DNA from: an uncultured Candidatus Saccharibacteria bacterium
GTDB taxonomy: Bacteria; Patescibacteriota; Minisyncoccia; Phycocordibacterales; UBA9973
DNA length: 64,000 nt
Assembly: GCA_964412965.1 (NCBI GenBank)
Contig: CAYPQU010000003.1
Location: forward strand, 2,788-66,787
Direction of reading: 5' to 3'
Positions 1-64,000 of this stretch are shown piece by piece. The notes below the pieces were generated by a model, which worked only from the letters and a program-made list of their open reading frames with translations, was not told where the DNA came from and made no database searches. The position numbers and the translations under genes were made by a program. The number at the start of each line of letters is the position of its first letter. Positions within the stretch are counted from its first letter, which is position 1.

Positions 1-370
1 AGAGAAAGATATTAAAACCGCTGAAAAGCTGTTAGAAAAACACCTAAAGAAAGCTCAAGAAATTTCTGATATGGGGTCTCCTGAATTTAAAAATAAAATT
101 CAAAACAATATCCAATCCATATATTCTAATCAAAACAACTCAGAAAATTCAAAAATAAAAAAGACTGAAGAAAATAAAAACGAAACCAGAGCCAACAAAA
201 AAATCGATGGTAATTCTCAAAAAGATAAGGAAGAAAAATTGCTCGATGAACAAGAGCTCTTAGAAGCAGATAAAGAAATAGGAGCAGGCAACAACTCGCG
301 ATCTACCGATAAGCCAATAGAGGTTGGAAAAAAAGTAGAAAAGAATAATAATAAGAGTAATGACAGATAA
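1..370 (+). CDS. Hypothetical K/E/N-rich low-complexity protein, C-terminal part. The ORF is open from the window edge in the same frame as the ATG at 71.
   Basis: Frame 2 is open from nt 2 through the stop at 368-370. No recognisable domain. Confidence 0.3.
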   Translation, partial: EKDIKTAEKLLEKHLKKAQEISDMGSPEFKNKIQNNIQSIYSNQNNSENSKIKKTEENKNETRANKKIDGNSQKDKEEKLLDEQELLEADKEIGAGNNSRSTDKPIEVGKKVEKNNNKSNDR

Positions 371-447
371 GATGTGTAACAAGTATATCTTATCATCGTC
401 TACATAAGTGTCGGGGCCAAATTATTAGTTAATTAAAAAAAATAAAA

Positions 448-1104
448 ATGAGAATACCACTTATATTAGGAATCTTGATGTTTATATTTTCTTTCTCTAT
501 CACCAGCATCTCATATGCTGCTGGCAAAGACAAACCATTAAACAACCAAGAAAAAAGAACAGAAAATCGTCAGGTGCAAGCAGTTGGAACTGTAAGCATA
601 GAAGTAGAAGATGATTCTGATCTAGATGACAAAGAAGAAAAAGAAGTTAAAACCAAAGGAAACAAACCCACAGAAGACGAAGAATCTACAATTGGAGAAC
701 AAAGACGTAGCCAAGTTGCTAATGCTGTCCATCAAATGTTACAAGTAGCAGATCGAGTTGGAGGAATTGGTGAACAGGTCAGAGTCATTGCTCAATCACA
801 ACAACAGAACCATGAAGAAGTTGAAGCCAAACTAGAAAGAATTAAAGAAAGAAGCGGTTTTGCTAAATTCTTTATCGGTCCTAAGTATGATGAAATCGAA
901 AAAGCAAAAGATTTATTAGAGCAAGACAAAGATAAGATTAAAGACTTAGAAGATCTTAAGTCTGTTTTAACCAACGAAGAAGATAAAGTCAAGATCACAG
1001 AGCAAGTCGAGGTAATTAAAAAAGCCATGACTGAAGTTGAAAACATAATTGGGGAAGAACAAAAAGGATTTAGTTTGTTCGGATGGTTAGCAAAAGTATT
1101 CTAA
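448..1104 (+). CDS. Hypothetical secreted or membrane-anchored coiled-coil protein
   Basis: Hydrophobic N-terminal signal/TM segment (MRIPLILGILMFIFSFSITSISYA). The rest is charged and K/E-rich. A rho-independent terminator follows. Confidence 0.5.
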   Translation: MRIPLILGILMFIFSFSITSISYAAGKDKPLNNQEKRTENRQVQAVGTVSIEVEDDSDLDDKEEKEVKTKGNKPTEDEESTIGEQRRSQVANAVHQMLQVADRVGGIGEQVRVIAQSQQQNHEEVEAKLERIKERSGFAKFFIGPKYDEIEKAKDLLEQDKDKIKDLEDLKSVLTNEEDKVKITEQVEVIKKAMTEVENIIGEEQKGFSLFGWLAKVF

Positions 1105-1113
1105 GGTTTTAAA

Positions 1114-1150
1114 TACCCCCTAGCTTAAAGCTCGGGGGTATTTTTGTTTT
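1114..1150 (+). terminator. Rho-independent terminator
   Basis: Stem taccccc / gggggta followed by a T-run (tttttgtttt). Confidence 0.6.
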
Positions 1151-1247
1151 TATCAACAAGCGACTCTCTGTTGCAAAAAAGAAAGCATGCTATAATTATA
1201 TCTAGAAGACAAAATGATCGACTCATCAAAATAACTATTTTAAAAAT

Positions 1248-1820
1248 ATGGCAAAAATAATAATTGTTCACTGCTGGGAAGGTAATCATGATGTAAATTG
1301 GTATCCTTGGGCCAAGGTCCAACTTGAAATGAAAGGACATGAAGTCATTGTTCCCAATATGCCAGATCCTAGTAACCCTACCATAGAAAAGTGGGTAACT
1401 GAATTAGCAAAAGTTGTGGGAATTCCTGACAATAACACATACTTAATTGGTCACTCTATTGGTTGCCAAACAATTCTTCGATATCTAGAAAGAATAAAAA
1501 TTCCGATTGGAGGAGCTCTATTTGTCGCTGGTTGGTTTTATTTAGAAAACATTGAGGATAATAAATCTTTGAAGATTGCTGAGCCTTGGTTAAAAACTCC
1601 TATAGACCTTGAAAGGGTTAGAGAGAATCTTCCAAAATCTGTCTTGATAATATCCAACAATGATCCGTATGGCGCTTTCGACAAGAACAAAAAAGAATTC
1701 GGCAAATTCTGTTCATACATCTATACCCTTCCTGAATCAGGTCATATCACCAATCCAGTCCAACCTTCGATAATCGCTCAATTCGAAAGACTCGTTCACA
1801 ACAACCTATACTTAGGCTAA
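1248..1820 (+). CDS. Alpha/beta serine hydrolase, RBBP9/YdeN-like family
   Basis: Nucleophile elbow GHSIG. Size (~190 aa) and layout are typical of the Ser_hydrolase (YdeN) family. Confidence 0.55.
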   Translation: MAKIIIVHCWEGNHDVNWYPWAKVQLEMKGHEVIVPNMPDPSNPTIEKWVTELAKVVGIPDNNTYLIGHSIGCQTILRYLERIKIPIGGALFVAGWFYLENIEDNKSLKIAEPWLKTPIDLERVRENLPKSVLIISNNDPYGAFDKNKKEFGKFCSYIYTLPESGHITNPVQPSIIAQFERLVHNNLYLG

Positions 1821-1895
1821 AAAAATATCATTTAAATTTTAATGCCTTTTGTGGTATATTTTATGATATTAGAAATAAAAATATTTAATTAGATT

Positions 1896-3143
1896 ATGGT
1901 TAAAATCAAAACAATTCAAGCAAGAGAAATATTAGATTCCAGAGGCAATCCCACTGTCGAAGTTTTATTAAGCACTGACAAATATACGGTTGTTTCTTCT
2001 GTCCCCTCCGGAGCAAGTACAGGAATACACGAGGCCCTAGAGTTACGAGACGGTGACAAAGCTCGATATCGAGGTCTTGGAGTTTTAAATGCGGTCAAAA
2101 ATATCAATGACGAAATCACAAAAGAAGTTTCTGGAAAAGAATACACTCAAGAATCACTAGATAATTTTCTAATCAACCTAGACGCCACTCACAACAAATC
2201 CAGACTTGGTGCTAATGCGATCTTGGGAGTATCAATGGCTTTTGCAAAAGCCTCAGCCTTAGAGGAAGGTGTTCCGCTTTATAAATACCTAGGAAGCCTA
2301 GCCGGAAACACAAATTTTTCTTTCCCCTATCCTTCTTTAAATATCATCAACGGCGGACAGCATGCAGATAGCGGTCTCGATATTCAAGAATTCATGCTCA
2401 TCCCAACCGGATTTGATTCTTTTAAAGAAAAAATTCGCGTTGGTTCAGAAGTTATCTACGCTCTTCGAAGTATTTTGAAAGAAAGAGGCTACACTGTTAG
2501 TGTAGGAGACGAAGGTGGTTTTGCTCCGAAACTAAAGACCAACGAGGAAGCCCTAGAAGTAATGGTGGAAGCTATATTAAAAGCCGGATACACAACAGAC
2601 CAGGTCAAGATCGGCATGGACGCTGCATCTTCTAGTTTTTATGAAAATGGTAAATATAATTTAAAAATTAATGGTGAGCAGAAATCTCTTACAAGCGAAG
2701 AAATGGTTGCTTGGTACAAAGAGCTTACAGAGAAATATCCAATTATATCTATCGAGGACGGTTTGTCAGAAGACGACTGGGAAGGGTTCAATCTTCTAAC
2801 AAAAACTATTGGCGATAAAGTTACAATCGTTGGAGATGATCTTTTGGTGACAAACATCAAGAGAATCGAAATGGCAATCGAAAAGGAAGCTGTTAATTCT
2901 GTCTTAATCAAACTAAACCAGATCGGTTCTGTGACAGAGACTATTCAAGCTATCACAATGGCTCAAAAGAAAAGATGGAAACCTTTTGTCTCTCACCGTT
3001 CAGGAGAAACGACAGATACTTTTATTGCTGACTTAGCAGTCGGATTAGGATGTCCATTTATAAAGTCTGGTTCGCTCATGAGAGGAGAACGAGTTTGCAA
3101 ATACAATCGAATCATGGAAATAGAAAACGAACTTTCTAAATAA
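1896..3143 (+). CDS. eno: Enolase (phosphopyruvate hydratase)
   Basis: N-terminus MVKIKTIQAREILDSRGNPTVEV and the full-length conserved enolase motifs. Confidence 0.95.
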   Translation: MVKIKTIQAREILDSRGNPTVEVLLSTDKYTVVSSVPSGASTGIHEALELRDGDKARYRGLGVLNAVKNINDEITKEVSGKEYTQESLDNFLINLDATHNKSRLGANAILGVSMAFAKASALEEGVPLYKYLGSLAGNTNFSFPYPSLNIINGGQHADSGLDIQEFMLIPTGFDSFKEKIRVGSEVIYALRSILKERGYTVSVGDEGGFAPKLKTNEEALEVMVEAILKAGYTTDQVKIGMDAASSSFYENGKYNLKINGEQKSLTSEEMVAWYKELTEKYPIISIEDGLSEDDWEGFNLLTKTIGDKVTIVGDDLLVTNIKRIEMAIEKEAVNSVLIKLNQIGSVTETIQAITMAQKKRWKPFVSHRSGETTDTFIADLAVGLGCPFIKSGSLMRGERVCKYNRIMEIENELSK

Positions 3144-3170
3144 AAAGAAGAAAGAATTATCAAATCAGTA

Positions 3171-3252
3171 AAAGCCCTTCGTTTACAAGCGAGGGGCTTT
3201 TACTTAAACTGGTAAGCATTGTAATACGTATTACAATGCTTACCAGTTTGTT
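3171..3252 (+). terminator. Tandem hairpin terminators after eno
   Basis: aaagcccttcg...cgaggggcttt, then a perfect 18-bp-stem palindrome aactggtaagcattgtaata/tattacaatgcttaccagtt followed by a T-run. Confidence 0.55.
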
Positions 3253-3482
3253 TACAAAATCCAGCTTACATGTTTCATGCGCGACAATTCACCCCAATTT
3301 ACAACTTATCACTTTTCCACACCTGTAGAAATTGATAAGTTGCTTATTCGTTAGTTTACGCTATGCCTTACTTAACACAGAATTTCCTCAAATTTTCCCT
3401 TTCCTTTTACCAAGAGGATAGTTTAGTAGGGATCGTGCCTATCCCCCTAGTCAATTAATAATTTTATTGTTAAAATATACAC

Positions 3483-4517
3483 ATGCAAACAATGTCAGCT
3501 GAAAAATATTTTTTATTTATTTTATTACTACTTACTATCGTTCTTACAGTATTAATTTTTTCTCCATTTCTATCAGTGCTTATATTAACCGTCGCTTTTG
3601 CAGTTGCACTAAACCCTACTTATCTTTGGATTAAAAGACGAATAACTAGAAATATTTCTTGGCTGGCCTCTGTTTTAACTATTTTAGTCTTTTTAATATG
3701 TCTTTGTACTCCTTTGTTTTTTGTGGGTAAAACAGTTTTTAATCAAGCCCAGGATATATATATGAATATTGCTACTTCTGAACATACTGGCACCTGGATA
3801 AATAATATAAACCAAAAAATAAATGATTATTTACCAAGCGGTTTTGATTTTGATCTACAAGACAAAATAGTGGACTTGTTTACTGTTCTAACCAACAGCG
3901 TAGGCACATTGTTCTCTACTACCCTAAATTCAGTCTTAATGTTTACACTAATGGTCTTCGCTTTGTTTTATTTGTTTAAAGACGGAGAAAAGTGGGAAAA
4001 AGATTTTACTAAAATATTACCACTGTCAGACAAAAACTCTTCTCAAATAATCAATGACCTTAAGGCTTCAATAAACAGAGTGTTTAAGGGGTCTTTCATT
4101 ATAGCTTTAGCTCAAGGATTTTTGGCTTGGGTTGGATTTACCGTGTTTGGAGTTCCTCATGCTATTATCTGGGCTATTGTGGCTAGCATTGCATCTTTTA
4201 TTCCAACCATTGGTACTTCAGTTGTCTCAGTTCCAGCAATGATATTTTTGTTCGTTTCAGGTATGGAGCTTCAGGCTCTAGGTTTACTCATTTGGTCAGT
4301 ATTGCTAATTAGTACAATAGATAACATATTAAATCCTTACATCATATCTAAAAACACCGAAATACCTTCAATTTTTATGTTGTTTTCAATATTAGGTGGA
4401 GTGGCATTGTTTGGAGCCATTGGTATAGTTGCTGGACCTTTGATTATAAGTCTTTTGTATAGCCTGGTTTCTATTTACAAAAGAGAAATGATGAGTGTTC
4501 CTATTGAAAAAAACTAG
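3483..4517 (+). CDS. AI-2E family transporter (UPF0118/PerM-like permease)
   Basis: Polytopic membrane protein with the length and hydropathy pattern typical of PF01594. Confidence 0.65.
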   Translation: MQTMSAEKYFLFILLLLTIVLTVLIFSPFLSVLILTVAFAVALNPTYLWIKRRITRNISWLASVLTILVFLICLCTPLFFVGKTVFNQAQDIYMNIATSEHTGTWINNINQKINDYLPSGFDFDLQDKIVDLFTVLTNSVGTLFSTTLNSVLMFTLMVFALFYLFKDGEKWEKDFTKILPLSDKNSSQIINDLKASINRVFKGSFIIALAQGFLAWVGFTVFGVPHAIIWAIVASIASFIPTIGTSVVSVPAMIFLFVSGMELQALGLLIWSVLLISTIDNILNPYIISKNTEIPSIFMLFSILGGVALFGAIGIVAGPLIISLLYSLVSIYKREMMSVPIEKN

Positions 4518-5566
4518 TTTTCTTTTTTCAATATTTTAATCAGAGCTAGCTCTAGTGGTAATTCTGCTATAGAAGAATTTTGAATCATTTGATAAGCATC
4601 AAGTAAAATATTTAAACTTTCTGATGAAATATTATCAGGTTTGTCTTTTGTTAATTCCTCTAAATATCTCAAATCTTCTGATGACATATCTTCCGCTAAC
4701 TTTTTTTTCATCTCTGGTAGATATTTTAAAATTAAAGCATATCTCATTTTATACAATATCATTTTGGTGTACACATGAATATCTATATTTTGTTTAACCG
4801 CTTTAGCTATCGATTCTATACCCAAAATTAGATTGTCGTGTGCGACAGCTTCAACAAAATCATTGACCAAATTTCTATTAGGGGCTCCTGTCACTTCTTC
4901 TATTTCTCTCAGACTGATTATTTTATTTTTTGAAAAAGAAATAACTTTTTGTAATATTCCAAGTGCATCACGAAAAGCTCCTTCTGCTAAAATAGCTATC
5001 AAGTCTGCTCCACCATCTTCCAACTTATATCCTTCTTTTTTGCCCACATTTTCTATCACCTGAGACAGTATCTCATCGGTTGGTTTTTTAAACATAAAAG
5101 TCTGACAGCGAGAAACAATTGTCTCTGGGACTTTTTCTAATTCTGTAGTAGCTAGGATAAAAATTACATATCTGGGAGGTTCCTCTATCGTCTTTAGGAG
5201 TGCGTTCCAAGCATCCTTAGAAAACATGTGGACCTCGTCCAATATATATATTTTATACTTTGAATCAAAAGGCAGGGATTGAACACTTTTTTTAATATCT
5301 CGAACATCATCTATTCCTCTGTTGCTTGCCGCGTCCATTTCATATATATCGTTAGGAGAGACTTCCAACTCATGAGCTATTATGCGAGCAATTGTTGTTT
5401 TACCAGTCCCGCGAGGCCCGCACAATAAATAAGCGTGCGACATTTTATCATTTTTAAGAGACCCGGATATTGCTTTTACGATATGATCTTGCCCAACAAC
5501 TTCATCCCATTTTGAAGGACGATATTTTCTATACAAAGCAATATTTTGGTCTTTTTCTTTTGACAT
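4514..5566 (-). CDS. dnaX: DNA polymerase III gamma/tau subunit, short form
   Basis: YRPSKWDEVVGQDHIV, Walker A GPRGTGKTT, and an AAA+ clamp-loader layout. Confidence 0.85.
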   Translation of the reverse strand: MSKEKDQNIALYRKYRPSKWDEVVGQDHIVKAISGSLKNDKMSHAYLLCGPRGTGKTTIARIIAHELEVSPNDIYEMDAASNRGIDDVRDIKKSVQSLPFDSKYKIYILDEVHMFSKDAWNALLKTIEEPPRYVIFILATTELEKVPETIVSRCQTFMFKKPTDEILSQVIENVGKKEGYKLEDGGADLIAILAEGAFRDALGILQKVISFSKNKIISLREIEEVTGAPNRNLVNDFVEAVAHDNLILGIESIAKAVKQNIDIHVYTKMILYKMRYALILKYLPEMKKKLAEDMSSEDLRYLEELTKDKPDNISSESLNILLDAYQMIQNSSIAELPLELALIKILKKEN

Positions 5567-5604
5567 AGTTTGATTATACCAAAAATTAAAAATAAATATT
5601 ACCC

Positions 5605-6084
5605 TTGATTTTTATAGATAAATATGCTATAATTCTACAAAACAAATTAAATATTATGACAGGAATCAGACAATGGGCACTAATAGTGTTTTTTTATGCA
5701 CTACTCGCCTTACACTTATTAATCCAGAAATGGATGGATTATTATACTGAATACAAAAAACTAGAAATCGGTAATTATGTCGCATGGGATAGGCAGTTAA
5801 TGTTTATTTCTCTGTCGTTAGTGATGATATTTATTCTTGTCATTGCGATAAGTTCCCTACTCGCCTTTATATTGAATAAACATCACTGTAATGTGGAGTT
5901 TTCCGCAATGATAGGGTGCATTATTGGGGCAATGTTGGGTGGATGGATTATGTTATTTCTAGTAATTTTTGGACAGGATGTCATTGGAATTAGGTTAGTT
6001 CTAATTGCCATCACGACAGGATCCATGATAGGTATTTATGGCGGAGTAAAATCCGAAATTGAAGACGATGAGAGGGTTTGTTGA
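5605..6084 (+). CDS. Hypothetical integral membrane protein
   Basis: Four or more hydrophobic helices. No recognisable motif. Confidence 0.4.
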   Translation: MIFIDKYAIILQNKLNIMTGIRQWALIVFFYALLALHLLIQKWMDYYTEYKKLEIGNYVAWDRQLMFISLSLVMIFILVIAISSLLAFILNKHHCNVEFSAMIGCIIGAMLGGWIMLFLVIFGQDVIGIRLVLIAITTGSMIGIYGGVKSEIEDDERVC

Positions 6085-6104
6085 TTACAACAAACCCTCT
6101 TTTT

Positions 6105-7094
6105 TTATTTATTATTTTTCAAGAAATTTTTAATGATTCTTTCAACTTCTTTCGAATTTTTTGTTTCCATTAATTTAATTCTCAATTCTTTAGCCCCATC
6201 AAAACCGTTCACATAAGCTTTGTAGTGTTTTTTCATAACATCAAAATTCTTAACCTCGCCCAATTCCTTCTCGAAAAGTTTAGTGTGTTCCACAAGAGCA
6301 TTAAGTTTTTCTTCAGTACTTATCTCCTCTTTCCCTTCGTCAAAGAACCAAGGATTACCGAAAATCCCCCTTCCGATCATTATCCCGTCACAACCATATT
6401 TTTCTATCTTTTCTTTTGCATCATTAATGTCTTTAACATCACCATTTCCAATAAGCAGAATATCTTTCTTGCTTGCTTTGATCATTTTCTTAATTTTTGG
6501 AATATATTTCCAATTTGCAGGAACTTTTGACATTTCTTTTTTGGTTCGAAGATGAATAGTTAGTGCTGATATATTTTCTTTAATCAACTCTCCGATCCAG
6601 TTATCTATTTCTTCTTTATTGAAACCGATTCTAGTTTTGACAGAAACAGGAATATTTTTGCCAGCAATTTTTACTCCTTCTTGTGCAGCTCGTATAATTT
6701 TTCGAGCTAGTTCTGGATTTTTTATCAAAGCAGAACCCGCACCTTGAGCCACAACTGATTTATCTGGACAACCCATATTTATATCAATACCATCAAAATC
6801 AAGGCTCGCTATGTATTGGCAAGCTTTTTTCATGTTTTCTGGATTAGCTCCAAATACCTGAGCAACGATAGGTCTTTCCCCTTCCTTATATCTTAAAATG
6901 TGTGAAAGCTTTTTTCTAGCATGTTTATCACAAAGACCATCAGCTGCCACAAATTCAGTCCAAAAAATTACATTATTTTTATTTTCTCTATTCTTGCTAT
7001 ATTTAGAAATCATCGTTCGAAAAGCGATGTCTGTTACATCCGACATTGGAGCAAGGCAGAAGAATGGTTTGTTTAAATTATTCCAAAAATTCAT
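6105..7094 (-). CDS. dus: tRNA-dihydrouridine synthase
   Basis: CLAPMSDVTDIAFR N-terminal motif and a Dus-family TIM barrel. Confidence 0.85.
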   Translation of the reverse strand: MNFWNNLNKPFFCLAPMSDVTDIAFRTMISKYSKNRENKNNVIFWTEFVAADGLCDKHARKKLSHILRYKEGERPIVAQVFGANPENMKKACQYIASLDFDGIDINMGCPDKSVVAQGAGSALIKNPELARKIIRAAQEGVKIAGKNIPVSVKTRIGFNKEEIDNWIGELIKENISALTIHLRTKKEMSKVPANWKYIPKIKKMIKASKKDILLIGNGDVKDINDAKEKIEKYGCDGIMIGRGIFGNPWFFDEGKEEISTEEKLNALVEHTKLFEKELGEVKNFDVMKKHYKAYVNGFDGAKELRIKLMETKNSKEVERIIKNFLKNNK

Positions 7095-7516
7095 AAAATT
7101 ATAATATCATGTTTCTCCAAAATAGTCCTGCCCTGTAGTGTGCTTTGCTCTACTGCCGGGATTATCCCCAATTACCTAGGCAAGACCTCGTTCGATGCCT
7201 TACCTAGTACGCAAAAATTTTTACCCACTCTACGCTATAGTGTTGAGTGGATAAAAAGCAAAATCCCATCTTGGTAGTAGTTTTAGAAATTAAATTTACA
7301 TATTTATACGCGTTCGCTTATAAATATGTAAGACATCCTTTCCCCTAGGTCAGACCTAGGGGAAATTCTATTCGTGTCATTCGTGTACATTCACCCCCCC
7401 CCCGACACCTACCTCTTTAATGTAATTTCATTACGCATCCTTAATGCTTTAAAAAGTTGGGTGGAGATTCATAGATTTGCATCGTGTTTGATTTCTATTT
7501 GTATCGAGTTTGAAAT

Positions 7517-8380
7517 CTATCTAAACTTATACAAAATTTTATTTTTAAACCTTAAATCTATATAATCGAGAGTGCCATACTTGGACATTAATTCATTAAA
7601 AAATTCATCTTTTTTCATTGCTAAGGTTAAATTATCTAGTAAAACCTCTAGATTGTCCTCATTTTTAAAAATTATTCTAGGATTTAAGCTGTTGTTTTTT
7701 TCTTCCAAATATAAATTGTTAATACCATCACTTCCCTGTTCAAAATAAACCGTTTTTAACCCTATTTTATTTATCTTGTTGAAAAAATATGCGAGCTCGT
7801 GAAAACGTGCTGTCTCCAAAACCTTTTTACCTAATGGATCAATACCTGATAGCTGAGGAACATAAAACTTGAAATAAATATCTCCTGAAAAATAAGGCGC
7901 TTCGTCAAAGATTAGACCTTCGTCATTTAAAAAATAACAATTATCTCCTAGCTCTGATTTATTTTCTGGAATTCTGTCACCACAATAAAGATATTCACCT
8001 CTTCTTTCTTCTATAGATATTTCTAATTCATTTAAACCATTTAGTCCTATTGATAGTTTTTCAATTCTAGGAAAATTTTTCAATAACGACTCCTCTATTT
8101 CACTTTTTGGATAGATAAAAGTATTATTTCTAGCAAATAAATAGAAAAATTTTCCAGATAATTCATTTTTAGCAATTTCGATAATTTCTTCTTCCCCTAA
8201 AACGTAAGCCCCTATCACTTTTATTTTATTTATTACTATGTGTTTTTCTCTGGATAAGCATGAAAAGGCAAAAACCAGTCCAACCAATATGATAATGGAA
8301 AAAATCGACATCTTTATTATTTTTTTATGTCGTTTTTTTCTAATCTCTATTATTCTTGGAGATTTTGGAATATCCCTCAT
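7517..8380 (-). CDS. Putative cell-division protein FtsQ/DivIB-like (basic N-terminus, one TM, POTRA-like region)
   Basis: Architecture only: cytoplasmic basic tail, single TM segment, extracytoplasmic beta-rich domain. The assignment is weak. Confidence 0.3.
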   Translation of the reverse strand: MRDIPKSPRIIEIRKKRHKKIIKMSIFSIIILVGLVFAFSCLSREKHIVINKIKVIGAYVLGEEEIIEIAKNELSGKFFYLFARNNTFIYPKSEIEESLLKNFPRIEKLSIGLNGLNELEISIEERRGEYLYCGDRIPENKSELGDNCYFLNDEGLIFDEAPYFSGDIYFKFYVPQLSGIDPLGKKVLETARFHELAYFFNKINKIGLKTVYFEQGSDGINNLYLEEKNNSLNPRIIFKNEDNLEVLLDNLTLAMKKDEFFNELMSKYGTLDYIDLRFKNKILYKFR

Positions 8381-8386
8381 TTTTTC

Positions 8387-9658
8387 CTAAGAAATTACTT
8401 CTTTACCAAAATATTTTTGCAAAACAGACGGGATTTTAATACTTCCATCTGCTTGTTGAAAATTCTCTACCAACGAAACAAGTATTCTAGGAGTTGGAAT
8501 GGCTGTACAATTTAAAGAATGGGCATATTTCATCTTGCCTTCTTCGTCTCTGTAACGAATATTCATTCTTCGAGTTTGAAAATCATGGAAATAAGAAGCA
8601 GACGATATTTCTCTGTATTTATTTTCTTTTGGCACCCACAACTCTATATCGTATTTCTTTACTTGCCCCATTCCCAAGTCCGCACCACAATTAGCTACGG
8701 TATGATAAGGGATTCCTAGTGTTTCTATAAATTCTTCAGTGTTGCGGTTAATTTCTTCATGGAATGCTACACTGTCACTGTGAGAAGCCTTGCAAAGTAC
8801 TACTTGTTCCCATTTATAAAATTCGTGTACCCTAATTAATCCCTTCACATCTTTTGAGTGACTTCCTGCTTCTCGGCGATAACAAGGTGAAAATCCTAAA
8901 TATTTTTTAGGTAATTCTTCTGCGTTTAAAATTTCATCTTGGTGCAATCCCATCAATGGCACTTCAGCAGTCCCTGTAAGGAAATCTCCATCTTGAGTTT
9001 TGTACAAATCTTCTTCCCCTTGTGGAATATAACCTGTCCCCATGAAAGTTTCTCGTCGAATTATGACAGGAGGGAGAACTGGGATAAAACCCTTATTAGA
9101 GAAAAATTCCAAAGCATGATTCCAGATAGCCATAGAGAGCTTCACCCCCTCGCCAGTGAGAAAATATCCCCTGAAGCCGTGAACCTTTATTCCTCGGTCA
9201 AAATCTACCATTTTATGAGCCATCATTAGATCGATATGATCTTTTGGTTCGAAATCAAAATTGGTCTTTTCTCCCCAAGTTTTTACTTCTGTGTTATCAG
9301 CATCGGAATCTCCTTCTGGAACAGAAATATCGGGAATGTTGGGAACTTCAAGCATCAATTTTTGCCATTCAATCATAATCTCTCGAAGCTCATCTTCTTT
9401 TTGCTTTAAATCATCTTTAACCAAACGCATTTCTTCGATTAGCTGTTTTCTTTCTACGTCAGTCAAAGTACCCCCCATCGAGACACTAACTTTATTTTGT
9501 TCACCTCTTAATGATTCCACTTGAGACAAAAGCGACAGTCTTTTTTCATCCACCGCTAAAAGCTTTTCAATGTCGACTTCGACATGTTTCTTTTTAGCTC
9601 CTTCTTTAACTATTTCTTTGTTTTCTCGTATAAATTTTATATCTAACATAGTAAGCAT
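8387..9658 (-). CDS. serS: Seryl-tRNA synthetase
   Basis: N-terminal coiled coil and class II core motifs, full length (~423 aa). Confidence 0.95.
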   Translation of the reverse strand: MLTMLDIKFIRENKEIVKEGAKKKHVEVDIEKLLAVDEKRLSLLSQVESLRGEQNKVSVSMGGTLTDVERKQLIEEMRLVKDDLKQKEDELREIMIEWQKLMLEVPNIPDISVPEGDSDADNTEVKTWGEKTNFDFEPKDHIDLMMAHKMVDFDRGIKVHGFRGYFLTGEGVKLSMAIWNHALEFFSNKGFIPVLPPVIIRRETFMGTGYIPQGEEDLYKTQDGDFLTGTAEVPLMGLHQDEILNAEELPKKYLGFSPCYRREAGSHSKDVKGLIRVHEFYKWEQVVLCKASHSDSVAFHEEINRNTEEFIETLGIPYHTVANCGADLGMGQVKKYDIELWVPKENKYREISSASYFHDFQTRRMNIRYRDEEGKMKYAHSLNCTAIPTPRILVSLVENFQQADGSIKIPSVLQKYFGKEVIS

Positions 9659-9789
9659 ATTATAACCCTTAAACGGGGTTTTTACAAAATATTACAATAA
9701 ATGTTTAGGATGTTTTTGAATACGACATTCTTCTTGTGTCCAAAAGTGGTATAATATAAATACACAATATAAACAAACCAAGTTCTCTA

Positions 9790-9899
9790 GTCATCAAAAA
9801 CAATCTTCTTTTAGAGACTAGCGAGTGCGGCGGCACGAGCTCGAGGAATTTTTCAGCAGAAAAATATCCGTGCTCTAAAAGAAGATTATTTTTGATGAC
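9790..9899. repeat. MITE-like element: ~26-bp terminal inverted repeats flanking a GC-rich core that is also found twice in the ileS leader
   Basis: Left TIR gtcatcaaaaacaatcttcttttagag and right TIR ctctaaaagaagattatttttgatgac. Core gcgagtgcggcggcacgagctcgaggaatttttcagcagaaaaatatccgtgc matches 43166-43230 and 43316-43385. Confidence 0.55.
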
Positions 9900-9925
9900 T
9901 TTTATATGTTTAAACATTTTATTTT

Positions 9926-10786
9926 ATGGATATTATCAAATTAAAACCTAGCGAATTTCCTCCTCAATTATTAGAAATTCCACAGCCCCCAAAAAGCTTG
10001 TATCTTAGGGGCAAGTTACCGGATCTTGATTTAAAATACCTCGCAGTGGTGGGTTCTCGTAATTACACTTCTTATGGTAAAGACATTTGTGAAAAATTAA
10101 TAAAAGGACTAAGGGGTTATCCTGTCGTAATTGTCTCGGGTCTAGCTTTAGGTATAGATAGCATAGCTCACAAAACGGCACTTAGTGTTGGATTAAAAAC
10201 TATTGCCTTCCCAGGATCGGGACTAAGCGATAAAGCAATATACCCAAAAACAAATATTTTTCTCGCCAAAGAAATTATTGAAAATGGGGGTTGTTTAATT
10301 TCTGAATTTGAACCAAATTTTATTTCTACCCTGTATTCTTTTCCACAAAGAAACAGGTTAATGGCAGGTATGTGTAGGGCAGTCTTAATAATTGAAGCCG
10401 AGGAAAAATCAGGAACACTCATAACAGCTAGACTAGCGCTTGATTACAACAAAGATGTTTTGGCCGTCCCTGGGTCAGCTTTTTCTTCTAATTCAATTGG
10501 TACAAACTGGCTCATCAAACAAGGTGCCACACCAATAACTTGTAGTGAAGATATACTCGAAGCTCTTGGTTTTACGGTAGAAAAACCAAGGCTTAGCGAC
10601 GAAGAGAAATATGCCGACTGTAGCAAGGAAGAAATAATGGTTATCAACTTATTGCGAGAGCCTAGAGAAAGAGACGACTTAATTCGTGAAATGAAAATGG
10701 ACATTGCCGAAGCCAATGCCCTACTTTCAATCATGGAACTCAAAGAATTAATAAAAGAAGAATTAAGCGAAATCCGAAAAATTTAA
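9926..10786 (+). CDS. dprA: DNA processing protein DprA/Smf
   Basis: LAVVGSRNYTSYG...VVIVSGLALGIDSIAHKTAL Rossmann-like DprA core. Confidence 0.85.
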   Translation: MDIIKLKPSEFPPQLLEIPQPPKSLYLRGKLPDLDLKYLAVVGSRNYTSYGKDICEKLIKGLRGYPVVIVSGLALGIDSIAHKTALSVGLKTIAFPGSGLSDKAIYPKTNIFLAKEIIENGGCLISEFEPNFISTLYSFPQRNRLMAGMCRAVLIIEAEEKSGTLITARLALDYNKDVLAVPGSAFSSNSIGTNWLIKQGATPITCSEDILEALGFTVEKPRLSDEEKYADCSKEEIMVINLLREPRERDDLIREMKMDIAEANALLSIMELKELIKEELSEIRKI

Positions 10787-10865
10787 TAAACAACTCTCGA
10801 GCTTTTATGCACTTGATTTTCTGGTTAATTTGCAAAAAAATCTCCAAGGTGTTACTAATAGTAGC

Positions 10866-13085
10866 ATGACTAAGAAGTTACTTATTGTAGAGTCACCTTC
10901 AAAAGCTAAGACGATAGAAAAATACCTAGACGGAGAATACACAGTTCGAGCTTCTGTTGGACACATCAGAGATTTGCCAAAATCAAACAAAAACGCCATT
11001 AATATAGAAAATGGTTTTGTTCCTAATTATGAAATTTCAAAGGGTAAAGAAAAAGTGGTTTACGAACTAAAAACTCTTGCCGAAAAAGCCGACGAGGTGA
11101 TGCTTGCAACAGACCCTGACCGAGAAGGAGAAGCTATTTCTTGGCACCTAAAAGACATTTTAGATACTGATAAAAAAATTAAAGCTCCAATCAAAAGAGT
11201 AGCCTTTCATGAAATTACAAAAGAAGCTATTATAGAAGCTTTACAAAACCCTCGTGATATTGACTTAAATCTAGTTAAAGCACAGGAAGCAAGACGCGTT
11301 CTCGACAGATTAGTTGGATATGATTTGTCTGGGATAATTTGGAAAAAAGTTAGATATGGTTTGTCCGCGGGAAGAGTTCAATCCCCTGCCCTCCGAATCA
11401 TCATGGAAAGAGAAAGGGAAATTAGAGCTTTTATCCCTGAAAAGTATTGGACAATTGAAGGAATTTTTAATCTAAATAAAAATAAAATTAAACTAACCTG
11501 TACAGAGGAACCTCGAGACGAAAAAATCGTAAAAGAAATCTTATCTCTAGGTCAAAAAGAAAAATGGATTATTACTGACATCAAATCCTCTGAACAAAAG
11601 AGACAGCCTAGACCTCCATTTACCACATCCACTTTGCAACAAACCGCAAGCACTAGACTCGGATTCTCTCCTTCTAGAACAATGCAAATTGCACAAAGAT
11701 TGTACGAAGCTGGTCTTATTACCTACATGCGTACCGACAGTACCAATCTAAGCACACAAGCACAAAATCAAATCATTTCGCTCGTTGAAAAAAAATATGG
11801 AAAAGAATATGCCGAAAAGCATTTCTATAAAGCTAAATCTAAAAATGCCCAGGAAGCTCACGAAGCTATCAGACCTACTCACATTGATAACATGTCAGTC
11901 GGAGCTACCGAAGAACAGAAGAAGCTCTATAGACTTATCTGGGAAAGAGCAGTCTCTTCTCAAATGACAGATGCTAAACTTTTAAAATCAAAAATCGTAG
12001 CCAATATAGAACATGGCCAAATACCTGACTTTACAGCTAATGGATCAAAGATTTTATTCCCCGGATGGCTTGCTTGCGACAGTGACGCAAGCGGTGATGA
12101 TATCATACTTCCTGAAGTAAAAAAGGGGCAGGCAATTGACCTTATTGAAATCAGCGAAAATGAAAAATCTACCGAACCACCAAATAGATACACCGAGGCT
12201 GGACTAGTCAAAGAACTAGAATCTAGAGACATAGGAAGACCTTCGACTTACGCGAGTATCATCAAAACACTAGAAGATAGAGGTTATGTAAGAAAAGAAG
12301 GACGCACTCTTTTCCCTACTGATACCGGAGATGTCGTTTCAAGTTTTCTAGAAAATAATTTCTATAACTATATTAGCGACAATTTTACCGCAGACATGGA
12401 AGACAAGTTAGACGATATCTCCAACGGCAAAAGAGATTACGTGAAAACTTTAAAAGATTTTTATGGACCGTTCTTAAGTGACATCAAAGAGAAAGAGAAA
12501 TTAGCAAAAGCTACTAACATAGAAGACGCACCCGAGAATATTAAATGCCCAAAATGTGGCGGTGACATGACTGTGAAGCTTGCCAGAAACGGCAAATTCT
12601 ATTCATGTAAAAATTATCCTGATTGCAGCGGTGCTCTCACCCTAGACGGCAAAGAACTCGAGGGTCCAAAAGAAACCGGAGAAATGTGTCCAACTTGTGG
12701 AGATAAAAAGGGTAAAAACGGTGGAGGAAAACTAGTTGTCAGAGAAGGTAGGTTTGGTTCGTTTATCTCGTGTTCTCGTTACCCTAAATGTAAATTTATT
12801 AAACAAGATGAAGAAGAATTAAAAAAGAAAATGACTGAAATTACCTGCCCTGTTTGCAATAATGGAAAAATGATGGAGAGACGAGGAAGATTCGGAATTT
12901 TTTATTCATGTAGTAATTATCCTGATTGTAAAAATGCAATTAAAGCAAAACCAACTGGTAATATCTGCCCCTTCTGTGACGCCCTGATGATGAATGGCAC
13001 AAAAACTATTCCCGAAAGATGTAGTAATAACAAGTGTCCAAATCATCGACCAGATAAGCTTGAAAAAGAAAAAAGAAGTTCTTAA
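10866..13085 (+). CDS. topA: DNA topoisomerase I with C-terminal zinc-ribbon repeats
   Basis: MTKKLLIVESPSKAKTIEKYL Toprim start and four CxxC...CxxC zinc ribbons at the C-terminus. The ORF opens at 10830, but 10866 is the likelier start. Confidence 0.95.
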   Translation: MTKKLLIVESPSKAKTIEKYLDGEYTVRASVGHIRDLPKSNKNAINIENGFVPNYEISKGKEKVVYELKTLAEKADEVMLATDPDREGEAISWHLKDILDTDKKIKAPIKRVAFHEITKEAIIEALQNPRDIDLNLVKAQEARRVLDRLVGYDLSGIIWKKVRYGLSAGRVQSPALRIIMEREREIRAFIPEKYWTIEGIFNLNKNKIKLTCTEEPRDEKIVKEILSLGQKEKWIITDIKSSEQKRQPRPPFTTSTLQQTASTRLGFSPSRTMQIAQRLYEAGLITYMRTDSTNLSTQAQNQIISLVEKKYGKEYAEKHFYKAKSKNAQEAHEAIRPTHIDNMSVGATEEQKKLYRLIWERAVSSQMTDAKLLKSKIVANIEHGQIPDFTANGSKILFPGWLACDSDASGDDIILPEVKKGQAIDLIEISENEKSTEPPNRYTEAGLVKELESRDIGRPSTYASIIKTLEDRGYVRKEGRTLFPTDTGDVVSSFLENNFYNYISDNFTADMEDKLDDISNGKRDYVKTLKDFYGPFLSDIKEKEKLAKATNIEDAPENIKCPKCGGDMTVKLARNGKFYSCKNYPDCSGALTLDGKELEGPKETGEMCPTCGDKKGKNGGGKLVVREGRFGSFISCSRYPKCKFIKQDEEELKKKMTEITCPVCNNGKMMERRGRFGIFYSCSNYPDCKNAIKAKPTGNICPFCDALMMNGTKTIPERCSNNKCPNHRPDKLEKEKRSS

Positions 13086-13102
13086 ACTTCTTTAAGAACT
13101 TA

Positions 13103-13196
13103 AGTTTTTGTGAGGCGCAGTGATGTTTGCCGAGCACGGCAAACCACGAGCCGGGGTCGCAAAAATTTCGAGCGACGGCGAGAAATTATTTGTGAC
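13103..13196. repeat. GC-rich ~94-nt insert (E1) flanked by ~102-bp direct duplications of the topA 3' end and terminator (13000-13102 and 13197-13298)
   Basis: The two flanks are identical apart from one mismatch. The insert (cggggtcgc...gcgacggcg...ttgtgacc) resembles the insert at 23645-23732. Confidence 0.6.
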
Positions 13197-13352
13197 CAAA
13201 AACTATTCCCGAAAGATGTAGTAATAACAAGTGTCCAAATCATCGACCAGATAAGCTTAAAAAAGAAAAAAGAAGTTCTTAAACTTCTTTAAGAACTTGA
13301 TAAAAAAAACTCCTAATTTAATACAGAACTTTAGAATAAAATAATAAAGTTT

Positions 13353-14825
13353 TTGAAATACATGATTCCCAAAATGGAAGATCTTTTGTCTATAATAAAA
13401 ATAGAATCAAAAGAAGATGAAAATCTCATAAGAAAATCTTACAATTTAGCTGAAAAAGCTCACGCTGGGCAAAAAAGAAAAAGCGGAGAGCCATACCTAA
13501 CTCACCCAGCTAATGTGGCAAAAATTCTCGCAGAACTCGGTTTGCCTCCGTTGGTGATAGCCACCGGGCTTGTTCACGATGTGCTGGAAGAAACTAAATA
13601 TACAAAAGAAAATATCTCAGAAATGCTAGGAAAAGAAATTGCAGACTTGTCGGAAAAAGTAGTGAGGTTGGGAAATATAAAATACAGAGGAACAGAAAAA
13701 AATATTGAAAACCTAAGAAAATTCTTTATTTATGAAACCGGCGATTTAAGAGCGCTAATTGTTAGACTAGCTGATAGATTACACAACGTTGAAACACTAG
13801 AATATATAGATAAAAACAAACAAAAAAGGATAGCTTTGGAAACACTTGAAATATATGCTAATTTAGCAAACCGACTATCTATGGGTCAATTGAAAAGTCG
13901 ATTAGAGGATGCTTCTTTTAAGTATGCATATCCAGAAGAATATCAAAAGATAAAAGACTCCCTTGATAAAAAGAAAGACGTTGGCAGAGAGCATTTGATC
14001 GAAACCAAATCTAAACTAGAACAGATGATTCGAGAAGCTAAAATAAAGAATTTTACAATAGATTCTCGTCAAAAACATTTATATTCTTTGTGGAACAAAT
14101 TAAATAAATACGACCTTACCATTAATAACATCTATGACATCATTGCAATTAGAGTAATCGTGGAAACAGTAGAAGATTGTTATAAGGTCCTGGGATTAAT
14201 ACACGGACAGTGGAGGCCAATGATGAACAGGATCAGGGATTATATCGCTTCTCCCAAATCAAATGGATATCAAAGTATTCACACAATTATATACACCAAT
14301 TCGGGAGGAATAGTCGAAATACAAATAAGAACAAAGGATATGCATGTCAGAGCCGAAAACGGGATAGCAGCTCATTTCGCCTACAAAGAGAAGGGTGGGG
14401 CTGAAAAATCTTTATTGAAAAATGCGGAGTGGTCTCACCAACTTCATGAACTTAATTTATCAAAAAATTACAGAGAAAATTTTAGTCAAAAAATCGAACT
14501 TGATTTTTTTAAAGATAGAATTTTTATCTTCACTCCAAAAGGAGATATTGTTGATCTTCCAAAAGATTCTTGTGTTATAGATTTTGCATATGCGATCCAC
14601 ACTAGCGTCGGAGATCATGCTCTGAGCGGTGTTGTTAATGGTAAAAACTCGTCTTTAAATACTATATTAAAAACGAACGATATTGTAGAAATTAAAACCA
14701 ACAAGAACGGTAGACCTTCCCGTAAATGGCTAGAGTTTGCTAAAACAAATCTAGCTAAAAAACATATTAATAGCTACTTAAAAGAAAACAGTCTTTTAAA
14801 CAAATATGCTTCTTTTGGTAAATAA
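13353..14825 (+). CDS. rel: Short (p)ppGpp synthetase/hydrolase, RelA/SpoT homolog (HD, synthetase and TGS domains)
   Basis: HD motif region (LVHDVLEET) and RelA/SpoT synthetase core. Confidence 0.85.
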   Translation: MKYMIPKMEDLLSIIKIESKEDENLIRKSYNLAEKAHAGQKRKSGEPYLTHPANVAKILAELGLPPLVIATGLVHDVLEETKYTKENISEMLGKEIADLSEKVVRLGNIKYRGTEKNIENLRKFFIYETGDLRALIVRLADRLHNVETLEYIDKNKQKRIALETLEIYANLANRLSMGQLKSRLEDASFKYAYPEEYQKIKDSLDKKKDVGREHLIETKSKLEQMIREAKIKNFTIDSRQKHLYSLWNKLNKYDLTINNIYDIIAIRVIVETVEDCYKVLGLIHGQWRPMMNRIRDYIASPKSNGYQSIHTIIYTNSGGIVEIQIRTKDMHVRAENGIAAHFAYKEKGGAEKSLLKNAEWSHQLHELNLSKNYRENFSQKIELDFFKDRIFIFTPKGDIVDLPKDSCVIDFAYAIHTSVGDHALSGVVNGKNSSLNTILKTNDIVEIKTNKNGRPSRKWLEFAKTNLAKKHINSYLKENSLLNKYASFGK

Positions 14826-14862
14826 AAACCCACAGTTTAAAACTGTGGGTTTTTATTTAAAT
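14826..14862. terminator. Bidirectional hairpin terminator between rel and parB
   Basis: aacccacagttt aaa actgtgggtt flanked by T/A runs. Confidence 0.6.
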
Positions 14863-15870
14863 TGAGAAATTTTTAATATTATATAAATCAATATCTTCCT
14901 CTGTCTTTTTGACTTCTTCGTCTGTTCTATCGTCTATTAAATGTATATCATCTTCTTCATCTTGTTTTTCTTGTTTCAAAGAATCATTCTTTTCTGTTTG
15001 TGTATTAGAAATAAATTTATCAAGCATTTCTGTCGGGTTACGAATTTCATTATTTTTTATAATTCCTAATATGGTGTATAGATCTTCGTTGGTAAAAAAG
15101 TCGATAGTGATATATCCCCCATTTTCTTTTTTTTCAATATGAACTCTTGTTCCAAGAGATTCCTGCAATTTTTCTTCCATTTCTGCAATCTCTGGGTCTA
15201 TCAAATATTCTTTCTTTCGCACTCTATCATAAGCAATTCTTCGAGCCGCTTTTTCGGCATCTCGGACCGTCATTTTCTTAAAAACAATTTCTTTGAACAA
15301 AACTGTTTGTTCTTCTGGCCTATCTGTCAACATTAAAATCGGCCTTGTATGACCTTCGCTAATTTTTCCTTCTGATAATGCGTCTAATATTTCTTGAGGC
15401 AAAGCGAGGAGACGTAATGTGTTTGAGACATATTCTCGGCTCTTTCCTACTTTTTGCCCGACTTGTGCATGGGTAAATTTAAATTCTTCTACTAACCTCA
15501 TAAAAGCTCTAGCTCTTTCTACTGCATTTAAATCTTCTCTTTGCAAGTTCTCTATTATAGCTAGTTCTAGCTTCGCCATATTGTCATCACCCACCCGGAT
15601 AATCACCGGTATCTCTTTGAGCCCGGCTATTTTAGAAGCTCGCAACCTTCGTTCTCCTGCGATAAGTTCGTATTCTACAGACATTCCTCCGTCCTCTTTT
15701 GTCATTTCTATCCTCGAGACAACCAGGGGTTGCAATACTCCATATTGACGAATTGAATCTGCTAAATCTTTTAAGCGATCCTGATCAAACTCTCGTCGAG
15801 GCTGAAAAGGATTTGGTTTTATTTTTTCTATATCTACCCAAAAAATTGAATTATTATAAAGCTGTGACAT
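14857..15870 (-). CDS. parB: ParB/Spo0J-like partitioning protein with an acidic C-terminal extension
   Basis: ParB box (LIAGERRLRASKIAGL) and an HTH region. Confidence 0.85.
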   Translation of the reverse strand: MSQLYNNSIFWVDIEKIKPNPFQPRREFDQDRLKDLADSIRQYGVLQPLVVSRIEMTKEDGGMSVEYELIAGERRLRASKIAGLKEIPVIIRVGDDNMAKLELAIIENLQREDLNAVERARAFMRLVEEFKFTHAQVGQKVGKSREYVSNTLRLLALPQEILDALSEGKISEGHTRPILMLTDRPEEQTVLFKEIVFKKMTVRDAEKAARRIAYDRVRKKEYLIDPEIAEMEEKLQESLGTRVHIEKKENGGYITIDFFTNEDLYTILGIIKNNEIRNPTEMLDKFISNTQTEKNDSLKQEKQDEEDDIHLIDDRTDEEVKKTEEDIDLYNIKNFSI

Positions 15871-16073
15871 GCTTTTATTTTATCACAATTTAAGACTATT
15901 GAAAAATAAATAATAATTGTGTATACTCGATTAGCAGATAAACAATCTGCTAAAATATGTATTTAAAATATGCGTCGGTGGCCCTAAATGTCTAAAGATA
16001 ACAGGGCGCACAAGTGCAAGGGTAATATTTTCAATATTAGTTTATTTTAAAGTTGGTTAAAGTTTTACAATAT

Positions 16074-16156
16074 GCGTCGGTGGCAGAGTGGTCAATTGCA
16101 TTTGACTGTAAATCAAACGCCTTCGGGCTACGGGGGTTCGAATCCCTCCCGGCGCA
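16074..16156 (+). tRNA. tRNA-Tyr (anticodon GTA), class II long variable arm
   Basis: Acceptor GCGTCGG/CCGGCGC, anticodon loop ctGTAaa, variable hairpin gccttcgggc, T-loop ggttcgaatcc. Confidence 0.8.
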
Positions 16157-16198
16157 CTATATTAAAAAACAAGGACAGTATCCTTGTTTTTTAATATT
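16157..16198. terminator. Bidirectional terminator between tRNA-Tyr and clpB
   Basis: aaaaaacaagga cagtat ccttgtttttt. Confidence 0.55.
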
Positions 16199-18868
16199 TT
16201 ATTTACTCTTAGAAACAACCTTTTTCTTCTTTTTATTTTCTACTGCTATTTCTTTATTTTTAACAAACACCGAAACAGTATCTCCTTTCTTTATTCCTTT
16301 GGTTATGATAAGCATCGCTATTGGATTAAGAATTTTTTCTTGTATCAGGCGAGACAACGGCCTTGCTCCAAAATGAGGATCATATCCTTCCTTAGACAAT
16401 AAATCCAGAGATTCGTTTGTAATATCTATCAAAATTCCTTTTTCTAGCAATCTCTTTTCAATTATTTTAATTTTCAAATCCACTATTTGTCTTATCGCTT
16501 CCTCGTTCAATATATCAAAGACGATAACATCATCAAGTCTGTTTAGGAATTCTGGTTTGAAGAAATCTCGGAGGGCACCCATGACTTTATCTTTGGTTAA
16601 CTCATATTCTTCAGTAGCCTCTTTGTTACTAAAGCCAAATGATTCCATTTTTTGAATCAAGTTAGAGCCAAGGTTAGAGGTTAAAATTATAACAGTGTTT
16701 TTAAAGTTAATTACTCTTCCTTTGCCATCAGTTAACCGTCCATCATCGAGAACTTGCAACAGCACATTTAGCACTTCTGGGTGAGCTTTTTCTACCTCAT
16801 CAAATAATACTACAGAATAAGGTCTGTGTTTTACCGCCTCAGTCAAACTTCCTGATTCGTCATATCCGACGTATCCTGGAGGAGAACCGATGAGCTTAGA
16901 TACGCTATGCCTTTCTCCATATTCACTCATATCTACTCGAATTAGCGCTTTGTCATCATTAAACATAAATTCAGCCAAGGCTTTTGTTAATTCGGTTTTT
17001 CCAACTCCCGTAGGACCTAGGAATATAAATGAACCAATTGGTTTATTAGGATCTCCTATGCCAGCCCTGTTACGTCTCACCACATCAGAAATCTTCTTTA
17101 TAGCTTCATCTTGTCCGATTACCCTCCTGTGTAATTCGTTTTCCATGTGAGCCAATTTTTCCATTTCTTCTTCTAACATTTTTTGCAATGGAATTCCAGT
17201 CCACCTAGAAACAACAGATGCGACATCTTCTTCAGTTATCTCTTCTTTTAAAATCCTTCGAGATTTTTGTAATTTTTTTAGACGAGATAATTTTTGATCT
17301 AATTTATTTTGCAAGTCTGGAATTTGACCATATCGAATTTCTGCGGCCCTGCTTAGATCGGCTCGCATTTCTGCATTTTCAGCTTCTATTCTTAGAGACT
17401 CTAGTTCTTTTTTGATATTTCTTATCTCCGATACGGTTTCTTTTTCGTTTTTCCATTTTAACTCTAACTCGTATGTCTTTTCTTTAAGATTTGCAATCTC
17501 TTTTTCTATATCTTTCAATCGAGATTTTTGTACTTTATAATTACCTCCTCCTTTGTCTCGTTCTATCTCTTTTGTTAAAGCTTGTTTCTCTACTTCGAAG
17601 CGCATTATTTTTCTATCTGTGTCTTCTAGAATTTCAGGTTTATTTTCTAGCGCTAATCGCAACGATGAAGATGCTTCATCAATCAAATCAACCGCTTTAT
17701 CTGGAAGAAATCTGTTTGTTATATATCTTGCACTTAGGTTTACAGCTGAAATTATTGCATCATCCGTTATTCTAATTCCATGAAATAATTCATATTTTTC
17801 TTTTAACCCACGAAGAATGGCAATTGCATCTTCAATGTTTGGTTCATCTATATAAACAGGCTGAAATCTTCTAGCCAAAGCTGGGTCCTTTTCAATATAT
17901 TTCTGATATTCTTTTAACGTGGTTGCACCTATAGCTCGAAGTTCTCCTCTAGCCAATGCGGGCTTTAACATGTTAGACGCATCAAGAGACCCTTCAGACG
18001 AACCCGCGCCGACGATGGTGTGAATCTCGTCGATAAACAAAATGATTTGTCCGCTTGTTTTTTCAATCTCTTTCATTATTCCTCGTAATCTTTCTTCAAA
18101 TTCTCCTCTGTATTTAGTTCCCGACAAAAGAAGGCCTAGGTCCAAAGAAACAACCTCTTTATCTTTTAGGCTTTCTGGCACATCATTTTTTGCAATTCTT
18201 ATCGCCAATGCTTCTGCCACAGCGGTCTTTCCTGTTCCGGCCTCTCCGATAAGTATCGGATTATTTTTAGTTCGCCTAGATAATATTTGCATCATCCGCA
18301 TGATTTCAGTATCTCTACCGATTACAGGGTCGAGTTTGTCTTCTCTTGCAAGCTGGGTGAGATTTCTAGTGAACTTTGCTAAAAGTTTTGGCTTCTTAGA
18401 AATATTCATGTCATTAATATTTTCGTTTCTAAGTTGTTTTAAAACTTCTATGACCTTGTTCTTGTCTATTTTAAATCTTAGAAGTAAATCTCGAGCCTCT
18501 CCGGGGATATCTAGGAGTGAAACGAACAAGTGTTCAGTTGAAACAAATTCATCCTTTAATGAAACAGCAACCTTAGTAGAATTTTCTATTATCTGTGCGA
18601 GGTCTGGCGTAAGATAAATTTGGAAAGATGGAGATATTGTATTTCTACTTTCTGGAGATTCAATCATTTCGATAAGATTATCTGTTAAAAGGATGGTGTC
18701 AATATCCATTTTGTCTAAAATAGAAACTATCAAAGAATTCTCTTGGACCACAAGAGCAGTTAAAAGGTGGAGAGAATTAACATGATTTTGCCCTCTTTCG
18801 ACAGCAAGTTCATGTGATTTCCTAATCACCTCTTTAGCTTTAGTTGTAAAATTATTGAATGGTGGCAT
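16199..18868 (-). CDS. clpB: Chaperone ClpB (two AAA+ modules plus a coiled-coil M-domain)
   Basis: Clp N-domain, two Walker A sites (GEAGTGKT and GPTGVGKT) and a long middle coiled coil. Confidence 0.95.
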
Positions 18869-18966
18869 ATTTTATATTTTTAATTATTTAATATTTGTCT
18901 TTTAAGACAAGTGTCCATAACACAATGTTAAAGCATGCAATTTTTTAATCAAAAAAGATTTTTATC

Positions 18967-19503
18967 TTATTCTGCATTCTGATTCTCTATTTCTTCTATT
19001 TCTTCTTCTAAGACGTCAGGGATTTTTTCTTCTCCTATTTTTAAAATAGTAAAACCATTATCAAAATTTTTTAGTACATAAACACCGTACATTTTTTCGC
19101 CCAAATAAACCTCATATTTTTCTTTTGCTTCAACAGTATTTGAATTTACCAAGACCAATCCTTCGTCTGAAATGATAACACCTTGTCCTATTTCTTTATC
19201 ACCCTCCAAAGAAGGACCATCTTCTGCTGTGACTGTCTCTGTCTTTTTAAAAATTGAAACCAACTGGTTACCGCTATCTATATTGAAAGAATTCTTAGAT
19301 TCATTATTGTGATTTTTTGTCTGTTCTACTGTAGTTACCTTCTCTATTGTTCTCTGAATAACATTATTTATCGTCTGAGGCACAGTAGGTGGCACTTGCT
19401 TCATCAATGAGACTGTAACTATTCCAGTACCAATCGAAACAACAAAAGTGATCAACAGGGTCAACAAAACCAATTGTTTCTTATTTAATTCGTTTATATC
19501 CAT
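18967..19503 (-). CDS. Hypothetical membrane-anchored protein
   Basis: N-terminal TM segment (LVLLTLLITFVVSIGTGIVTV). No recognisable domain. Confidence 0.4.
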   Translation of the reverse strand: MDINELNKKQLVLLTLLITFVVSIGTGIVTVSLMKQVPPTVPQTINNVIQRTIEKVTTVEQTKNHNNESKNSFNIDSGNQLVSIFKKTETVTAEDGPSLEGDKEIGQGVIISDEGLVLVNSNTVEAKEKYEVYLGEKMYGVYVLKNFDNGFTILKIGEEKIPDVLEEEIEEIENQNAE

Positions 19504-19531
19504 ATAATTATATTATATCACAAAAATAGCC

Positions 19532-20779
19532 TTATTTCCAGTCTTTATATTTTAATAAAATTCTTGAAAACCCTGCAATTAATCTATCTATGTCTCTTTT
19601 TTTGGTTTCTCTGCCTAAGGTAATCCTTACTGAACCATAGGTTTGATTACCTTTCTTGTTAATAGCTTTTATAACATAGGAACCATTGTCATCTTCACTC
19701 TTACAAGCACTTTTTTCAGAAACATATATGCCTAGAGCAGATAATTCTATGATAATAAGTTCACTCGTCAGATCTTCGATTGTAATATTTATGTTATTGG
19801 GAAGCCTTTTGTCTAAGTCTCCGTTTAATTTAATATTAAATGGATATTTTTGAGCCAATTCCAAAATTTTTTCAATTCCATAATTTCTCAACTTCTCCAA
19901 CCTAACGTTCTCTCTTTCTTTTATTTTATTAGTTATCTTGAGTGCAAGACTTAAACTTTTGATCAAAGAAACGCTTTCTGTACCTGATCTCAAGCCAAAC
20001 TCTTGTCCTCCACCACCATAGATCATTTCAATATCTATGTTCCTCTTTTTTACTAAAACTCCCACACCCTTAGGCCCGTAAATCTTTGAACTATTAAATG
20101 TCATTAAATCAACCCCAAGCTTGTCTATGTTTTCTGTAAATAAATAATTCATAGCTTGACATGCATCAGAATGAAAAACCGGATAAGTCATATTGTTAAG
20201 TGAAATACAAGTTTTTTCTTTTTTGTATTTTCTGATAATTTTAGCAATTTCCTCTATTGGTTGTATGGTTCCTATTTCGTTATTTGCATACATTATTGAC
20301 ACTAAAATTGTATTTTCTCTTAAAGATTCTTTTAAAATTTTCAAATCTATTATCCCATTTTGAAGGACTGGAACATAAGAAACTTCCACAATCTTTTTAT
20401 TTTCTAAAAGCTTTATGTTCTCTAAAACAGCAGGGTGCTCTATTACAGAAGTAATAACATGTGGCACCTTATCGGGAAAATTAGTTTTAAAAAAATTAAT
20501 TGTTCCCATAACAGCCAGAGCGTCACTTTCTGTTCCACTTCCGGTAAAAATAATCTCATTAGAATGCACATTTAATCTTTTTGCAATTTTAGATCTTGAT
20601 TTATTGATAGTTTCTCTTGTCTCTAAACCTGTTTTGTATATAGAACTAGCGTTAGAATAATATTTTTTTTCATATTTAGTAAGAACTTTTAAAACACGAG
20701 CATCAATGGGGGTTGCGCTTGCATAATCCAAATATACATCTTTTTGTTTCCAAAACTTCATTTTTATATGATACCACAC
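19532..20779 (-). CDS. Cysteine desulfurase family protein (class V aminotransferase fold). The true start is probably 20761.
   Basis: DVYLDYASATP N-terminus and PLP-fold hallmarks (SGTES, HPAVLE). Confidence 0.75.
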   Translation of the reverse strand: MWYHIKMKFWKQKDVYLDYASATPIDARVLKVLTKYEKKYYSNASSIYKTGLETRETINKSRSKIAKRLNVHSNEIIFTGSGTESDALAVMGTINFFKTNFPDKVPHVITSVIEHPAVLENIKLLENKKIVEVSYVPVLQNGIIDLKILKESLRENTILVSIMYANNEIGTIQPIEEIAKIIRKYKKEKTCISLNNMTYPVFHSDACQAMNYLFTENIDKLGVDLMTFNSSKIYGPKGVGVLVKKRNIDIEMIYGGGGQEFGLRSGTESVSLIKSLSLALKITNKIKERENVRLEKLRNYGIEKILELAQKYPFNIKLNGDLDKRLPNNINITIEDLTSELIIIELSALGIYVSEKSACKSEDDNGSYVIKAINKKGNQTYGSVRITLGRETKKRDIDRLIAGFSRILLKYKDWK

Positions 20780-20804
20780 TTATGGGATTGTAAAAAAAGC
20801 TTTA

Positions 20805-21272
20805 TTGTTATATACTCTTCTTGTTATGAGTACCACTATCTTATTTTATGTCATTTCAATAATTGTGTTGATAATACTTTCTTGGGTATTAATTATAGAG
20901 ATTAGACTAAAAAGGATTTTTGCTGGTATCAAAGCAAAAAATCTAGAAGAGGCCATCGTGGTTGCCGGGAAAAAACTAAAAGAACTAGAGGAAACACAGG
21001 CCAAAATAGATAAACACTTAACAGTAATAGATGAGAGGTTGAACAAATCTATTAGAAGTGTTGAGACATTGAGATTTAATCCATTTGTAGAGGCTGGAGG
21101 GAACCAGAGTTTTGCTATCGCATTTCTAAATGACGAAGGTAATGGGGTTATACTTTCCAGTCTTTACGCCAGAGATAGAATGAGCGTATTTGCAAAACCT
21201 ATCAACGGAGGTAAATCTGCTTTCGAATTAACAGATGAAGAGAAAGCTGTCTTGAACAAAGCTAAAAAATAA
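20805..21272 (+). CDS. DUF4446-like protein
   Basis: N-terminal TM segment followed by ETLRFNPFVEAGGNQSFAIAFL, which recalls DUF4446. Confidence 0.45.
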   Translation: MLYTLLVMSTTILFYVISIIVLIILSWVLIIEIRLKRIFAGIKAKNLEEAIVVAGKKLKELEETQAKIDKHLTVIDERLNKSIRSVETLRFNPFVEAGGNQSFAIAFLNDEGNGVILSSLYARDRMSVFAKPINGGKSAFELTDEEKAVLNKAKK

Positions 21273-21366
21273 ATAAATTATTTCAGCAGAAAATAAATTT
21301 TTATTTATCTTAGATAAAAAATCTTAGATAAAATTTTGTTTTCTGAGAAAATAATAACTAAACATT

Positions 21367-22872
21367 ATGACTACCAACAAAGATAATCTTAAAAAAAGAC
21401 CACCTGTCGTGGTGGTGATGGGGCATGTTGATCACGGTAAATCAACTCTTCTAGACTACATTAGAAAAACTAAAATAGTTGATGGAGAAGCTGGTGGTAT
21501 AACTCAACATATTAGCGCCTATGAAGTAAGCACTAAAGATGAAAACGGAAATGATAGATTGATTACCTTTCTTGATACTCCAGGGCACGAAGCCTTTACT
21601 AAAATGAGATGTCGTGGTGCACAAGCTGCAGACATAGCGATATTGGTAGTATCCGCGGAAGACGGGACAAAAGCTCAAACAATTGAAGCATACAACACCA
21701 TAATTGAAAATAAAATTCCTTACATAATAGCAATAAACAAAATCGACAGACCTAATGCAAACATAGATAAAACCAAAATGGACTTAGTTGAAAAAGGGAT
21801 TTACCTAGAGGGGCTAGGTGGCAATATTCCCTTTGCTCTAATATCAGCAAAAGAAGGTACAGGTATAAACGAACTGATGGAATTAATACTTCTTCTAGCA
21901 GATATGGAGAACTTAGAGGGGAATCCATCTTTGAACGCCAATGGGGTCATAATTGAGGCAAAAAGAGATCCAAAAAGAGGGATTAGTGCTACTTGCATTA
22001 TCAAAGACGGAACCATTAAATCAGGAATGTTTGTCGCCTGCGGAGAGTCTCTAGTCAGCACTAGAATGCTTGAAAACTTTTTAAGTAAACCAATCAAAGA
22101 AGCTTCCTTCTCATCTCCTATTCATTTAGTAGGTTTTGAAAGTATGCCAGAAGTAGGAAATATATTTGAATCATTTGAGACAAAAAAAGAAGCCGAGGCT
22201 TATATAAAAATAATCAGAGAAGAAAATTTAAGCAACAAAACTGTTAACTGTCAAAGAGATCAAAACATAAAAACTATTCCTATAGTTATAAAAACTGACG
22301 TGGTCGGAACCATAGATGCCATCGAGAAAGAAATTGAGAAGCTTAATAAAGAAGAAATAGTCTTTAAAATAATTGGTAAAGGAGTTGGAGCTATCAACGA
22401 ATCTGATTTAAAAATGGCAAACATAGACAAGGACAGTGTCATTGTCGGCTTCAACGCTAAAATAGATTCTGCTGCCAGAGATTTAAATGAATCCCTAAAA
22501 GTAAATATAGAGACTTTTGATATTATCTACAAACTAATTGATTGGCTAAAAGATTTAATAGAGGAAAGACGCCCTAGGCAAGAAATTAAAGAAGTAATTG
22601 GGAGTCTAAAAATATTAAAAACTTTTGGAACCACCAAAGATAAACATGTTGTTGGCGGTAAAGTAATTAATGGTAAAATAAGCCTACACAGTAACGTTAA
22701 AATAATGCGAAGAGATTTCGAAATAGGTGTTGGTAAAATAACAGAGCTACAAACCAACAAGATGAAAGCGAGGGAGGTTTTTGAAGGTGATGAGTGCGGC
22801 ATACAATTAGAAACAAGAGTTGATGTTTCTTCCGGAGATGTCTTAGAAGCTTTTGAGTTAGTGATTAAATAA
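21367..22872 (+). CDS. infB: Translation initiation factor IF-2 (short form lacking the N-terminal extension)
   Basis: G-domain [28 protein letters not shown]. Confidence 0.9.
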
Positions 22873-22883
22873 AGAAATATACA

Positions 22884-23210
22884 ATGTCAGAATTTAGAAA
22901 TGAAAAGATAAAAAACATGATTAAGGAGCATTCCGCCATGTTTATAGAAAGAGAAGCTGGAAACACTTCTCTTATTACTGTTACCAGAGTTTTGTTGTCA
23001 GAAGACAATAGAAGGGCTACTATTATGATTAGCGTGTTACCAAAAGAAAAAGAAAATGCTGCTTATGGTTTTATCAAAAGAAATCTGGGAGAATTGCGAA
23101 AACAAATAACAAAGAGTTTAAAGATAAACCCCATACCATTTCTAGACGTTGAAATAGACGAGGGGGAAAAAAATAGACAAAAAATTGACGAACTTTTGAT
23201 AAACGGGTAG
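22884..23210 (+). CDS. rbfA: Ribosome-binding factor A
   Basis: RbfA KH-like fold motifs and the conserved infB-rbfA gene order. Confidence 0.8.
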   Translation: MSEFRNEKIKNMIKEHSAMFIEREAGNTSLITVTRVLLSEDNRRATIMISVLPKEKENAAYGFIKRNLGELRKQITKSLKINPIPFLDVEIDEGEKNRQKIDELLING

Positions 23211-23365
23211 TATAGAAGAAGCTATTTGATTAATTATGTAATCAAAATAGTCTTTGATAAAAAACTCTTGATTGATTTTTGTATACAAGATATTTTTATC
23301 CGCACAGAGCTCCTTTAGAGCAAAGTGGGAAAAATATCACATATACAAAAATTATGAATTCGTTA

Positions 23366-23437
23366 GGCCTAGTCGCCAAGTGGTAAGGCACGAGTCTGCA
23401 AAACTCTTATACGGCGGTTCGATTCCGCCCTAGGCCT
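23366..23437 (+). tRNA. tRNA-Cys (anticodon GCA)
   Basis: Acceptor ggcctag/ctaggcc, anticodon loop ctGCAaa, T-arm ggcggttcgattccgcc. Confidence 0.8.
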
Positions 23438-23496
23438 CAGTGGAAAAATTAAAATTTTTCTGCTAGTATAATAAAGTGGATTTACAAAACAATATG

Positions 23497-23578
23497 CCCA
23501 GGTGGCGGAATTGGTATACGCGCTAGTCTTAGGAACTAGTGGAGCAATCCTTGGAGGTTCAAGTCCTCTCCTGGGCAC
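23497..23578 (+). tRNA. tRNA-Leu (anticodon TAG), long variable arm
   Basis: Acceptor gcccagg/cctgggc, anticodon loop ctTAGga, T-loop ggttcaagtcc. Confidence 0.8.
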
Positions 23579-23644
23579 ACGTAATGTGCAAAAAAGAAGC
23601 AATGTTATTGCTTCTTTTTTAAGGAGAGGACTTGAAAGACGGAC

Positions 23645-23732
23645 TCCGACGAAGGCCGGAGGAGTCGGGGTCGCGAGTTTTGCCAGCAGACAAAAACTTG
23701 TGACCAAGTCCTTTTGGTCGAAAACGAGAAGC
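23645..23732. repeat. GC-rich ~88-nt insert (E2) flanked by 76-bp direct duplications of the tRNA-Leu 3' end and terminator (23569-23644 and 23733-23808)
   Basis: The duplicated flank includes ctcctgggcacacg and the hairpin gaagcaatgttattgcttc followed by T-run. The insert shares cggggtcgc...ttgtgacca with E1. Confidence 0.6.
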
Positions 23733-23894
23733 TCCTGGGCACACGAAGTGTTCAAAAATGAAGCAATGTTATTGCTTCTTTTTTAAGGAGAGGACTTGAA
23801 AGACGGATCTTCGATCCTTAACGAAATTAATCGAACGAGAAGCTGAATGATTATATCTTATTGCTTATTCTATCAAAATATAGTATACTTTCCC

Positions 23895-24131
23895 CATATG
23901 ACGATTTTCACTAATATATTACCTTATTTACAGATAATTCTGTCCATTATTTTAATAGTTGCTATTTTACTACAACAATCTTCAGCTGGAGTCGGAGGTG
24001 CTTTTGGTGGAGGCGAAGGAGGTGGTCTTTATAATACACGCCGTGGTTTTGAAAAGTTTCTTTTTGTATTTACAATTATAATAGCTATACTTTTCGCAAT
24101 ATTTGCGTTTATTGCTATTTTTGTAAAATAG
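23895..24131 (+). CDS. secG: Preprotein translocase subunit SecG
   Basis: LLQQSSAGVGGAFGGG...TRRG motif between two TM helices. The ORF opens at 23847. Confidence 0.7.
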   Translation, partial: HMTIFTNILPYLQIILSIILIVAILLQQSSAGVGGAFGGGEGGGLYNTRRGFEKFLFVFTIIIAILFAIFAFIAIFVK

Positions 24132-24162
24132 ACTTCTTTTCCTGATTCGGCATTAGTTTTCT

Positions 24163-25974
24163 ATGCTTAAAATTAAAAATATATCTAAGTTTTTAAAAGA
24201 ATTTCGTTTTTATAAAAGAGGGGAGCTTGTACAAGCTGCGTCATCTTTTTCGGACAAACAATTTATACTGTTCACAGGCCTATTTATTATAGGTGTAATT
24301 TCTCTAGTTGGAATTTTAGGGAAGGTTAATAATATGTTTTTAGTTGATGTCCCCTCTGATGGAGGAGAAATTAACGAAGGAATTATAGGATTCCCTACCT
24401 TGGTTAATCCTGTTATCGCCTTTTCCGATGCTGATAAAGATTTAACTGCTTTAATTTATTCTGGTCTAATGAGAAAAACTCCTACAGGAGATTATATTCC
24501 CGACCTTGCAGAGACCATGGATATTTCAAACGATGGAACTGTTTATACTTTTACGCTTAAAAATAACGTAGAATTTCATAATGGAAAAGATGTTACTGTA
24601 GACGATATTATTTTTACTATTGAAAAAATAAAAGACCCTTTGGTAAAAAGTCCAAAGAAATCAAGTTGGGAGGGAGTGACTGTGAATAAAATAGACGAAA
24701 AGACCATAGAGTTTAAATTGCCACAGCCATACATTTCCTTCATGGATAACACAACCATCGGAATTATTCCTTCTAGTTTGTGGAAAAATGTAAACACCAA
24801 AGAATTTAATTTATCGACATTAAACTCGAAAGCTATTGGTTCTGGTCCTTATAAAGTTAAAAATGTTATCAAAAACAAAGATGGTCTTTCAGAAAGGTAC
24901 GAATTAGTTAGATTTAACCGTTTTGCCTTAGGTAAACCTCTGATTGAAAAAATTAACATTAATTCTTTTGCTAGTGAAAAAGAATTAATTAAAGCTTTAC
25001 AAGGAGGTTCGATTGACCAAGCTGGAGGAATAAGCCCCGAAAATGCTTCGTCAATTTCAAAAAACAGCAACAAAGTAAACACAGTTAATCTTCCAAGGGT
25101 TTTTGGGATTTTCTTTAACAGTAATAAAAATAAAATCTTTTCTGACCCTGAAATCGTAAGACTTTTAAATAAAGCTATTGATAGACAGGAGCTAGTCGAC
25201 AAAGTGCTTCTTAGTTATGGAGAAATAATAGACTCCCCTATTCCCAAAAAAATCTTAGATAAAGAAATGAGTGAAAAATTTACAGCAACCACCATAGAAG
25301 AAATAAATGCTTCATTAGATAAAGCAGGTTGGAATCTTGGCAACGACGGGATCAGAATTAAAGGGGGTAAATCTACTCAAGTAGTTACTAAAAAAGTTAA
25401 TGGCAAAACCGTAAAACAAAATGTGACCACTAATACCCCGGAAATACGCTTATCCTTTTCTCTAACAACCGGAGATACTCCTGAATTAAAACAAGCTGTA
25501 GAAATAATAAAAGAACAACTATTAAAAATAGGGGCAGAAGTAGATATTAAGAAAATATACGAAACAGGTCAAATTAACCAGCTTATTCATGCCAGAGATT
25601 ATGAAGCTCTTTTCTTTGGTCAAATTGTATATCACGAATCAGACCTGTATTCATACTGGCACTCTTCTCAAAAAATGGGGCCTGGTTTAAATATTGGACT
25701 TTATGATAATAAAAAAGTTAACTCTATTCTAGAATCGGCACAAAAAACAATGTCGAGAGAAGACAGATTAATAAAATATGAAGCTCTGGAAGGAGAATTT
25801 AAGTCAAACATTCCTGCTATTATGGTTTATTCACCTTTATATCTTTACGTAACTTCAAACAAACTAGTTAATTTAAATTTATCTAACATTACAATACCAT
25901 CTGACAGATTTTTGTCTTCTTATTTGTGGTCAGCAGATACAGACAAGGTCTATAAGATTTTTATAAAAAAATAA
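24163..25974 (+). CDS. ABC transporter substrate-binding protein, family 5 (peptide/nickel type)
   Basis: N-terminal anchor and SBP_bac_5-like length and motifs. Confidence 0.7.
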   Translation: MLKIKNISKFLKEFRFYKRGELVQAASSFSDKQFILFTGLFIIGVISLVGILGKVNNMFLVDVPSDGGEINEGIIGFPTLVNPVIAFSDADKDLTALIYSGLMRKTPTGDYIPDLAETMDISNDGTVYTFTLKNNVEFHNGKDVTVDDIIFTIEKIKDPLVKSPKKSSWEGVTVNKIDEKTIEFKLPQPYISFMDNTTIGIIPSSLWKNVNTKEFNLSTLNSKAIGSGPYKVKNVIKNKDGLSERYELVRFNRFALGKPLIEKININSFASEKELIKALQGGSIDQAGGISPENASSISKNSNKVNTVNLPRVFGIFFNSNKNKIFSDPEIVRLLNKAIDRQELVDKVLLSYGEIIDSPIPKKILDKEMSEKFTATTIEEINASLDKAGWNLGNDGIRIKGGKSTQVVTKKVNGKTVKQNVTTNTPEIRLSFSLTTGDTPELKQAVEIIKEQLLKIGAEVDIKKIYETGQINQLIHARDYEALFFGQIVYHESDLYSYWHSSQKMGPGLNIGLYDNKKVNSILESAQKTMSREDRLIKYEALEGEFKSNIPAIMVYSPLYLYVTSNKLVNLNLSNITIPSDRFLSSYLWSADTDKVYKIFIKK

Positions 25975-25980
25975 AATAAT

Positions 25981-27966
25981 ATGACAGAAATAAATAAAAA
26001 AAATCAAAACTCTAAAGCAAGAGGCTCTAATAGATTTTCTTACGAAAAGCATGGTAGTATTCGCGTTTTACACAAACCGCAAACTCCTAATGTTATCAAA
26101 AAGGCAAATACAAAGAGCCCAATAACCCACAATGCAATTAAAAACACAGATAACAGAAACAAAAAAACAAGTAGGGGAAGTTATCAATATGGTAATAAAA
26201 AAATGCCCAAAAAACCCAAGATGGAAGCGTCAGTGGCTCAACCCAAAATATCTAATTCAAAGAAGTCTAGCTCCATCCCCTTTCCTGAAAGAGATGTTGT
26301 TCGTATAATACCACTAGGAGGAGTAGAGGAAATAGGTAAGAACATGACTGCAATAGAAATCAATGATGATATCATTGTCATTGATGCCGGAATGCAATTT
26401 AAAACTGAAGATACGCCCGGAATAGACTATATTATTCCAAACACTACATATCTAGAAGAAAGAAAAGATAAGATAAAGGGTGTTTTTATTACACATGCCC
26501 ATCTAGACCATATCGGAGGAGTTCCTTTGGTAATGAGCCGAATAGGTAACCCACCTATCTACTCTAGAAATCTCACTGTTTTGATGATGAAAAAAAGACA
26601 AGAGGATTTTTCCCATCTACCAGCCCTAAAATTAAATGTGGTAGAAAAAGACAATGTGGTATACGCAGGAGAAATGAAAATTAGATTCTTCGGAGTAACT
26701 CACACAGTACCTGATTCCATGGGGGTAATCATAGAAACACCATACGGATTAATAGTTAATCCAGGAGACTATAAGTTGGACCAAGTGGACGGAAAGACTA
26801 CAGAAGAAGAAGAAAAAGAGTACGCCTTTTTTGACAAAGAAAGAGTCCTTTTGCTTATGGCTGATTCTACCAACGTTGAAAATGATGGTTTCGCTCTTCC
26901 TGAAGCTAAGGTTCATGAAGGATTAGCTAATTTGATTAAACAAATTTCGGGAAGAATAATAATAGCGGCTTTTGCTTCTCACATTACTCGATTAGTTAAA
27001 ATTATAGAGATAGCAGAATCATTAAACAAAAAAGTGGCGCTAGACGGAAGATCTCTAAAAACCAACATGGAAGTTTGCGAGCTAGCAGGACTCTTTAAAC
27101 CAAAAAAAGGAACAATTATCCCCATAGAGGATGCTGATAGTTATCCTCCAAACAAAGTTATCGTTTTGATGACAGGAGCACAAGGAGAAGAATTCGCTGC
27201 TCTTGGTCGCGCCGCAAACAAAACACATAAAAAATTTAACATCAAAAAAGGAGACACGATCATATTGTCATCTTCTATAGTCCCAGGAAACGAAATATCT
27301 GTTCAGCATCTAAAAGATAATTTGACTCGACACGGGGTTAGGATAATTAGTTATAGAACAAGCGAGGAATATGTTCATGCAACCGGTCATGGTAATAAAG
27401 AAGACGTTAGGTGGCTACACAGGAAACTAAAACCAAGGTTCTTTGTTCCTATTCATGGACATCATTCTATGCTTGTAGCCCACAAAGAATTGGCTATGTC
27501 TGTCGGGACGCCAGAAGAAAACATCATTGTTCCAGATAACGGTTCTATCATTGAGATAGTGGACAAGGGTCAAAAGATAATCCTTCGTAAAGAAAAAGCC
27601 CCATCCGGGCCAATGCTAGTTGATGGCTTCTCTATTGGAGACGAGCAAGATGTTGTAATAAGAGATAGAGTAATGCTCGCAAAAGATGGAATGTTTGTTC
27701 TAATCGCAACGATAGATCAATCTACTGGCAAATTAAGAAAATCACCTGATATTATATCTCGGGGTTTTATCTACCTAAAAGAAAATCAGGAATTATTGCA
27801 TCAAGTAAGGTTAATCATTAAGAAAACAATAGAGGATGAAGCTGTGGGCAGAAACCCAATTAACTTCGATAGCATAAAAACTGCTCTCGGAGATAATATT
27901 TCAAAATTCTTATTCCAAAAAACCGCAAAGAGACCGATCGTGATACCTGTATTACTAAGTATCTAA
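25981..27966 (+). CDS. rnj: Ribonuclease J with a ~100-aa basic low-complexity N-terminal extension
   Basis: Metallo-beta-lactamase HAHLDHIGG, beta-CASP region and the RNase J C-terminal domain. Confidence 0.85.
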   Translation: MTEINKKNQNSKARGSNRFSYEKHGSIRVLHKPQTPNVIKKANTKSPITHNAIKNTDNRNKKTSRGSYQYGNKKMPKKPKMEASVAQPKISNSKKSSSIPFPERDVVRIIPLGGVEEIGKNMTAIEINDDIIVIDAGMQFKTEDTPGIDYIIPNTTYLEERKDKIKGVFITHAHLDHIGGVPLVMSRIGNPPIYSRNLTVLMMKKRQEDFSHLPALKLNVVEKDNVVYAGEMKIRFFGVTHTVPDSMGVIIETPYGLIVNPGDYKLDQVDGKTTEEEEKEYAFFDKERVLLLMADSTNVENDGFALPEAKVHEGLANLIKQISGRIIIAAFASHITRLVKIIEIAESLNKKVALDGRSLKTNMEVCELAGLFKPKKGTIIPIEDADSYPPNKVIVLMTGAQGEEFAALGRAANKTHKKFNIKKGDTIILSSSIVPGNEISVQHLKDNLTRHGVRIISYRTSEEYVHATGHGNKEDVRWLHRKLKPRFFVPIHGHHSMLVAHKELAMSVGTPEENIIVPDNGSIIEIVDKGQKIILRKEKAPSGPMLVDGFSIGDEQDVVIRDRVMLAKDGMFVLIATIDQSTGKLRKSPDIISRGFIYLKENQELLHQVRLIIKKTIEDEAVGRNPINFDSIKTALGDNISKFLFQKTAKRPIVIPVLLSI

Positions 27967-27977
27967 TTAAAAACAAA

Positions 27978-29147
27978 ATGGAAATTCATAAATTTAAAAT
28001 TAGAAGAATGTACATGCTCTCATTCCTATTCACTTTTCACATAGCATTATCTTCGTACATCAATTCTACTTTTCTAACAAACATCATATCTGAAAAATAT
28101 GTTGGTATGCTTTATACTCTGTCTTCCCTGTTAGCGCTAGTACTTCTTTCTAAAAGCGTGAATGTCTTAAAATATTTTGGAAATAAAAAACTAACATTAT
28201 TGTTTTTAATTTTTAACATGCTTGCTTTGGTTGGGATTATTTCATCAGTTAGCCCACTTTTGACAAGCATCTCTTTTATAGTATTCTCTGCTACAAATAC
28301 GCTCGTCTTGTTCTGTATTGATATATTTATAGAACATTTCAGCGACCCAACAAAAACTGGCAAAACAAGAGGTCTTTATCTTACGATTATAAATATAGCC
28401 TGGATGCTTTCCCCTCTAATTTCTGCTAGACTTATATCAAAGACAGGTGGATATACTTTTATCTATGTCCTTGCTTTTATAGTGGTTGCGATAATGACGA
28501 TAGGGCTAGTATTCTCTGTGAGGACCTTTAAAGACAAGGTTTACACCAAAACTCCTTTCATTCAGACATTTAGATATCTTATATCCAATCGACACATGTG
28601 GGCTATCGTTTCTATAAATTTCTTATTGCAATTTTTCTATGCTTGGATGGTTGTTTATACTCCAATATATTTATATGACCACCTAGGTTTTACCTGGGAT
28701 CAAATAGGAATAGCTTTTACTTTCATGTTGGCCCCATTTGTACTACTAGGTCTTCCGTTGGGCATTCTAGTAGATAAATATCACGTCAAGAGAAGAAATC
28801 TTCTTAAGATAGGTTTTACAATTGCTATAATATCGACAATTTCTATTTCGTTTATTACCTCAATGAATGTAATTATATGGGCTGTTGTTCTATTCATGAC
28901 GAGAGTTGGTGCTAGTATGATAGAAACCGCAAGTGAAATATATTTCTTCGACCACATAGACGACAAAGATGCAAACTTGCTAAGCATATACAGAGACATG
29001 TATCCTGTGGCTTATATTATTGCCCCTACAGTAGCAACACTAGTATTCTTTGTTCTTCCTTTTGAATATCTTTTTATAATTCTTGGAATGATACTCACTA
29101 TTGGTTTTTATCTTATCCCTAAGCTTAGAAAAATTAAAAATGCCTAG
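27978..29147 (+). CDS. MFS-type transporter
   Basis: About 12 predicted TM helices. No specific substrate motif. Confidence 0.55.
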   Translation: MEIHKFKIRRMYMLSFLFTFHIALSSYINSTFLTNIISEKYVGMLYTLSSLLALVLLSKSVNVLKYFGNKKLTLLFLIFNMLALVGIISSVSPLLTSISFIVFSATNTLVLFCIDIFIEHFSDPTKTGKTRGLYLTIINIAWMLSPLISARLISKTGGYTFIYVLAFIVVAIMTIGLVFSVRTFKDKVYTKTPFIQTFRYLISNRHMWAIVSINFLLQFFYAWMVVYTPIYLYDHLGFTWDQIGIAFTFMLAPFVLLGLPLGILVDKYHVKRRNLLKIGFTIAIISTISISFITSMNVIIWAVVLFMTRVGASMIETASEIYFFDHIDDKDANLLSIYRDMYPVAYIIAPTVATLVFFVLPFEYLFIILGMILTIGFYLIPKLRKIKNA

Positions 29148-29853
29148 AACTGAATATCCAATCAGAATAAATAAATATTTAGCTTTAAATAATTATTCTA
29201 CAAGAACTGGAGGAGATGATCTCATCAAAAAGGGACTAGTTTTTATAAATGGGAAAAAAGCTAAGTTGGGAGACAAGGTTTTTGAAGATGATGAAGTCTC
29301 TGTTAATACCCCCAAAAACCAAAAAGAACTAGTTTATTATGCTTATAATAAAAAGACCAACGTCTCGACCAATAAAGAACCTGGGGCTAAAGATATTTTA
29401 AGTGTGGCAAGTTTTCCCGAGAAGGTATTCCCCGTTGGAAGACTAGATAAAGATTCTCACGGTTTGATTATTTTAACAAACGATGGAAGGGTCACTGACA
29501 GATTGTTATCACCTCGCTATGTTCACGAAAAAGAATATGTGGTGCGAGTAGAGCCAACCTTTAGTTCAAAATTTATTGACCTTATGTCAAAAGGCGTTAG
29601 ATTTGACGGATACACAAGCAAAAAATGTGAGATCTGGCCAAAAGGTAAATCGAACAACACTTTTCACATAATACTTACTGAAGGTAAAAAAAGACAAATC
29701 AGAAGGATGTGTGAGGCTCTACATCACAAAGTAATCGATCTTAAAAGAATTAGAGTTATGAATATTGAATTAGGAAAAATAAAGGAAGGAGAATACAAAA
29801 AAATAGAAGGACAAGAATTAGACATTTTCTTAAAATCGTTAAGATTAAAATAA
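29140..29853 (+). CDS. Pseudouridine synthase, RsuA/RluB family, with an N-terminal S4 domain
   Basis: S4 domain (RINKYLAL...) and catalytic motif GRLDKDSHGLIILTNDG. Confidence 0.8.
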   Translation: MPRTEYPIRINKYLALNNYSTRTGGDDLIKKGLVFINGKKAKLGDKVFEDDEVSVNTPKNQKELVYYAYNKKTNVSTNKEPGAKDILSVASFPEKVFPVGRLDKDSHGLIILTNDGRVTDRLLSPRYVHEKEYVVRVEPTFSSKFIDLMSKGVRFDGYTSKKCEIWPKGKSNNTFHIILTEGKKRQIRRMCEALHHKVIDLKRIRVMNIELGKIKEGEYKKIEGQELDIFLKSLRLK

Positions 29854-29856
29854 AAA

Positions 29857-29893
29857 CACCCCCGACCAAAGTTAGGGTGTTTTTATTTTAATT
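29857..29893. terminator. Bidirectional terminator
   Basis: aacaccc...gggtgtt followed by tttatttt. Confidence 0.5.
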
Positions 29894-29921
29894 TAACAAC
29901 ATAGAAACTTACGCCCAATTG

Positions 29922-30122
29922 CTATTTAGCAATGTAGGGCAATAGGCCCATGAATCTTGCTCTCTTGATAGCTTCTGCAAGCTTTCTTTGGTTCTTTGCA
30001 GTCACATCCGTTCTTCTTCTTGAAAGAATACGAGCATTCGGAGTTAAGAATCTTTTTAGAAGCTCAACATCTTTATAGTCTATATGCTTTATGTTGTTTG
30101 ATGAAAAATAATCTTGTTTCAT
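29922..30122 (-). CDS. rpsR: 30S ribosomal protein S18
   Basis: [29 protein letters not shown]. Confidence 0.9.
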
Positions 30123-30158
30123 AATTATTAATTTTAATTTGTTACTACTAAGCCTTTT

Positions 30159-30611
30159 TTAAAAAGGTATGTCTTCAACATTAATTTGTTCTTCTGGATA
30201 TTCTATCGTGTCTAAGCTGTCATCTGATTCTTCTGGTGAAGTGCTTGTTTGAGAACCCTGGCTTTGAGTTTTCGCCCCTCCGCTATTAGAACCGAATTGT
30301 ACCCTATCTGCAATTATTTCTGTCCTGTATTTTTTAGTGTTAGTTGCTTGATCATCCCAGCTTCTAGTTTGCATTCTACCTTCTACCATGACCTGACTAC
30401 CTTTTTTCATATACTGAGCGACTGTTTCAGCTTGTCGTCCAAATACTACCACATTATGATAATCAGCCGATTCTTGCTTGGCCCCATTTTTGTCTTTCCA
30501 AACACGATTTGTCGCGACTGAAAATGAACAGATTTTTATTCCTGAAGGAAGTGATTTTAATTCAGGATCTCTAGTAAGATTTCCTATTATTAAAGCTTTG
30601 TTGAGATACAT
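30159..30611 (-). CDS. ssb: Single-stranded DNA-binding protein
   Basis: OB-fold start MYLNKALIIGNLTRDPEL and an acidic C-terminus ending DIPF. Confidence 0.85.
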   Translation of the reverse strand: MYLNKALIIGNLTRDPELKSLPSGIKICSFSVATNRVWKDKNGAKQESADYHNVVVFGRQAETVAQYMKKGSQVMVEGRMQTRSWDDQATNTKKYRTEIIADRVQFGSNSGGAKTQSQGSQTSTSPEESDDSLDTIEYPEEQINVEDIPF

Positions 30612-30718
30612 ATAATTAGTTTCTAGTTTAAAGTTTCTAGCAGAAGACATATTGTATTCCAATAGATACTGAAACTATATATTTAATGATAATTTATAGA
30701 ACTTAAAAACTAAGTTTA

Positions 30719-31240
30719 TTATACCACAAGAGCATCAATTTCTTTATCAATTTCAGCTTCATTAACCTCTTCTACTGGATCTGAAGATTCTACTGTTTCA
30801 GAGGCCTCCTTTACCCTAGAAGGTATTCTCTTTTTATTATCTTGCTTAGGGTATGTTCTCTTAGGAGACATTGTATTCTCTCTAACAGTCTTTATTAGAA
30901 GATAACGAACCAGTTTTTCGTTTTTATCCAACAGTTCTTTGATGGTCTTTGCTTCTTCTGGAGTACATTCAAACTTTACCCATCCAAAATAACCAGTTGT
31001 AAACTTTTGCTTTTTATTAGCAATTGATCTGGTCATTTCGTAAGCTAATTCCATTAAACGGGGGTACTCATCTGAAATAAAGTTAGCACCGTTTTCTGCT
31101 AACATGTCTTTAAGAATAGTTACCTCCTCACCTACGTTTTCTTCTGCGATAGTTGGGACCATGTGGTAACCAACTTCGTAAACACATTGTCGTAACATAG
31201 ATTGATCTTCTACGATATTCTCTACTACTTTTTTAGCCAT
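30719..31240 (-). CDS. rpsF: 30S ribosomal protein S6 with an acidic C-terminal extension
   Basis: YEVGYHMVP...LAYEM...GYFGWVKFE and the conserved rpsF-ssb-rpsR operon order. Confidence 0.8.
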   Translation of the reverse strand: MAKKVVENIVEDQSMLRQCVYEVGYHMVPTIAEENVGEEVTILKDMLAENGANFISDEYPRLMELAYEMTRSIANKKQKFTTGYFGWVKFECTPEEAKTIKELLDKNEKLVRYLLIKTVRENTMSPKRTYPKQDNKKRIPSRVKEASETVESSDPVEEVNEAEIDKEIDALVV

Positions 31241-31362
31241 TATAAAAATATTATTTTAAACATTATAAAATCTCGCTCCGGACCTAAGTATCCCGATTTC
31301 AGTATCGGGATAAACGAGACTTCATCATATTAACAAAAAACCCTTATTTTGTCAAAAAATTT

Positions 31363-32139
31363 TTACCGCACACAACGAACATAAAAATTGTATGCACTCT
31401 TGGAATTGTAGGTTATTACTCCCGTATCAAAGAAAGAACGCCAGGCAGAAGAAGTATCGTCGACATTCTCTGTAGAAGTCCAGTATCTAGATGAGGTAAA
31501 ACCAACAGGAGTGTGTGAAATATTTCCAGATGCTTCATAATAGGCTTTCATAGGAGTTAGAAGCATTCCCACAGAAGGTAATCGTCCACCAGAAATAGTA
31601 CACGCACTCATAGCGTAAGACCAATTCATCGAAACATCACCACTCTCAGATGTAACTCCCAATGATGTCACTCCTTTTTTGTCCCATTCCACCACTCCAT
31701 TTTGATCTACTGACCACGCCTTAAGCATAGTATCATCATAGATAATGGCTGTAGCAGCAAATAAAGAAGCTGCGGACGAGCATTTTACTATTATATTTTG
31801 ATCAATTAGTTGTTGTGCAATTTTGCCCAAACTATTATCAATCCCAGCACAAGTAGTATTATACACGGAAGGATTTGATCCTGAATAACTTCCTAAACTT
31901 ATGAAATTAATTTCAGCCTGATTGTATAGTTGTTTTAATGTTGACTTGATTAAGGCAATCTTGCTCTTTTCTCTTGCAGAGTTTAGTGATGTGATGACAA
32001 CAGAGGAGAGTATTCCGATGATTGCAATTACTACTAGTAGTTCAATGAGGGTGAACCCCGACACCCAGTTTTCTCTATCTTTAAAACTAAGTGCGGAGGT
32101 GAAATCTTTATTGTTTGATTTTAAGAAAAGTTTTTTCAC
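31363..32139 (-). CDS. Type IV pilin-like protein (prepilin N-terminus) with a C-terminal DUF1566-like domain ending YVRCVR
   Basis: GFTLIELLVVIAIIGIL prepilin methylation motif and helix. The C-terminus (YWTST...AW...YVRCVR) is characteristic of DUF1566. Confidence 0.7.
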   Translation of the reverse strand: MKKLFLKSNNKDFTSALSFKDRENWVSGFTLIELLVVIAIIGILSSVVITSLNSAREKSKIALIKSTLKQLYNQAEINFISLGSYSGSNPSVYNTTCAGIDNSLGKIAQQLIDQNIIVKCSSAASLFAATAIIYDDTMLKAWSVDQNGVVEWDKKGVTSLGVTSESGDVSMNWSYAMSACTISGGRLPSVGMLLTPMKAYYEASGNISHTPVGFTSSRYWTSTENVDDTSSAWRSFFDTGVITYNSKSAYNFYVRCVR

Positions 32140-32263
32140 GTTTAAATTATAACACGTTTCAGGCGCGCGGATAAGTGTTCGAGGTCTTGCCTAGTATGAG
32201 GTCGGACCTCGTACTAGGCAAGACCTCGACTGTTATCCACAGATTTTTAGTTTTTATGGTTTG

Positions 32264-33130
32264 TTATTGTATATTAAAAAGTTTTTGAGCGTTTTTTACT
32301 ATTTGCAAAGCCACTTCTTCTGTGGGAACATTTTTTATCTCAGCAATCTTGGCGACTATGTCTTTGACATATACCGGCTCGTTTCTTTTCCCCCTGTTTG
32401 GAACTGGAGCGACATATGGGCTATCTGTATCAGCAAAAATTCGATCGAGTGGCACCTGTCTTATTATTTGATCATTATCAATTCCTCTTGGATTATTCTT
32501 TTTAGGTGGGTATGTTATCACTCCTGCAAAAGATATATAGAAACCAAAATCTATAAAATCTATAGCATCTTTTAATTCTCCAGCAAAAAAATGAACTACT
32601 CCTTTAACTCTTGCGTGTTTTTTCAAAATCTCTAGAGCATCTTGATATGCACTTGTTGATAAATCTTCTTCACTATTTCTTAAATGGAGCATTAGTGGTA
32701 AATTTAATTCGTTAGCCAATTCTATTTGTGCAATGAATGCCTCTTTTTGTTTTTCCAATTCACCTTTTTTGATATGAAAATAATCTAAACCACATTCTCC
32801 AACCGCAACAACTTTCCCTTCTTTATATAATTTTCTATAATTTTCTTTATCAAAAACTTCCCCGTGCGTTGCAAATTCTTTACTATAAACACCAAGCTCG
32901 TCTTGATCTGCATAAGAAGACGATGTGTGAGTCGGATGAAGACCGATAGTGGCATATATTCCACACTTGTATTTTTTTGCTATCTCCACCGCTTTTAAAG
33001 ATGTATCAAGCTGGGTGCCAATGTTTATAACCCAAGTATCATTATCTATCGCTCGTCGAAGAACGTCTTTTCGATCTTCATCGAAAAGCACAAAGTTTAC
33101 ATGGGCATGGATATCTATATATTTAGGCAT
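32264..33130 (-). CDS. tatD: TatD-family metal-dependent hydrolase/DNase
   Basis: IDIHAHVNF N-terminus, a TatD TIM barrel, and the conserved metG-tatD pairing. Confidence 0.85.
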   Translation of the reverse strand: MPKYIDIHAHVNFVLFDEDRKDVLRRAIDNDTWVINIGTQLDTSLKAVEIAKKYKCGIYATIGLHPTHTSSSYADQDELGVYSKEFATHGEVFDKENYRKLYKEGKVVAVGECGLDYFHIKKGELEKQKEAFIAQIELANELNLPLMLHLRNSEEDLSTSAYQDALEILKKHARVKGVVHFFAGELKDAIDFIDFGFYISFAGVITYPPKKNNPRGIDNDQIIRQVPLDRIFADTDSPYVAPVPNRGKRNEPVYVKDIVAKIAEIKNVPTEEVALQIVKNAQKLFNIQ

Positions 33131-33131
33131 T

Positions 33132-34601
33132 TTATTGTTTTCTTAAAAACAAAGGGTTTTCTGGTTTTTTATTCTCTCGAATTAATTCTTGAATTTTTCT
33201 TGATGTTTCAGGTAAAAATGGTTCAAGAGAAAGAGCGTTCCCGTATAAGTGATATAATAAGTAGTGAACATCATTTTTTGCACCCTCTTCATCAATTTTT
33301 ATCTTTTTAAAAGGTTCAGTTTTTTGAATATATTCATCTAGTGTTCGAAGACTAAACCAGATTTTATTTATGAATTTATTTATATCAAAAGATTCTAAAT
33401 CAGAAATTTCTTCTGTAAAAGACTTCATTTGCAGTTCCTCTTGGCTTAATTTAACATCATAGTTTGTCGCCATGGTCATTACACGACTTGTTAAGTTACC
33501 TAGCCCGTTTGCCAATCCTGAATTATATGCATCTTTAAATCTTTCTATCGTAAAAGGACTATCTTCAAAACTACTAATTTCTTTTAGCATAAAAAATCTT
33601 AGTGCGTCGACGCCATACTCTTCGACGACATCTCTTGGGTCAAATGAATTTCCTAGCGATTTAGACATTCGAACTCCACCCTCTCCTGTAATAAAACCAT
33701 TGACTACTATTTGGTGAGAGGTGGGAAGGCCTGCCGCCAAAAGCATTGCCTGCCACATTGCACTTTGAAAACGAGTATTGTCTTTACCACAATACTGAGT
33801 AGGAGTTCCCTCTTTCCAGTATTTAATAAATTTTTCTGACTTTTCTAAATCTTCTAAGGTTTCAACTCCTTCCTCTGCTAATGTTGAAACATAGTTAGTC
33901 AGTGCATCAAACCAGACATACATAACCTGGGTATCGTCTTCTGGTACAGGTATCCCCCATGGCATTTTTTCTTTCAATCGTGATATTGAAAAATCTTGTA
34001 GTCCTGCGTTAACGAAATTTTTAATTTCATTTAAGCGAAAATCTGGAACGACAAAATTAGGATTTTTCTCATATAGGTCTAATAATTTTTCTCCAAAAGC
34101 AGAGTACTTAAAGAAATAATTTTCTTCTTCTATTACCTTCAAATCCATATTGGGGTGATCTTTACATCTATCGTTTTCAAGATCAGAATCAGTTTTCTCG
34201 CTTTCACACCCTACACAGTATTTTGCACTATAATTTTTTTTATAAATATAACCGTTTTCTTTTACCCTGCTCCAAAAAGACTGGGCTATTTTAATATGTT
34301 TTTCATCTGTCGTGCGAATAAAATTAATATCTTCGCTTAATCCAAAAATCTTTATTTGCTCTTTAAAGGTTTTAAAGTTCTTGTCTAGGAAATCTTGAAC
34401 AATCATTCCTTCTTCTCTAGCTTTCTCAAAAATTTTGACTCCATGTTCATCTGTCCCGGTATTAAAATAAACATCATATCCCAAAAGCTTTTTGTATCTG
34501 ACAATACTGTCAGCTCTTATAAACTCTAAGGCGTGCCCCATGTGTAGTGGAGCGTTTATATATGGTAATGTTGTTGTTAAGAATAAAGTTTTATTTTTCA
34601 T
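33132..34601 (-). CDS. metG: Methionyl-tRNA synthetase
   Basis: HMGHALEF (HIGH), KMSKSLGN, and a Zn knuckle CVGCE...C. Confidence 0.95.
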   Translation of the reverse strand: MKNKTLFLTTTLPYINAPLHMGHALEFIRADSIVRYKKLLGYDVYFNTGTDEHGVKIFEKAREEGMIVQDFLDKNFKTFKEQIKIFGLSEDINFIRTTDEKHIKIAQSFWSRVKENGYIYKKNYSAKYCVGCESEKTDSDLENDRCKDHPNMDLKVIEEENYFFKYSAFGEKLLDLYEKNPNFVVPDFRLNEIKNFVNAGLQDFSISRLKEKMPWGIPVPEDDTQVMYVWFDALTNYVSTLAEEGVETLEDLEKSEKFIKYWKEGTPTQYCGKDNTRFQSAMWQAMLLAAGLPTSHQIVVNGFITGEGGVRMSKSLGNSFDPRDVVEEYGVDALRFFMLKEISSFEDSPFTIERFKDAYNSGLANGLGNLTSRVMTMATNYDVKLSQEELQMKSFTEEISDLESFDINKFINKIWFSLRTLDEYIQKTEPFKKIKIDEEGAKNDVHYLLYHLYGNALSLEPFLPETSRKIQELIRENKKPENPLFLRKQ

Positions 34602-34606
34602 AATTA

Positions 34607-35671
34607 TTAAATTTGTTTTTCTATTTTTTTCTTTTCTAGGTCATCCAAGAATTCCAATAAACAAACTGATACAGGTATCGCCAAAACTACTCCAAGGAAA
34701 CCAGCTAATTCATAGCCAATAATTATTGATAAAATAACAACTAAAGGAGAAATACCAATGATTTTTTTAATAATTAACGGATAAATCAAATAAGTCTCAA
34801 ACTGGTGCAAAATAAAGTATAACGCAAACGAAAGAAGGGCCATTGTGATACCTCCATCTAAAAATCCAAACAGCGCCACAGGGACTACTGCCACAAAAAT
34901 ACCATAAGGTATGAGTTCTAGTAACGCCGTTAAAATAGCCAAGACCAGAGAATATTTAACCCCTAAAATTGTAAGCCCTAAATATGCCAAAACTCCTATA
35001 ATTAATCCCAAAAGCATTTGTCCTTGCATCCAAAGACCAATCTTTCTCTCTGTCCTTTGCCAGAGACTTATTACATACTCTTCTTGTTTTTTAGGAGTTA
35101 CTACTCTTAAAAAATTCTCTATACCCTTTTCTGTAATCGATAGATAGAAAGATATTATTAAAATGAAACCAAAATTAACCACTCCGCCAAATGCACCACC
35201 AAATACATCCATGAAACCTCCAGACATACTATCAATCAATGTTTTGAAACTAGAGATAACCTCTCCGATAGAAGCATTTTTTGATATGCTTGAAAAAATG
35301 TCTTTGGCCCCGGTCAACGTATCAGGTTGAAATGTATTAAAGACGCTACTGTTGGGTATGTACTGACTTAGAGAAGAAACTAGACTTGACATTTCTCTTA
35401 TGAAAACAGGCATAAAAACTGATGACAAGCCTACAATCAAAGATATCGCTATGGCGTAGACAAGAAAAACCGCAAAAGACCTGTTCTTTATGTATGGCTT
35501 AAGTTTTCTAACCGCTGACTCAACAAATGAAGCTATCACTATTGCCACCAGAATAATCAGAATAATATTATAAAGCTTATAAAGAGCTAAACAAATTAAT
35601 GAAAAAACAATCAACTTAACGAAGCTTTTGTTTGATATATTTATTTGTGGGCTTTTTATACTTCCTTCCAT
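34607..35671 (-). CDS. AI-2E family transporter (second copy)
   Basis: UPF0118/PerM-like polytopic membrane protein. Confidence 0.65.
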   Translation of the reverse strand: MEGSIKSPQINISNKSFVKLIVFSLICLALYKLYNIILIILVAIVIASFVESAVRKLKPYIKNRSFAVFLVYAIAISLIVGLSSVFMPVFIREMSSLVSSLSQYIPNSSVFNTFQPDTLTGAKDIFSSISKNASIGEVISSFKTLIDSMSGGFMDVFGGAFGGVVNFGFILIISFYLSITEKGIENFLRVVTPKKQEEYVISLWQRTERKIGLWMQGQMLLGLIIGVLAYLGLTILGVKYSLVLAILTALLELIPYGIFVAVVPVALFGFLDGGITMALLSFALYFILHQFETYLIYPLIIKKIIGISPLVVILSIIIGYELAGFLGVVLAIPVSVCLLEFLDDLEKKKIEKQI

Positions 35672-35727
35672 ATCTAAAAGAATAATACCACATTTTAATG
35701 ATATTTTAAATGTGGTATTAATCGATT

Positions 35728-37029
35728 TTATTGATTCATTCTTTCTTTTATGTAATCAATTAGGTCGTCTTTTTTAATTCTCTCCTGAAAAGCGGTGTCT
35801 CTGTTTCGAATTGTTACGGTATCATTTTCTAGCGTTTCAAAATCTACAACAATACACCACGGTGTCCCTATTTCATCTTGTCTTCTGTATCGCTTTCCAA
35901 TATTTCCATTGTCATCCCACATGACTCTTCCAAATTCATCTTTTAGACTTCTGTAAACTATTCGAGCGTAGTCTTTTAATTCTGGTTTATTTTTTAGTAA
36001 AGGAGAAACAGCACATATAACAGGAGCTATCGACGGCTTAAACGCTAGATAAGGTCTGGGTTCTTCTCCATTTTTGTCTTCTTTATAAGCTCCTACCAAT
36101 ATAGCTAGTACAGTTCTGTCTACTCCCAAAGAAGGCTCTATAACATGCGGAACAATTTTTTCATTGGTTTCCTCGTCTTGATACGTCAAATCATGTCTAC
36201 TTAAATCAAAATCTGTTCTATAAGCCAAACCGTATAATTCTTTTCTTCCAAAAGGAAAATCAAATTCAAAATCTATCGTTCTTTTTGAATAATGGGCTAG
36301 ACTTTCTACTGGAACTTCCAATTCATGCACCTTAGTCATATCAAGACCAATTTCTTCCATCCACTCAATCATTTCTGTTCTCCAATATTCAAAATAATTT
36401 TCCCAATTATCTCCCTTCAAAAAATATTCTATTTCCATTTGTTCGAACTCTCTGACTCTAAATATAAAATCTCGAGGGGTTATTTCGTTACGAAAAGCTT
36501 TACCAATTTGAGCAAGTCCGAAAGGAAGTTTTGGGTGAAAAGAATCTACAATATTTTTAAAATTAACAAACATCCCTTGTGCTGTTTCTGGCCTCAAATA
36601 AATAGTGGCAGAAGTATCCTCTACGGCCCCTATTTGCGTCTTAAACATCATATTGAAGGCCTTAGGGGCTCCTACAGCGCTTCCACATTCATCACACATT
36701 CCTGGCTCTTTCAAGGTGTCTTCTCTAAAACGCCTTTTACACTTAGTACATTCTACCAACGGGTCAGTGAAAGTATCTACGTGACCAGAAGCTTTCCAAA
36801 CTGCAGGATGCATTAAAATAGCAGCATCAACTCCATACATATCTTCTCTTCCGTCAACAAATTTTTTCCACCAAGAATTTTTTATGTTATTTTTTAGAGC
36901 AACTCCCAAGTGTCCGTAATCCCAAGTTCCTGCCAATCCTCCATATATTTCAGAACCTTGATAAATAAATCCTCTTCTCTTCGATAAAGAGATTATAGAT
37001 TCCATAATTTTATTATCTTCTTTTTTCAT
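35728..37029 (-). CDS. glyQS: Glycyl-tRNA synthetase (dimeric class II type)
   Basis: RRGFIYQGSEIYGGLAGTWDYGHLG. Confidence 0.9.
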   Translation of the reverse strand: MKKEDNKIMESIISLSKRRGFIYQGSEIYGGLAGTWDYGHLGVALKNNIKNSWWKKFVDGREDMYGVDAAILMHPAVWKASGHVDTFTDPLVECTKCKRRFREDTLKEPGMCDECGSAVGAPKAFNMMFKTQIGAVEDTSATIYLRPETAQGMFVNFKNIVDSFHPKLPFGLAQIGKAFRNEITPRDFIFRVREFEQMEIEYFLKGDNWENYFEYWRTEMIEWMEEIGLDMTKVHELEVPVESLAHYSKRTIDFEFDFPFGRKELYGLAYRTDFDLSRHDLTYQDEETNEKIVPHVIEPSLGVDRTVLAILVGAYKEDKNGEEPRPYLAFKPSIAPVICAVSPLLKNKPELKDYARIVYRSLKDEFGRVMWDDNGNIGKRYRRQDEIGTPWCIVVDFETLENDTVTIRNRDTAFQERIKKDDLIDYIKERMNQ

Positions 37030-37049
37030 TTTTGTAATTTTATAATTTA

Positions 37050-38933
37050 TTAATTTGATACTCGTCCATTTTCTGAACCACCAGATACTCCACTAACAGA
37101 AGAAATATAGAGGCTGTTCATCGTACTTCCAACTTGTGATCCAGAATAAGTATCTGTACCAGTTAGTGAAATATTTTGTATCAGAACTGGCGTCTGTCCG
37201 ATTTGAGAAAGCGAGGGTTTGAAATTTAAAATAAAGGAAACTTCTCTGTTTGAATCCACCCCTGTACCGGGAGAGACTGTTCCTATTTTCCAAGTTATTT
37301 GCCTGTTTTCTTTATTGTAAGAAATATTTTCTTTTGTACCCGCCACAAAACCAACCCAGTCTGCATAAATAGGCAAGTTTGCGCTCACGCTAGCTTGACT
37401 AACACTATTTGTCGAATTAGATAATGTCCAAGTAACTAAATAGTTGGTATTACCTTCTGCTCTTGGAGGCAAATCCCCAGAAAGATACGTCAGAGATGAA
37501 GCAACCTGGAAATCAGTATTTAGCTTAATTATTTTTTCAGTAAAATTATCTACATTAGAAAAACTAGAACCATACAAAGGTTGTTTTCCTTTAATGCTTA
37601 CACTTATTTCTGCTTGAGGATTTTTAACACCAGAAAGACTAGTTAGGCGTAGTGGGGTGATATCAAATGAAACTTTTCCAGTCGCTCCTGGTCCGATGGA
37701 CCCAAGCTCTCTCATGGTGCTTTTATTCCAAATTATTTGGCTATTTAAAGAATCATAATATCCATTCTTTTCTTCAATATCATTTTTATTAATAATATTT
37801 CCGCTTATATGAGCAATAATTTCGGCATCGTTAACGCTTGTCGATAAATTATTTTTCCAAGTAATATCAACAGAAACTTCCTTACCTCCATCAACTGCGT
37901 ATTCCTCCAAATCCTGATTATTAACCAAAACTTTTACTTCCAAGAATGGGTTTTCTATAACCATCTTTTGTAAAACAGAACTATAAACTACTCCTATCTT
38001 GGATGTATCTTTGCTGTCCATTGTTCCAACATATGAGTGAAAAACTTGTTCGTCTCCAGTCTGTCCCATTATCCTACCTTTTATCTCTATAGTCAGAGGT
38101 GTGGTTGGAGATATGGTGGATAAATCCCACACATAATTATCATTCATTGGAAGAGGGTTAGCGGTTTCTAGGATAAAGTTACTTGGATGTCTTAGTTGTA
38201 AAATTAGATTCTCGCTAGGAAGAGTTGTGTTTAGAGAAGTCGTAATCTTCAAAGAAATTGGCTGATTCGCGATGATACTACTAGGTGCTTCCATTTTTAA
38301 AGAAACAGGAGCCACACTAATAGTTATTGGATAATATTTTTCTTTTGTGAAAACAGCATTTGAACCTTCTGGTTGATATTCAAGCGCAGCCCTAATGTTT
38401 TTTATTGATTTTTCTGCTCCATACAGTCTTACTCGAACATTTCTAACTACCGTTTCTCCGGGCTTAATAACACCGATCTCATCTTTTTCTAGTCGCATTA
38501 TTTCTGAATCATCATTTGCCCCCTTAGGATATTCAATAATCAAATCTGCTGATTCTAAGCTAGCATTATTTCTATTAGTGATTTCAACTTGCAAAGACAA
38601 ATCTTCCCCTCCTTTTGTAAAAGAATTACCCATTATCTCTAAATCTATCTTATTGCTTGAGACAGTTGATTCGTCTAAGAAAAATTTATATGTTGTATAT
38701 CCTACGGCTCCCAAGAAAAAGATAATTGATAAAATAAAGAATTTTTTAAAGAATGAAGTTTGGGTTTTTTTATTTTTTTTAGGCATATCTACTTCTTTTG
38801 GTTTATCCCATTCGTCTTTGACATCATATCTCTGTTCTCTTAGAACCCCCCTTCTGTGACTGAAGGATTCATCGTATTTGGGATCGTATAGTTTTCTTTT
38901 TAAATCTTCAATTTTTCCTTTATTTTCTGACAT
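37050..38933 (-). CDS. Large hypothetical surface protein (cytoplasmic N-tail, one TM, beta-rich exodomain)
   Basis: Topology and composition only. Confidence 0.45.
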   Translation of the reverse strand: MSENKGKIEDLKRKLYDPKYDESFSHRRGVLREQRYDVKDEWDKPKEVDMPKKNKKTQTSFFKKFFILSIIFFLGAVGYTTYKFFLDESTVSSNKIDLEIMGNSFTKGGEDLSLQVEITNRNNASLESADLIIEYPKGANDDSEIMRLEKDEIGVIKPGETVVRNVRVRLYGAEKSIKNIRAALEYQPEGSNAVFTKEKYYPITISVAPVSLKMEAPSSIIANQPISLKITTSLNTTLPSENLILQLRHPSNFILETANPLPMNDNYVWDLSTISPTTPLTIEIKGRIMGQTGDEQVFHSYVGTMDSKDTSKIGVVYSSVLQKMVIENPFLEVKVLVNNQDLEEYAVDGGKEVSVDITWKNNLSTSVNDAEIIAHISGNIINKNDIEEKNGYYDSLNSQIIWNKSTMRELGSIGPGATGKVSFDITPLRLTSLSGVKNPQAEISVSIKGKQPLYGSSFSNVDNFTEKIIKLNTDFQVASSLTYLSGDLPPRAEGNTNYLVTWTLSNSTNSVSQASVSANLPIYADWVGFVAGTKENISYNKENRQITWKIGTVSPGTGVDSNREVSFILNFKPSLSQIGQTPVLIQNISLTGTDTYSGSQVGSTMNSLYISSVSGVSGGSENGRVSN

Positions 38934-38960
38934 AAAAGCATTATATCATAAAAAGATATT

Positions 38961-39545
38961 TTATAATTGGCTTTCAAGAAGAGCCTTGTTTATGTGGGCG
39001 ATTATTGACTGTCTTTCTTTTAGTAAGTCTTTTGTTTTCTCCTTGTTAAAAGAAGATCCTAAATATTTTATCAAAATCGAAGAGTCTCCTATATAACCAA
39101 GCTCATTCATGATTCTTAAGACAAGATGGAGCTCTATCGCTTCTCTTGTATCATTTTCAACTTCATCGTCTAATATATAAATTGACTGAATAAGTTCATC
39201 AAAAATTTTTTGATTTACGGATTCTGCTCCACAAAATCTATCGACAAGAGAAGAGATACGGGCAACCAAAAGCAGTGAATCTTTATTTGCTCTTGCCAAT
39301 GGAAAAGTATTTATGCTTTTGGCTGAAGTGACCCTCCAAACCTCTTTCCCTTTTACAAAATCAATATTAGCATATGAAAAATCCTGAAGTATAGATTTTA
39401 ACTTTGATTTATTTAATCTTATTCCCTGCACCATTGCACGCACAAGCCCCAACTCTCTAGTGAAAATTGTAATCATTTTATTAGCTTCACCGACATTACG
39501 TGAAGACAAAATAAATCCTTGCGTGTGATAAATATGATGATGCAT
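38961..39545 (-). CDS. recO: Putative recombination protein RecO (short form)
   Basis: N-terminal OB-fold pattern GFILSSRNVGEANKMITIFTRELGLVRAMVQG. The call is tentative. Confidence 0.4.
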   Translation of the reverse strand: MHHHIYHTQGFILSSRNVGEANKMITIFTRELGLVRAMVQGIRLNKSKLKSILQDFSYANIDFVKGKEVWRVTSAKSINTFPLARANKDSLLLVARISSLVDRFCGAESVNQKIFDELIQSIYILDDEVENDTREAIELHLVLRIMNELGYIGDSSILIKYLGSSFNKEKTKDLLKERQSIIAHINKALLESQL

Positions 39546-39563
39546 ATTAAATTCGGATTAGTT

Positions 39564-42500
39564 TTATTTTACCACCTTAATTACAAAAGTTAAATCTGCA
39601 ATTTTTACTTCTGTCCCTTCGTTGTCTTTATATTCTATCGCCTTAGCAGATACTAATTTTTGAATATTTTCCTTAAACTTTTCTATCAAACCCTGCCCTT
39701 CTTCGTTAGTTTTAATCAAGAGCGTAATTAGATCGTTTGGATTTAAATCGTTTTTCTTTCTTATGTCTTGAATAGCTCTAACCAACTCTCTGTAATTTCC
39801 TTCTTTCTTTAAATCTTCGGTTATGTTTATATCCAAGATAACTTCGAGCTCTTGCCCTTCTTCAAATTTAACATTTTTAATGTTCAACTCATCTTTTAGA
39901 ATAGAGACATACTCTTCTTTTAAGTTATATTTTTTAACAGTTATTTCTTGCAGAGGTTGTCTTACGGGGATTGAGGCCTTTTGTCTATTTTGTAATCCCA
40001 AAGTTACGATCTCTCGTAGCTCCTTCATGTCTTCAATAACCTTATCATCGTAAGCGAATCCTTCTGGCCACTCTCCGAGGTGGACGCTCATGGAATCATT
40101 TTCTAATTTTAATTTTTGCCAAATATCTTCAGCGGAAAAAGGAGCAAATGGCGCCATTAATTTTGCCATTGTTTTAAATACAAAATAAATAGTTTGTTTG
40201 GCTTCTATGTCTCCCTCTTTTATTCTGTCTCTTGAGCGACGTAAATACCAAGTAGATAAATCGTCAATAAAGCCTCTCATCGCTCTCGCAGGTTCTAGTA
40301 ATTTATAATTTTCTAAGTTTTCTGTTGATACTTTTATCAATTCTCCCAGTCTAGATAATATCCAAATATCTAAGACGTTTTTACTGTTTGGTTTATCACT
40401 TGTTACTATTTTTGTATCTCTATACAACTCATAAAAAGCAAAAACATTGTAAAACAAATTGAAGAACTTGTTATTCAATTCTGCAACTGTTTTTTCATCA
40501 AAGTTTTTTGGTTCCCCAGGTTGGTTTATTGAATACATCCAGAGTCTTAAAGTATCAACTCCATATTTATCTGACATTTCCCAAGGATCAACTCCGTTGC
40601 CGAGAGATTTAGACATCTTCTTTCCATTGGCGTCGAGAACCAACCCGAGACAAATCACATTTTTAAATGCTTTTCCTTTACCCATGATTGTTCCTACTGC
40701 ATGTAACGTATAGAACCACCCTCTTGTTTGGTCTATCCCCTCACTGATGAAGTCTGCAGGATAAGCAATATCTGTAGTACTAAAAGGATAATGGCTTTGA
40801 GCAAAAGGCATTGACCCGGAATCCAGCCAGACGTCCATAACTTCTTTTGCTCTTTCTAATTTTCCACCACAATCGCAAACAACATCCACTTCATCAATAT
40901 ATGGTCTGTGCAAGTCTAGTTCATAATTTTCATCATGAGGAATTGGTTTAAAATCAAGCTCTCTAATTTCTGAATTAACAAGACAAGAGAAATCTTTTAG
41001 CATGGAGAGCGTTTGCCTTGCTCCATATCCGTTTATTCCCGCAAGCATCAACCAAGCTGGTCCCCCATGTGTTACGATTAAAATATTTTTACCTTGATAT
41101 TTATTTTCTAGGCCGTACAAGAAGTCCATTGATCTTTTTCTAAGCTCATTCCAAGTCTCACTTCCTTCTTCTGTTTTATAGAAGTTCTCTTCTGTGTTTG
41201 GATAATCATTGTGATAATCTTGCCAAGTTTTACCTTCATATTTAGAGACCTTGTATTCAGTTAGACTTTCATCAATTAAAATATTTTTTTCGTCATATCC
41301 CAATATTTTCGCTACTTCTATGGCAGTTTCTCTTGCTCTTGTTACAGGTGAAGAAATAATTAAATCTATTTTTTCATTTTTTAATTTTTCTGCATTATTT
41401 CTTGTCTCATTGACACCCTTTTCCGTTAGATGACTAACTCGATATTCATCAGAAGTATTTATTTTTCCGTCTAAATTATTTTCAGATTCACCATGACGCA
41501 TTACAAAATATTTATTACCAGAAGTTTTTGCTTTGGATTTTATATCTTCAACTCCACCTAGGACTTCTATTTTGCCACAAGTATCACATTTCCAGACAGG
41601 AAGCGGAGTCCCCCAATATCTTTCTCGAGAGATTGCCCAATCTTTAATATCTTTTAGCCACTCTCCAAAACGCCCTTCTTTAATATATGAAGGCTCCCAA
41701 TTTATATTTTCATTTTCTTTAACCATCTTGTCTTTAAGCGCAGACATTCTGATATACCAAGAATCTCGCGCATAATATATAAGAGCTGTTTTACATCTCC
41801 AGCAATGAGGGTAAGTGTGTTCGTACTTTTCTTTCTTATGCAAAAGTCCTTTTCCTGCCAAATCTTTTATTATATCGACAGCCACATCTTCGTCTCGAAC
41901 AAATCTATCTTTTAGAAAATCAGTTCCTTCCAGGAATTTTCCATCAAGCCCAACAAGATGACATTTAGGTAATCCTACTTTATTGCCAAGCTCAAAGTCG
42001 TCTTGACCATACATGGGAGCAATATGCACCACCCCTGTTCCGTCTTCTGTAGTCACAAAATCCGCTCCATATATTTTATAAGCATTTTCCATTTTTTCAG
42101 CTTCTTCTTTCGATGCTATTGCTTTTGTATACGGATATAGTGGTTCATATGAAAGACCAATTAAATCTTTCCCTTTTAATTCTTCTACAATATTATATTC
42201 TCCTTCCAAAACAGAAAGTCGTGATTTCGCAAGAATTAAAAATTCTCCATTTTGTTCTACGCGAACATAATCAATATCTTCTCCAACTGCCAAGGCGACA
42301 TTTGAAGGAAGAGTCCAAGGAGTTGTCGTCCAAACTAATATGTGAATTTCTTCGCCTGTATGCTTATGCGAATGGTCTGGCTCCGGCTCTTGTCCCCCTC
42401 GTCCGAGGACCTGAGCAGAAGCATCAGGCGAAGAAACCTGGAAACTCGAAGCTCCTGTTAATTTAAATTTCACGTACACGGTTATATCTTTCACATCCTG

Positions 42501-43091
42501 ATATCCTTGAGCCAGTTCATGCGAAGAGAGCCCAGTTCCACATCTAGGACACCAGGGTACTATTTTATAGTCTTTATAAAGTAAATTTTGCTTATGTGCT
42601 TCTTTGATGACATTCCATACTGATTCGATGTAAGTATTATGATACGTAACATACGGATTTTCCTGATCAACCCAAAAGCCTATCCTGTCTGTGAATTTAT
42701 GCCATAAATCTGTATAGTTCCAAACATTGTGCTTGCATTCTTTATTAAATTTATCTATTCCATATTCTTCAATATCTTTTTTTGATTGCAAGTTTAACTT
42801 TTTCTCTACTTCAATTTCAACAGGAAGACCATGAGTATCCCAACCACCCTTTCTCGTGACGTGATAACCATTCATTGTCTTATAACGCAAAACCGCATCC
42901 TTAAAAGCTCTCGCCGCTAGATGGTGAATTCCAGGCTTGCCATTCGCCGTCGGAGGGCCTTCGAAGAAAACATACTCTCCCTTCGGAGAATTCTTCTCTA
43001 AACTTTTTTCAAAAATTTTATTGTCCTGCCAAAACTCTAAAACTTTTTCTTCTCTCAGTGCATTATTTGATTTTGTTTTTTCTTCGTTCAT
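39564..43091 (-). CDS. ileS: Isoleucyl-tRNA synthetase carrying an internal ~180-aa histidine-phosphatase-like insertion
   Basis: HIGH region PPTANGKPGIHHLA, WTTTPWTLPSN, KMSKSLGNG. The insert carries FVMRHGESENN...SSPVTRARETA...THGG between split Cys pairs CDTCG and CDCGG. Confidence 0.95.
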   Translation of the reverse strand: MNEEKTKSNNALREEKVLEFWQDNKIFEKSLEKNSPKGEYVFFEGPPTANGKPGIHHLAARAFKDAVLRYKTMNGYHVTRKGGWDTHGLPVEIEVEKKLNLQSKKDIEEYGIDKFNKECKHNVWNYTDLWHKFTDRIGFWVDQENPYVTYHNTYIESVWNVIKEAHKQNLLYKDYKIVPWCPRCGTGLSSHELAQGYQDVKDITVYVKFKLTGASSFQVSSPDASAQVLGRGGQEPEPDHSHKHTGEEIHILVWTTTPWTLPSNVALAVGEDIDYVRVEQNGEFLILAKSRLSVLEGEYNIVEELKGKDLIGLSYEPLYPYTKAIASKEEAEKMENAYKIYGADFVTTEDGTGVVHIAPMYGQDDFELGNKVGLPKCHLVGLDGKFLEGTDFLKDRFVRDEDVAVDIIKDLAGKGLLHKKEKYEHTYPHCWRCKTALIYYARDSWYIRMSALKDKMVKENENINWEPSYIKEGRFGEWLKDIKDWAISRERYWGTPLPVWKCDTCGKIEVLGGVEDIKSKAKTSGNKYFVMRHGESENNLDGKINTSDEYRVSHLTEKGVNETRNNAEKLKNEKIDLIISSPVTRARETAIEVAKILGYDEKNILIDESLTEYKVSKYEGKTWQDYHNDYPNTEENFYKTEEGSETWNELRKRSMDFLYGLENKYQGKNILIVTHGGPAWLMLAGINGYGARQTLSMLKDFSCLVNSEIRELDFKPIPHDENYELDLHRPYIDEVDVVCDCGGKLERAKEVMDVWLDSGSMPFAQSHYPFSTTDIAYPADFISEGIDQTRGWFYTLHAVGTIMGKGKAFKNVICLGLVLDANGKKMSKSLGNGVDPWEMSDKYGVDTLRLWMYSINQPGEPKNFDEKTVAELNNKFFNLFYNVFAFYELYRDTKIVTSDKPNSKNVLDIWILSRLGELIKVSTENLENYKLLEPARAMRGFIDDLSTWYLRRSRDRIKEGDIEAKQTIYFVFKTMAKLMAPFAPFSAEDIWQKLKLENDSMSVHLGEWPEGFAYDDKVIEDMKELREIVTLGLQNRQKASIPVRQPLQEITVKKYNLKEEYVSILKDELNIKNVKFEEGQELEVILDINITEDLKKEGNYRELVRAIQDIRKKNDLNPNDLITLLIKTNEEGQGLIEKFKENIQKLVSAKAIEYKDNEGTEVKIADLTFVIKVVK

Positions 43092-43399
43092 ATGTTTTCT
43101 ATTTAACTAATAATTTTAATAATTATCCAAGAAAATAAAAATAAGTCTTTGAGAAATACCTTGCGCAGAGCGACGGCTCGAGCAGAGAAATTTTTCAACA
43201 GAAAAATATTCGTGCATTTCGAGAAGAGCTTATTTTTGCTTTCTCTTAAGAAAAAAACTCGTTATTTAATAATTATCCCAAGAAAGCAAGAATAAGTCTT
43301 TGAGAAATGACTAGGGAGCGCGACGGCGCGAGCTCGAGGAATTTTTCAGCAGAAAAATATCCGTGCATTTCGAGAAGAGCTTATTTTTGCTTTCCCTTA

Positions 43400-43600
43400 A
43401 CAAAAAACTCGTCCTTGTATAACAATCGACTGATTGCTACATAAGGACGAGTTTCTCTCCTCGTGGTACCACCTTAATTCCCCTAAAAGGGCTTATTTTA
43501 CAGCTTTTACGGGCTTACCCGCTAAGTTCTAATCTCCTTTTGTGGATTTCTTCTTAGTGCTCCGAGGTGATGTCCTCTTCAACGCTTCTATATATATATT
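43400..43600 (-). promoter_or_regulatory. T-box riboswitch leader (Ile specifier) upstream of ileS
   Basis: In the sense strand: a stem I region containing ggacATCacc (ATC = Ile codon), the T-box sequence aattaaggtggtaccacgagg, and the terminator ctcgtcctt...aaggacgag followed by tttttt. Confidence 0.7.
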
Positions 43601-43745
43601 ATATCATATTTACTGTTAAATTAAAAGCGTCTGACCAGTTGACTATATAAACGACAAGCCCTCTCTGAAACGCTCCTCCTTGCGTCGGAGTCGTTTCAAA
43701 GAGGATGTAATAATGAAATAATGAAAATTCTAGGCGGGCAAACCA

Positions 43746-44534
43746 CTACCTAACACAGCGAACATAGAACCCGCTAGTCTGACTGTGGTTGTACAAGTTA
43801 CCATTGTTCATGCTCTGGTAGTAAGCGAGCGTAGTAGGCGAAGACGGAACAGGGATAGAAGACCAGTAAACGCTCGCTACGAAACCAAGAGGAGTGTAAG
43901 GTGTAGCGGTTGCTCCAGCACCTGCATAAGATGCCCAATATAGGGTTCTCAATTGTTCAATAGAAGGAAGGCGTCCGCCGTTTGTAGTACAAGCAGTTTT
44001 TGCTGTAGACCAGTTCATAGTATTGCTACCCAAAACATCATCACCTGGGAGTGAAGCTCCGGCTGATGTTACACTCCTTGTATCCCACTTAACTACTCCG
44101 TTTTCATCTACTGACCATGCTTTGAGTTCACCAGTGTCATAGATGAGGGCTGTGGCTCCGAAACGAAAGTTGTTGTCACCTAAATAAACACCACTGGTAC
44201 CTAGATAGCTAAAGCATTTAACTATAATTCCTTGGTCAATAAGAGGTTGAGCTATTTTAGCTAGATTACCTCCTGGGCCTGTACAGGTTAAATCTGAATA
44301 TGATGTATTAGAGTTTGCAAAACTACCATATTCTGCTTGATTGATGGCAGCTTGGTTGTATAGTTGTTTTAAGGAGGATTTAATAGAAGCAATCTTGCTC
44401 TTTTCTCTTGCAGAGTTTAGTGAAGTGATGACAACTGATGAGAGTATTCCGATGATTGCAATTACTACCAATAGTTCTATCAATGTAAACCCTTTGGTAA
44501 ATTTTGATGATTTAAAAATAGATTTTTTACTCAT
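43746..44534 (-). CDS. Type IV pilin-like protein with a C-terminal DUF1566-like domain (paralog of 31363-32139)
   Basis: Identical prepilin N-terminus (GFTLIELLVVIAIIGILSSVVITSLNSAREKSKIA). The C-terminus ends GFYVRCVR, and its 3' region is GC-rich. Confidence 0.7.
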   Translation of the reverse strand: MSKKSIFKSSKFTKGFTLIELLVVIAIIGILSSVVITSLNSAREKSKIASIKSSLKQLYNQAAINQAEYGSFANSNTSYSDLTCTGPGGNLAKIAQPLIDQGIIVKCFSYLGTSGVYLGDNNFRFGATALIYDTGELKAWSVDENGVVKWDTRSVTSAGASLPGDDVLGSNTMNWSTAKTACTTNGGRLPSIEQLRTLYWASYAGAGATATPYTPLGFVASVYWSSIPVPSSPTTLAYYQSMNNGNLYNHSQTSGFYVRCVR

Positions 44535-44810
44535 GTTTTTATTATATCATCATATTGTTTAACGACAACCCTTAATTATCAAATCCCCCCTTTTATACAA
44601 ACCAAACCTATATAATTAATTCCATCCATCACCTTACGCGATCGCTTGCAGTGATGTAAAATATCAAGATCTCAATTTCATAAGTTAAATCCATGTAAAA
44701 AACAACAGCATTTCTATCCATTACTTTACGCGATAGCGTAAAGTAATGGATAGAAATATTATTATTCTGCTATATCCCAACTTCCCTGGGTCTGGCCCAA
44801 GGGAACTGGA

Positions 44811-44936
44811 CTAGGTGAACAGACACAAGGTAACAAATCTGAGTGAATAGGCCTATGTGAACGGACCTAGGTGAACAGACTTAGGTGAACAAACTTAAGA
44901 GAACAAACTCAGGTGGGCAGACCTAAGGGAACGAAC
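44811..44936. repeat. Nine tandem degenerate 14-bp repeats (consensus cTAGGTGAACAGAC)
   Basis: Read directly: ctaggtgaacagac, ctatgtgaacggac, ctaggtgaacagac, ttaggtgaacaaac, ttaagagaacaaac, tcaggtgggcagac, ctaagggaacgaac and others. Confidence 0.7.
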
Positions 44937-45010
44937 ACAAGAGGATCTTATTTTTTCTAATAACACTACACTTTTGCACAAAGTGCAAAAGTGTAGTGTT
45001 TTCTTTCTTT

Positions 45011-46711
45011 TTACATTTTGTCTGGTATTTTTATACCCAAAAGCCATAAGCCATTTTCCATTGTTTGATAAAAAGCTTTTATCAAGTCCAGATGATATTT
45101 TACATTCTTGTTATCTTCTACTAGAATTTTAGTGTTACCATAAAAAGCATTAAAGGAACTTGCGAGCTCTGTAAGATATTTAACGATATGATGTGGTTCG
45201 AGATTTGTGTAAGATTTTTCTACTACTTCACCAAATTGATATAAATTCTTTTCTAATTCAGAAGTCTCATTTGGAATTTCCCCTCTTCCCTCCAAGCTAA
45301 AATCTTTTGATTTAGCCAAAATAGAATTCGCTCGAACAGCCGTGTATTGCAAGTACGGACCCGAGTCTCCATCAAAAGAAATTGATTTGTCAAAGTCATA
45401 AATTATGTCTGAACCCAGTGAAGATTTTAATATTGAATATCGAAGAGCGGCAACTCCTACAAATTCTCCTATTTGATTCTTTTCTTCTTCGCTAAATTCT
45501 CGTTCTGCAATCTTTTCTCGAACAACTGAAATAGAATCACTTATCAGAGATTCTCCTGTGATGATATTCCCTTTTCGTGATGACATCTTGCCGGTTGAGA
45601 GCTTCATCATACCGTGTGTGACATGTTTCATTTTCTTTTCCATTTCTGGGTACATTAGCGAAATCGCCTTTTGGACTACTTTCATATAATCGGCTTGCTC
45701 AATAGCTGTAGTGACAATTGAAATATCGGGATTTTCTTTTTTAAACTTAGTTAAAGTAAGACCTATCTCTTTTGTCTCATAAGTGGGAACTCCTTGAGAA
45801 TTTATAAATACACGGGTGTGAAGCTTGGGGTCATAATTTTCTCCATGAAAAACAACAGCCCCATCTGATTCTTCAAAGATTTTTCCAATATTATCCCGCA
45901 CAATCTTTTCTCCTATGTGTATCATGTCACTTTCAAAAAAATAATGCTTAAATTTTGTATCCAGAATTTTATAAATTACCTCAAAGGCCTCAAGGGTGAT
46001 TTCTCTGCCCCAATTATATATATCTTTTATGCTTTCATCTTTTAAATAAATCTTTTTATTTAGTTCGTCTATTTCCTTTTTTACTGATTCGTCCTCATCG
46101 TAAAGATTGCTTGCTTTTGAATAACATTCTCCAATATAAATTGCCTTCTCTGAAACATTTTTATCCTCTTCAGGTAAGCCAAATTTATTTAGACCATATA
46201 TAGCCTTAGCGACGTGTAGTCCTATATCCCCCTGATAATTAGCTCGTATTGTCTCTGCTCCAGAAAATTCAACAATTCTCGAAACTGATTCACCGACAGC
46301 ATTAGCCATCAAGTGACCAATATGAAACGGCTTAAATGGATTAGGATCGGTATATTCCACCATCACTTTTTTGCCCGCTAAAATTTTATTCTTCCCCCAA
46401 TTTTCTTTGTTATCTAAAATATCTTTTACGATATGAGTAAAGAATTCTCGCGAAAGATAAAAATTAATAAATCCCGGCCCAGCAATTTCTATTTTTTCAA
46501 TTTCTCTTGGTAAATCTTTTTCTGCTTCAATCTTTATTTCTTCGGCCAACTGCCTTGGATTCTTTCCCACCTTTTTAGCACAAACCATAGCCACGTTCGT
46601 AGAATAATCTCCGTGACTAAAATCATCTGGATGCTCAACCACAAAAGAAACCTCTTCAATTCCGAGATTTTTCAAAACTTCTTTTATTTTATTTTCTATT
46701 ATATTTTTCAT
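45011..46711 (-). CDS. argS: Arginyl-tRNA synthetase
   Basis: HIGHLMANAVGESVSRI and the class I ArgRS layout. Confidence 0.95.
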   Translation of the reverse strand: MKNIIENKIKEVLKNLGIEEVSFVVEHPDDFSHGDYSTNVAMVCAKKVGKNPRQLAEEIKIEAEKDLPREIEKIEIAGPGFINFYLSREFFTHIVKDILDNKENWGKNKILAGKKVMVEYTDPNPFKPFHIGHLMANAVGESVSRIVEFSGAETIRANYQGDIGLHVAKAIYGLNKFGLPEEDKNVSEKAIYIGECYSKASNLYDEDESVKKEIDELNKKIYLKDESIKDIYNWGREITLEAFEVIYKILDTKFKHYFFESDMIHIGEKIVRDNIGKIFEESDGAVVFHGENYDPKLHTRVFINSQGVPTYETKEIGLTLTKFKKENPDISIVTTAIEQADYMKVVQKAISLMYPEMEKKMKHVTHGMMKLSTGKMSSRKGNIITGESLISDSISVVREKIAEREFSEEEKNQIGEFVGVAALRYSILKSSLGSDIIYDFDKSISFDGDSGPYLQYTAVRANSILAKSKDFSLEGRGEIPNETSELEKNLYQFGEVVEKSYTNLEPHHIVKYLTELASSFNAFYGNTKILVEDNKNVKYHLDLIKAFYQTMENGLWLLGIKIPDKM

Positions 46712-46712
46712 G

Positions 46713-47135
46713 TTACTTACCTGTAGATCCGAAACCCTGATCTCCTCTTACAGTATTTGATAATTCTATACTTTCTACAATATCACAATCTTCAAACTTT
46801 TGTATGATCATTTGAGCTATCTTTTCTCCCTTTTTAATTTCTACTTCATAATCGTTAGTATTAAATAAATGGAATAACATTTCTCCACGATATCCAGAAT
46901 CTATAACTCCTCCCATTGTCTTTAATCCTTTTTTAAAAGCTATGCTTGATTTATCCCATACCAAACCAACGAATCCTTCAGGTATCTCTATGGCCACCCC
47001 AGAAAAAACATCTCTTGCTTCTCTTGGCGGGAAGACAACATCTTCCACAGTATAGAAATCAATTCCAGCATCTCCTGGATGTCCTTTTGTGGGGGTCTTC
47101 GCGTCTTCTCTTAGTTTTTTTACCTTTAATTCCAT
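46713..47135 (-). CDS. dut: dUTP diphosphatase
   Basis: GDAGIDFY...GVIDSGYRGEM dUTPase motifs. Confidence 0.9.
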   Translation of the reverse strand: MELKVKKLREDAKTPTKGHPGDAGIDFYTVEDVVFPPREARDVFSGVAIEIPEGFVGLVWDKSSIAFKKGLKTMGGVIDSGYRGEMLFHLFNTNDYEVEIKKGEKIAQMIIQKFEDCDIVESIELSNTVRGDQGFGSTGK

Positions 47136-47233
47136 AGGTTTATTTTAGCATTTTTGAGACAAAACTAAAAATTGACTTTTAGTGATACAATGATAGTATT
47201 AATCAAAACATTAACCTTTTAAAAATAATAACT

Positions 47234-48106
47234 ATGAAAGTTTATTTAAATATCGTAGAGAAAATACTCAACGAGGGCGTACTGTGCCCAAACAGGACAG
47301 GTATATCTGCTTATACGATAGCTGGAGCTACGTTCGAACACGACATGTCTAAAGGATTTCCTTTGCTTACCACAAAAAAGATTCCTTTTAATCTTATTGC
47401 AAGCGAATTGGAGTTTTTTATCAAAGGAATAACCGACAAAAAGTGGTTACAAGAAAGAGGAAATCACATATGGGATGAGTGGGCTAAACCCCAACTTGCT
47501 CCATATGGCCATGATGAAGAATCAAAGAAAAAAATGCTTGAAGAGAGAGACCTGGGACCAATCTACGGTTATCAATGGAGGCACTTTAATGCCCCTTACG
47601 AAAATTATCAAACTGACTACTTCGGCAAAGGAATCGACCAGCTCAAAAAAATGATTGAGACATTAAAATCCAATCCTCGAGACAGGAGAATGATCGTCAA
47701 TGCCTGGAACCCCATACAGTTTGACGAGATGGCCCTACCCCCTTGTCATTATGCATTTCAAGTAACAGTCATAGATGGAAAATTAAATCTTCTTTGGAAC
47801 CAAAGGTCAGTGGATACCATGGTTGGACTACCATTCAACATTGCAAGCTACGCCCTTCTACTTCACCTGCTAGCAAAAGAAGCCGGGTTAAAAGAAGGCA
47901 GACTCATTGGATTCCTGGCGGACGTTCACATCTACGAGAACCACGTCGAAGGAGCAAGAGAACAACTTTCTCGTGATACAGAAAAGCACCCTCTCCCAAA
48001 AATAGAAACAAAGAACTGGAAATCAATTTTTGACTGGGACTTTGAAGACACTGAAATCAAAGACTATAAGAGTTATGACAAGATAGGTTTTAAAATAGCT
48101 ATCTAG
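47234..48106 (+). CDS. thyA: Thymidylate synthase (ThyA type)
   Basis: NRTGIS..., LPPCHYAFQ active-site Cys motif. Confidence 0.95.
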   Translation: MKVYLNIVEKILNEGVLCPNRTGISAYTIAGATFEHDMSKGFPLLTTKKIPFNLIASELEFFIKGITDKKWLQERGNHIWDEWAKPQLAPYGHDEESKKKMLEERDLGPIYGYQWRHFNAPYENYQTDYFGKGIDQLKKMIETLKSNPRDRRMIVNAWNPIQFDEMALPPCHYAFQVTVIDGKLNLLWNQRSVDTMVGLPFNIASYALLLHLLAKEAGLKEGRLIGFLADVHIYENHVEGAREQLSRDTEKHPLPKIETKNWKSIFDWDFEDTEIKDYKSYDKIGFKIAI

Positions 48107-48116
48107 TATAACTTTA

Positions 48117-48151
48117 AAATCCTCATATCGTAAAACGATATGAGGATTTTT
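48117..48151. terminator. Bidirectional hairpin terminator
   Basis: aaaatcctcatatcg taaaa cgatatgaggatttt followed by tt. Confidence 0.6.
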
Positions 48152-48708
48152 TATTTGTTTATTTTTTCAATTATCTTATCTATTTGTCGATGCAATTCCT
48201 CCAATGTACCGTTGTTTTCTATCAAGAAGTCAGCTATTTTAATCACCTCTGGTATTTGCCTATCAGCCTCAGCGTTTTCGTCTTTTAGAAAATCTTCATA
48301 TGTTTTAGAGCTATCTTCTTCGTTTTCGTTTCTAACTTTCATTCTTTCGTAACGCAACATAGAATCAGCATCTACAGCTAAGATAAAGAAGTTGGGCAAG
48401 TTTTTTAAATTATTCATATCTGTAAATCTTCTTATCCCATCTACAATTACTATTTTTGAATCTATCTTTCCTACATCACTTATTATTGTCTTTGAAAGCA
48501 AATCTTCTCCAAAATTAGATCTTAGCGAGGTGGAAACTTTTTGTAAATTATCTCTGGTGATTGGTATATTTAGCCTGTTTAAAACATCCCTAAAAATATC
48601 CGAAAACTTACACCCCTTGGCACCATGTTTATTTATCAAATATTCTTTTACTGCCCCTTTGCCACTAGCCAGAGTTCCAACTAGTCCTATGATTATTTTA
48701 TTTTCCAT
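48151..48708 (-). CDS. P-loop nucleoside/nucleotide kinase (dNMP kinase or dephospho-CoA kinase-like)
   Basis: Walker A GLVGTLASGKG, small size, and position inside the dut/thyA/dCMP-deaminase cluster. Confidence 0.4.
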   Translation of the reverse strand: MENKIIIGLVGTLASGKGAVKEYLINKHGAKGCKFSDIFRDVLNRLNIPITRDNLQKVSTSLRSNFGEDLLSKTIISDVGKIDSKIVIVDGIRRFTDMNNLKNLPNFFILAVDADSMLRYERMKVRNENEEDSSKTYEDFLKDENAEADRQIPEVIKIADFLIENNGTLEELHRQIDKIIEKINK

Positions 48709-49216
48709 CTTTTTTCTTTAAATTATACTGTCTCATTTTGACCTTGGCTAAAGTGAATAACTTGCGGCTTGCGTTAAACTGAGGAGAGCCTTTATATTTA
48801 TCACTAGAGTAAACCACCTCCTTAATTCCATTTTGTATTATCGTCTTCGCACATTCGTTGCACGGAAAAAGCGTACAATAAATTTTACATCCGTGTGTAG
48901 AATTATTAGCATTATAGACAGCATTTTCTTCTGCGTGACAGACATATGGATATTTGGTATCTTCAAAATCACCTTCCCTGGCCCAGGACAATGCATTCGC
49001 CTCTATACCTCTAGGCCAACCATTATAACCAGCTCCAACCATTATATTGTTATCATTGACTATTATTGCTCCAGCTTGAGTAGAAGGGTCCTGTGATCTA
49101 TCGGCTATTACATGAGCCATTTGCATAAAACACTCGTCCCAAGAAATACGATTCTCTCTAGGTTTTATCTTTGTTGTTGTTTTTTTAGTTACCATTTTTA
49201 TAAAATTAATTAGCAA
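48698..49216 (-). CDS. dCMP deaminase (zinc-dependent cytidine/deoxycytidylate deaminase family)
   Basis: HAEENAV...CTLFPCNECAK zinc-binding motifs. Confidence 0.85.
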   Translation of the reverse strand: MLINFIKMVTKKTTTKIKPRENRISWDECFMQMAHVIADRSQDPSTQAGAIIVNDNNIMVGAGYNGWPRGIEANALSWAREGDFEDTKYPYVCHAEENAVYNANNSTHGCKIYCTLFPCNECAKTIIQNGIKEVVYSSDKYKGSPQFNASRKLFTLAKVKMRQYNLKKKDGK

Positions 49217-49330
49217 ACAAATAATGTTTTTATTATACCTAAAAATTGTTTTAAACAGAAATCTTTTTCTAATACTTGACTTTTAAGACTGTGCATGTAT
49301 AATAGTAAATGAACTTCTAAATTTAATACT

Positions 49331-49516
49331 ATGCATGTTCTAGCCATTATGGGAATTGATTCCCCCGAAAATCGCAAGAAAGCTCTCTCGGTAATTAAGA
49401 GCAACAGAAAGTCTCCAATAATTCTTTTTTTACAAAGTGGAGACAGAAAGCTCCATAAAAAAATTGAGAAGTACAAGAAAAAACACCCGAGAGCTATCAT
49501 ACGAAAGTTTGAATGA
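49331..49516 (+). CDS. Small basic hypothetical protein (61 aa)
   Basis: ORF followed immediately by a strong hairpin terminator. No homology recognised. Confidence 0.25.
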   Translation: MHVLAIMGIDSPENRKKALSVIKSNRKSPIILFLQSGDRKLHKKIEKYKKKHPRAIIRKFE

Positions 49517-49532
49517 AAGGCATGTAATCCTA

Positions 49533-49562
49533 AAGGCGCCCCAAGGCGCCTTTTGTTTTTTT
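49533..49562. terminator. Bidirectional terminator
   Basis: aggcgcc ccaa ggcgcct followed by tttgttttttt. Confidence 0.6.
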
Positions 49563-49956
49563 ATTCTGTTGTTATTCCGTCAAAATCTGCTTCGTTTTGT
49601 TCTGCTTCATCTTTTGTCACTCTTACAATTCCATCTTTATGATGAGCTGGAGAATAAATTGTATACATCTTTAATCCCTCATCCCCCGCTATGACATTAT
49701 GTCTTGCTCCTTTTGGCACGACAACAGCATCTCCATCTTCAACTTCATATTCAGTCTCATTTATAACAACCCTACCCTTACCTTTTTCAAAACGAAAGAA
49801 TTGATCATTCTCATCATGAATCTCCATTCCTATGTCTTCATTGGGGCCGAGACTCATCAAAACTAATTGACTACTTTCTCCCGTATAAAGAACCTTTCGA
49901 AATTTATCATTTTCTTCTGTTAATTTTTCTATGTTATCTTTAAATCCTTTTTTCAT
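49561..49956 (-). CDS. Cupin-domain protein
   Basis: GDAVVVPKGARHNV...YTIYSPAHH cupin_2-like beta-barrel motifs. Confidence 0.65.
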   Translation of the reverse strand: MKKGFKDNIEKLTEENDKFRKVLYTGESSQLVLMSLGPNEDIGMEIHDENDQFFRFEKGKGRVVINETEYEVEDGDAVVVPKGARHNVIAGDEGLKMYTIYSPAHHKDGIVRVTKDEAEQNEADFDGITTE

Positions 49957-49973
49957 ATGTTTTTGTTTTTTAA

Positions 49974-50645
49974 TTAATAATAATTATATAACTTTTCGAC
50001 TTCTTCTAAATTTTCTTCATTTTTCTGTTCGTTTAATAAATCTTTCATGTATTTTTTATACTGAGATGCATAATCTTGATACATTTTTGCTATTACCAAA
50101 TATCCCAACGGAAGGGTTAGGAGTATGCCTACACCAAAAACCAAAGATCCTGCTAATATAAAAGACATAATAATCAACCCTTTCCAAAAAAGCTTCCACC
50201 CATTATTTCTGGTCATCAACCAAGATTCAGAAATACTTTTTGTAGCACTTTGTTTTTTAATAGCACACAAAAATGGTGCGAATATTATTCTTCCTCCTAT
50301 ATAAAAAGCTGGAAAAACTAAAAACGGTAAAGATGTTATGATAAGAAAAAACGTCAAAATAATTGTTTTGGAAATATCCCAATACTGTGAGAGTGTCGGA
50401 AAAGTCTTTCTGCTAAAAAAATCATAATATTCATCCTTTAATAAACCAATCGAATATATTATCCAGATGAAAGTAATTAGACCAATAGTGGCTAATGTTA
50501 AGATAAAACCAAAAAATTTTGCATCTTGAAAAACAGCATTAAGGATTAGTGTGACAGCAGACAGTAATGTTAAAAGACCAAAATTAACCTTATAAATAGG
50601 CCAAACTTCTTTTATTGCTTTTAATATACTAAAATTAAAATACAT
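49974..50645 (-). CDS. Hypothetical polytopic membrane protein
   Basis: Five or six TM helices, no motif. Confidence 0.4.
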   Translation of the reverse strand: MYFNFSILKAIKEVWPIYKVNFGLLTLLSAVTLILNAVFQDAKFFGFILTLATIGLITFIWIIYSIGLLKDEYYDFFSRKTFPTLSQYWDISKTIILTFFLIITSLPFLVFPAFYIGGRIIFAPFLCAIKKQSATKSISESWLMTRNNGWKLFWKGLIIMSFILAGSLVFGVGILLTLPLGYLVIAKMYQDYASQYKKYMKDLLNEQKNEENLEEVEKLYNYY

Positions 50646-50786
50646 GATTTTATGGATTAAATTATTAAGACTATGGCGCTTCTATTATAACAATAAAAAC
50701 AAAAAAATGGTAATAGATTTATCCAATTGACAAATATTTTTTAAAGCATAATATAAAAACTAAACTAAACTTTAAAACTATGAACT

Positions 50787-51485
50787 ATGAACAGAAAGAA
50801 ACTTGTTGTAATAGAAGGAACAGATGGTAGTGGGAAAAAAACCCAAACCGATTATTTAAAAAAGAGGCTGGAAAAAGAAGGATTTCGTGTAGAAAAACGA
50901 GATTATCCAAACTACAAAAACTTTTTCGGAATCTGGATAGGGCGATTTTTATCAGACCCAAAATATGGCTGGGTTAATATTCCCCCGATAATAGCTTCCG
51001 TTTTTTACGCCGCAAACAGATGGCTAGATAAAGAAGATTTAAAAAAAATCATCCAACACAATGACATGGTCATTTTTGACCGCTATGTGTCAGCTAACCA
51101 AATTCATCAAGGCGGGAAAATAAAAGATATTGCTGAAAGAAAAGAATTCCTAAAGACTTTGGACATGCTTGAGTATGAAGTGTTTGGAATTCCAAAACCT
51201 CAAATTGTCTTCTTCTTGGATTTGCCAGTGGCTCTTTCAGAGCAACTGCTTAAAAAAAGGGATCAGAAAACCTCCCGTGAATATCTAGGGGGTAAGGCAG
51301 ATGTCCACGAAACAAACACTGAATTCAAGAAAAATTCCTACGAAACAGCAGTTTGGCTTTCTGAAACTCAGCCTGGATGGATTAGAATTGACTGTGTCAA
51401 AGATGAAAAGATACGGTCAGAAGAAGATATTCATGAAGAGATATATCAAAAACTAATGCATTTCTTCAAGAAATCTGACATATAA
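50787..51485 (+). CDS. Thymidylate kinase-like (d)NMP kinase
   Basis: P-loop VVIEGTDGSGKKTQ, DRY-like region (FDRYVSAN). Same neighbourhood as the nucleotide-metabolism genes. Confidence 0.5.
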   Translation: MNRKKLVVIEGTDGSGKKTQTDYLKKRLEKEGFRVEKRDYPNYKNFFGIWIGRFLSDPKYGWVNIPPIIASVFYAANRWLDKEDLKKIIQHNDMVIFDRYVSANQIHQGGKIKDIAERKEFLKTLDMLEYEVFGIPKPQIVFFLDLPVALSEQLLKKRDQKTSREYLGGKADVHETNTEFKKNSYETAVWLSETQPGWIRIDCVKDEKIRSEEDIHEEIYQKLMHFFKKSDI

Positions 51486-51495
51486 ACAAAAAACA

Positions 51496-51530
51496 GAAGC
51501 CCTGCGCGTATTACGCAGGGCTTTCTTTGT
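51496..51530 (+). terminator. Rho-independent terminator
   Basis: agccctgcg cgtatta cgcagggct followed by ttctttgtt. Confidence 0.6.
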
Positions 51531-51688
51531 TATCAGTCAGGGTCCACGAGCACATTTCTCGAATCTTTAAGGTTCAGTACACCTTTCGTGTATTTTGAAA
51601 TTTTTAATTTCAAAATACACGAAAGGTATTATCGTCCCTGATGAAAAAAAAATTACTTTCTACTGACAGCTATTCGCTTCGCTCATAG

Positions 51689-51759
51689 TTGCCAGTCAGG
51701 GATTCGAACCCCAATACCATCCTCCAGAGGGATGTGTCCTACCATTAGACGAACTGGCA
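51689..51759 (-). tRNA. tRNA-Gln (anticodon CTG)
   Basis: Reverse complement: acceptor tgccagt/actggca, anticodon loop ctCTGga, T-loop ggttcgaatcc. Confidence 0.75.
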
Positions 51760-51843
51760 ATGTTATTAATGCTTAACAAATACTACCACAAAACACCAAA
51801 AAAACAATTGTATTGGGTGTTATTTTGGGGTAAAATACAGAGC

Positions 51844-52569
51844 ATGAATGAAGATAAAAAATATGAATTTAAAGAAGTAACGGCTGAAGATATTAGAAAC
51901 GGAGGTATTACACTTAATGCTATTGATGGAGAAGAGGCAAAATTATGTATGATTCAAGACGAATTTCGCACTGGAATGGATCTAGTAAAAGACTTACCCC
52001 CTTCTGTGACATTTTATGGTTCAGCTAGGCTAAAAAATGACCACCCTGAATATATTAGAGCTTACAAGCTTGCATACAGAGTAGCCAAAGAACTTGGTTT
52101 TGTTGTTATCACTGGAGGAGGCCCTGGCATAATGGAAGCCGCAAACAAGGGGGCTAAAGAAGGAGGTGTGGAATCTATAGGTCTAACGATAAGACTACCA
52201 CACGAACAATACACCAATCCCTACGTAACAAAAGAGGCTTCTTTTAATTTTTTCTTCACAAGACAAGTCTGCATGTCATACACCACGGAAGCTTGCGTTT
52301 TCTGTGCTGGAGGTTTTGGAACACTAAATGAGCTTTTTGAAGTTTTGACTATTTTACAAACAAAAAAGGTTGGAAAATTTCCCGTTATTTTATACGGTGT
52401 AGAATTCTGGACCCCTCTTAAACAAATCATAAAAGACTTTTTGAGAGACAAATATGAATTAATAGATGAGGATGATCAAGAAATTTTTGTCATTACTGAT
52501 AACGAAGACGAAGTCTTAGAAATAATTAAAAAAACTAACAAAAGAGACGGTAGTGACGCTCTTTACTAA
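51844..52569 (+). CDS. LOG-family protein (TIGR00730, cytokinin riboside 5'-monophosphate phosphoribohydrolase-like)
   Basis: ITGGGPGIMEAANKGA and PGGFGTLNELFE motifs. The ORF opens at 51760, overlapping the tRNA flank, so the start at MNEDKK is preferred. Confidence 0.8.
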   Translation: MNEDKKYEFKEVTAEDIRNGGITLNAIDGEEAKLCMIQDEFRTGMDLVKDLPPSVTFYGSARLKNDHPEYIRAYKLAYRVAKELGFVVITGGGPGIMEAANKGAKEGGVESIGLTIRLPHEQYTNPYVTKEASFNFFFTRQVCMSYTTEACVFCAGGFGTLNELFEVLTILQTKKVGKFPVILYGVEFWTPLKQIIKDFLRDKYELIDEDDQEIFVITDNEDEVLEIIKKTNKRDGSDALY

Positions 52570-52586
52570 AAAATAAGTTGAAATAA

Positions 52587-52620
52587 AAATCCAGCTTAAA
52601 CGCTGGGTTTTTATTTTTTG
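52587..52620. terminator. Bidirectional terminator
   Basis: atccagc ttaaacg ctgggt followed by ttttattttttg. Confidence 0.55.
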
Positions 52621-54281
52621 ATACAAGCTTTTACGAAGGCGTTAAAAAGTGGATGTGGCTCAAGCGGTCTTGCATTAAACTCTGGATGGAATTGTGTGCC
52701 CAAGAAGAAAGGATGCTTTTCTCTAGATAACTCTGCTATTTCACACAACTGACCATCAGGAGATTTCCCTGAGAATATTAATCCCGCTTTCTCTAGTCTC
52801 TCTATGTATGCATTGTTTACTTCATAGCGATGTCTGTGCCTTTCTGAAATTTCTTTTTTATTATAAGATAGTCTTGCAATACTTCCTTCTCTTAAGATTG
52901 CCTTATACGCACCGAGTCTCATGCTTCCACCCATTAGTCTCATTTTTATTTTTTCTTTTTGATCTTCCATTTCATCTACAACTAGATTTTTAGAATTCGG
53001 GTTTATTTCTCTAGTATTGGCATCTTTTAACCTCAGTACGTTTCTGGCATATTCAATAACCATCAATTGCATTCCATAACAAAGTCCAAAATAAGGTATT
53101 TTATTCTTTCTAGCGTACTCTATTGTCTTTATTATTCCCTCTATACCCCTTGAGCCAAATCCCCCTGGAACAATTATGCCATCATATTTCTTGAGTTCTT
53201 TTAATTTTCCTGGGTCTTTTTCATATTCAGCAGAAGATATCCAAGTTAAAGAAGGTTTTCTTTTATGGTAATAGGAAGAATATTTAACCGCTTCGATTAC
53301 ACTCAAATAAGAATCGGAAAAAGTAAAATCTCCGGTATTAAAATATTTACCAACCACAGCAATCTTTAAATCTTTTTTCAAACCACAAGTTGATTTTGCA
53401 AATTTTTGCCAAGCTGAAGGGTTCTTTTTCTTTTTATAAGACAATCCAACTGTCTCGCAAATAATTTTCCCTAAATTTTCTTTCTCATAATTCTGTGGAA
53501 TATCATAAATACTATCCACATCAGGAGAAGAAATTACTCGATCTTTTGGAATATTACAAAACATTGAAATTTTTTCTTTTCTAGGATTGTCTAGTGGTAT
53601 TTTACTTCTAGCTAAGATTATATCTGGTTGTATCCCAGACGCATTGAGTGTCCTTACAGCATATTGAGTGGGTTTAGTTTTCATCTCTCCTACTTTTGAA
53701 GGGATAGGTAAAAACGAAACCATCACAAAGAAAACATCCGCAGGATTCTTAATTTTCATCATCCTGGCAGCTTCTAAAAAAAGCATGTTTTGATATTCTC
53801 CTATCGTTCCACCTATTTCTATCATGACTACATTAGCATTGGCCCTATCTCTAGCTTCTTCGATTCGACGGATAACCTCTAATGGAATATGAGGAACAAC
53901 TTCTACACATTTTCCTCCGTATTCTAAATTTCTTTCTTTCTTGATAACATTTTCATACACACGCCCCGTCGTCATGTAATTGATATTAGGCAAGGTCGTA
54001 TTTAAAAATCTTTCATAGTTGCCCATGTCTTGATCACATTCATAACCATCATCCAACACAAAAACTTCTCCGTGTTCTGTTGGATTCATTGTACCAGCAT
54101 CAATATTTATGTAAGGATCTATCTTTATAGAAGTTACTCGATGTCCTTGATCAAGCAATATTCTACCTATTGAGGAAGAGGCAACCCCCTTTCCAACGCC
54201 AGAAATGACTCCACCGACGACAAAGATATACTTACAGTTTTTTTTCTTGTGTATGTCTTTTTTCGCCAACGTGTTTCTCAT
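52611..54281 (-). CDS. pyrG: CTP synthase
   Basis: YIFVVGGVISGVGKG N-terminus and a glutamine amidotransferase C-terminal domain. Confidence 0.95.
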   Translation of the reverse strand: MRNTLAKKDIHKKKNCKYIFVVGGVISGVGKGVASSSIGRILLDQGHRVTSIKIDPYINIDAGTMNPTEHGEVFVLDDGYECDQDMGNYERFLNTTLPNINYMTTGRVYENVIKKERNLEYGGKCVEVVPHIPLEVIRRIEEARDRANANVVMIEIGGTIGEYQNMLFLEAARMMKIKNPADVFFVMVSFLPIPSKVGEMKTKPTQYAVRTLNASGIQPDIILARSKIPLDNPRKEKISMFCNIPKDRVISSPDVDSIYDIPQNYEKENLGKIICETVGLSYKKKKNPSAWQKFAKSTCGLKKDLKIAVVGKYFNTGDFTFSDSYLSVIEAVKYSSYYHKRKPSLTWISSAEYEKDPGKLKELKKYDGIIVPGGFGSRGIEGIIKTIEYARKNKIPYFGLCYGMQLMVIEYARNVLRLKDANTREINPNSKNLVVDEMEDQKEKIKMRLMGGSMRLGAYKAILREGSIARLSYNKKEISERHRHRYEVNNAYIERLEKAGLIFSGKSPDGQLCEIAELSREKHPFFLGTQFHPEFNARPLEPHPLFNAFVKACIKK

Positions 54282-54282
54282 T

Positions 54283-55206
54283 TTATCTCTTTAAATACTT
54301 GTGGACTGCAAAAAAACTAGAAATTCCGCCTATAATAGTTCCCGAGCCCAACATTATTATAAATAATTGTAAAAAGTTTGATTTATAATAAGAAAACAGG
54401 TTTATTCCAATAAATTCTGTCATTTGATTACCAAGCCAAACAGAAACAGGAATAAAAATAATTGCTGTTGCAATAGAGGCCATAACTCCAACTATTATTC
54501 CCGAAACCATAAACGGACCTCTTATGTAATCCCCTCCAGCACCTACCAATTTCATAACCCCAATTTCTTCCCGAGAGATATAAATAATTAGCTTAACAGT
54601 ACTAAAGGTTATAACTAAAGATATTATTACTAGAATAAGAGACACAGCAAAACCTAACTGCTTAGCTCCATTGATTATCGAAGTCAATCTATCTATGACC
54701 ATTTTGTTTTGGCTATAATCTATCTTGTCGATAATCATAAGTTCTCCCCGAGAAATTGTATTTTCACTTTCAAAGTATTTAGAGATACTCTCGTATTGAG
54801 AAGGGTCTTTTGCTCGGATATTTAAAGATGCACCAAGTGGATTCTCTCCTAATTCTTCAAGGGCCTGCAAGGTTAAATAGTCATTAGCGTGTTTTTCTTT
54901 AAAATCAATTAAAGCCTGATCGTCTGAAACGAATTCTATGTCTTTAACTTCTGGAAGTTTTTCTAAAGATTCTTTAATATTTAAAATTGACTCCTCTGAT
55001 GCATTAGGTACGAAATAAACCGTTACATCCACCTTGTCTTTTATTTCATCCAGAGAAGCATTTAGAGCAGCTTGTATGAGTATTAGAGAGGTTATCACAA
55101 ATAAAGTTATGGTCATTATCAAAATGCTTGCAACAGAAGTAAAACCGCTTCTTTTGAAATTGCGACATCCGGACACTACCACTCTTTTAAATTTAATAAA
55201 ATTCAT
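54283..55206 (-). CDS. ftsX: Cell division permease FtsX
   Basis: Four-TM FtsX-like topology with a periplasmic domain, next to ftsE. Confidence 0.8.
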   Translation of the reverse strand: MNFIKFKRVVVSGCRNFKRSGFTSVASILIMTITLFVITSLILIQAALNASLDEIKDKVDVTVYFVPNASEESILNIKESLEKLPEVKDIEFVSDDQALIDFKEKHANDYLTLQALEELGENPLGASLNIRAKDPSQYESISKYFESENTISRGELMIIDKIDYSQNKMVIDRLTSIINGAKQLGFAVSLILVIISLVITFSTVKLIIYISREEIGVMKLVGAGGDYIRGPFMVSGIIVGVMASIATAIIFIPVSVWLGNQMTEFIGINLFSYYKSNFLQLFIIMLGSGTIIGGISSFFAVHKYLKR

Positions 55207-55215
55207 ATATTTTAA

Positions 55216-55893
55216 TTATAGCATGTACTTGCCATCTTTGTCGTCTCTTACAACACGACCATTCTCCAAAGTAATAACTCTTTTCTTAACTTGATCTATA
55301 ACCGTCCTATTGTGAGTTGTCAAAATAACAGTTGTCCCTAATTCATTTATTTTCTTCAGAAGATTAACTACGTCGTTTGTGTTAATTGGGTCAAGGTTAC
55401 CTGTAGGCTCGTCGGCTATAATAATATCTGGTTGGGTAATTATCGCACGAGCAATAGCTAGTCTTTGTTTTTCACCCCCAGATAGTTGATGAGGGAAATT
55501 ATTTTCTTTTCCTTTTAATCCCACTAACTCTAAGACTCTAGGAACATCATCTCTTATCTCTTCTTCGTCTTTATCAACAGCCTCCATCGCAAAAGCTATA
55601 TTTTCATAGACTGTCTTATTTGGTAAAAGCCTGAAATCCTGAAAAACAGTTCCTATTTTCCTTCTTAATTTAGTCAATTCTTTAGTTGTTAATTTGGTGA
55701 TATCTGTTGAATCAAAAAATATTGAACCTTGAGACGGATCTTCTTCTGCTAATATTAATTTGGTTAAAGTTGTCTTACCTGCCCCTGAGTGACCCACGAT
55801 AGACACAAATTCTCCTTGAGAGATAGTAATATTAATGTCCTCTAGGCAGACATTATCTGAATATTTTTTTGTTACATTATTAAAATAAATCAT
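55216..55893 (-). CDS. ftsE: Cell division ATP-binding protein FtsE
   Basis: ABC ATPase: Walker [10 protein letters not shown], signature LSGGEKQR. Confidence 0.9.
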
Positions 55894-56084
55894 TGTCTAT
55901 CTAAGAGTATCACAAATCCTTCTCGGCTTCAATCCTGTTAGAAAAAAGTCGCCCCGAGGTGACTGAAGCACTCAATTGCTATTGAGGGCGTTTTCTAACG
56001 GGATCAATAAATTCATCTAAATATCTTTAAGGTCAAAAATTCCAAATTACAAAACCTAAAAAATCACAAAACTCAATCTACAAG

Positions 56085-57089
56085 CTACCTTGTAAAACTG
56101 CGGGAGGAACGAAAGCCCAAAGGGTCGTACTGAAACGAAAAACCACAGACATTGACAACGCGCTTGCCACTGCTGGGATCCAAAGTCGAAAAGACAAGAC
56201 GGGAACCGCTTTTGGTAGAGAGCCATATCCAGCCATCTTTATCTAAGTGTTTGCCTGTTTCTTCAAAGTATTTCTTGGATAGTATGAGATATTCTTCAAG
56301 GGATAGAGTGGTATCTAGAGGGACATCTTGACCTTTGATGTTTAGTGTTTGAGCTAGTTCTGGGTGGTCTTTCAAGTTTTGAGTGTTGTGAGTGAGGATG
56401 AGACGGATTTTGTCTTGATTTTGACTTTGGGCTTTCTTGAAGCTTCCACCTTCTTTAAAGTTATCACTTTCCCAATACTTTGCGTCCTTCATCTTCTTAG
56501 CTAGGTCTGGTAAGTCGGTGGTAGGAGGGATTAAGATGATTTCATTGAATCCGTGAGCTTCTATCTCTTTCTCGATTTCATCTAGATTATTGTTCCATAT
56601 CTCTTTGATTTGTTCTTCAAAGTCATCTGCAACTTCTAGATTGTGTTTCTTGTAGAAAGATATGTATTCGTTTAGCTTTTGTTCAATGTTTAGAGTGATT
56701 TGTTCGGTTTTTTCTACCTTACCGTCCTTGTTGATGAAGGTGTAGATGGAGGAGATTTTTTCGGTGTGAGAAGGTAGAGGTTCACCACTATCTAGTCTTT
56801 CTTTCATCTTCTCTACTCTATCCATCATACTGTTTAGCTTTTCTTGCATAGTTACCTTTCTTTCTTCTCCTTTTCCTTCTTTTTCATCTTCTTGATCGTT
56901 AAATAATCCTTGTGATATGGATTCTTTATATTCTTCTATGGCTTCTTGTATTGGGAGTTTAAGTGATTGTATTTTACCTTCTAATATACTCCTCAATTCT
57001 TCTTGAGATTTCTCTGGTTTTGGAACACTTTTTTCTTGGGTTTGAGTGTTCTCTTTTTTGCTTTTGAATAGGTTGGTGAGAGATTCCAT
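56085..57089 (-). CDS. Hypervariable-C-terminus paralog 1 (~330-aa family; candidate DGR-type variable protein with a CLec/FGE-like C-terminal end)
   Basis: N-terminal 40 aa nearly identical to the paralogs at 57112 and 60240. The C-terminus ...WLSTKSGSRLVFS...LGFRSSRSFTR is GC-rich and divergent. Confidence 0.7.
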   Translation of the reverse strand: MESLTNLFKSKKENTQTQEKSVPKPEKSQEELRSILEGKIQSLKLPIQEAIEEYKESISQGLFNDQEDEKEGKGEERKVTMQEKLNSMMDRVEKMKERLDSGEPLPSHTEKISSIYTFINKDGKVEKTEQITLNIEQKLNEYISFYKKHNLEVADDFEEQIKEIWNNNLDEIEKEIEAHGFNEIILIPPTTDLPDLAKKMKDAKYWESDNFKEGGSFKKAQSQNQDKIRLILTHNTQNLKDHPELAQTLNIKGQDVPLDTTLSLEEYLILSKKYFEETGKHLDKDGWIWLSTKSGSRLVFSTLDPSSGKRVVNVCGFSFQYDPLGFRSSRSFTR

Positions 57090-57111
57090 GATAAAAGGTT
57101 ATAAGTACAAG

Positions 57112-58104
57112 CTACTTCATATAACTACAGGAGGAACGGAACCCCAAACCGCCACCCTGAGCCGAAAAGCCACGGGCACCGACAAGGCGCTTGCGGTCGC
57201 CGAGATCCCAATACGAATAGACGAGACGAGCACCAGATTTGGTTGCAAGCCAAGTATAGTTATCTTCATCTAGGTGGTGACCTGTTTCTTCAAAATATTT
57301 CTTGGAAAGGATAAGGTATTCTTCGAGAGAAAGAGTCTTGTCTAGGGGAACGTCTTGTCCTTTGGTATTTAGAGTTTTAGCTAGTTCGGGGTGATCTTTC
57401 AGATTTTGGACTTTGTGAGTGAGAATTATGCGAGTCTTGTCTTGATTTTGACTTTGAGCTTTCTTAAAACTTCCACCCTGTTTGAAATTACCACTTTCCC
57501 AGTATTTTGTTTCTTTCATTTTCTCTGCTAAATCTGATAGATCTGTGGTAGGGGGAATTAGCAGGATTTCATTGAATCCGTGTCCCTCTATCTGTTTCAG
57601 TATGTCGTCTGTGTTTTCTTCCCAAATATCTCTGATATCTTCTTCAAAATTATCGGGTATTTCTACACCATGCGAATCGTAAAAAGAAATGTATTCGTTT
57701 AACTTTTGTTCGATATTTAATGTGATTTGTTCGACTTTCCTTGTGTCGGGGAAAGTGTAGGAGGATTCGATTGAATCGGTAAGTGAGGGTAGTATTTCAT
57801 TGCTGTCTAGCTTGGCTTTCATCTTCTCTACTCTATCTAGCATACTATTGATCTTTTCTTGCATAACTGTCTTTCTTTCTTCACCTTTTCCTTCTTCTTC
57901 ATCTTCTTGATCGTTAAATAATCCTTGTGATATGGATTCTTTGTATTCTTCTATGGCTTCTTGTATTGGGAGTTTAAATGATTGTATTTTACCTTCTAAT
58001 ATACTCCTCAATTCTTCTTGAGATTTCTCTGGTTTTGGAACACTTTTTTCTTGGGTTTGAGTGTTCTCTTTTTTGCTTTTGAATAGGTTGGTGAGGGATT
58101 CCAT
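57112..58104 (-). CDS. Hypervariable-C-terminus paralog 2
   Basis: Same family. Its 3' ~170 nt are identical to the 3' end of the AAA-fusion gene (61255-61420). Confidence 0.7.
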   Translation of the reverse strand: MESLTNLFKSKKENTQTQEKSVPKPEKSQEELRSILEGKIQSFKLPIQEAIEEYKESISQGLFNDQEDEEEGKGEERKTVMQEKINSMLDRVEKMKAKLDSNEILPSLTDSIESSYTFPDTRKVEQITLNIEQKLNEYISFYDSHGVEIPDNFEEDIRDIWEENTDDILKQIEGHGFNEILLIPPTTDLSDLAEKMKETKYWESGNFKQGGSFKKAQSQNQDKTRIILTHKVQNLKDHPELAKTLNTKGQDVPLDKTLSLEEYLILSKKYFEETGHHLDEDNYTWLATKSGARLVYSYWDLGDRKRLVGARGFSAQGGGLGFRSSCSYMK

Positions 58105-58124
58105 GGGGAAATTATAGCATAATA

Positions 58125-60209
58125 TTATATATCTTTTAAGTGTTCTTTTAATAGTTCTGACAACACTAATGGTAAATTCTTTACATTTTCAACAACCAGA
58201 GCGTTTGGAGAATAAGTCGAAATGACAGCACCCCCTGAGTTGGTAATACCTAATCCGACGACAACAATCCCTTTATTTCGAAGAACTTTCAAGATAGACT
58301 GAACCCGAGAGGGATTGTCACTTTCTCCATCGGTCATAACTATAACAATTTTCTTCAACATTCCTTCTTCTATTTTCTTTTCTACTTCTGGGTCTAGTTT
58401 GTCTTCAATACTTTCAAGACAAAAAAAGTCCGTAGTGGAGCCATTGATATCATAAAGTTTATTTAAGATATTTATCCTTTCTGCCTCACCGAGATCTTTT
58501 GACATAATTTTAATTGGTTTTTTGTCTTCGTTGTTGCCTGCAAAAGAATATATCTCTGATTTTACTTCGAGTGGTTTATCCATATTCATCTTCTCCTCTT
58601 CTGTCATTTCCGCAAATTCTTTCAAGGTTTCCATCATAAGAACTGCGGACTTCCTTTGCTCTTCAGCATTTTCTCCCCCCATAGATCCCGAGCGATCACA
58701 GACAAGAGTTATCTCAACTTCACCAAATCTATCTCCTTTTTTTTCTTTTAACTCTATGTCTTCCCAAACTCGAGGTTCCAAATTACCAGACTTAACTTCC
58801 GCGACAAGCTGACTAGGATCTACCAAATAATCCCCTTCCTCTGTTGGATATTTGGGGACAAAAGACTTTTGGGTTCTTTTAGAAATTATCCGAAAGAAGA
58901 GATTTTTCATTTCTTCCAGCACTTCTACGCCGGTATTCTCATTCACCATACTGCGAACCTGCTCTGCAACCTTTCGATAATTTTGCAAACTTTCTTTAGT
59001 AACTCCTATCTTTTCAGCATAATCTTCATCTGCCTTGTCTTTGTTTTCTTTACAGTTTTCTTTGTTTTTCTTCCATTCTTCAAATGCTTTCTCTATATCT
59101 TCTATCGAAATAGCTTCAGGGAATTTCTTCTCGACCTCACTATACTCTTTTTCAAAAATTTTATTTGGATCTTTTTCTTCTTCTCTATCACCACCTTTTC
59201 CTTTCTTTTCTTTTTGTTTTTTGTCTTTACCGTTTTTTGATTCCCCTTCTCCTTCTTCTTCTACACTTTCATTTCCATCATTTTTATCTTCTCTGTCTTG
59301 TTCTTCTGATTTTTGATCATCTTTCTCTCCTCCGTTGTTTTCTTCTTTTGAATCTTGAGAATCTTTTTTATTTCCCCCTTCTTTTTCTTCTAGTTCACCT
59401 TCTCCGCTCTGCCCTTTACCCTCAGAATTTTCTTGACCGCTATCTTCTTCTTTTTTATTATTCCTATCTTCTATATCTTTCTCCAAAAGACTTTGCACTC
59501 TTGGCCAAATATATTTGTCTTGCAATTCCCATCTCAATGACATTGGAGTTTCAGGATTTGTCATGATATCCATCAGACCCTTCACTTTTTCTATTTCTAC
59601 AATCTTCTGTCTTACATCATTTCCCACTATGCACTTTTCATTTTTTACTCTTGCTTCCCGTAGAAGAGCCTCACAAATTTGAATATGTCTTGGTTGTGAA
59701 GTAAAATCTATTTCTTTAAACAAGTTTTCTCTATACATCTTGTCTTCTATTTCTTTCATGCCTTCATTCGTTCTCGATATCACAGATCTATTTTCACGAA
59801 TATCGGCAATGCAATTATCCATTAACCCAAAAGCTTTAGATTTTTTATTTTTTTCTAAATAATTCTTAAAAGATTTTTCCCCATTTTTTTCTTTTAATAC
59901 TTGGATTTTCTCTGAGAAATGTTCCACCTCGTGCAAGGTTGCAAAAATCGTTTTCTCATCAGAAAACCCTGCTTCTTTATAAAACATTGGATTCACATAA
60001 ATAGTATTGTTTTCAAGGTTAAAAGCAAAAGTATTCAAACCGGCAGGAGAAGGTTCTATCTTTATTTTTCCTTTTGAGTAGTGTTCAAAAAAATCTCTGT
60101 TTTTCTCCACAAAGTCAAAAGCTTCGTTATTTACACCTTCACCCTCAAAAGATCTAGGTTTCGCAACCTTTTCTTCTTTTTTTATTTCTTTTAATCTAAA
60201 TTTTTCCAT
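58125..60209 (-). CDS. von Willebrand factor A (vWA) domain protein with an acidic low-complexity linker
   Basis: C-terminal vWA with MIDAS motif DRSGSMGG and a later TDG motif (VMTDGESDN). The middle is E/K/D-rich. Confidence 0.75.
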   Translation of the reverse strand: MEKFRLKEIKKEEKVAKPRSFEGEGVNNEAFDFVEKNRDFFEHYSKGKIKIEPSPAGLNTFAFNLENNTIYVNPMFYKEAGFSDEKTIFATLHEVEHFSEKIQVLKEKNGEKSFKNYLEKNKKSKAFGLMDNCIADIRENRSVISRTNEGMKEIEDKMYRENLFKEIDFTSQPRHIQICEALLREARVKNEKCIVGNDVRQKIVEIEKVKGLMDIMTNPETPMSLRWELQDKYIWPRVQSLLEKDIEDRNNKKEEDSGQENSEGKGQSGEGELEEKEGGNKKDSQDSKEENNGGEKDDQKSEEQDREDKNDGNESVEEEGEGESKNGKDKKQKEKKGKGGDREEEKDPNKIFEKEYSEVEKKFPEAISIEDIEKAFEEWKKNKENCKENKDKADEDYAEKIGVTKESLQNYRKVAEQVRSMVNENTGVEVLEEMKNLFFRIISKRTQKSFVPKYPTEEGDYLVDPSQLVAEVKSGNLEPRVWEDIELKEKKGDRFGEVEITLVCDRSGSMGGENAEEQRKSAVLMMETLKEFAEMTEEEKMNMDKPLEVKSEIYSFAGNNEDKKPIKIMSKDLGEAERINILNKLYDINGSTTDFFCLESIEDKLDPEVEKKIEEGMLKKIVIVMTDGESDNPSRVQSILKVLRNKGIVVVGLGITNSGGAVISTYSPNALVVENVKNLPLVLSELLKEHLKDI

Positions 60210-60239
60210 GTAATCTGTTGTATCAAAAAAAGCTACAAG

Positions 60240-61232
60240 CTACTTCATATAACTGCGGGAGGAACGAAAGCCCAAACGGCCGCTCCGATACGAAAAAGCA
60301 TCGGCATCGACACAGCGCCGGTCACGGCCGGGATCCCAATCCGAACAGACAAGACGGGAACCGCTTTCTGTCGAGAGCCAAGTCGCACCGTATTCATCTA
60401 AGTGCTTGCCTGTTTCTTCAAAGTATTTCTTGCATAGTATGAGGTATTCTTCAAGAGACAGAGTGATGTCTAAGGGGACATCTTCTCCTTTGATGTTTAA
60501 GGTTTGAGCTATTTCGGGATGGTCTTTCAAGTTTTGAGTGTTGTGAGTGAGGATGAGACGTACTTTGTCTTGATTTTGACTTTGAGCTTTTTCGAAACTT
60601 CCACCTTCTTTGAAATTATCACCTTCCCAATACTTTGCCTCCTTCATCTTCTCTGCTAAATCTGATAGATCTGTGGTTGGTGGAATTAGCAGGATTTCAT
60701 TGAATCCATGTTCTGTCATCTGCTTTTTAATGTCATTGATATTTGCTTCCCAGATATCTTTGATGTCTTCTTCGAAATTATCGGGTATTTCTACACCATG
60801 TGAATCATAGAAAGAAATGTATTCGTTTAACTTTTGTTCGATATTTAATGTGATTTGTTCGACTTTCCTTGTGTCGGGGAAAGTGTAGGAGGATTCGATT
60901 GATTCGGTAAGTGAGGGTAGTATTTCATTGCTGTCTAGCTTGGTTTTCATTTTTTCTACTTTGTCTAACATGCTATTTAACTTCTTTTGCATAGACATCT
61001 TTCTTTCTTCTCCTTTTCCTTCTTCTTCGTCTTCTTGATCATCAAACTTACCATCTTCTAATGATGTTTGATATTCTTTGATTAATTCTTCGATTGGAGT
61101 TTTAAGTGATTGTATTTTACCTTCTAATATACCCCTCAGTTCTTCTTGAGATTTCTCTGGTTTTGGAACACTTTTTTCTTGAGTGTTCGTGTTCTCTTTT
61201 TTGCTTTTGAATAGGTTGGTGAGAGATTCCAT
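60240..61232 (-). CDS. Hypervariable-C-terminus paralog 3
   Basis: Same family. C-terminus ...WLSTESGSRLVCSDWDPGRDRRCVDADAFSYRSGRLGFRSSRSYMK. Confidence 0.7.
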   Translation of the reverse strand: MESLTNLFKSKKENTNTQEKSVPKPEKSQEELRGILEGKIQSLKTPIEELIKEYQTSLEDGKFDDQEDEEEGKGEERKMSMQKKLNSMLDKVEKMKTKLDSNEILPSLTESIESSYTFPDTRKVEQITLNIEQKLNEYISFYDSHGVEIPDNFEEDIKDIWEANINDIKKQMTEHGFNEILLIPPTTDLSDLAEKMKEAKYWEGDNFKEGGSFEKAQSQNQDKVRLILTHNTQNLKDHPEIAQTLNIKGEDVPLDITLSLEEYLILCKKYFEETGKHLDEYGATWLSTESGSRLVCSDWDPGRDRRCVDADAFSYRSGRLGFRSSRSYMK

Positions 61233-61254
61233 GATAAAAGGTTATAAGTACAAG

Positions 61255-63774
61255 CTACTTCATATAACTACAGGAGGAACGGAACCCCAAACCGCCACCC
61301 TGAGCCGAAAAGCCACGGGCACCGACAAGGCGCTTGCGGTCGCCGAGATCCCAATACGAATAGACGAGACGAGCACCAGATTTGGTTGCAAGCCAAGTAT
61401 AGTTATCTTCATCTAGGTGGTGACCTGTTTCTTCAAAATATTTCTTGGAAAGGATAAGGTATTCTTCGAGGGATAGTGTTTTATCTAAGGGTACATCTTG
61501 TCCTTTGATATTTAGAGTTTTGGTAAGTTCGGGGTGATCTTTTAGATTTTGGACTTTGTGGGTGAGTACAATACGGACTTTGTCTTGGTTTTGACTTTGA
61601 GCTTTTTCGAAACTTCCACCTTCTTCGAAATTATCACCTTCCCAATACTTTGCCTCCTTCATCTTCTCTTTCATCTTCTCTGCTAAATCAGGCAAATCTG
61701 TGGTTGGTGGAATTAGCAGGATTTCATTGAATCCATATTCCTCTATTTGCTTCTCCAGGTCATCAATATTTGCTTCCCAGATATCTTTGATATCTTCTTC
61801 GAAATTATCGGGTATTTCTACACCATGCGAATCGTAAAAAGAAATGTATTCGTTTAACTTTTGTTCGATATTTAATGTGATTTGTTCGGTTTTCTCAATT
61901 TGGCCGTCTTGGTTGGTAAAAGTATATGTGGTTTTGATTTCTTCTGTTTGTGATTTTTTATCCTTCCCATATATTTTTTCAAATCTCCTACCTAGTCCAT
62001 TCAAAAATTCATCTTTATTTGAATCTATCCCTTCTTTAAGCAAGACTTCTGCTTTTAGTTTTAATAACTCTTCTCTTTTATTAAATGGATCTAGCTCTGC
62101 TACTTCTTTTAGGGTTAAGTGCTTTATATCCCCTGATTTATCCCTCAACTCTTCGGTGGCATTTTCTCCTCGAAGAGATTTAATAGCATTAAATCTGAAA
62201 ATATCTTCCGGTAGGTTTAATTCTTCAGCAGAAAGAGTTGTAAGAAAACCTTTTGACGCTAGAATCTTCGCAGCCAAAATCCTATCTTCTTTTGAATATT
62301 CGTCAAAAGTAAGGGCAGTTTTTAATCTTTGGTCTAAAAATTCAGAGAAAGATACTGTTTCTTTCTTTGTTTGCTTTTCTATGGTCCAAGAAGAAAAGAT
62401 GGCTTCCACTGTTCCTTGTGTCATTACAAATTTTTTAAGAGAATGATATTTTCCACTAGCATCCATAGCCCCTACATTCTGTGCTAGATTTTTGTCTGTC
62501 TCGTTTGTGTATGATTCTTGAATTTCAGACATAGCCTTACACAAATTTGGTAGTGTTGTATTTAAATCATAAAAAGACATATCTATGGATCCATCTTTAT
62601 TCATAAGTCTGGCAAGCATTATGTCATATGCTTCATCTGAAGGATTATATTCTATTTTAACATTGTTTTGTTCAAATTCACGAGTTATCTCTGGAGGTAA
62701 TTCTTGCCTTTCTGGATTTTTTTCTGATTTTAAGTTTGCTGTAAAAATCATTTGAAAACCTGGTTTTATGTCTACTATTCCATTGCCTACAATATTCACT
62801 TTGTCTCCTACTTTGGCATTAAATACCCCTTTAATGAAAACCATCTGTTCTTTTGGTAATGCAGTAAATTCATCAAAGATAACGACTTTACCCTCAGTCA
62901 TTGCTTTAGCAAGAGGCCCATATATCTCCACTGTTTCAATGGCTCCACTCTCTCCGCTTGGTCTTAACCCTGTTTTTCCCCAAACATTTGCTTCTCTTGT
63001 CTGCGGGTTACAAAAAACCATCTCGGGCGTTTTACCAGTAAAGTGTTCAGAGGCAAATCTAGCCAAAGAGGTCTTTCCTGTTCCCGTTGGTCCGTGCAAT
63101 AACATTGGTTTGCTTGTAAGCATTCTGTCTCCGATGGCATCCAAATCTTTTTCCACTTCTGGGGTGATGCAGATGTGCCCAGGCTGGCTTAAATTTTTCT
63201 TGTATTCTACCAACTTCGCTTGTTGTAATGTATTTTGATCAACACCTTCTAAAAAGTTTTCTTTTTCAATAATTTCATTTTTTACTGAGTCTAATATTTT
63301 TTCATTTCTTTCTTTTGTTTCTTTAGAACATTTGGGATCTAATATTTCAAAAATCTTATGAATCCTATAATCTTTGAGTTTAGAAATTTCTTCCAGTGAT
63401 TCTTGAACTTTGCTTATTTGAGGATTTTCTTTTCTTATAGAAGAATAATCAATTTTAGAAAGATTATTTAAAAGTTCTTTTTCGTACTCTTTTTTTTGAT
63501 TTTTTAAAATTTTCTTTGATTCAGAAAAACCACCATTTTCCTCTATACTAAAAGAGGATGCTTTGTCTTCTAAGTCAACCAAATCATCTTTATAATGCTT
63601 TTCGTAAATTTTTTTCTTAAAAGCGTCGAGATCTGACCCCCCGCCATTTTTCGTAATTCCAAATTCGTTTTTAATAGTTTTCTTTAATTCTAATCGATCC
63701 TCAAAAACCTTATGAAAATTAAGATTTTTTTCACCCTCGCCTTCTTTTGGGTTAAAATTAGGTTTGTTTTCCAT
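61255..63774 (-). CDS. MoxR/AAA_5-type AAA+ ATPase fused at its C-terminus to a fourth copy of the hypervariable-paralog domain
   Basis: Walker A LLHGPTGTGKTS and Walker B VVIFDEF at about residues 225-300. Residues ~520-839 align with the 330-aa paralogs, including the variable end. Confidence 0.75.
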   Translation of the reverse strand: MENKPNFNPKEGEGEKNLNFHKVFEDRLELKKTIKNEFGITKNGGGSDLDAFKKKIYEKHYKDDLVDLEDKASSFSIEENGGFSESKKILKNQKKEYEKELLNNLSKIDYSSIRKENPQISKVQESLEEISKLKDYRIHKIFEILDPKCSKETKERNEKILDSVKNEIIEKENFLEGVDQNTLQQAKLVEYKKNLSQPGHICITPEVEKDLDAIGDRMLTSKPMLLHGPTGTGKTSLARFASEHFTGKTPEMVFCNPQTREANVWGKTGLRPSGESGAIETVEIYGPLAKAMTEGKVVIFDEFTALPKEQMVFIKGVFNAKVGDKVNIVGNGIVDIKPGFQMIFTANLKSEKNPERQELPPEITREFEQNNVKIEYNPSDEAYDIMLARLMNKDGSIDMSFYDLNTTLPNLCKAMSEIQESYTNETDKNLAQNVGAMDASGKYHSLKKFVMTQGTVEAIFSSWTIEKQTKKETVSFSEFLDQRLKTALTFDEYSKEDRILAAKILASKGFLTTLSAEELNLPEDIFRFNAIKSLRGENATEELRDKSGDIKHLTLKEVAELDPFNKREELLKLKAEVLLKEGIDSNKDEFLNGLGRRFEKIYGKDKKSQTEEIKTTYTFTNQDGQIEKTEQITLNIEQKLNEYISFYDSHGVEIPDNFEEDIKDIWEANIDDLEKQIEEYGFNEILLIPPTTDLPDLAEKMKEKMKEAKYWEGDNFEEGGSFEKAQSQNQDKVRIVLTHKVQNLKDHPELTKTLNIKGQDVPLDKTLSLEEYLILSKKYFEETGHHLDEDNYTWLATKSGARLVYSYWDLGDRKRLVGARGFSAQGGGLGFRSSCSYMK

Positions 63775-63807
63775 ATGTATTACAATTGTAAAACAAAAAC
63801 TAGATTT

Positions 63808-64000
63808 TTACAAATCCTTCTCGGCTTCAATAAAATTATCCAAATTTCCATCCTCTAGAACAGAATCAACATTGCTAGTTTCTACCAGAGTGCGGTGATC
63901 TTTTATCATTTTATATGGGTGTAAGACATAAGACCGAATTTGATTTCCCCACTCTATTTCTGTGGTTTTTGATATTGAAAAACCATCTTTTTCTCTTTTT
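63808..64000 (-). CDS. Partial CDS (C-terminal ~64 aa, ends ...NFIEAEKDL*); function unknown
   Basis: Open frame to the window edge. Its last 22 nt, including the stop, are duplicated at 55912-55933. Confidence 0.4.

Follow-up and report, generated by a model that had tools for sequence, protein, structure and literature searches.

The hairpin sequences lying upstream of serS and ileS in the window, the whole 64,000-nucleotide stretch of DNA analysed here, belong to a palindromic repeat family of Patescibacteria that apparently has not been described previously, and they have nothing specific to do with aminoacyl-tRNA synthetases (aaRS). The repeat units are non-coding, measure about 100-190 nt and fold into a long hairpin enclosing a conserved three-way junction. 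A first-pass annotation of the window had proposed a shared element upstream of the two synthetase genes, either a small mobile element with a preference for aaRS leaders or a leader RNA motif. The shared element is real and comprises three hairpin copies of ~110 nt together with a weak fourth copy (Table 1). At least 140 copies are present in other Patescibacteria contigs, on both strands and in random contexts, the distribution that had been named as the mark of a generic MITE; it fits a generic mobile repeat and refutes an aaRS-specific role. The reading considered the most probable, with moderate confidence, is that of a selfish palindromic repeat, similar to Rickettsia palindromic elements (RPEs) and MITEs, that is recognised through its structured core.

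The three copies all lie on the + strand, in agreement with the common orientation initially reported. The 29-mer GGAATTTTTCAGCAGAAAAATATCCGTGC is found exactly at 9845-9873 and 43338-43366 and with 3 mismatches at 43187-43215, where 0 occurrences are expected in 100 shuffles of the window. Copy 1 displays inverted arms of 27 nt each, complementary at 26 of the 27 positions with a single C·A, which enclose the three-way junction; the terminal inverted repeats, the central AU hairpin and the GC-rich parts are all as had been claimed. The core string quoted for the element is exact only at 43320-43366, whereas the serS copy, for which it had been given, reads gcgagtgcggcggcacgagctcgagg... and differs in the small GC hairpin. 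The latter is GUGC/GCAC in copy 1 and CGCG/CGCG in the ileS copy, a compensatory change, and the core of copy B equals that of copy 1 except in this hairpin (P2). The arms of copy B are of the AAUAAGUCUUUGAGAAAUG / CAUUUCGAGAAGAGCUUAUU subfamily, and copies A and B form a tandem duplication with a period of 151 bp. Copies 1, A and B fold far better than shuffled sequence on either strand. The fold of copy 1 has an energy of -52.1 kcal/mol on the + strand (z -8.9) and of -54.7 on the - strand, with z about -9 to -10 over the strands, and the + strand folds of copies B and A reach -47.7 kcal/mol (z -5.8) and -34.7 kcal/mol (z -3.1), respectively. The fourth copy keeps the three-way-junction topology of the others, with a CAGCAGA loop and GUGAC after P3. 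It is situated between the two members of a 76-bp direct repeat in which the last ~10 nt of tRNA-Leu(TAG) and a terminator hairpin are duplicated; this pair at the tRNA-Leu 3' end looks like a tandem duplication or an integration scar. Further direct and tandem repeats of the window are listed in Table 1.

Table 1 Positions of the repeat copies, the neighbouring genes and signals, and other repeats in the window
Feature	Position	Strand	Description
serS ORF	8387-9658	-	
serS promoter-like site	9687-9659	-	TTGTAA-17-TATAAT; best match, 10/12; abuts serS start
Copy 1	9790-9899	+	divergent dprA–serS spacer; located by sequence; match to covariance model (CM) R1 at 9804-9885, 101.1 bits
Copy 1, 5' arm	9790-9816	+	
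Copy 1, junction strand	9817-9819	+	ACU
Copy 1, P2	9820-9841	+	AGC-GA-GUGC[GGCG]GCAC-GA-GCU
Copy 1, junction strand	9842-9844	+	CGA
Copy 1, P3	9845-9869	+	GGAAUUUUUC[AGCA]GAAAAAU(A)UCC
Copy 1, strand after P3	9870-9872	+	GUG
Copy 1, 3' arm	9873-9899	+	
dprA-like ORF	starts 9926	+	
Direct-repeat pair	13000-13101 and 13197-13298		102 nt, 99%
76-bp direct repeat	23568-23643 and 23732-23807		95% identity
Fourth copy	23633-23715	+	weak and diverged; CM match 24.4 bits, E about 9e-4
Direct-repeat pair	31906-32058 and 44340-44492		153 nt, 85%
ileS ORF	39564-43091	-	ATG at 43091
Copy A	~43130-43245	+	adjoins ileS start codon; more diverged than copy B; CM match 43146-43227, 75.6 bits
Copy B	~43282-43394	+	ileS leader region, adjoins T-box terminator; CM match 43297-43378, 91.4 bits
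ileS T-box leader including terminator	43400-43591	-	separate from the repeat element
ileS terminator hairpin	43400-43453	-	
RF00230 match	43440-43591	-	64.5 bits, below the gathering score of 93; local E 1.2e-13
Tandem 14-nt units	44794-44919		~9 copies, GGTGAACAGACNTA-like; upstream of or overlapping small ORFs
Four paralogous ~1 kb blocks	56075-61900		72-90% identity; spacing about 1015-1027 and 3128 nt; probably a tandem array of gene copies

Each unit has a conserved three-way junction from which two hairpins emerge and which is closed by the stem P1, to which an outer stem P0 is often added. The sequence of P1 is copy-specific yet complementary, often with 20-36 bp of perfect pairing and, together with the outer stem, ~60 paired positions. 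All four pair types are found at nearly every P1 position, and inner arms are shared only within subfamilies. The small GC hairpin P2 varies in the length of its tip, is flanked on both sides by a conserved GA (tandem G·A) and carries insertions at loci L017, L019, L043 and L035. P3 is an A/U hairpin with an ANCA loop and a bulged A, followed by GUG. All three helices covary strongly. The MAFFT alignment of 71 sequences has 89.4% of paired cells against 71.9% when shuffled and a covariation of 0.451 against 0.143; slid-partner controls reach at most 0.17, none of 500 shuffles attains the observed score, and double changes are present in 19 of 30 pairs. Similarly, the alignment of 124 CM hits, which leans to the model, gives 92.4% against 68.3% for paired cells and 0.549 against 0.141 for covariation, with slid-partner controls at most 0.105, 0/500 shuffles and double changes in 29 of the 30 pairs. 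Double changes affect 9 of the 10 pairs of P3 in the CM alignment. The conservation of this hairpin is partly by design in the first set, as the search pattern demands an intact core, and the CM variants relieve this only in part. Variants in which the P3 stem is swapped wholesale (GCAAUCCGCC-AGCA-GGCGGAU(A)UGU, GCAAAAUUUC-AGCA-GAAAUUU(A)UGC and ..AAACGC-ACCA-GCGUUU..) keep the ANCA loop, the bulged A and the following GUG. Structure-preserving covariation, which had been proposed as a check on the element, is thus very strong in all helices, and the element is accordingly a structured palindromic repeat rather than a simple MITE bounded by terminal inverted repeats; apart from that simple architecture, the suggestion of a MITE-like mobile element is broadly right. 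Known ribozyme cores (hammerhead-like, twister and similar) were compared by eye and rejected, the junction strands ACU / CGA / GUG not fitting them.

The subfamily that bears P0 displays an asymmetric internal loop between P0 and P1, at a fixed distance of ~18 bp from the core, formed by GUYGA on the 5' side and GAGAAA on the 3' side. This loop is orientation-specific, being present in at least 11 copies from different genomes (loci L003, L007, L020, L027, L038, L059, L067, L081, L098, L099 and L102), compared with one in a reverse-orientation control. It resembles a K-turn by inspection, but a canonical K-turn was rejected because the non-bulged strand has four extra nucleotides (GAAA).

The two strands of the hairpin are not equivalent. 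When the arm mismatches are read on the display strand, which is the + strand of the window, 240 are of the G·U type and 165 of the A·C type. The G·U type is in excess in 63 copies and the A·C type in 21. Of 122 copies, 94 fold better on the display strand, the mean difference being 4.7 kcal/mol. The bias has no obvious dependence on the orientation of the host gene, the numbers in this comparison being small. In the window the display strand is antisense to both serS and ileS, so that G·U bias and folding energy point away from the synthetase-sense strand, to which the structure had originally been assigned.

The family was collected by an exact-pattern scan with TTTTTCNNCAGAAAAATNTNCGTGC over one genome per GTDB species, in which at least 120 loci, in MAGs of the Parcubacteria/Paceibacteria type, match the core pattern. 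Several genomes have 3-5 matches, with up to 5 among the matches listed. Among these, every match that names a lineage is CPR (Nomura-, Yonath-, Taylor-, Zambryski-, Wildermuth- and Kaiserbacteria, Paceibacterota, Minisyncoccia and Parcubacteria); many other matching records are labelled 'uncultured Candidatus Saccharibacteria', a label that may be generic, and the remainder 'bacterium' or 'uncultured bacterium'. CM R1, built from 71 aligned copies, recovers 124 copies over 99 of the 8-kb loci plus the window, of which 23 fail the strict pattern, are more diverged and lie on either strand. Three copies, on both strands, lie within 3 kb of L022. The type of arm plus core seen in the ileS copies (AAAAUAGUCUUUGAGAAAUG / CAUUUCGAGAAGAGCUAUUUU) reappears in other genomes at unrelated loci, beside dus, rplS, mnmA, dnaJ and dnaK. 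A host-protein search by the encoded peptide returned only 4 tiny ORFs, which are uninformative as to the hosts. The element matches no Rfam 15 family, the only matches of the window at gathering score being four tRNAs, and the sub-threshold matches over the element (E<=10) are miRNA-hairpin noise. No description of the repeat family was found in a literature search that included the literal core sequence. A phage origin was rejected, with 0 matches to the element in 2.9 M viral contigs.

The presence of the element at a given site varies between related genomes. Across 80 serS loci of relatives with 62-91% SerS identity and retained divergent dprA–serS synteny, 75 have no copy upstream of serS and 5 carry copies, in either orientation. 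The spacer is devoid of the element in the closest relatives, L121 (91%), L122 (90%) and L123 and L124 (both 86%); one copy is present in the spacer of L127, and two copies in opposite orientations are present in L137/L151, L145 and L149. A different palindromic insert, with 18-nt inverted arms (AGAGGTTGAAATATACTC) and an unrelated GC-rich centre, occupies the spacer of L125 and L126 about 300-400 nt upstream of serS, and more than one family of hairpin repeats seems to use the spacer as a landing pad. Flank comparison for a target-site duplication gives a longest shared word of 3.72 against 3.35 in shuffled pairs, with no clear signal and no consistent repeat, the boundaries of the element being fuzzy. 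Taken as a whole, the distribution leads us to infer transposition of the element.

The location assigned to the copies in aaRS leaders applies to ileS and probably not to serS. The serS promoter-like site of Table 1 is present at the equivalent place in the serS relatives L121, L122, L128 and L135, and copy 1 lies >100 nt upstream of its -35. As this conserved site abuts the ATG and the element is upstream of it, copy 1 is probably outside the serS leader and transcript, judging from the consensus match and the conservation of the site. For the same reason, namely that the motif abuts the start codon and is conserved in relatives, the serS mRNA is probably leaderless or near-leaderless. The site ends one base before the annotated ATG, and the conserved N-terminus of SerS (MLDIKF) begins at a second ATG (9649). 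Copies A and B are placed between the terminator of a T-box and the ATG of ileS. It is this T-box, upstream of both copies, that is the real ileS regulator. Its ultrashort Stem I, GCGUUGAAGAGG-ACAUCA-CCUCGGAGC, is a ~14-nt hairpin (GAGG-ACAUCA-CCUC) whose apical loop presents the Ile codon AUC; a K-turn strand of the GA type (GCGUUGA...GGAGC) comes before it, and the T-box sequence is AAUUAAGGUGGUACCACG. The K-turn strand GCGUUGA resembles the GUYGA loop strand of the repeat family, and the T-box likewise has a GA-type internal loop. In contrast, the specifier, T-box sequence and antiterminator of a T-box leader (RF00230) have no equivalent in the repeat element, and the Rfam T-box match is confined to the segment given in Table 1, the element having no match even at E<=10.

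Copies of the family are found in every arrangement relative to neighbouring genes. Gene starts abutting a copy are opposite to it in 41 cases and co-oriented in 27, and gene ends in 51 and 37 cases, respectively. The 68 start-adjacent genes map to 94 Pfam families, the largest being transketolase with three members, and include only one IleS, which does not support the presumed preference for aaRS leaders. No transposase was seen among the genes adjoining copies. Approximately 35 of the 124 copies overlap long ORFs, and 18-20 of these are genuinely inserted in frame in mid-gene, flanked on either side by Pfam domains; with copies next to all sorts of genes and inside ORFs, the proposed leader RNA motif is likewise unsupported. 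The genic hosts include LigA (within the zinc-finger loop), RecG, PepN (M1 aminopeptidase), ArgS, Dus (twice), PGM (phosphoglucomutase), ComEC and a class-V aminotransferase, as well as TsaD and PheT, each in four genomes, the former in the same orientation at one shared site before the FPRPM motif and the latter in the opposite orientation. Residues 204-241 of the TsaD of L076 have no counterpart in a solved TsaD (8iey), where they correspond to chain residues 188-193. Two reading frames dominate, giving RGIFQQKNIRA in the same orientation and HGYFSAEKF, ...HGYFSAEKFLVL... in the opposite one. As genic copies run in either orientation without ever closing the reading frame, it is inferred that the genic element is translated through and not spliced, and an intron or spliced-out reading was rejected on the same grounds. 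Outward growth of the palindrome restricted to intergenic DNA is unsupported, arm length medians being 26 for genic and 28 for intergenic copies (p=0.92).

The orthologous genic copies of TsaD, PheT and LigA reveal strong conservation of the core. The host proteins share 51-67% identity and, where residues are identical, third codon positions agree at 0.40-0.60, a saturated level. Identity of the 58-nt core is 0.90-0.97 whether the copy runs with or against the host gene, in a comparison biased through the search pattern toward lineages with an intact core. The arms of the orthologous TsaD and PheT copies have diverged yet remain complementary (compensatory). Neutral decay could not leave such core identity, which requires selection, re-insertion or gene conversion from other copies.

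Compared with known repeat systems, the element shares properties with several and is a member of none of the families tested. What defines a MITE is a pair of conserved terminal inverted repeats that match an IS, together with target-site duplications. The classical examples (Correia/CREE, ERIC, RUP and QMITE of Coxiella) are likewise short, non-autonomous, multi-copy and hairpin-forming, and are mostly intergenic with occasional in-frame ORF fusions and presence/absence polymorphism between relatives. The element is short, non-coding, multi-copy and dispersed, with insertion polymorphism between related genomes, but its termini are copy-specific and not conserved among copies, and it has no known parent IS. 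REPs, which are extragenic, measure 20-40 nt and form imperfect palindromes whose 5' tetranucleotide is conserved; REPINs have conserved arms and a variable tip and are mobilised by RAYT (Y1/HUH) transposases. The element resembles the REP/BIME, REPIN–RAYT and IS200/IS605 systems in that a folded hairpin would be recognised rather than double-stranded DNA ends and in strand asymmetry, and it shares the long hairpins of REPINs. In contrast to REPINs, it combines variable arms with a conserved tip, the opposite arrangement, and has many intragenic copies. For RPEs (Ogata et al. 2000, summarised in PMC10969869), the description is of palindromes of about 150 bp that often sit in-frame in unrelated genes. 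The likeness extends to palindromic non-coding repeats of about 100-150 bp with many dispersed copies in a reduced genome, to a large fraction of copies in-frame in unrelated housekeeping genes, adding a peptide in a preferred frame, and to a hairpin kept by compensatory changes, with no known mobilising enzyme in either family. The two families differ in host phylum, and no sequence relation is expected. Moreover, the Patescibacteria family conserves the apical three-way junction with variation in stem and termini, and is conserved over a far deeper divergence, as seen in the host protein identities given above. By these properties, the element works like an RPE or a MITE, with the Rickettsia palindromic element as its closest functional analogue.

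According to the preferred reading, the element would spread, or would have spread, as selfish DNA, and the structured core, rather than the termini, would be recognised by a trans-acting mobilisation or maintenance activity. Recognition would probably take place on one strand, folded as single-stranded DNA or RNA, and the arms may be kept paired through compensatory change or hairpin-templated correction. Copy 1 would be a passenger that landed upstream of the serS promoter, in the dprA–serS spacer. At ileS, one copy would have landed between the T-box terminator and the ileS start and then been duplicated, the reverse complement of copies A and B being a putative passenger hairpin in the read-through ileS mRNA. 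Two observations stand against a selfish repeat, namely that no transposase or other partner gene is found among the neighbours and that, unlike in classical MITEs, conservation is lowest at the termini and highest at the centre. The core conservation in orthologous genic copies is unlike that of a decaying selfish insert and fits a host-useful site equally well. It may be, in a tentative formulation that is possible rather than probable, that the element is defined by its structure: a three-way-junction hairpin read on one strand by a CPR enzyme or host factor and held under nucleotide-level purifying selection in every copy, even in essential genes and in either orientation, which would be either mobile via its folded core and not its ends or domesticated as a Patescibacteria-specific genome-wide site. 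Somewhat doubtful, in turn, is a structural module useful to the host at the DNA or RNA level, whose junction would be a putative binding or processing site and whose copies would be selected after the family first spread as a repeat; a nucleoid or replication protein acting on the extruded hairpin, an RNase or an RNA-binding protein are candidate factors of the same unlikely standing. Such a module would account for a core that remains 90-97% identical in the TsaD, PheT and LigA inserts, in both orientations, despite saturated synonymous sites. The combination of covarying helices with conserved loops and junctions, as in functional RNAs, and the recurrence of the GUYGA/GAGAAA loop ~18 bp from the core (at least 11 copies, one in reverse orientation) point the same way, as do the lack of a transposase among neighbours and of viral-contig matches. 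It is opposed by the absence of the serS-spacer copy in the closest relatives and by copy positions that are generally not conserved, with both strands occupied within 3 kb at L022. There is no consistent relation to gene starts, gene ends or gene class, and selfish DNA typically duplicates in tandem and invades ORFs.

The strand asymmetry bears on a further alternative, in which the copies would be scattered genes of independently transcribed small RNAs or would derive from a retro-mobile, SINE-like RNA, the display-strand RNA being the active one. The excess of G·U over A·C and the lower folding energy on one strand, independent of host-gene orientation, agree with this, and tandem G·A, bulged A and ANCA tetraloop are RNA-like motifs. 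However, G·T wobble and tandem G·A are tolerated in folded single-stranded DNA too, and the bias is no proof of an RNA stage; furthermore, no conserved promoter or terminator accompanies the copies, many of which lie inside ORFs and are read through in frame, and no association with a reverse transcriptase was seen among them. This explanation is improbable. A cis-regulatory leader RNA specific to aaRS, sensing or regulating serS and ileS, has next to no probability. It is suggested by three copies that precede two synthetase genes and share their orientation relative to them, by another copy upstream of an IleS gene at L011 and by the presence of PheT and ArgS among the invaded ORFs. Its rejection, as a leader or riboswitch, is decided by distribution, promoter position and strand: only one of the 68 start-adjacent genes is an aaRS, serS relatives overwhelmingly have no upstream copy and those present are in either orientation, and copies invade unrelated ORFs; copy 1 is upstream of the conserved serS promoter-like site; the structurally favoured strand is antisense to serS and ileS; and ileS already has a T-box with an Ile codon.

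The selfish palindromic repeat favoured here is of interest for the biology of its hosts. Patescibacteria have tiny genomes with little non-coding DNA, and despite this they harbour tens of copies of a structured repeat, which is kept in essential proteins (LigA, TsaD, RecG, PheT and others) across deep divergence. In the annotation of CPR genomes the element yields spurious ORFs, odd protein insertions and false 'leader motifs', and the tempting but wrong inference of a new aaRS regulatory RNA is removed. If confirmed, the family would be a second, independent case of selfish DNA inside protein-coding genes after Rickettsia, with evidence for selection on the folded core much stronger than in the Rickettsia case. 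The finding is thereby relevant to protein evolution by insertion and to the search for the machinery that would recognise the junction.

Follow-up and report, generated by a model that had tools for sequence, protein, structure and literature searches.

The question raised by this locus is why the 3' end of topA occurs twice, in direct orientation and on either side of a short GC-rich insert, and why within the same window (the whole 64-kb stretch of DNA that was analysed) the end of a tRNA-Leu gene is laid out in much the same way. Neither insert stands alone: both are members of a widespread and undescribed Patescibacteria family of folded elements, each of about 100 nt and each found at a gene end. 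Whether the repeats mark an unusual mobile element that carries no protein, and not an assembly error or an ordinary transposon, is a matter on which we judge the chances to be about even in favour.

The duplicated ends of topA and tRNA-Leu

All window features given here with coordinates lie on the forward strand. At the first locus the target is topA (10866–13085; Pfam domains Topoisom_bac, Toprim and Zn_ribbon_Top1), and a first-pass annotation of the sequence had placed its duplication correctly, 13000–13101 recurring at 13197–13298 over 102 nt with one mismatch (99% identity). Copy 1 takes in the final 28 codons of topA, encoding the TopA tail (KTIPERCSNNKCPNHRPDKLEKEKRSS and then the stop), together with a hairpin, H0 (13076–13101; AAGTTCTTAAA-CTTC-TTTAAGAACTT), which spans the stop codon, is evident from comparison of the repeats as well as from whole-unit folds, and has its second copy at 13273–13298. 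That hairpin had been taken for the topA terminator, an assignment we withdraw: no T-run follows it in copy 2 and terminator prediction does not call it. The left border of the duplication is set by a segment X (CACAAAAACT, 12998–13007), read from the sequence as the G-T-K-T-I codons of topA, and complementary to X is the anti segment AGTTTTTGTG (13103–13112), which sequence, covariance model and fold all place as the 5' strand of a closing helix, P1. In whole-unit folds, computed as RNA and as DNA alike, X pairs with 13103–13112. The core itself is a three-way junction (13103–13204) made of P1 (13103–13109/13198–13204), P2 (13114–13152) and P3 (13155–13197); it scores 50.8 and 69.4 bits with two covariance models and has a fold z of −4.5. 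Copy 2 begins at the last base of P3 and consists of a displaced, in-frame TopA tail, with one E-to-K difference, and H0. The element is found at the identical G-T-K-T-I codons in five more independent contigs (L229, L268, L270, L286 and L304), and in these too H0-like hairpins with a CUKC loop precede the anti segment or element.

At the second locus the target is tRNA-Leu(tag) (23496–23578), and here also the duplication lies where it had been reported, 23568–23643 recurring at 23732–23807 (76 nt, 95% identical) with four substitutions between the copies (T/A, A/G, G/T and A/T). X corresponds to tRNA nt 54–68 (23558–23572), that is the T-loop, the 3' strand of the T-stem and the start of the acceptor, and is a perfect 15-nt complement (100%) of the anti segment. 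Copy 1 runs from the tRNA 3' end through the trailer, an intrinsic terminator (23590–23620) and the anti segment (23622–23636) into the start of the core, which occupies 23627–23712 with P2 at 23640–23666, P3 at 23669–23705 and the 3' strand of P1 at 23706–23712. This core, for which a fold was also computed, scores 52.2 and 68.2 bits with the two models, and a small hairpin (23711–23731) lies on its 3' side. Copy 2, the second copy of the tRNA 3' end, has its own terminator (23754–23784) and a second anti segment (23786–23800). Beyond it the stretch 23808–23844, which ends in CGAACGAGAAGCT, reads from its alignment to 23644–23734 as the degenerate remnant of a second unit whose core has been deleted. 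A third partial repeat had been noted there; as a sequence it is real (AACGAGAAGCT, 11 nt, two occurrences), but it is really the end of this degenerate unit.

The two inserts are related, as had been proposed, in that the window has exactly two occurrences of the motif GGGGTCGC..N..TGTGACC, which none of 100 shuffles contains. The description of each as an insert lying between repeats needs amending: the insert is present, but element and repeats share sequence. At topA the closing helix uses 13197–13204 of copy 2, and the Leu repeat takes in the 5' part of its element, namely the anti segment and the GAAAGACGGA junction.

A family of folded elements at gene ends

A covariance model (CM R1) was searched against the window, 80 Paceibacteria loci and 100 metagenome loci. 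In the window it returns just the two inserts at E<1e-14, and it finds 25 copies in the Paceibacteria loci and 119 in the metagenome loci, so that the search for further copies, put forward in the first-pass annotation as a check, leads to a family of about 146 copies across genomes and metagenomes of Patescibacteria. A match to some known structured RNA had been named as a finding that would refute the first-pass reading, and none was found: Rfam 15 at the gathering threshold yields only tRNAs in the window, nothing credible lies over the inserts at E<=10, and in 15 further loci the matches are confined to the adjacent tRNA and tmRNA, the families covered including hammerhead, twister, HDV-like, hatchet, pistol, group I/II intron domains, tmRNA, SRP RNA and T-box. 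When compared by eye, none of the hammerhead, twister, HDV-like, group II 5'/DV, SRP, tmRNA, attC or dif consensus features fitted, and literature searches returned no description of such elements.

The conserved fold is a three-way junction of the closing helix P1, a hairpin P2 with an RSA/GA internal loop, and a hairpin P3 whose base is near-invariant (GGUCGCGAG...CUYGUGACC) and includes G.U pairs. Conservation is centred on GGUCGCGAG/CUYGUGACC, the paired strands being locus-specific and copying the local gene. Pairing under the model reaches 92.3% as against 75.6% in shuffles (0/500) and falls to 34–38% when slid, and compensatory changes are seen at every P1 and P2 pair. The two G.U positions in P3 indicate that it is the sense strand that folds. 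Inspected by eye for an L7Ae-binding K-turn, in which tandem G.A/A.G pairs come after a 3-nt bulge on the bulged strand, P2 has the expected GA before the C-stem on its 3' strand and RSA (GCA, GGA or ACA) on its 5' strand, and so fits only with GGA.

Every copy has an anti segment that complements the beginning of the gene-end copy lying upstream; it is closer to the upstream than to the downstream copy in 103 of 127 copies, and in arrays the anti segment of each unit matches the tail that precedes it. P1 is formed with the gene-end copy that follows, P3 directly abuts this second copy, and the flanking gene-end copies are 7–102 nt long. The spacing from X to X2, where the following unit or target begins, is 100–250 nt in all copies with enough flank, no ORF lies inside the elements, and a long interior is absent in the ~146 copies.

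Within 450 nt downstream (median 56) of a same-strand tRNA or tmRNA lie 102 of the 146 copies, with ~30 tRNA species represented, and the tRNA-linked copies fall into two sharp classes, one at T-loop nt 54/56 and one at the tRNA 3' end. The complement of the anti segment begins at tRNA nt 54 in 40 copies and at the last 3–5 nt in ~25, and the copy 3' of P3 begins at nt 56 in 29 copies. Other targets besides topA are ftsZ (L242, L307), rplL (L246) and sites downstream of tmRNA (L201, L271). There is also a mirror-image '5' type' in tRNA D-loops, the differing junction geometry of which makes a single, fixed catalytic junction a less convincing idea.

Proposed mobility and how it might come about

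Related genomes provide empty sites at both loci, these having been suggested as a check on integration. The topA-relA spacer is 60–90 nt and without the element in L001, L002, L004, L008, L010, L011 and L019, in L011 and L076 nothing is inserted between tRNA-Leu and secG, and the identical tRNA-Leu of L002 is likewise without an element. Arrays with a t1-E1-t2-E2-t3 layout are found in L085/L234, L268, L270 and L286; L085 is also the one real hit in a scan of viral contigs with a 17-base pattern, nearly all the matches being chance ones in GC-rich phages. Up to X the TopA of the window is 88% identical to those of L002, L010 and L019, and its tail is of the L077/L270 type and so foreign to the clade. 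Displaced protein tails are intact in nine of ten cases, with dS saturated and dN 0.04–0.29. The block from X to relA is phylogenetically discordant, relA being 42–70% identical to relatives that are 73–86% identical among themselves, and the flanking topA and parB are 82–94% identical; this would fit import of a larger fragment through homologous recombination. L229 and L268 share an identical P3 but differ in tails, H0, anti segments and P2, and this points to a shuffling of modules. In the window each of the two tail copies is foreign and has its H0, for which one cassette entering a native topA would not suffice by itself; the locus needs a second event or an insertion that duplicates its target. 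Neither excision products nor circular junctions nor nucleotide-level strain polymorphism came to light, and it is from such comparisons alone that we infer the elements to be mobile.

The earlier proposal of an att-like integration at gene 3' ends fits the empty sites, the fixed positions, the arrays and the foreign TopA tail, but it missed the large structured family, the anti segment, the overlap of the element with the repeats and the absence of an integrase. The other routes it put forward, template switching or an insertion of retro type, may still apply. Its remark that the pattern is unlike IS or MITE transposition holds, the duplications being variable (7–102 nt) and the P1 arms locus-specific and gene-derived, with no family-wide terminal inverted repeats for a MITE. 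No integrase accompanies any copy in the window or in the neighbourhoods of 120 loci, and clustering of the ORFs within 3 kb of those 120 loci reveals no recurrent protein family beside the element (maximum 7/120 loci). Recombinase, transposase and RT domains are absent from the 64-kb window by Pfam search of essentially all its proteins, where there are housekeeping genes only, and no Y1 HUH transposase (TnpA/RAYT) is found in the window or beside the 120 loci. Close by, dprA adjoins topA, and recO is also in the window.

The best explanation we can offer, evenly poised between belief and doubt, is that the inserts are a small, non-coding, non-autonomous and Patescibacteria-specific mobile element, a 'gene-end cassette', inserted 5' of a resident X. 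Its full unit would comprise a gene-end copy from X through the stop or 3' end to H0 or the terminator, followed by the anti segment and then P2-P3. Such a unit would enter immediately 5' of the resident X, and the resident gene end would be displaced downstream to lie right behind P3. The target gene would stay intact because it now uses the end brought in by the unit, and with one element-borne and one displaced gene-end copy the long direct repeats would come to look att-like; repeated insertions would then yield tandem arrays. Pairing of anti with X may join both unit ends at the junction, as the 3' end of P3 would then stack on the 5' end of X, and a trans-acting enzyme, or the fold itself, could swap strands there on the folded single strand, the anti segment perhaps also verifying the target through base pairing. 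Our preference is for an exchange on single strands, guided by structure, at the P3/P1 junction, the strand being DNA or RNA; a terminator ahead of the core speaks against a high level of transcription, yet the G.U pairs would suit RNA. In its anti-guided logic this resembles an integron attC site or the guide pairing at IS200/IS605 ends. Tentatively, and with somewhat more doubt than belief, one may go further and see here a programmable element free of protein genes (a ~100-nt junction, an antisense guide and a replacement gene end), moved either by its own RNA catalysis, as a new ribozyme class with the P3/P1 junction as its site of action, or by some unrecognised enzyme of the host working on the folded single strand. 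Patescibacteria would in that case possess a new sort of guide-directed insertion system, with tRNA, tmRNA, topA, ftsZ and rplL as targets.

Homologous recombination only, with no transposition chemistry and with a core that is a neutral or mildly useful RNA, is an account we think unlikely. The downstream gene-end duplicate would serve as the right homology arm and the gene body as the left, and so RecA and DprA could integrate the DNA after uptake by naturally competent Patescibacteria; in keeping with this are the discordance of the X-to-relA block with both flanks, dprA beside topA and recO in the window, the want of a linked enzyme gene, the mosaic of modules and the ability of unequal recombination to build arrays. 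Yet tails within a locus are 60–73% identical and so too diverged for RecA crossovers, the strict junction, the 10–24-nt perfect anti:X complement and the two sharp tRNA positions are left without a reason, and the colonisation of ~30 tRNA species, tmRNA and three protein genes is unaccounted for. Movement at the RNA level seems improbable. Here a new self-cleaving and ligating, or trans-splicing, ribozyme would use the anti segment as an internal guide and join the 3' end of P3 to the paired transcript, the chimeric or circular RNA then being reverse-transcribed and fixed by recombination, so that duplications would extend from the paired site to the transcript end. The conserved G.U pairs and GA-type internal loop, the zero-nucleotide junction from P3 to the paired strand, the window topA duplication stopping at the base of a hairpin, the 5'-type duplications starting a few nt upstream of the tRNA +1 and a topology like that of a type I hammerhead all look the part, but ribozyme and intron models are unmatched and the hammerhead core sequence is absent, a terminator stands between gene and core, no RT is present in the window or beside the 120 loci, the Leu repeat has its border inside the element and not at a transcript end, and folding of DNA yields the same structure. 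That the elements are instead resident cis-acting RNAs of tRNA operons (for 3' processing, termination, stability or as a tRNA-like decoy), vertically inherited and duplicated by replication slippage between flanking short repeats, strikes us as quite improbable: patchy distribution with empty sites in the closest relatives, presence also within the coding ends of topA, ftsZ and rplL with intact spare tails, the foreign TopA tail of the window, and an A-I-A order at topA where slippage predicts A-I-A-I, weigh against the strong tRNA-trailer association always on the sense strand, the syntenic rbfA-tRNA-secG position across distant genera, anti segments that could sequester or mimic the acceptor/T helix, and tandem units that X-X2 slippage would explain.

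T-loop and 3'-end sublocations, and tmRNA, are reportedly classic sites of tyrosine-integrase elements, and a contig bearing one array is classified as viral, so the inserts might be leftovers of integrase islands or prophages, their attL- and attR-proximal ends joined after deletion of the interior; this we regard as very improbable, given that none of the ~146 copies has a long interior or an integrase, that identical deletion end points would be needed hundreds of times, and that covarying stems and target-complementary anti segments are foreign to att arms. Least credible of all, with hardly any weight in our view, is an assembly artefact of collapsed or chimeric repeats. The assembly is of metagenome type and the repeats exceed short-read k-mers, but the copies differ by one (topA) and four (Leu) substitutions, the same architecture recurs in many unrelated and independent assemblies, and an independent Logan contig breaks precisely at the repeat: at the relA locus it begins within the repeat, 30 nt ahead of 'gataaaaa', as is expected of a genuine repeat in de Bruijn assembly.

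Further candidates were tried and rejected. Snap-back (fold-back) synthesis fails on copy 2 being a direct and not a reverse-complement copy, and on the anti segment at protein genes complementing the distal tail start rather than what adjoins the hairpin. Slippage giving a plain tandem duplication at topA would result in A-I-A-I. For a diversity-generating retroelement there is no RT in the window, and the differences are not confined to adenine (T/A, A/G, G/T and A/T at Leu; all synonymous site types in the tails). An intron dependent on splicing is out of keeping with a first tail that ends in a stop and hairpin of its own, and with tRNA X2 copies in which defects are frequent.

Known systems and weak relatives

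The integron cassette with its attC site offers several likenesses. There the unit is likewise cargo followed by a folded recombination site, an inner strand (R'' there, the anti segment here) pairs with the beginning of whatever unit or target follows (R' there, X2 here) or with its own start in a circle, and single-strand structure defines the site more than sequence does; new units enter beside a fixed partner and push older ones downstream into arrays, of which the first cargo alone is expressed. Tandem arrays of cargo and folded site closed by pairing to the next unit are indeed what is found here. Unlike in integrons there is no IntI in the window or beside the 120 loci and there are no RYYYAAC/GTTRRRY boxes, the paired box is target-specific (7–24 nt), a three-way junction takes the place of the single bulged hairpin, an essential gene's end plays the part of 'attI', and what is carried is a substitute for that end. 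Islands in tRNA and tmRNA genes that use tyrosine integrases also insert at the T-loop or 3' end, or at protein-gene 3' ends, carry a replacement 3' end, leave the gene end directly repeated (attL/attR) and accrete in tandem; here as well the gene 3' end recurs in direct orientation, from the T-loop (nt 56, 29 copies) or from the last 3–5 nt. In contrast those islands are kilobases long with an integrase, and the elements here total 160–250 nt with neither integrase nor ORF, show covariation in a conserved fold, contain an antisense segment, and are flanked by repeats of 7–102 nt.

In the IS200/IS605 family and its non-autonomous derivatives (PATEs, REP/BIME), too, hairpin-defined ends are recognised single-stranded, and cleavage and target sites are read through base pairing with a short guide beside the hairpin; they likewise are small, GC-rich and extragenic, with copies lacking a transposase. 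That family differs in making no target duplication and inserting 3' of a fixed 4–5-nt motif, where here the copies are 7–102 nt and targets vary by gene, in needing TnpA or RAYT in the genome, of which the window has none, and in carrying no gene-end cargo. Mitochondrial mobile ORFs, too, bring genes a replacement C-terminus; in Allomyces atp6 an inserted element brings a foreign C-terminal copy and the native one remains downstream. The GC-rich hairpin elements of mitochondria (yeast GC clusters and Allomyces double-hairpin elements) are also short, two-hairpin sequences scattered through AT-rich reduced genomes; their hosts and sequences are other ones, they lack a target-complementary segment, and replacement of the C-terminus there is driven by homing endonuclease genes. 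Their mobility too was inferred from comparison, according to the part of PMC3787672 that cites Paquin et al. 2000. An internal segment that pairs with the flank of the insertion point and so sets the target is shared with the group I intron IGS, the group II EBS and the IS110 bridge RNA; the elements here differ in that intron models are unmatched, no recombinase is adjacent as in IS110, the size is far smaller, and a copy of the target is carried besides the guide.

If the reading as a mobile gene-end cassette holds, a widespread parasite or tool enters the most conserved genes of reduced-genome Patescibacteria harmlessly, since the element supplies the spare gene end. Target recognition would lie in a short complementary segment and not in protein-encoded specificity, adding a new type to the few nucleic-acid-guided insertion systems. 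It would also account for odd partial tRNA copies and spare gene tails that can mislead annotation and binning, and would offer a defined small RNA or DNA fold, with its G.U-containing P3, that can be tested for catalysis or for a partner enzyme. Even on more modest readings a large family of structured elements is absent from Rfam.

Weaker 'mini' relatives also occur in the window. One lies in the 5' leader of dprA (9809–9880; 17.9 bits, E 0.0017) within a 27-bp inverted repeat (9783–9809/9873–9899), and two lie upstream of IleRS (43153–43220 and 43303–43372, within 43153–43372; 14.1 and 12.9 bits) inside a tandem repeat of ~150 nt. This pair is the 'aaRS-leader element' of the first-pass annotation, with which the inserts had been said to share the motif GCGACGGCG; they do share it, with the correction that the motif is a GACG-loop hairpin found also in the mini relative at 9809–9880.

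The duplications and the fold of the inserts

The two gene-end duplications with related inserts reported by the first-pass annotation are present as described, and their coordinates and mismatches were verified. At the end of topA (10866-13085, relA downstream) 13000-13101 recurs as 13197-13298 (102 nt, one mismatch), and in the stretch between rbfA and secG that holds tRNA-Cys and tRNA-Leu(tag) the tRNA-Leu end 23568-23643 recurs as 23732-23807 (76 nt, four mismatches); the border of the latter repeat falls within the element and its second unit is core-less (23808-23844). The motif then seen in both inserts, GGGGTCGC...TGTGACC, occurs twice in the window and in 0 of 100 shuffles. That the repeats might be assembly artefacts is contradicted by a Logan contig, an independent assembly with identical RelA, which starts within the topA repeat 30 nt before unique downstream sequence; de Bruijn assemblies should break at this point when a repeat is genuine, and the duplications are so confirmed as real. 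The host is a member of the Patescibacteria (Paceibacteria) with an AT-rich genome, its best ClpB relatives being 82% identical. The tRNA genes here (23496-23578, 16074-16157) and in related loci lack an encoded CCA, the discriminator being regularly followed by CA(A/C).

Folding of the inserts, as had been proposed, gives two hairpins each on the + strand (z −4.5 and −2.5), and also a closing helix around both, missed earlier: AGUUUUU (13103-09) with AAAAACU (13198-204) at topA and AGGACUU (23627-33) with AAGUCCU (23706-12) at tRNA-Leu. The element is thus a three-way junction, in which the closing helix P1 leads via a G-NRA junction into P2, whose base is GSC/GSC and whose internal loop (RSA/GA) is conserved, then through two purines into P3, with a GGUCGCGAG/CUYGUGACC base and zero unpaired bases before the P1 3' strand. 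The P1 5' strand is part of a longer segment, here called anti, complementary to the gene where the duplicated stretch has its left edge (segment X): 13103-13112 complements topA 12998-13007, and 23622-23636 complements nt 54-68 of tRNA-Leu (15/15). In folds of the complete topA unit, whether as RNA or DNA, anti pairs with the upstream gene segment, and P2, P3 and H0, the hairpin spanning the topA stop codon (13076-13101, second copy 13273-13298), form beside this helix. Pairing is kept in 92.3% of alignment cells as against 75.6% in shuffles (0/500) and 34-38% with partners slid, and compensatory change is seen at every P1 and P2 pair. Because the search pattern itself dictated the P3 base, the lack of variation there within this set is no evidence. 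Pairing and covariation strongly support the fold, and a preference for G.U at two P3 positions indicates that the sense strand is the one that folds.

A family at the ends of conserved genes

A simple pattern followed by covariance models, the first built from trimmed cores and the second from 119 real copies, found further copies, the search for which had been suggested as a check: 25 in 80 Paceibacteria genome loci and at least 119 in 100 metagenome loci (pattern scan, then covariance model). High covariance scores in the window fall to the reported copies only, at about 69 and 68 bits. No Rfam 15 family matches the element, so the suspicion of a known structured RNA does not hold, and no description of such elements was found in the literature. 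The element is then a widespread, structured, gene-end-associated family, placed in no known class.

Among the matches listed, 102 of 146 copies follow a same-strand tRNA or tmRNA gene within 450 nt (median distance 56 nt), those at tRNAs covering about 30 tRNA species, while 16 are at contig edges and 28 elsewhere. In the same set insertion positions are discrete rather than scattered, at distinct tRNA sites: 40 copies have an anti complement that begins at nt 54, where the T-loop starts, ten more have it within 2 nt of that base, and about 25 have it in the final 3-5 nt of the tRNA, while the gene-end copy after P3 begins at nt 56 in 29. The copies elsewhere tell the most. The same G-T-K-T-I-P-E codons of topA hold the element in at least five further contigs, each anti matching its own genome's synonymous variant; ftsZ holds it 11 codons before the gene end in at least two contigs, the rplL end in at least one, and tmRNA has it downstream in at least two. 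Several copies take a mirror-image form in the tRNA D-loop region, with a partial 5' copy and core upstream of an intact tRNA. As a general rule the element sits near the end of a gene that is highly conserved, between two copies of that gene end, one of which keeps the gene whole.

In four metagenomic loci of this 5' type (L249, L257, L302, L244) a partial tRNA 5' copy with leader (to about nt 10-17) precedes an additional hairpin and the core; next comes a segment that complements the 5' part of the tRNA, and a spacer separates it from the intact tRNA. The direct repeats are 12-18 nt and start a few nt upstream of tRNA +1. In a further compared locus, L282 (about 90-560, +), the tRNA-Ser 5' part is duplicated (65 nt, perfect), the upstream copy running into a degenerate T-arm and then the element, with intact tRNA-Ser downstream. 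Hairpins after tRNAs very often carry a CUGC (or CUUC) tetraloop in many loci (e.g. L035 3430-3400, L018 2822-2857, L033 6166-6132, L062 15202-15168), and their stems run as perfect palindromes of up to 24 bp into the last bases of the tRNA; GCGAAGC and GACG loops recur in elements. Other GC-rich structured inserts follow tRNA-Leu(tag) in close relatives (L004 about 5640-5520, −; L009 about 100-1, −). After tRNA-Cys in L009 (about 360-220, −) an anti-acceptor, ACUGC-loop hairpin, anti-T and gene-end copy surround a different core, and so the layout may be common to several core families. On a contig of 34.7 kb that is classed as viral, three or more units form an array with 60-nt repeats (L085/L234; IMG/VR UViG_3300033463_005745 = Ga0310690_10002005), adjoining a degenerate tRNA-Ser-like 3' end uncalled by ARAGORN.

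Origin of the repeats and possible routes of movement

Empty sites, suggested earlier as a check, do exist. The topA-relA spacer is 60-90 nt and element-free in seven close relatives; at tRNA-Leu, two loci (L011, L076) pass to secG over a short plain spacer, and in a third (L002) the tRNA-Leu is identical but lacks the element. Across the 80 residues that precede X the window TopA shares 88% identity with L002, L010 and L019, whose tails are all of the type SNKMCK[NM]HNPHK.G..IK, yet its own tail, SNNKCPNHRPDKLEKEKRSS, is nearest the first tail of L270 and that of L077 (85%; upstream only 67%), where this tail type is native and the element absent. The tail in the window was therefore acquired from elsewhere.

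The downstream tail (the second, and in arrays also the third) is intact and in-frame in 9 of 10 protein-gene cases among the matches listed, TopA tails reading KTIPERC..C..H.PHK...* and FtsZ tails VPAFLRRSKLK*, where the asterisk is the stop. It shares 60-73% nucleotide identity with the upstream tail, and the differences are mostly synonymous (dS saturated, dN 0.04-0.29), a pattern suggesting divergence as working genes in different lineages, unlike decay after target duplication. Anti fits the upstream tail better than the downstream in 103 of 127 copies (among the matches listed, the anti window including part of H0), and does so also within the L268 and L286 arrays. Since anti is cognate to the upstream tail, the coherent unit is taken to be the gene end from X, hairpin, anti and P2-P3. 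This unit would have entered immediately 5' of the resident X, so that one repeat is the gene end brought by the element and the other the gene end that it displaced. We give this reading, of a mobile cassette, an even chance. The att-like integration at gene 3' ends first proposed survives in part, in the empty sites, fixed gene-end positions and foreign tail.

No protein family recurs beside the element (maximum 7 of 120 loci among the matches listed), and proteins of the 64-kb window are only of housekeeping genes, including dprA and recO, which leaves the element non-autonomous, host-moved or self-catalytic. The favoured route is an exchange of strands at the P3/P1 junction of a folded single strand, because the anti:X helix brings both unit ends next to each other there, because anti could test a target by pairing, and because arrays and "first position expressed" mirror integron cassettes; any particular chemistry is held with less confidence than the cassette itself. 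Guide pairing beside a conserved hairpin likewise resembles IS200/IS605 ends, both likenesses being of logic and not of membership. The moving strand could be RNA, which the G.U pairs and GA loop would suit, or single-stranded DNA, suited by the terminator/hairpin upstream of the core, by equally good DNA folds and by no RT being found in the window or the 120 loci. Features that define integrons, integrase islands, IS200/IS605, MITEs, DGRs, introns or known ribozymes were looked for where possible and not found.

Some features fit a cassette less well. Both window topA tails are foreign-type and nearly identical, each with H0, for which a single insertion into a native gene is insufficient; a second insertion of that unit, a target-duplicating insertion or gene conversion would be needed. 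The window RelA (13362-14825) is 42-70% identical to those of L001-L019, themselves 73-86% identical mutually, whereas in the flanks parB, and topA as far as X, have 82-94% identity. The block from X to the relA end thus looks imported whole, which suggests a roughly 1.8-kb import whose left edge falls at the element and speaks for homologous recombination having a part in spread. L229 and L268 have the same P3 but different tails, H0, anti and P2, and so modules are exchanged between elements. The position of the tRNA-Leu repeat border within the element, and the core-less second unit there, are also hard to fit.

Mini relatives and other features of the window

The second model also found three weak "mini" relatives (9809-9880, 43153-43220, 43303-43372). 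The one in the dprA 5' leader (9783-9899) has a P2 with GGCG loop and a P3 of GGAAUUUUUCAGCAGAAAAAUAUCC, lies inside a 27-bp near-perfect inverted repeat (GTCATCAAAAACAATCTTCTTTTAGAG / CTCTAAAAGAAGATTATTTTTGATGAC) with a TATAAT box upstream (9741-9746), and may be either a regulator acting in the leader or a copy in decay. The others lie upstream of the IleRS gene (43110-43410), one in each ~150-nt unit of a tandem repeat; they match on the strand opposite IleRS and correspond to the aaRS-leader element to which the inserts had been likened; covariance does match there, but weakly. A GC-richer stretch lies nearby (43410-43700). The IleRS-like class I aaRS itself (39564-43091, −; 1175 aa) has a histidine-phosphatase domain (His_Phos_1) inserted at residues 529-694, between the catalytic halves. 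Two paralogous pilin-like proteins (31363-32139 and 43746-44534, −) have an N-terminal methylation motif and an Lcl_C domain; taken with dprA, recO and ssb, which the window also carries, they fit a competence and DNA-uptake lifestyle.

Follow-up and report, generated by a model that had tools for sequence, protein, structure and literature searches.

We consider it highly probable that pil43, one of two paralogous pilin-like genes in the 64-kb stretch of DNA analyzed here (the window), joins a pilin to a DUF1566/CLec2-class target of a diversity-generating retroelement (DGR), either remote from its cassette or orphaned, and that the second gene, pil31, is a plain paralog. A DGR alters the binding tip of a protein through error-prone copying of a template repeat (TR) by a reverse transcriptase (RT). 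Judging by its sequence, the 3′ end of pil43 is a genuine DGR variable region (VR). The initial annotation had proposed the two genes together as a second possible DGR target class; this was borne out for pil43, which has TR homology in related genomes and cis elements next to its VR, but not for pil31, which matches no TR and is static.

The Two Pilin-Like Genes

Both ORFs listed in the initial annotation are present, and both are on the minus strand. The pil43 ORF (43746–44534, 262 aa) encodes the putative variable protein, a prepilin-like sequence with a C-terminal DUF1566/Lcl_C domain, and the pil31 ORF (31363–32139, 258 aa, GTG start) encodes a prepilin-DUF1566-like paralog, a probable non-target. 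A promoter-like site, TTGTCG-16-TG-TATAAT, abuts the pil43 start (44541–44568, minus strand); it scored 10/12 in a consensus scan and is a consensus match only.

The N-terminus and core of the two genes had been described as essentially identical. This is true of the first 50 residues of the mature protein (residues 15–64 of pil43), of which 47 coincide (94%), but not of the leader peptide (14% identity) or of the remainder (31–49%). Identity is 44% in residues 65–134, 49% in residues 135–212, and 31% in residues 213–256, while the terminal six residues form the common YVRCVR end that had been correctly noted and are 100% identical. Over their whole length, the proteins are 55% identical by BLASTP, and the alignment has 19 gap positions. 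A repeat search over the whole window yielded a single nucleotide repeat joining the genes, 31906–32058 versus 44340–44492, of 153 nt and 85% identity. In pil43, it corresponds to the region of the mature N-terminus (FTLIELLVVIAIIGILS and the following α1 helix; 44340–44492, minus strand). The best 60-nt stretch (gene nt 121–180) is 95% identical, and elsewhere identity is ∼60%.

Past the N-terminal helix, the genes differ at 25–52% of positions per 60-nt block, and also by indels. Divergence was thought to be confined to the last ∼50 residues; the C-terminal ∼45 residues are indeed the most divergent block of the mature protein, but they exceed the middle part only moderately, and differences and indels are found throughout the post-helix gene. 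This is ordinary paralog divergence over all positions. Because of this spread, with 25–52% differences in every block after the N-terminal one, the A-site spectrum test that had been suggested for this pair is uninformative, and the comparison of the paralogs carries no information on DGR activity.

The intergenic region between argS and pil43 (44535–45010) contains five overlapping tandem repeats with a 14-nt period (44794–44919) and two perfect 18–20-bp hairpins (44710–44757 and 44962–45000). Between tatD and pil31, there is a 49-nt palindromic element (32198–32246), 88% identical to positions 2036–2084 of a related locus, L020, where it directly follows a DGR RT gene; it may be a shared terminator or repeat element.

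Domain Composition and Predicted Structure

A pilin-like N-terminus, as initially annotated, was confirmed in both proteins, the N_methyl domain scoring above the cutoff in pil43 (32.2 bits) and in pil31 (26.9 bits). The DUF1566 assignment was secured for pil43, whose Lcl_C (PF07603) score of 38.4 bits exceeds the Pfam gathering cutoff of 34.9 bits, but pil31, at 31.3 bits, falls slightly under it and is therefore a homologue solely via alignment to family members. The predicted prepilin cleavage sites, ...FTKG in pil43 and ...WVSG in pil31, are each directly followed by FTLIELLVVIAIIGILS, and both proteins show the features of a class III signal peptide, with a short basic leader, G at −1, F at +1, and E at +5 ahead of a hydrophobic α1 helix. 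In a search against PDB, the N-terminal 60 residues of the family profile matched PilA/geopilin (E ∼1e-11), and its C-terminal part gave weak matches to C-type lectin domains.

In the AlphaFold (AF2) model of pil43 (pLDDT 86.5, pTM 0.80), a 52-residue N-terminal helix, residues 18–69, precedes a C-terminal domain, for which Foldseek ranked highest the C-terminal domain of Legionella Lcl (8q4e) and the tip domain of Bdellovibrio Bd2740 (8oks), followed by animal CTLDs and FGE. We read pil43 as a type IV pilin-like subunit with a class III signal peptide (G|FTLIE), an α1 helix, and a predicted DUF1566/Lcl_C lectin-fold head that ends in the VR. Pfam Lcl_C covers residues 148–262, and the VR at the 3′ end of the gene lies within this C-type-lectin fold.

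DGR Cassettes in Related CPR Genomes

The pil43 family is a large set of prepilin-DUF1566 proteins, whose few named members are labelled as Candidatus Moranbacteria MAGs. One CPR MAG, GCA_964482735.1, has at least nine paralogs, as found by searching the genome contigs with the C-terminal domain. Canonical DGR cassettes were present in four genomes, and cassette-less copies of the family in others. At locus L018, the cassette consists of the target gene (9593–10372), bAvd (10472–10912; PF22296, E 3.4e-11), a 166-nt TR (10972–11137), and the RT gene (11174–12247; RVT_1, E 1.5e-19), in this order, and the RT carries the LPIGNLTSQ (IGNLTSQ) and YVDD motifs. Homologues of this RT number in the thousands and are largely from records labelled as Patescibacteria. 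One other locus that had been flagged as RT-like by a motif filter (L010:10519–12630) proved to be gyrB, a false positive. Cassettes with the L018-like gene order also occur at L020, L022, L023, L025, and L026. No TR or RT was found within the examined flanks of L001 and L002.

The translation of the L018 TR is LGFVANNYWSSTPVPSSPTTLAYNQNMNNGNLNNNSQTNGNYVRCVR, and the TR of the cassette encodes ...ANNYWSSTPVPSSPTTLAYNQNMNNGNLNNNSQTNGNYVRCVR. The L018 TR differs from its own VR at adenines only, with mismatches at 17 of the 44 adenines and at none of the 122 other bases. The TR/VR pairs of L023 and L026 behave similarly (16 and 13 A-site mismatches, respectively, and no non-A mismatches in either), and in the L025 cassette, the VR carries an indel close to its 3′ terminus. 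At least two classes of VR scaffolds, PVPSSP and VPVPSQPLVY, exist in the related genomes.

The Variable Region of pil43

The VR of pil43 (43726–43891, minus strand) takes in the final 47 codons, the stop codon, and the next 20 nt, and aligns without gaps over 166 nt to the TRs, all of which are heterologous, that is, come from related genomes. Against the best-matching TR (L023:2322–2487), pil43 has mismatches at 11 of 42 A sites and at 4 of 124 other sites (Fisher p 5.5e-5). Against the TR of L018 (10972–11137), the counts are 13/44 and 7/122 (p 1.3e-4), and the same values were obtained for the TR of L026 (13/44 and 7/122, p 1.3e-4). When the TR alleles are pooled, all positions of the pil43 VR but one either match a natural TR allele or face a TR adenine. 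Of the four non-A mismatches to the L023 TR, three (positions 23, 37, and 41) are C-to-T changes, which could reflect drift following a loss of homing instead of allelic differences among TRs. The number of altered adenines is 13 of 44 in pil43 compared to 17–22 of 44 in other VRs, and more AAY codons are unmutated in pil43.

Variation within the family follows the same pattern. When 38 members are aligned, an invariant scaffold, YWSS.PVPSSP..LAY.Q.M..G.L....Q..G.YVRCVR, stands out in the C-terminal ∼45 residues, with hypervariable positions in between. In the 30 homologues with the scaffold, 12 positions templated by AAY (Asn) codons are occupied by 6–13 residue types each, almost all from the NNY set, and codons without A are mostly invariant or nearly so. 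Among pil43, L002, and L006, TR adenines account for 22 of 27 variable columns. In a comparison with P0003, encoded at L002 and 82% identical to pil43, differences in the variable core are all in positions 1 and 2 of AAY-type codons, and the scaffold is identical save two changes in adjacent codons (ATC/ACC and CCT/CCC). A diverged homologue, L013, is syntenic with pil43, the pilin gene being followed by the same T-box-ileS leader. Identity between the two is 66–82% over the gene body but reaches 87% in the VR, where TR-A sites account for 16 of the 23 differences. Conservation of the scaffold beyond that of the gene body is the outcome expected of repeated overwriting from a conserved template.

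The region 43752–43900 had been singled out as GC-rich, and it is: its GC content is 48.3% compared to the window mean of 34.8%, which places it at the 98.7th percentile of 150-nt windows. The A content drops to 13% in gene nt 631–720. The GC-rich, A-poor 3′ end arises because the template avoids adenine outside the AAY codons; in the L018 TR, the sequence outside the 12 AAY codons contains 20 adenines in 130 nt.

Elements Downstream of the Variable Region

The homology between VRs and TRs continues for 20 nt beyond the stop codon, up to a common CGCCTAGAATT motif. In pil43, an IMH-like 3′ boundary element, TGGTTTGCCCGCCTAGAATT, immediately follows the stop codon (43726–43745, minus strand). 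The CGCCTAGAATT core is conserved at this post-stop position in the VRs of L018, L002, L006, L013, L020, and L001/L009 and also at the 3′ end of every TR; neither pil31 nor the non-VR paralogs are followed by it. Approximately 20 nt downstream of the IMH-like element, there is a long conserved hairpin (43660–43704, minus strand), for which folding predicts a 17-bp stem. Across six homologous sites, 18 pairs are predicted, of which seven show compensatory double changes and none is broken.

From the position and conservation of these elements, we infer an IMH function for CGCCTAGAATT and a role of the hairpin as a DGR target-recognition hairpin or cruciform, a terminator of the pilin gene, or both; it could also be a plain transcription terminator.

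Genomic Context of pil43: a Remote Target or an Orphan

We found no TR, RT, or Avd in the window. A repeat search revealed no second copy of the 3′ end of pil31 or pil43 in the window, and an A-tolerant ungapped scan of both its strands yielded no TR for either gene, 43726–43891 being the only TR/VR-like sequence of the window. Six-frame ORFs of at least 100 aa in the window contained no YxDD or IGNxxSQ motifs of RT, and tblastn of the window with the L018 RT and Avd produced only noise. Pfam scans of ∼45 ORFs of the window identified housekeeping genes only and no DGR component; genes named in this way are eno, dnaX, serS, dprA, topA, relA, parB, clpB, tatD, metG, recO, ileS, argS, dut, thyA, pyrG, and ftsEX. 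No pilus assembly genes were seen among the scanned ORFs of the window. Outside it, a 30-mer scan of the genome contigs for the VR scaffold gave zero matches, and a 24-mer scan of the metagenome contigs gave one true match (L006) and four chance matches in high-GC contigs.

pil43 is surrounded by housekeeping genes and lies between argS and the T-box-ileS leader. As no DGR cassette lies in the 43 kb to one side of it or in the 20 kb to the other, pil43 is a remote (trans) target or an orphan.

Several further features of the window were observed. ileS (39564–43091, minus strand, 1175 aa) has a His_Phos_1 domain inserted at residues 529–694 (Pfam E 3.4e-31), which splits the class I catalytic domain. 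Upstream of ileS, a T-box leader (43440–43591, minus strand) matches Rfam RF00230 (E 3.6e-13), although its score falls short of the gathering threshold. Next comes a 151-nt tandem duplication at 43105–43407 (the whole region being 43105–43591), and a related 72-nt copy is found upstream of serS (9843–9914). In addition, there are four copies of a ∼330-aa module on the minus strand (56085–57089, 57112–58104, 60240–61232, and 61255–62247), adjoining VWA and AAA_5 (midasin-like) proteins. The last ∼55 residues of the copies are hypervariable and GC-rich, and the last 170 nt are identical in two copies. The A-tolerant scan found no TR for these modules in the window. CPR DGR targets with Midasin-type AAA domains have been mentioned (PMC5758913).

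If pil43 follows the established DGR mechanism, a TR would be transcribed and then reverse-transcribed with random misincorporation opposite adenines, and the cDNA would replace the VR, directed by the IMH-like motif and the downstream hairpin. As a result, the 12 AAY codons on the lectin surface would be randomised, while the A-poor scaffold would stay constant. pil43 would either be served in trans by a cassette elsewhere in the genome or be an orphan left after the loss of its cassette.

That pil43 is an active remote target is possible but, in our estimate, less likely than not: in these CPR bacteria, a single DGR cassette may act in trans on type IV pilin genes dispersed among housekeeping genes, and the diversified pili would then carry a hypervariable lectin head. 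The intact cis elements favor pil43 as a functional target, as do the cassette-less copies at L002 and L013 with their different A-site variants. Rather unlikely, in our estimate, is that pil43 is a relic, an orphan VR whose cassette has been lost and whose sequence is frozen, accumulating ordinary mutations only. This would agree with the lack of a cassette in the 64 kb, and decay is possible given the modest count of mutated adenines and the three C-to-T non-A mismatches, which are peculiar to pil43 among the VRs. In the related MAG, L014 and L008 resemble decayed VRs, with 10–16 non-A mismatches and a degenerate IMH, and the syntenic locus L017 of the same MAG has a non-VR paralog. However, pil43 retains an intact IMH-like motif and 17-bp hairpin, and two of the three C-to-T positions are found in a natural TR allele, that of L022, and the third in L020. 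Moreover, remote DGR targets have been documented (PMC8144416), and P0003 (L002) and L013, which share the VR and have no cassette directly downstream, nevertheless carry different A-site variants.

pil31 as a Static Paralog

pil31 showed none of the VR features described above. Its match to every TR was at the noise level, with 33 non-A mismatches in 140 nt, and no TR match was found in the window or at any locus compared. It has no IMH-like motif after the stop codon and no conserved hairpin, and its 3′ end is less A-depleted than that of pil43. Between the mature protein and two relatives of ∼95% identity, there are only five substitutions; two of them lie in the C-terminal ∼60 residues, and the final 29 residues are identical. 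The syntenic ortholog, L019, retains the gene order pilin-rpsF-ssb-rpsR, and nt 121–777 of pil31 are 98–100% identical to it in most 60-nt blocks, including 100% identity in nt 721–777 and one mismatch in nt 661–720. Non-VR paralogs are also present in GCA_964482735.1 (L012 and L015–L017). All this indicates that pil31 is a diverged family member that evolves as an ordinary gene and is not a DGR target.

It is accordingly very improbable that both paralogs are DGR targets, pil31 being served by a second, different TR. Such an arrangement could be imagined given the same domain layout and the YVRCVR end of pil31 and given that the related genomes have more than one VR scaffold class, PVPSSP and VPVPSQPLVY; yet the mature pil31 protein is nearly invariant in relatives, its terminal blocks are almost identical to those of L019, and the IMH-like motif, the conserved hairpin, the TR match, and the strong A-depletion are all missing from it.

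Mosaic Structure of the Pilin Family

The pilin family (pil31 and pil43, L018, L002, and L006) is mosaic. DNA encoding the N-terminal helix is 95–98% identical, and the paralogs are otherwise 50–70% identical, with two parts, the leader peptide and the stretch immediately preceding the VR, occurring in the manner of exchangeable cassettes. Recombination or gene conversion among the paralogs is suggested by this pattern. The syntenic site upstream of the T-box-ileS leader is occupied by a non-VR pilin at L017 (GCA_964482735.1, CAYZYV010000001.1) and by a VR-bearing pilin both in the MAG CAZBHU01 (L013) and in the window (43300–44534); therefore, this single locus has seen an exchange of VR-bearing and non-VR 3′ ends.

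Mosaicism of this kind, with pil43 and P0039 sharing blocks of 98% to 49% nucleotide identity and alternative cassettes such as YWASYAGAGATATPYTP and SHAWYSKANTDGD shuffled among members, might be taken to mean that positive selection and recombination among pilin paralogs produced the C-terminal variability with no retroelement at all, but this is hardly credible, as ordinary selection cannot explain variation limited to positions 1 and 2 of 12 codons, a non-coding Asn-codon template copy beside an RT, the lack of any non-A mismatch in three TR/VR pairs, or a VR scaffold conserved beyond the gene body.

Comparison With Known Systems

The target class to which pil43 belongs is already known; what is notable is the fusion of a type IV pilin to a lectin domain and the situation of a remote or orphan target. 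DGR targets with DUF1566, DUF823, or Fib_succ_major domains constitute the VR class CLec2, category ‘d’, with Legionella pneumophila LdtA as the exemplar (Wu et al., 2018; PMC5758913). Similar to these, pil43 has its VR at the extreme end of the gene, in a C-terminal DUF1566-type C-type-lectin fold, and its family shares the diversification of AAY codons, the Avd-type accessory gene, and a surface-exposed ligand-binding target. Unlike them, pil43 starts with a type IV prepilin signal and an α1 helix rather than a lipoprotein or Tat signal, its host is a CPR bacterium, and no cassette adjoins it.

CPR DGRs are abundant (PMC8144416) and form a CPR/Patescibacteria clade (Paul et al., 2017, as cited in PMC5758913), clade 2 of Roux et al. 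(2021; PMC8144416). The cassettes described here resemble this clade in the compact order of target, avd, TR, and RT in small housekeeping-rich genomes and in having RT homologues that are largely labelled as Patescibacteria. For clade 2, it is stated that targets as a rule have no transmembrane or other conserved domain that can be recognised (PMC8144416), whereas in the pil43 family the prepilin N-terminus is clear and Pfam detects an Lcl_C domain.

The DGR of Bordetella phage BPP-1 (Mtd) similarly has a 3′ boundary element common to TR and VR, adenine-specific mutagenesis, and, beyond the VR, a conserved hairpin; on the other hand, there is no sequence similarity, and the hairpin at pil43 is longer (∼17 bp). 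Bacteroides DGRs diversify type V pilus adhesins (bioRxiv 10.1101/2024.11.15.621889) and thus also act on a pilus-associated adhesive component, but they belong to another phylum and to pili assembled by sortase-like strand exchange, while pil43 itself is a type IV pilin-like subunit. Type IV pilins such as PilA, geopilin, and T2SS GspG are comparable at the N-terminus, where 60 residues match the PilA/geopilin profiles, but canonical pilins have a small alpha-beta head and no lectin domain. Conversely, the C-terminal domain of Legionella Lcl (8q4e), like the tip domain of Bd2740, superposes on that of pil43, but Lcl is a collagen-like adhesin and not a pilin. The initial annotation calls fusions of DUF1566 domains to pilin-like N-termini recurrent DGR targets in CPR-like genomes; the sole mention of pilins in this context that we found is one line stating that pilin-type (G-type-pilin) domains are ‘scarcely represented’ among DGR targets (PMC11661182).

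Implications

A remote VR can be recognised by its A-poor scaffold, IMH-like motif, and hairpin even with no RT on the contig, and DGR surveys anchored on RT overlook remote VRs on RT-less contigs. In CPR bacteria, a central part in attachment and DNA uptake is generally attributed to type IV pili. The pilin-lectin DGR target family ties the abundance of DGRs in CPR to type IV pili and yields a testable hypothesis of how an episymbiont could vary its adhesion specificity. If diversification in trans is real, pilus subunits, or a tip subunit, with a hypervariable lectin head would make the pilus a programmable attachment organelle, and such pili would serve an episymbiont that needs to find and hold host cells.

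Follow-up and report, generated by a model that had tools for sequence, protein, structure and literature searches.

Few enzymes are as conserved as the aminoacyl-tRNA synthetases, and the nesting of new catalytic domains within their catalytic body is rare. The classic case is CP1, the editing domain of class Ia synthetases, which is universal, hydrolyses mischarged tRNA and sets a precedent for a second catalytic domain nested in isoleucyl-tRNA synthetase (IleRS). The NCBIfam model NF040702 ('ileS_w_GNAT') is likewise a precedent for an extra catalytic domain in IleRS, although GNAT is a different domain from the one described below. In the literature, the sole mention found of an IleRS or other aminoacyl-tRNA synthetase together with a histidine phosphatase or phosphoglycerate mutase is one sentence in Kantor et al. 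2013 (mBio, PMC3812714), on an 'unusual isoleucine-tRNA synthetase' of SR1 (RAAC1) and ACD80. The SR1 IleRS is reported there to contain a Nudix domain and two phosphoglycerate-mutase-family domains; insertion site, catalytic residues, distribution and operon link are not treated. The insert goes unmentioned in a 2026 bioRxiv survey of how the IleRS C-terminus evolved.

PhoE of Geobacillus stearothermophilus (1EBB/1H2E), PspA (4IJ5), CobC (6NRU), GpgP Rv2419c (4PZ9) and HFP (9MMH) all have the ~200-aa His_Phos_1 fold seen in the insert and the same complete catalytic set, RHG...R...E...H. These five are free-standing metabolic enzymes with only 19-26% identity to the window insert, and to our knowledge none of them associates with an aminoacyl-tRNA synthetase.

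The window (the whole 64,000-nucleotide stretch of DNA that was analysed) encodes a protein that fits the 2013 description, a Patescibacteria IleRS frame interrupted by His_Phos_1. In this it resembles the SR1 and ACD80 enzymes, CPR IleRS interrupted by domains of the same family. However, compared with SR1 IleRS, which is known here from its published description, the window protein contains just one such domain, located in CP3, and lacks a Nudix domain; a Nudix-box regular expression found none in any retrieved protein. The protein also lies far outside NF040702 (314 bits against a cut-off of 1999). The features of the locus are collected in Table 1.

Table 1. Features of the ileS locus in the window, with amino acid numbering of the IleRS
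Feature	Coordinates	Strand	Basis or remark
recO, immediately downstream of ileS; synteny marker	38961..39545	-	Pfam RecO_N
ileS, type-2 isoleucyl-tRNA synthetase hosting the insert	39564..43091	-	continuous ORF, 1175 aa
KMSKS loop of IleRS, aa 825-829	40605..40619	-	read from sequence; kept in 76-79/80 relatives
CP3 C-arm, 'LHRPYID' and C739xC741, aa 716-745	40857..40946	-	aligns with Tt IleRS 483-508
Inserted His_Phos_1 (PhoE/CobC-like histidine phosphatase) domain, aa 524-715, 192 aa	40947..41522	-	Pfam, AF2, comparative boundaries
H675, distal active-site histidine, in T674-H675-G-G	41067..41069	-	conserved in 119/119 and 80/80
E612, predicted general acid/base	41256..41258	-	conserved in 119/119 and 80/80
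R585, second phosphate-binding arginine, in 'SSPVTRARET'	41337..41339	-	conserved in 118/119 and 80/80
R532-H533-G534, catalytic RHG motif; H533 predicted phospho-accepting nucleophile	41490..41498	-	R532 and H533 invariant in relatives
CP3 N-arm, C502xxC505 and native CP3 helix, aa 500-523	41523..41594	-	aligns with Tt IleRS 459-482
G54-I-H-H57, non-canonical class-I signature (replaces HxGH)	42921..42932	-	read from sequence
argS, upstream of ileS; synteny marker	45011..46711	-	Pfam ArgRS domains

The reading frame is continuous, as the earlier note had stated, and the whole ORF scores 872.7 bits with the NCBIfam ileS model TIGR00392 (cut-off 621.4), the profile being broken at the insert. 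Pfam places tRNA-synt_1 halves on both sides of His_Phos_1 and a DUF5915 domain at the C-terminus. The nearest PDB structures are the type-2 IleRS 8C8W and 1ILE, the CP1 region aligns with the editing-domain structures 1WK8 and 1UE0, and the AF2 model of the full protein (pLDDT 83.6, pTM 0.74) has IleRS2 structures as its top Foldseek matches. The ileS equivalog score, class-I signature, KMSKS loop, CP1 editing domain and type-2 C-terminus are those of an IleRS2. The G/AxHH form of the class-I signature is a functional, mupirocin-hyper-resistant variant of IleRS2 (PMC10485003). There is no second ileS inside the 64-kb window, and judged from its sequence the protein is probably the cell's working type-2 IleRS. 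An Rfam scan of the ileS leader returned no match. Insert-less IleRS relatives are 955-972 aa long and the solved type-2 IleRS has 1032 aa; the window protein exceeds them by about 145-220 aa, close to the 150-200 aa that had been claimed.

The insert lies within a known structural element of the host. The earlier note had described a split Cys cluster, CDTCG...CDCGG, with ~225 residues between its halves. Both halves are present (C502-D-T-C505 and C739-D-C741), separated by 233 residues in the window protein versus about 37 in Thermus thermophilus (Tt) IleRS, and the cysteines C502, C505, C739 and C741 correspond to the Zn ligands C461, C464, C502 and C504 of the Tt enzyme. When the insert is deleted in silico, the CP3 flanks are collinear with Tt IleRS 429-533 (E 4e-42). 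The CP3 of Tt IleRS contains a Zn motif, and this subdomain is peripheral, variable in structure and tolerant of change (PMC7191050). By alignment, the split cluster is the CP3 zinc knuckle and the insert sits in its distal surface loop; the host loop is homologous to CP3 of type-2 IleRS (Tt 1ILE; Priestia megaterium IleRS2 8C8U-8C9D), with all four Zn cysteines matched.

The borders of the insert were placed by comparing the protein with IleRS that lack it and with entire free-standing homologues, and the translation was checked. The junctions read ...KAKT|SGNKYF... and ...ELDFK|PIPH..., and the region first proposed (40977-41516, aa 526-705) falls inside these borders. PF00300 (His_Phos_1) matches aa 529-694 with an E-value of 3.4e-31 and 108.8 bits (gathering threshold 21.7), covering profile positions 2-166 of 194. 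An AF2 model of the isolated domain reaches pLDDT 96.1, and Foldseek relates it to GpgP, HFP, PspA and PhoE with target-normalised TM scores of 0.72-0.77; for GpgP, PspA and PhoE the Foldseek probability is 1.00 and the rmsd 2.6-3.3 A. True dPGMs align over more columns but at an rmsd of around 5 A. In a profile search against the PDB, PhoE (1EBB/1H2E) was found at 1e-32, and PspA and CobC were also recovered. The Pfam score, the catalytic core and the predicted alpha/beta fold agree with membership of the branch-1 histidine phosphatases, and the predicted structure of the insert is a His_Phos_1 domain that is whole and modelled with high confidence. Thus the proposal of an independently folding histidine-phosphatase domain between the Cys4 halves, which is no standard IleRS module, was upheld by the Pfam search, the structure prediction and the survey of related CPR IleRS described below. 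The insert is no intein either: no Hint or intein Pfam family was found, and the His_Phos_1 fold fills it entirely.

The description 'PGAM-like' holds at the level of the superfamily and fails at that of the enzyme. The insert belongs to the same superfamily as 2,3-BPG-dependent mutase (GpmA/dPGM) and would use the same phospho-histidine chemistry, but it is shorter and structurally nearer to the phosphatases. Its best NCBIfam phosphatase-type match is the short archaeal dPGM model (dPGM_arch, NF038349), below cut-off at 72.7 versus 225 bits; GpmB scores 34.9 versus 261, and no GpmA model is among the NCBIfam matches of the window protein. None of the NCBIfam dPGM cut-offs is reached and the nearest folds are those of phosphatases of ~200 aa; the domain is therefore of the short PhoE/CobC/PspA/GpgP phosphatase type and not a bona fide phosphoglycerate mutase. 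Scores with the phosphatase models are likewise below cut-off, namely 70.1 versus 162.9 for CobC, 46 versus 350 for PspA, 57.3 versus 277 for phosphoserine phosphatase 1 and 41.1 versus 74.5 bits for SixA. Being sub-cut-off on every NCBIfam equivalog, the window domain stands outside these named subfamilies.

The RHG motif, second arginine and distal histidine quoted in the earlier note are all present (R532-H533-G534, R585 and H675). Neither R532 nor H533 varies among the close homologues (119/119) or the species-level genomes (80/80). G534 is G in 79 of the 80 and A in the remaining one, and N539 is kept in 119/119 and 79/80, respectively. Overall identity of the insert to that of the window protein is only 43-46% among relatives, and the IleRS core evolves more slowly than the insert. 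The CP3 Cys quartet is retained in only 31 of the 80 insert-bearing relatives and has been lost, with the phosphatase kept, in the other 49. Thus the zinc ligands of the host loop are less strictly conserved than the catalytic residues of the insert, which speaks for selection on catalysis. The embedded domains are acidic, with a median pI of 5.7.

PF00300 is present in all of the best 120 full-length homologues of the window IleRS. Likewise, it lies inside an IleRS frame of ~1120-1220 aa in 79 of the 80 species-level GTDB genomes or loci inspected, the locus scan having used a 6-sequence alignment of the insert. All named relatives are Patescibacteria (Nomurabacteria, Paceibacterota, Zambryskibacteria and Parcubacteria RAAC4_OD1_1). 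An identical protein is found on an independent NCBI contig, relatives of 85-92% identity occur in other assemblies, and GC content has no discontinuity at the insert borders. Given its recurrence in hundreds of independent assemblies the architecture is not an assembly chimera; it is ancient and widespread in Patescibacteria. Proteins of 680-760 aa that begin immediately ahead of the phosphatase look like split IleRS but are in all likelihood gene calls cut short; one of these, P0306, starts 45 nt from a contig end.

The family is not confined to the CP3 loop of IleRS. Some IleRS have a second His_Phos copy, in tandem or after KMSKS, and the family occurs at three or more sites within this enzyme. 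Valyl-tRNA synthetases (ValRS) of Gracilibacteria and Peregrinibacteria carry one to three copies at the homologous CP3 site (NF004349, 897 bits against a cut-off of 704), and tandem arrays of two to three copies plus a partial fourth are found. The protein with four copies, P0243, was at first a candidate IleRS and is a ValRS according to its homologues and NCBIfam. RH and the catalytic signature are retained in all extra copies. Additionally, single examples were found of an ArgRS-phosphatase fusion, which could be a trivial read-through from an adjacent gene, and of a YrdC (TsaC)-phosphatase fusion. At both insert-less valS genes checked, an adjacent phosphatase gene was absent.

The closest relatives of the insert outside IleRS are standalone phosphatase genes located directly upstream of insert-less ileS. 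Such free-standing homologues of ~195 aa occupy this position in 49 of 61 informative metagenomic loci, 7 of which are arranged phosphatase-phosphatase-ileS; for the standalone homologues found by look-up, ileS is the next gene in 7/7. The remaining 12 of the 61 lie away from ileS, 9 of them in one group of related genomes, and have no informative common context (neighbours are AckA, an M23 peptidase, an HI0933 flavoprotein, a helicase and Ogt). Embedded-type loci have exactly one copy and no standalone phosphatase gene within 5 kb; among the examined loci, none combines the embedded with the adjacent form. Synteny is shared by the two types. ileS is followed by recO in 64 of 73 embedded-type loci and also in the standalone-type loci L082 and L084; argS is upstream of ileS in 53 of 64 embedded-type loci and is also upstream of many standalone phosphatase genes. 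In relatives, the free-standing gene is sandwiched by argS and ileS. The upstream standalone homologues, the embedded loci without a separate gene, the two-copy IleRS, the ValRS copies and the ArgRS and TsaC fusions are new.

The best explanation, favoured with some reserve, is that a whole ~192-aa phosphatase of the PhoE/CobC type has been inserted in CP3 of IleRS and works with the synthetase. The domain would act as a phosphomonoesterase through a phospho-His533 intermediate, with phosphate bound by R532, N539, R585 and H675 and with E612 as the general acid. Tethered at the tip of CP3, the base of which flanks the synthetic site, it may act jointly with the synthetase, and its origin would be an ancestral operon partner that was internalised into the CP3 loop. 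As the phosphatase is an upstream standalone gene in relatives and occurs in embedded form as well, the two enzymes probably work together, and functional coupling of the phosphatase to aminoacylation is suggested. Against such coupling, a shared operon or a fusion may also come about merely because it secures co-expression; the 12 standalone genes away from ileS, the two insert-less valS genes with no phosphatase beside them and the fact that the ArgRS and TsaC fusions are single examples weigh on the same side. Most speculatively, the substrate might be a phosphorylated compound of nucleotide type that the ATP -> AMP + PPi adenylation/editing cycle yields as a product or by-product, with AMP, PPi or ApnA-like compounds as candidates rather than 3-phosphoglycerate. 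The Nudix domain reported for SR1 IleRS (PMC3812714) is a pointer to nucleotide chemistry. A consideration against this choice of substrates is that we know of no branch-1 histidine phosphatase that hydrolyses PPi or ApnA. A broader version, possible though doubtful, makes the phosphatase a dedicated accessory of adenylate-forming tRNA enzymes (IleRS, ValRS, ArgRS and TsaC), tethered where the synthetic site opens and clearing PPi, AMP or ApnA or dephosphorylating damaged tRNA 3′ ends. If true, such 'clean-up' would be a previously unrecognised general function of aminoacyl-tRNA synthetases, and the activity might compensate for stand-alone enzymes missing from minimal genomes.

Joint action with the synthetase has to be weighed against a housekeeping role unrelated to aminoacylation, in which an operon mate of ileS, for example a sugar-phosphate, phosphoserine or cofactor-intermediate phosphatase, was taken into a permissive loop purely because fusion ensures co-expression and saves coding space in a reduced genome. 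The metabolic roles of the closest characterised relatives (PhoE, PspA, CobC, GpgP and the riboflavin HFP), the change-tolerant, peripheral nature of CP3, the faster evolution of the insert relative to the IleRS core, the unrelated contexts of the 12 standalone genes and an acidity typical of ordinary soluble enzymes are consistent with this. However, in-loop insertion is rare and yet the family is found at three or more sites in IleRS, at CP3 of ValRS and in tandem arrays, besides its presence on ArgRS and TsaC, and the partners are all ATP -> AMP + PPi enzymes of tRNA biology, a pattern hard to square with co-expression alone; an unrelated role is rated as rather unlikely. Less probable again is a phosphatase directed at tRNA or protein that restores chargeability, acting either on the tRNA CCA end (a 3′-phosphate, a 2′,3′-cyclic phosphate or a toxin-added pyrophosphate) or on a residue of the synthetase that a kinase toxin has phosphorylated. 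Branch-1 histidine phosphatases do include the protein phosphatases SixA, PGAM5 and Sts-1, the SixA model gives a weak match (41.1 bits), and IleRS, ValRS and ArgRS all bind tRNA. Against it, the charge of the embedded domains is acidic and not basic, no RNA-binding feature came to light, and TsaC/YrdC makes TC-AMP and is not itself known to bind tRNA.

That the insert is the organism's cofactor-dependent phosphoglycerate mutase is very improbable. CPR genomes run lower glycolysis (Kantor et al. 2013, PMC3812714), NF038349 is the best phosphatase-type match, and one fragment was named 'probable phosphoglycerate mutase' by JGI, but the shortfalls with NF038349 and GpmB, the lack of a GpmA match, a length of ~190 aa like that of the phosphatases and the poorer rmsd with dPGM than with PhoE, PspA and GpgP all argue otherwise. 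The ideas that the insert is a non-catalytic spacer, a mobile element or something like an intein, or that it stems from misassembly, are effectively refuted: the architecture is unusual, and extra copies at several sites superficially resemble mobile insertions, but the catalytic set hardly varies over about 200 sequences, the identical protein on an independent contig and the 79 of 80 genomes speak for a genuine gene, GC is continuous, and the His_Phos fold takes up the whole insert, so that splicing or endonuclease motifs have no place in it.

Throughout a very large bacterial radiation about which little is understood, IleRS has retained a second enzyme whose catalytic residues are intact, and one module is found in four settings: as a gene beside ileS, at several IleRS sites, in a ValRS loop and with ArgRS or TsaC. 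If coupling of the phosphatase to the synthetase is real, it would represent a new synthetase accessory function and offer insight into nucleotide and energy management in CPR bacteria; if not, the locus is still an example of an operon neighbour internalised into a loop of an essential enzyme. Public labels for these proteins vary among 'class I tRNA ligase family protein', 'histidine phosphatase family protein', 'probable phosphoglycerate mutase' and 'PhoE', and such labels could lead metabolic reconstructions of CPR bacteria to infer glycolysis wrongly.

The ileS gene of the window encodes one uninterrupted frame whose Pfam matches are tRNA-synt_1 in two halves, Anticodon_1 and DUF5915, with His_Phos_1 lying between the tRNA-synt_1 halves. 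As a whole, the protein scores 872.7 bits against the NCBIfam ileS model TIGR00392 (cut-off 621.4), the profile match being broken at the insert, and the GC content of the window DNA is smooth across the insert region. An earlier note had described, within a continuous frame, a PGAM-like histidine phosphatase between the halves of a split Cys cluster. Frame and motifs are as described (C502xxC505, R532-H533-G534, R585, H675 and C739xC741 are all found), and PF00300 (His_Phos_1) matches aa 529-694 far beyond chance (E 3.4e-31; 108.8 bits, gathering score 21.7). The reading given in that note is supported, though the label 'PGAM-like' stands only in part: the domain belongs to branch 1 of the histidine phosphatases (PF00300) and is not a true phosphoglycerate mutase, an identity rejected because the dPGM_arch and GpmB scores fall far under the NCBIfam cut-offs.

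Likewise, the NCBIfam subfamilies CobC, PspA and SixA are all far under cut-off for the window protein. The best PDB match of a profile built from 20 inserts is Geobacillus PhoE (1EBB/1H2E, E 1e-32); other top matches are Hydrogenobacter phosphoserine phosphatase PspA (4IJ5), CobC, and 9MMH, a histidine-family phosphatase deposited under the name 'phosphoglycerate mutase'. The domain lies at the tip of CP3, the zinc-knuckle subdomain, and its AlphaFold2 model (aa 500-745; pLDDT 96.1, pTM 0.92) matches the ~200-aa phosphatases GpgP Rv2419c, HFP, PspA and PhoE at rmsd 2.6-3.3 Å (target TM 0.72-0.77). True dPGMs can be aligned over a greater number of columns, yet the rmsd is then ~5 Å. Given the subfamily scores and fold matches, the insert is a His_Phos_1 branch 1 member of the short phosphatase type, outside every characterised subfamily.

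Features of the window around the insert-bearing ileS
Feature	Position	Strand	Remarks
MetRS	33132-34601	-	
Class-II HGTP-type synthetase	35728-37029	-	
627-aa ORF	37050-38933		among synthetase genes; no Pfam match
recO	38961-39545	-	downstream of ileS
ileS	39564..43091	-	1175 aa
Insert proper, aa 524-715	40947-41522	-	from flank comparison and end-to-end match to standalone homologues
IleRS aa 213-249	42345-42455	-	GC-rich (0.46) low-complexity segment 'GASSFQVSSPDASAQVLGRGGQEPEPDHSHKHTGEEI', just N-terminal of CP1 editing domain
Class-I signature G54-I-H-H57	42921-42932	-	IleRS aa 54-57; GIHH in place of HxGH, a non-canonical G/AxHH motif
Tandem direct repeat	43105-43427		ileS leader; ~151-bp unit, two full copies (75-93% identity) and partial third
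Hairpin, 23 nt	43405-43454		ileS leader
Type-IV-pilin-like protein	43746-44534	-	N-terminal methylation motif and Lcl_C domain; between argS and ileS
argS	45011-46711	-	window order argS, ileS, recO

When aa 524-715 were deleted in silico, the flanks rejoined and the PDB searched, the flanks proved collinear with Thermus thermophilus IleRS 429-533 (E 4e-42), with a length difference of just 4 residues. Window residues C502, C505, C739 and C741 align to the T. thermophilus CP3 zinc ligands C461, C464, C502 and C504, which places the domain between the two halves of the Cys cluster as claimed. Structural work assigns this region to CP3, whose topology differs between enzymes and whose zinc motif is present in T. 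thermophilus IleRS and absent from the S. aureus and Candida enzymes (PMC7191050); in a network analysis of Plasmodium IleRS, CP3-base residues adjoin the active site (PMC12077802). The pattern of the insert-less relative P0063, '...C-x2-C-GK-x-ICIGSIKELKEKT-ISSLPEN-LHRPYVDD-x5-CDCG...', indicates that a 192-aa domain has taken the place of a tip loop of ~7-15 residues. End to end, the insert matches whole free-standing homologues, from their N-terminal 'NKYFxLRHG' to their C-terminal 'GElRkL'.

The host synthetase looks functional from its motifs: KMSKS is intact, and GIHH is the consensus among 119 close homologues, the variant GVHH occurring where a divergent ileS follows a standalone phosphatase gene. 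In type-2 IleRS (IleRS2), G/AxHH is experimentally active and confers mupirocin hyper-resistance (PMC10485003). The full-length AlphaFold2 model (pLDDT 83.6, pTM 0.74) can be superposed on structures of type-2 IleRS; in the insert region its pLDDT is ~87-95 save one block at 72. The segment at aa 213-249 looks recently expanded in this lineage: it is predicted to be disordered (pLDDT <50), and its columns average 79% gaps over 119 homologues.

An identical protein is found on a 69-kb NCBI contig, and relatives at 85-92% identity occur in other assemblies. PF00300 is present in 120/120 best full-length homologues, with identities of 61-100% and lengths of 1138-1270 aa. Scanning one genome for each GTDB species turned up at least 546 loci that encode a relative; in 79 of the best 80 the phosphatase domain lies within a long IleRS frame, the 80th ending at a contig end, and frames clear of contig ends are ~1120-1220 aa, with two longer. 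Misassembly is excluded by this recurrence. The best 80 are all labelled Patescibacteria (Nomurabacteria, Paceibacterota, Zambryskibacteria, Adlerbacteria, Parcubacteria RAAC4_OD1_1 and others). Taxon labels given by submitters, 'uncultured Candidatus Saccharibacteria' among them, may be loose.

The insert evolves faster than any other part of the protein, at 43-46% identity to the window protein versus 57-87% for the Rossmann, CP1 and anticodon-binding regions. Even so, R532, H533, E612 and H675 never vary: they are kept in 119/119 close homologues and in all of the best 80 species genomes of at least 546; across the same two sets R585 is kept in 118/119 and 80/80, and N539 in 119/119 and 79/80. 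The four CP3 zinc cysteines behave as all-or-none, being kept in 31 and lost together in 49 of these best 80 insert-bearing IleRS. Selection thus guards the phosphatase site more strictly than the host zinc knuckle, a pattern of residues that argues for probable catalysis over a structural spacer. The CP-core cysteines C181/C184/C430/C433 are kept in nearly all of the same best 80.

The main new evidence points to the phosphatase as an operon partner, probably INTERNALISED. Exhaustive HMMER searching of 1.84 billion cluster representatives, the query being only the insert, returned many IleRS-embedded copies together with complete proteins of ~190-205 aa that share 33-41% identity with it. On the seven standalone contigs looked up, the phosphatase gene is followed 1-118 nt away by a same-strand ileS in 6/6 genes with an identifiable downstream neighbour; recO comes after ileS, and argS is often ahead of the phosphatase gene. 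Two of these loci (L082 and L084) contain a complete ileS, of 972 and 955 aa; aligned to the window protein, it lacks precisely the stretch matching aa 529-727. With the standalone family as seed, a scan of metagenomes turned up 80 loci, 12 embedded and 68 standalone, 61 of the latter with enough downstream sequence for judging. An insert-less same-strand ileS follows the phosphatase in 49/61 (41 directly, one ~1 kb off, and 7 as a tandem phosphatase pair then ileS). Nine of the 12 exceptions come from one related genome set, with neighbours 61-92% identical; at another, L106, yrdC/tsaC lies 330 nt downstream.

Each of the 80 embedded genomes (best 80 of at least 546) has exactly one copy per locus, and none has a standalone phosphatase gene within 5 kb of its embedded-type ileS; argS lies upstream in 53/64 and recO downstream in 64/73 of these best loci. 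At this one syntenic locus, adjacent and embedded forms thus exclude each other, which is a classic Rosetta-stone signal of a probable functional association and suggests that the operon neighbour may have moved into the CP3 loop in the Paceibacteria-type lineage. The IleRS encoded beside the phosphatase gene are of two divergent subtypes, which share 35-38% and ~40-54% identity with the window protein.

Capture extends to other tRNA enzymes. Two-copy IleRS of 1379-1468 aa, with DUF5915, carry the second phosphatase in tandem within CP3 (P0329, P0305, P0330) or between KMSKS and the anticodon-binding domain (P0363, P0279, P0297, P0250); the paralogous copies share 30-44% identity with a full catalytic signature in each, and are old. 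P0243, a valyl-tRNA synthetase, has three complete copies, and its truncated end carries part of a fourth. Homologues of P0243 from Gracilibacteria and Peregrinibacteria exceed the valS equivalog cut-off (897 and 882 bits versus 704), and one to three copies are present in 70/119 homologues, 74/83 copies lying just after the WxISRQ motif, a site homologous to IleRS CP3, and 8/83 before it. Insert-bearing ValRS (P0379-P0496; e.g. P0379, P0385, P0381, P0243) reach 1626 aa versus ~880-930 aa without inserts. Single examples are a complete ArgRS with the phosphatase on its C-terminus and recO directly after (P0354, L172 6001-8070; ileS is absent from this locus) and a fusion of the phosphatase with a Sua5/YrdC domain (TsaC, t6A pathway) (P0367, L171 977-2140). 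IleRS, ValRS, ArgRS and TsaC all consume ATP to give an adenylate and PPi, and all serve tRNA function.

The phospho-His mechanism is established for the histidine phosphatase superfamily. By it, the domain would dephosphorylate its substrate via a phospho-His533 intermediate, with R532, N539, R585 and H675 holding the phosphate and E612 as general acid, while physically associated with the synthetase. The weakest point of the proposal is the substrate: a small phosphorylated compound of nucleotide type, as product or by-product (AMP, PPi, ApnA), is put forward tentatively, as a doubtful but favoured candidate, because ATP→AMP+PPi is the only chemistry shared, the median pI of the embedded domains is 5.7, an acidity that speaks against RNA binding, and a Nudix domain is reported alongside in SR1. 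To our knowledge, no branch-1 enzyme acts on PPi or ApnA. A tRNA-end or protein substrate is less likely than a nucleotide-type one, and 3-phosphoglycerate less likely still. The main rival is an unrelated housekeeping phosphatase riding on the essential, highly expressed ileS; the insert's faster evolution and its metabolic nearest characterised relatives fit such a passenger, whereas in-loop capture repeated across several synthetases speaks against it.

A full-text literature search found no published description of an aaRS or IleRS with a histidine phosphatase or phosphoglycerate mutase in CPR, Patescibacteria or Parcubacteria. Kantor et al. 2013 (PMC3812714), whose RAAC4 OD1 genome is here the best GTDB match, reported an SR1 IleRS with two phosphoglycerate-mutase-family domains and a co-inserted Nudix domain, the latter a hint of nucleotide-diphosphate chemistry; the co-insertion was not reproduced among the proteins fetched here. 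As far as found, CPR synthetases with such domains have already been noticed and stand in public databases under automatic labels, with no analysis in the literature, and the window protein belongs to this barely noted, uncharacterised class with embedded histidine phosphatases. Given the operon-to-insertion relation, the strictly conserved catalytic residues and a spread that takes in ValRS, ArgRS and TsaC, the problem is well defined and testable.

The ileS leader covers 654 bp between the ileS start and the pilin-like gene, and no Rfam family reaches gathering score in its repeat region. The argS-ileS interval holding the pilin-like gene is the place of the free-standing phosphatase in relatives. 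Four aminoacyl-tRNA synthetase genes lie inside 14 kb on the minus strand, and among them are an AI-2E transporter, recO and the 627-aa ORF; the order of this cluster is largely conserved in the distant Patescibacteria loci L082 and L172.
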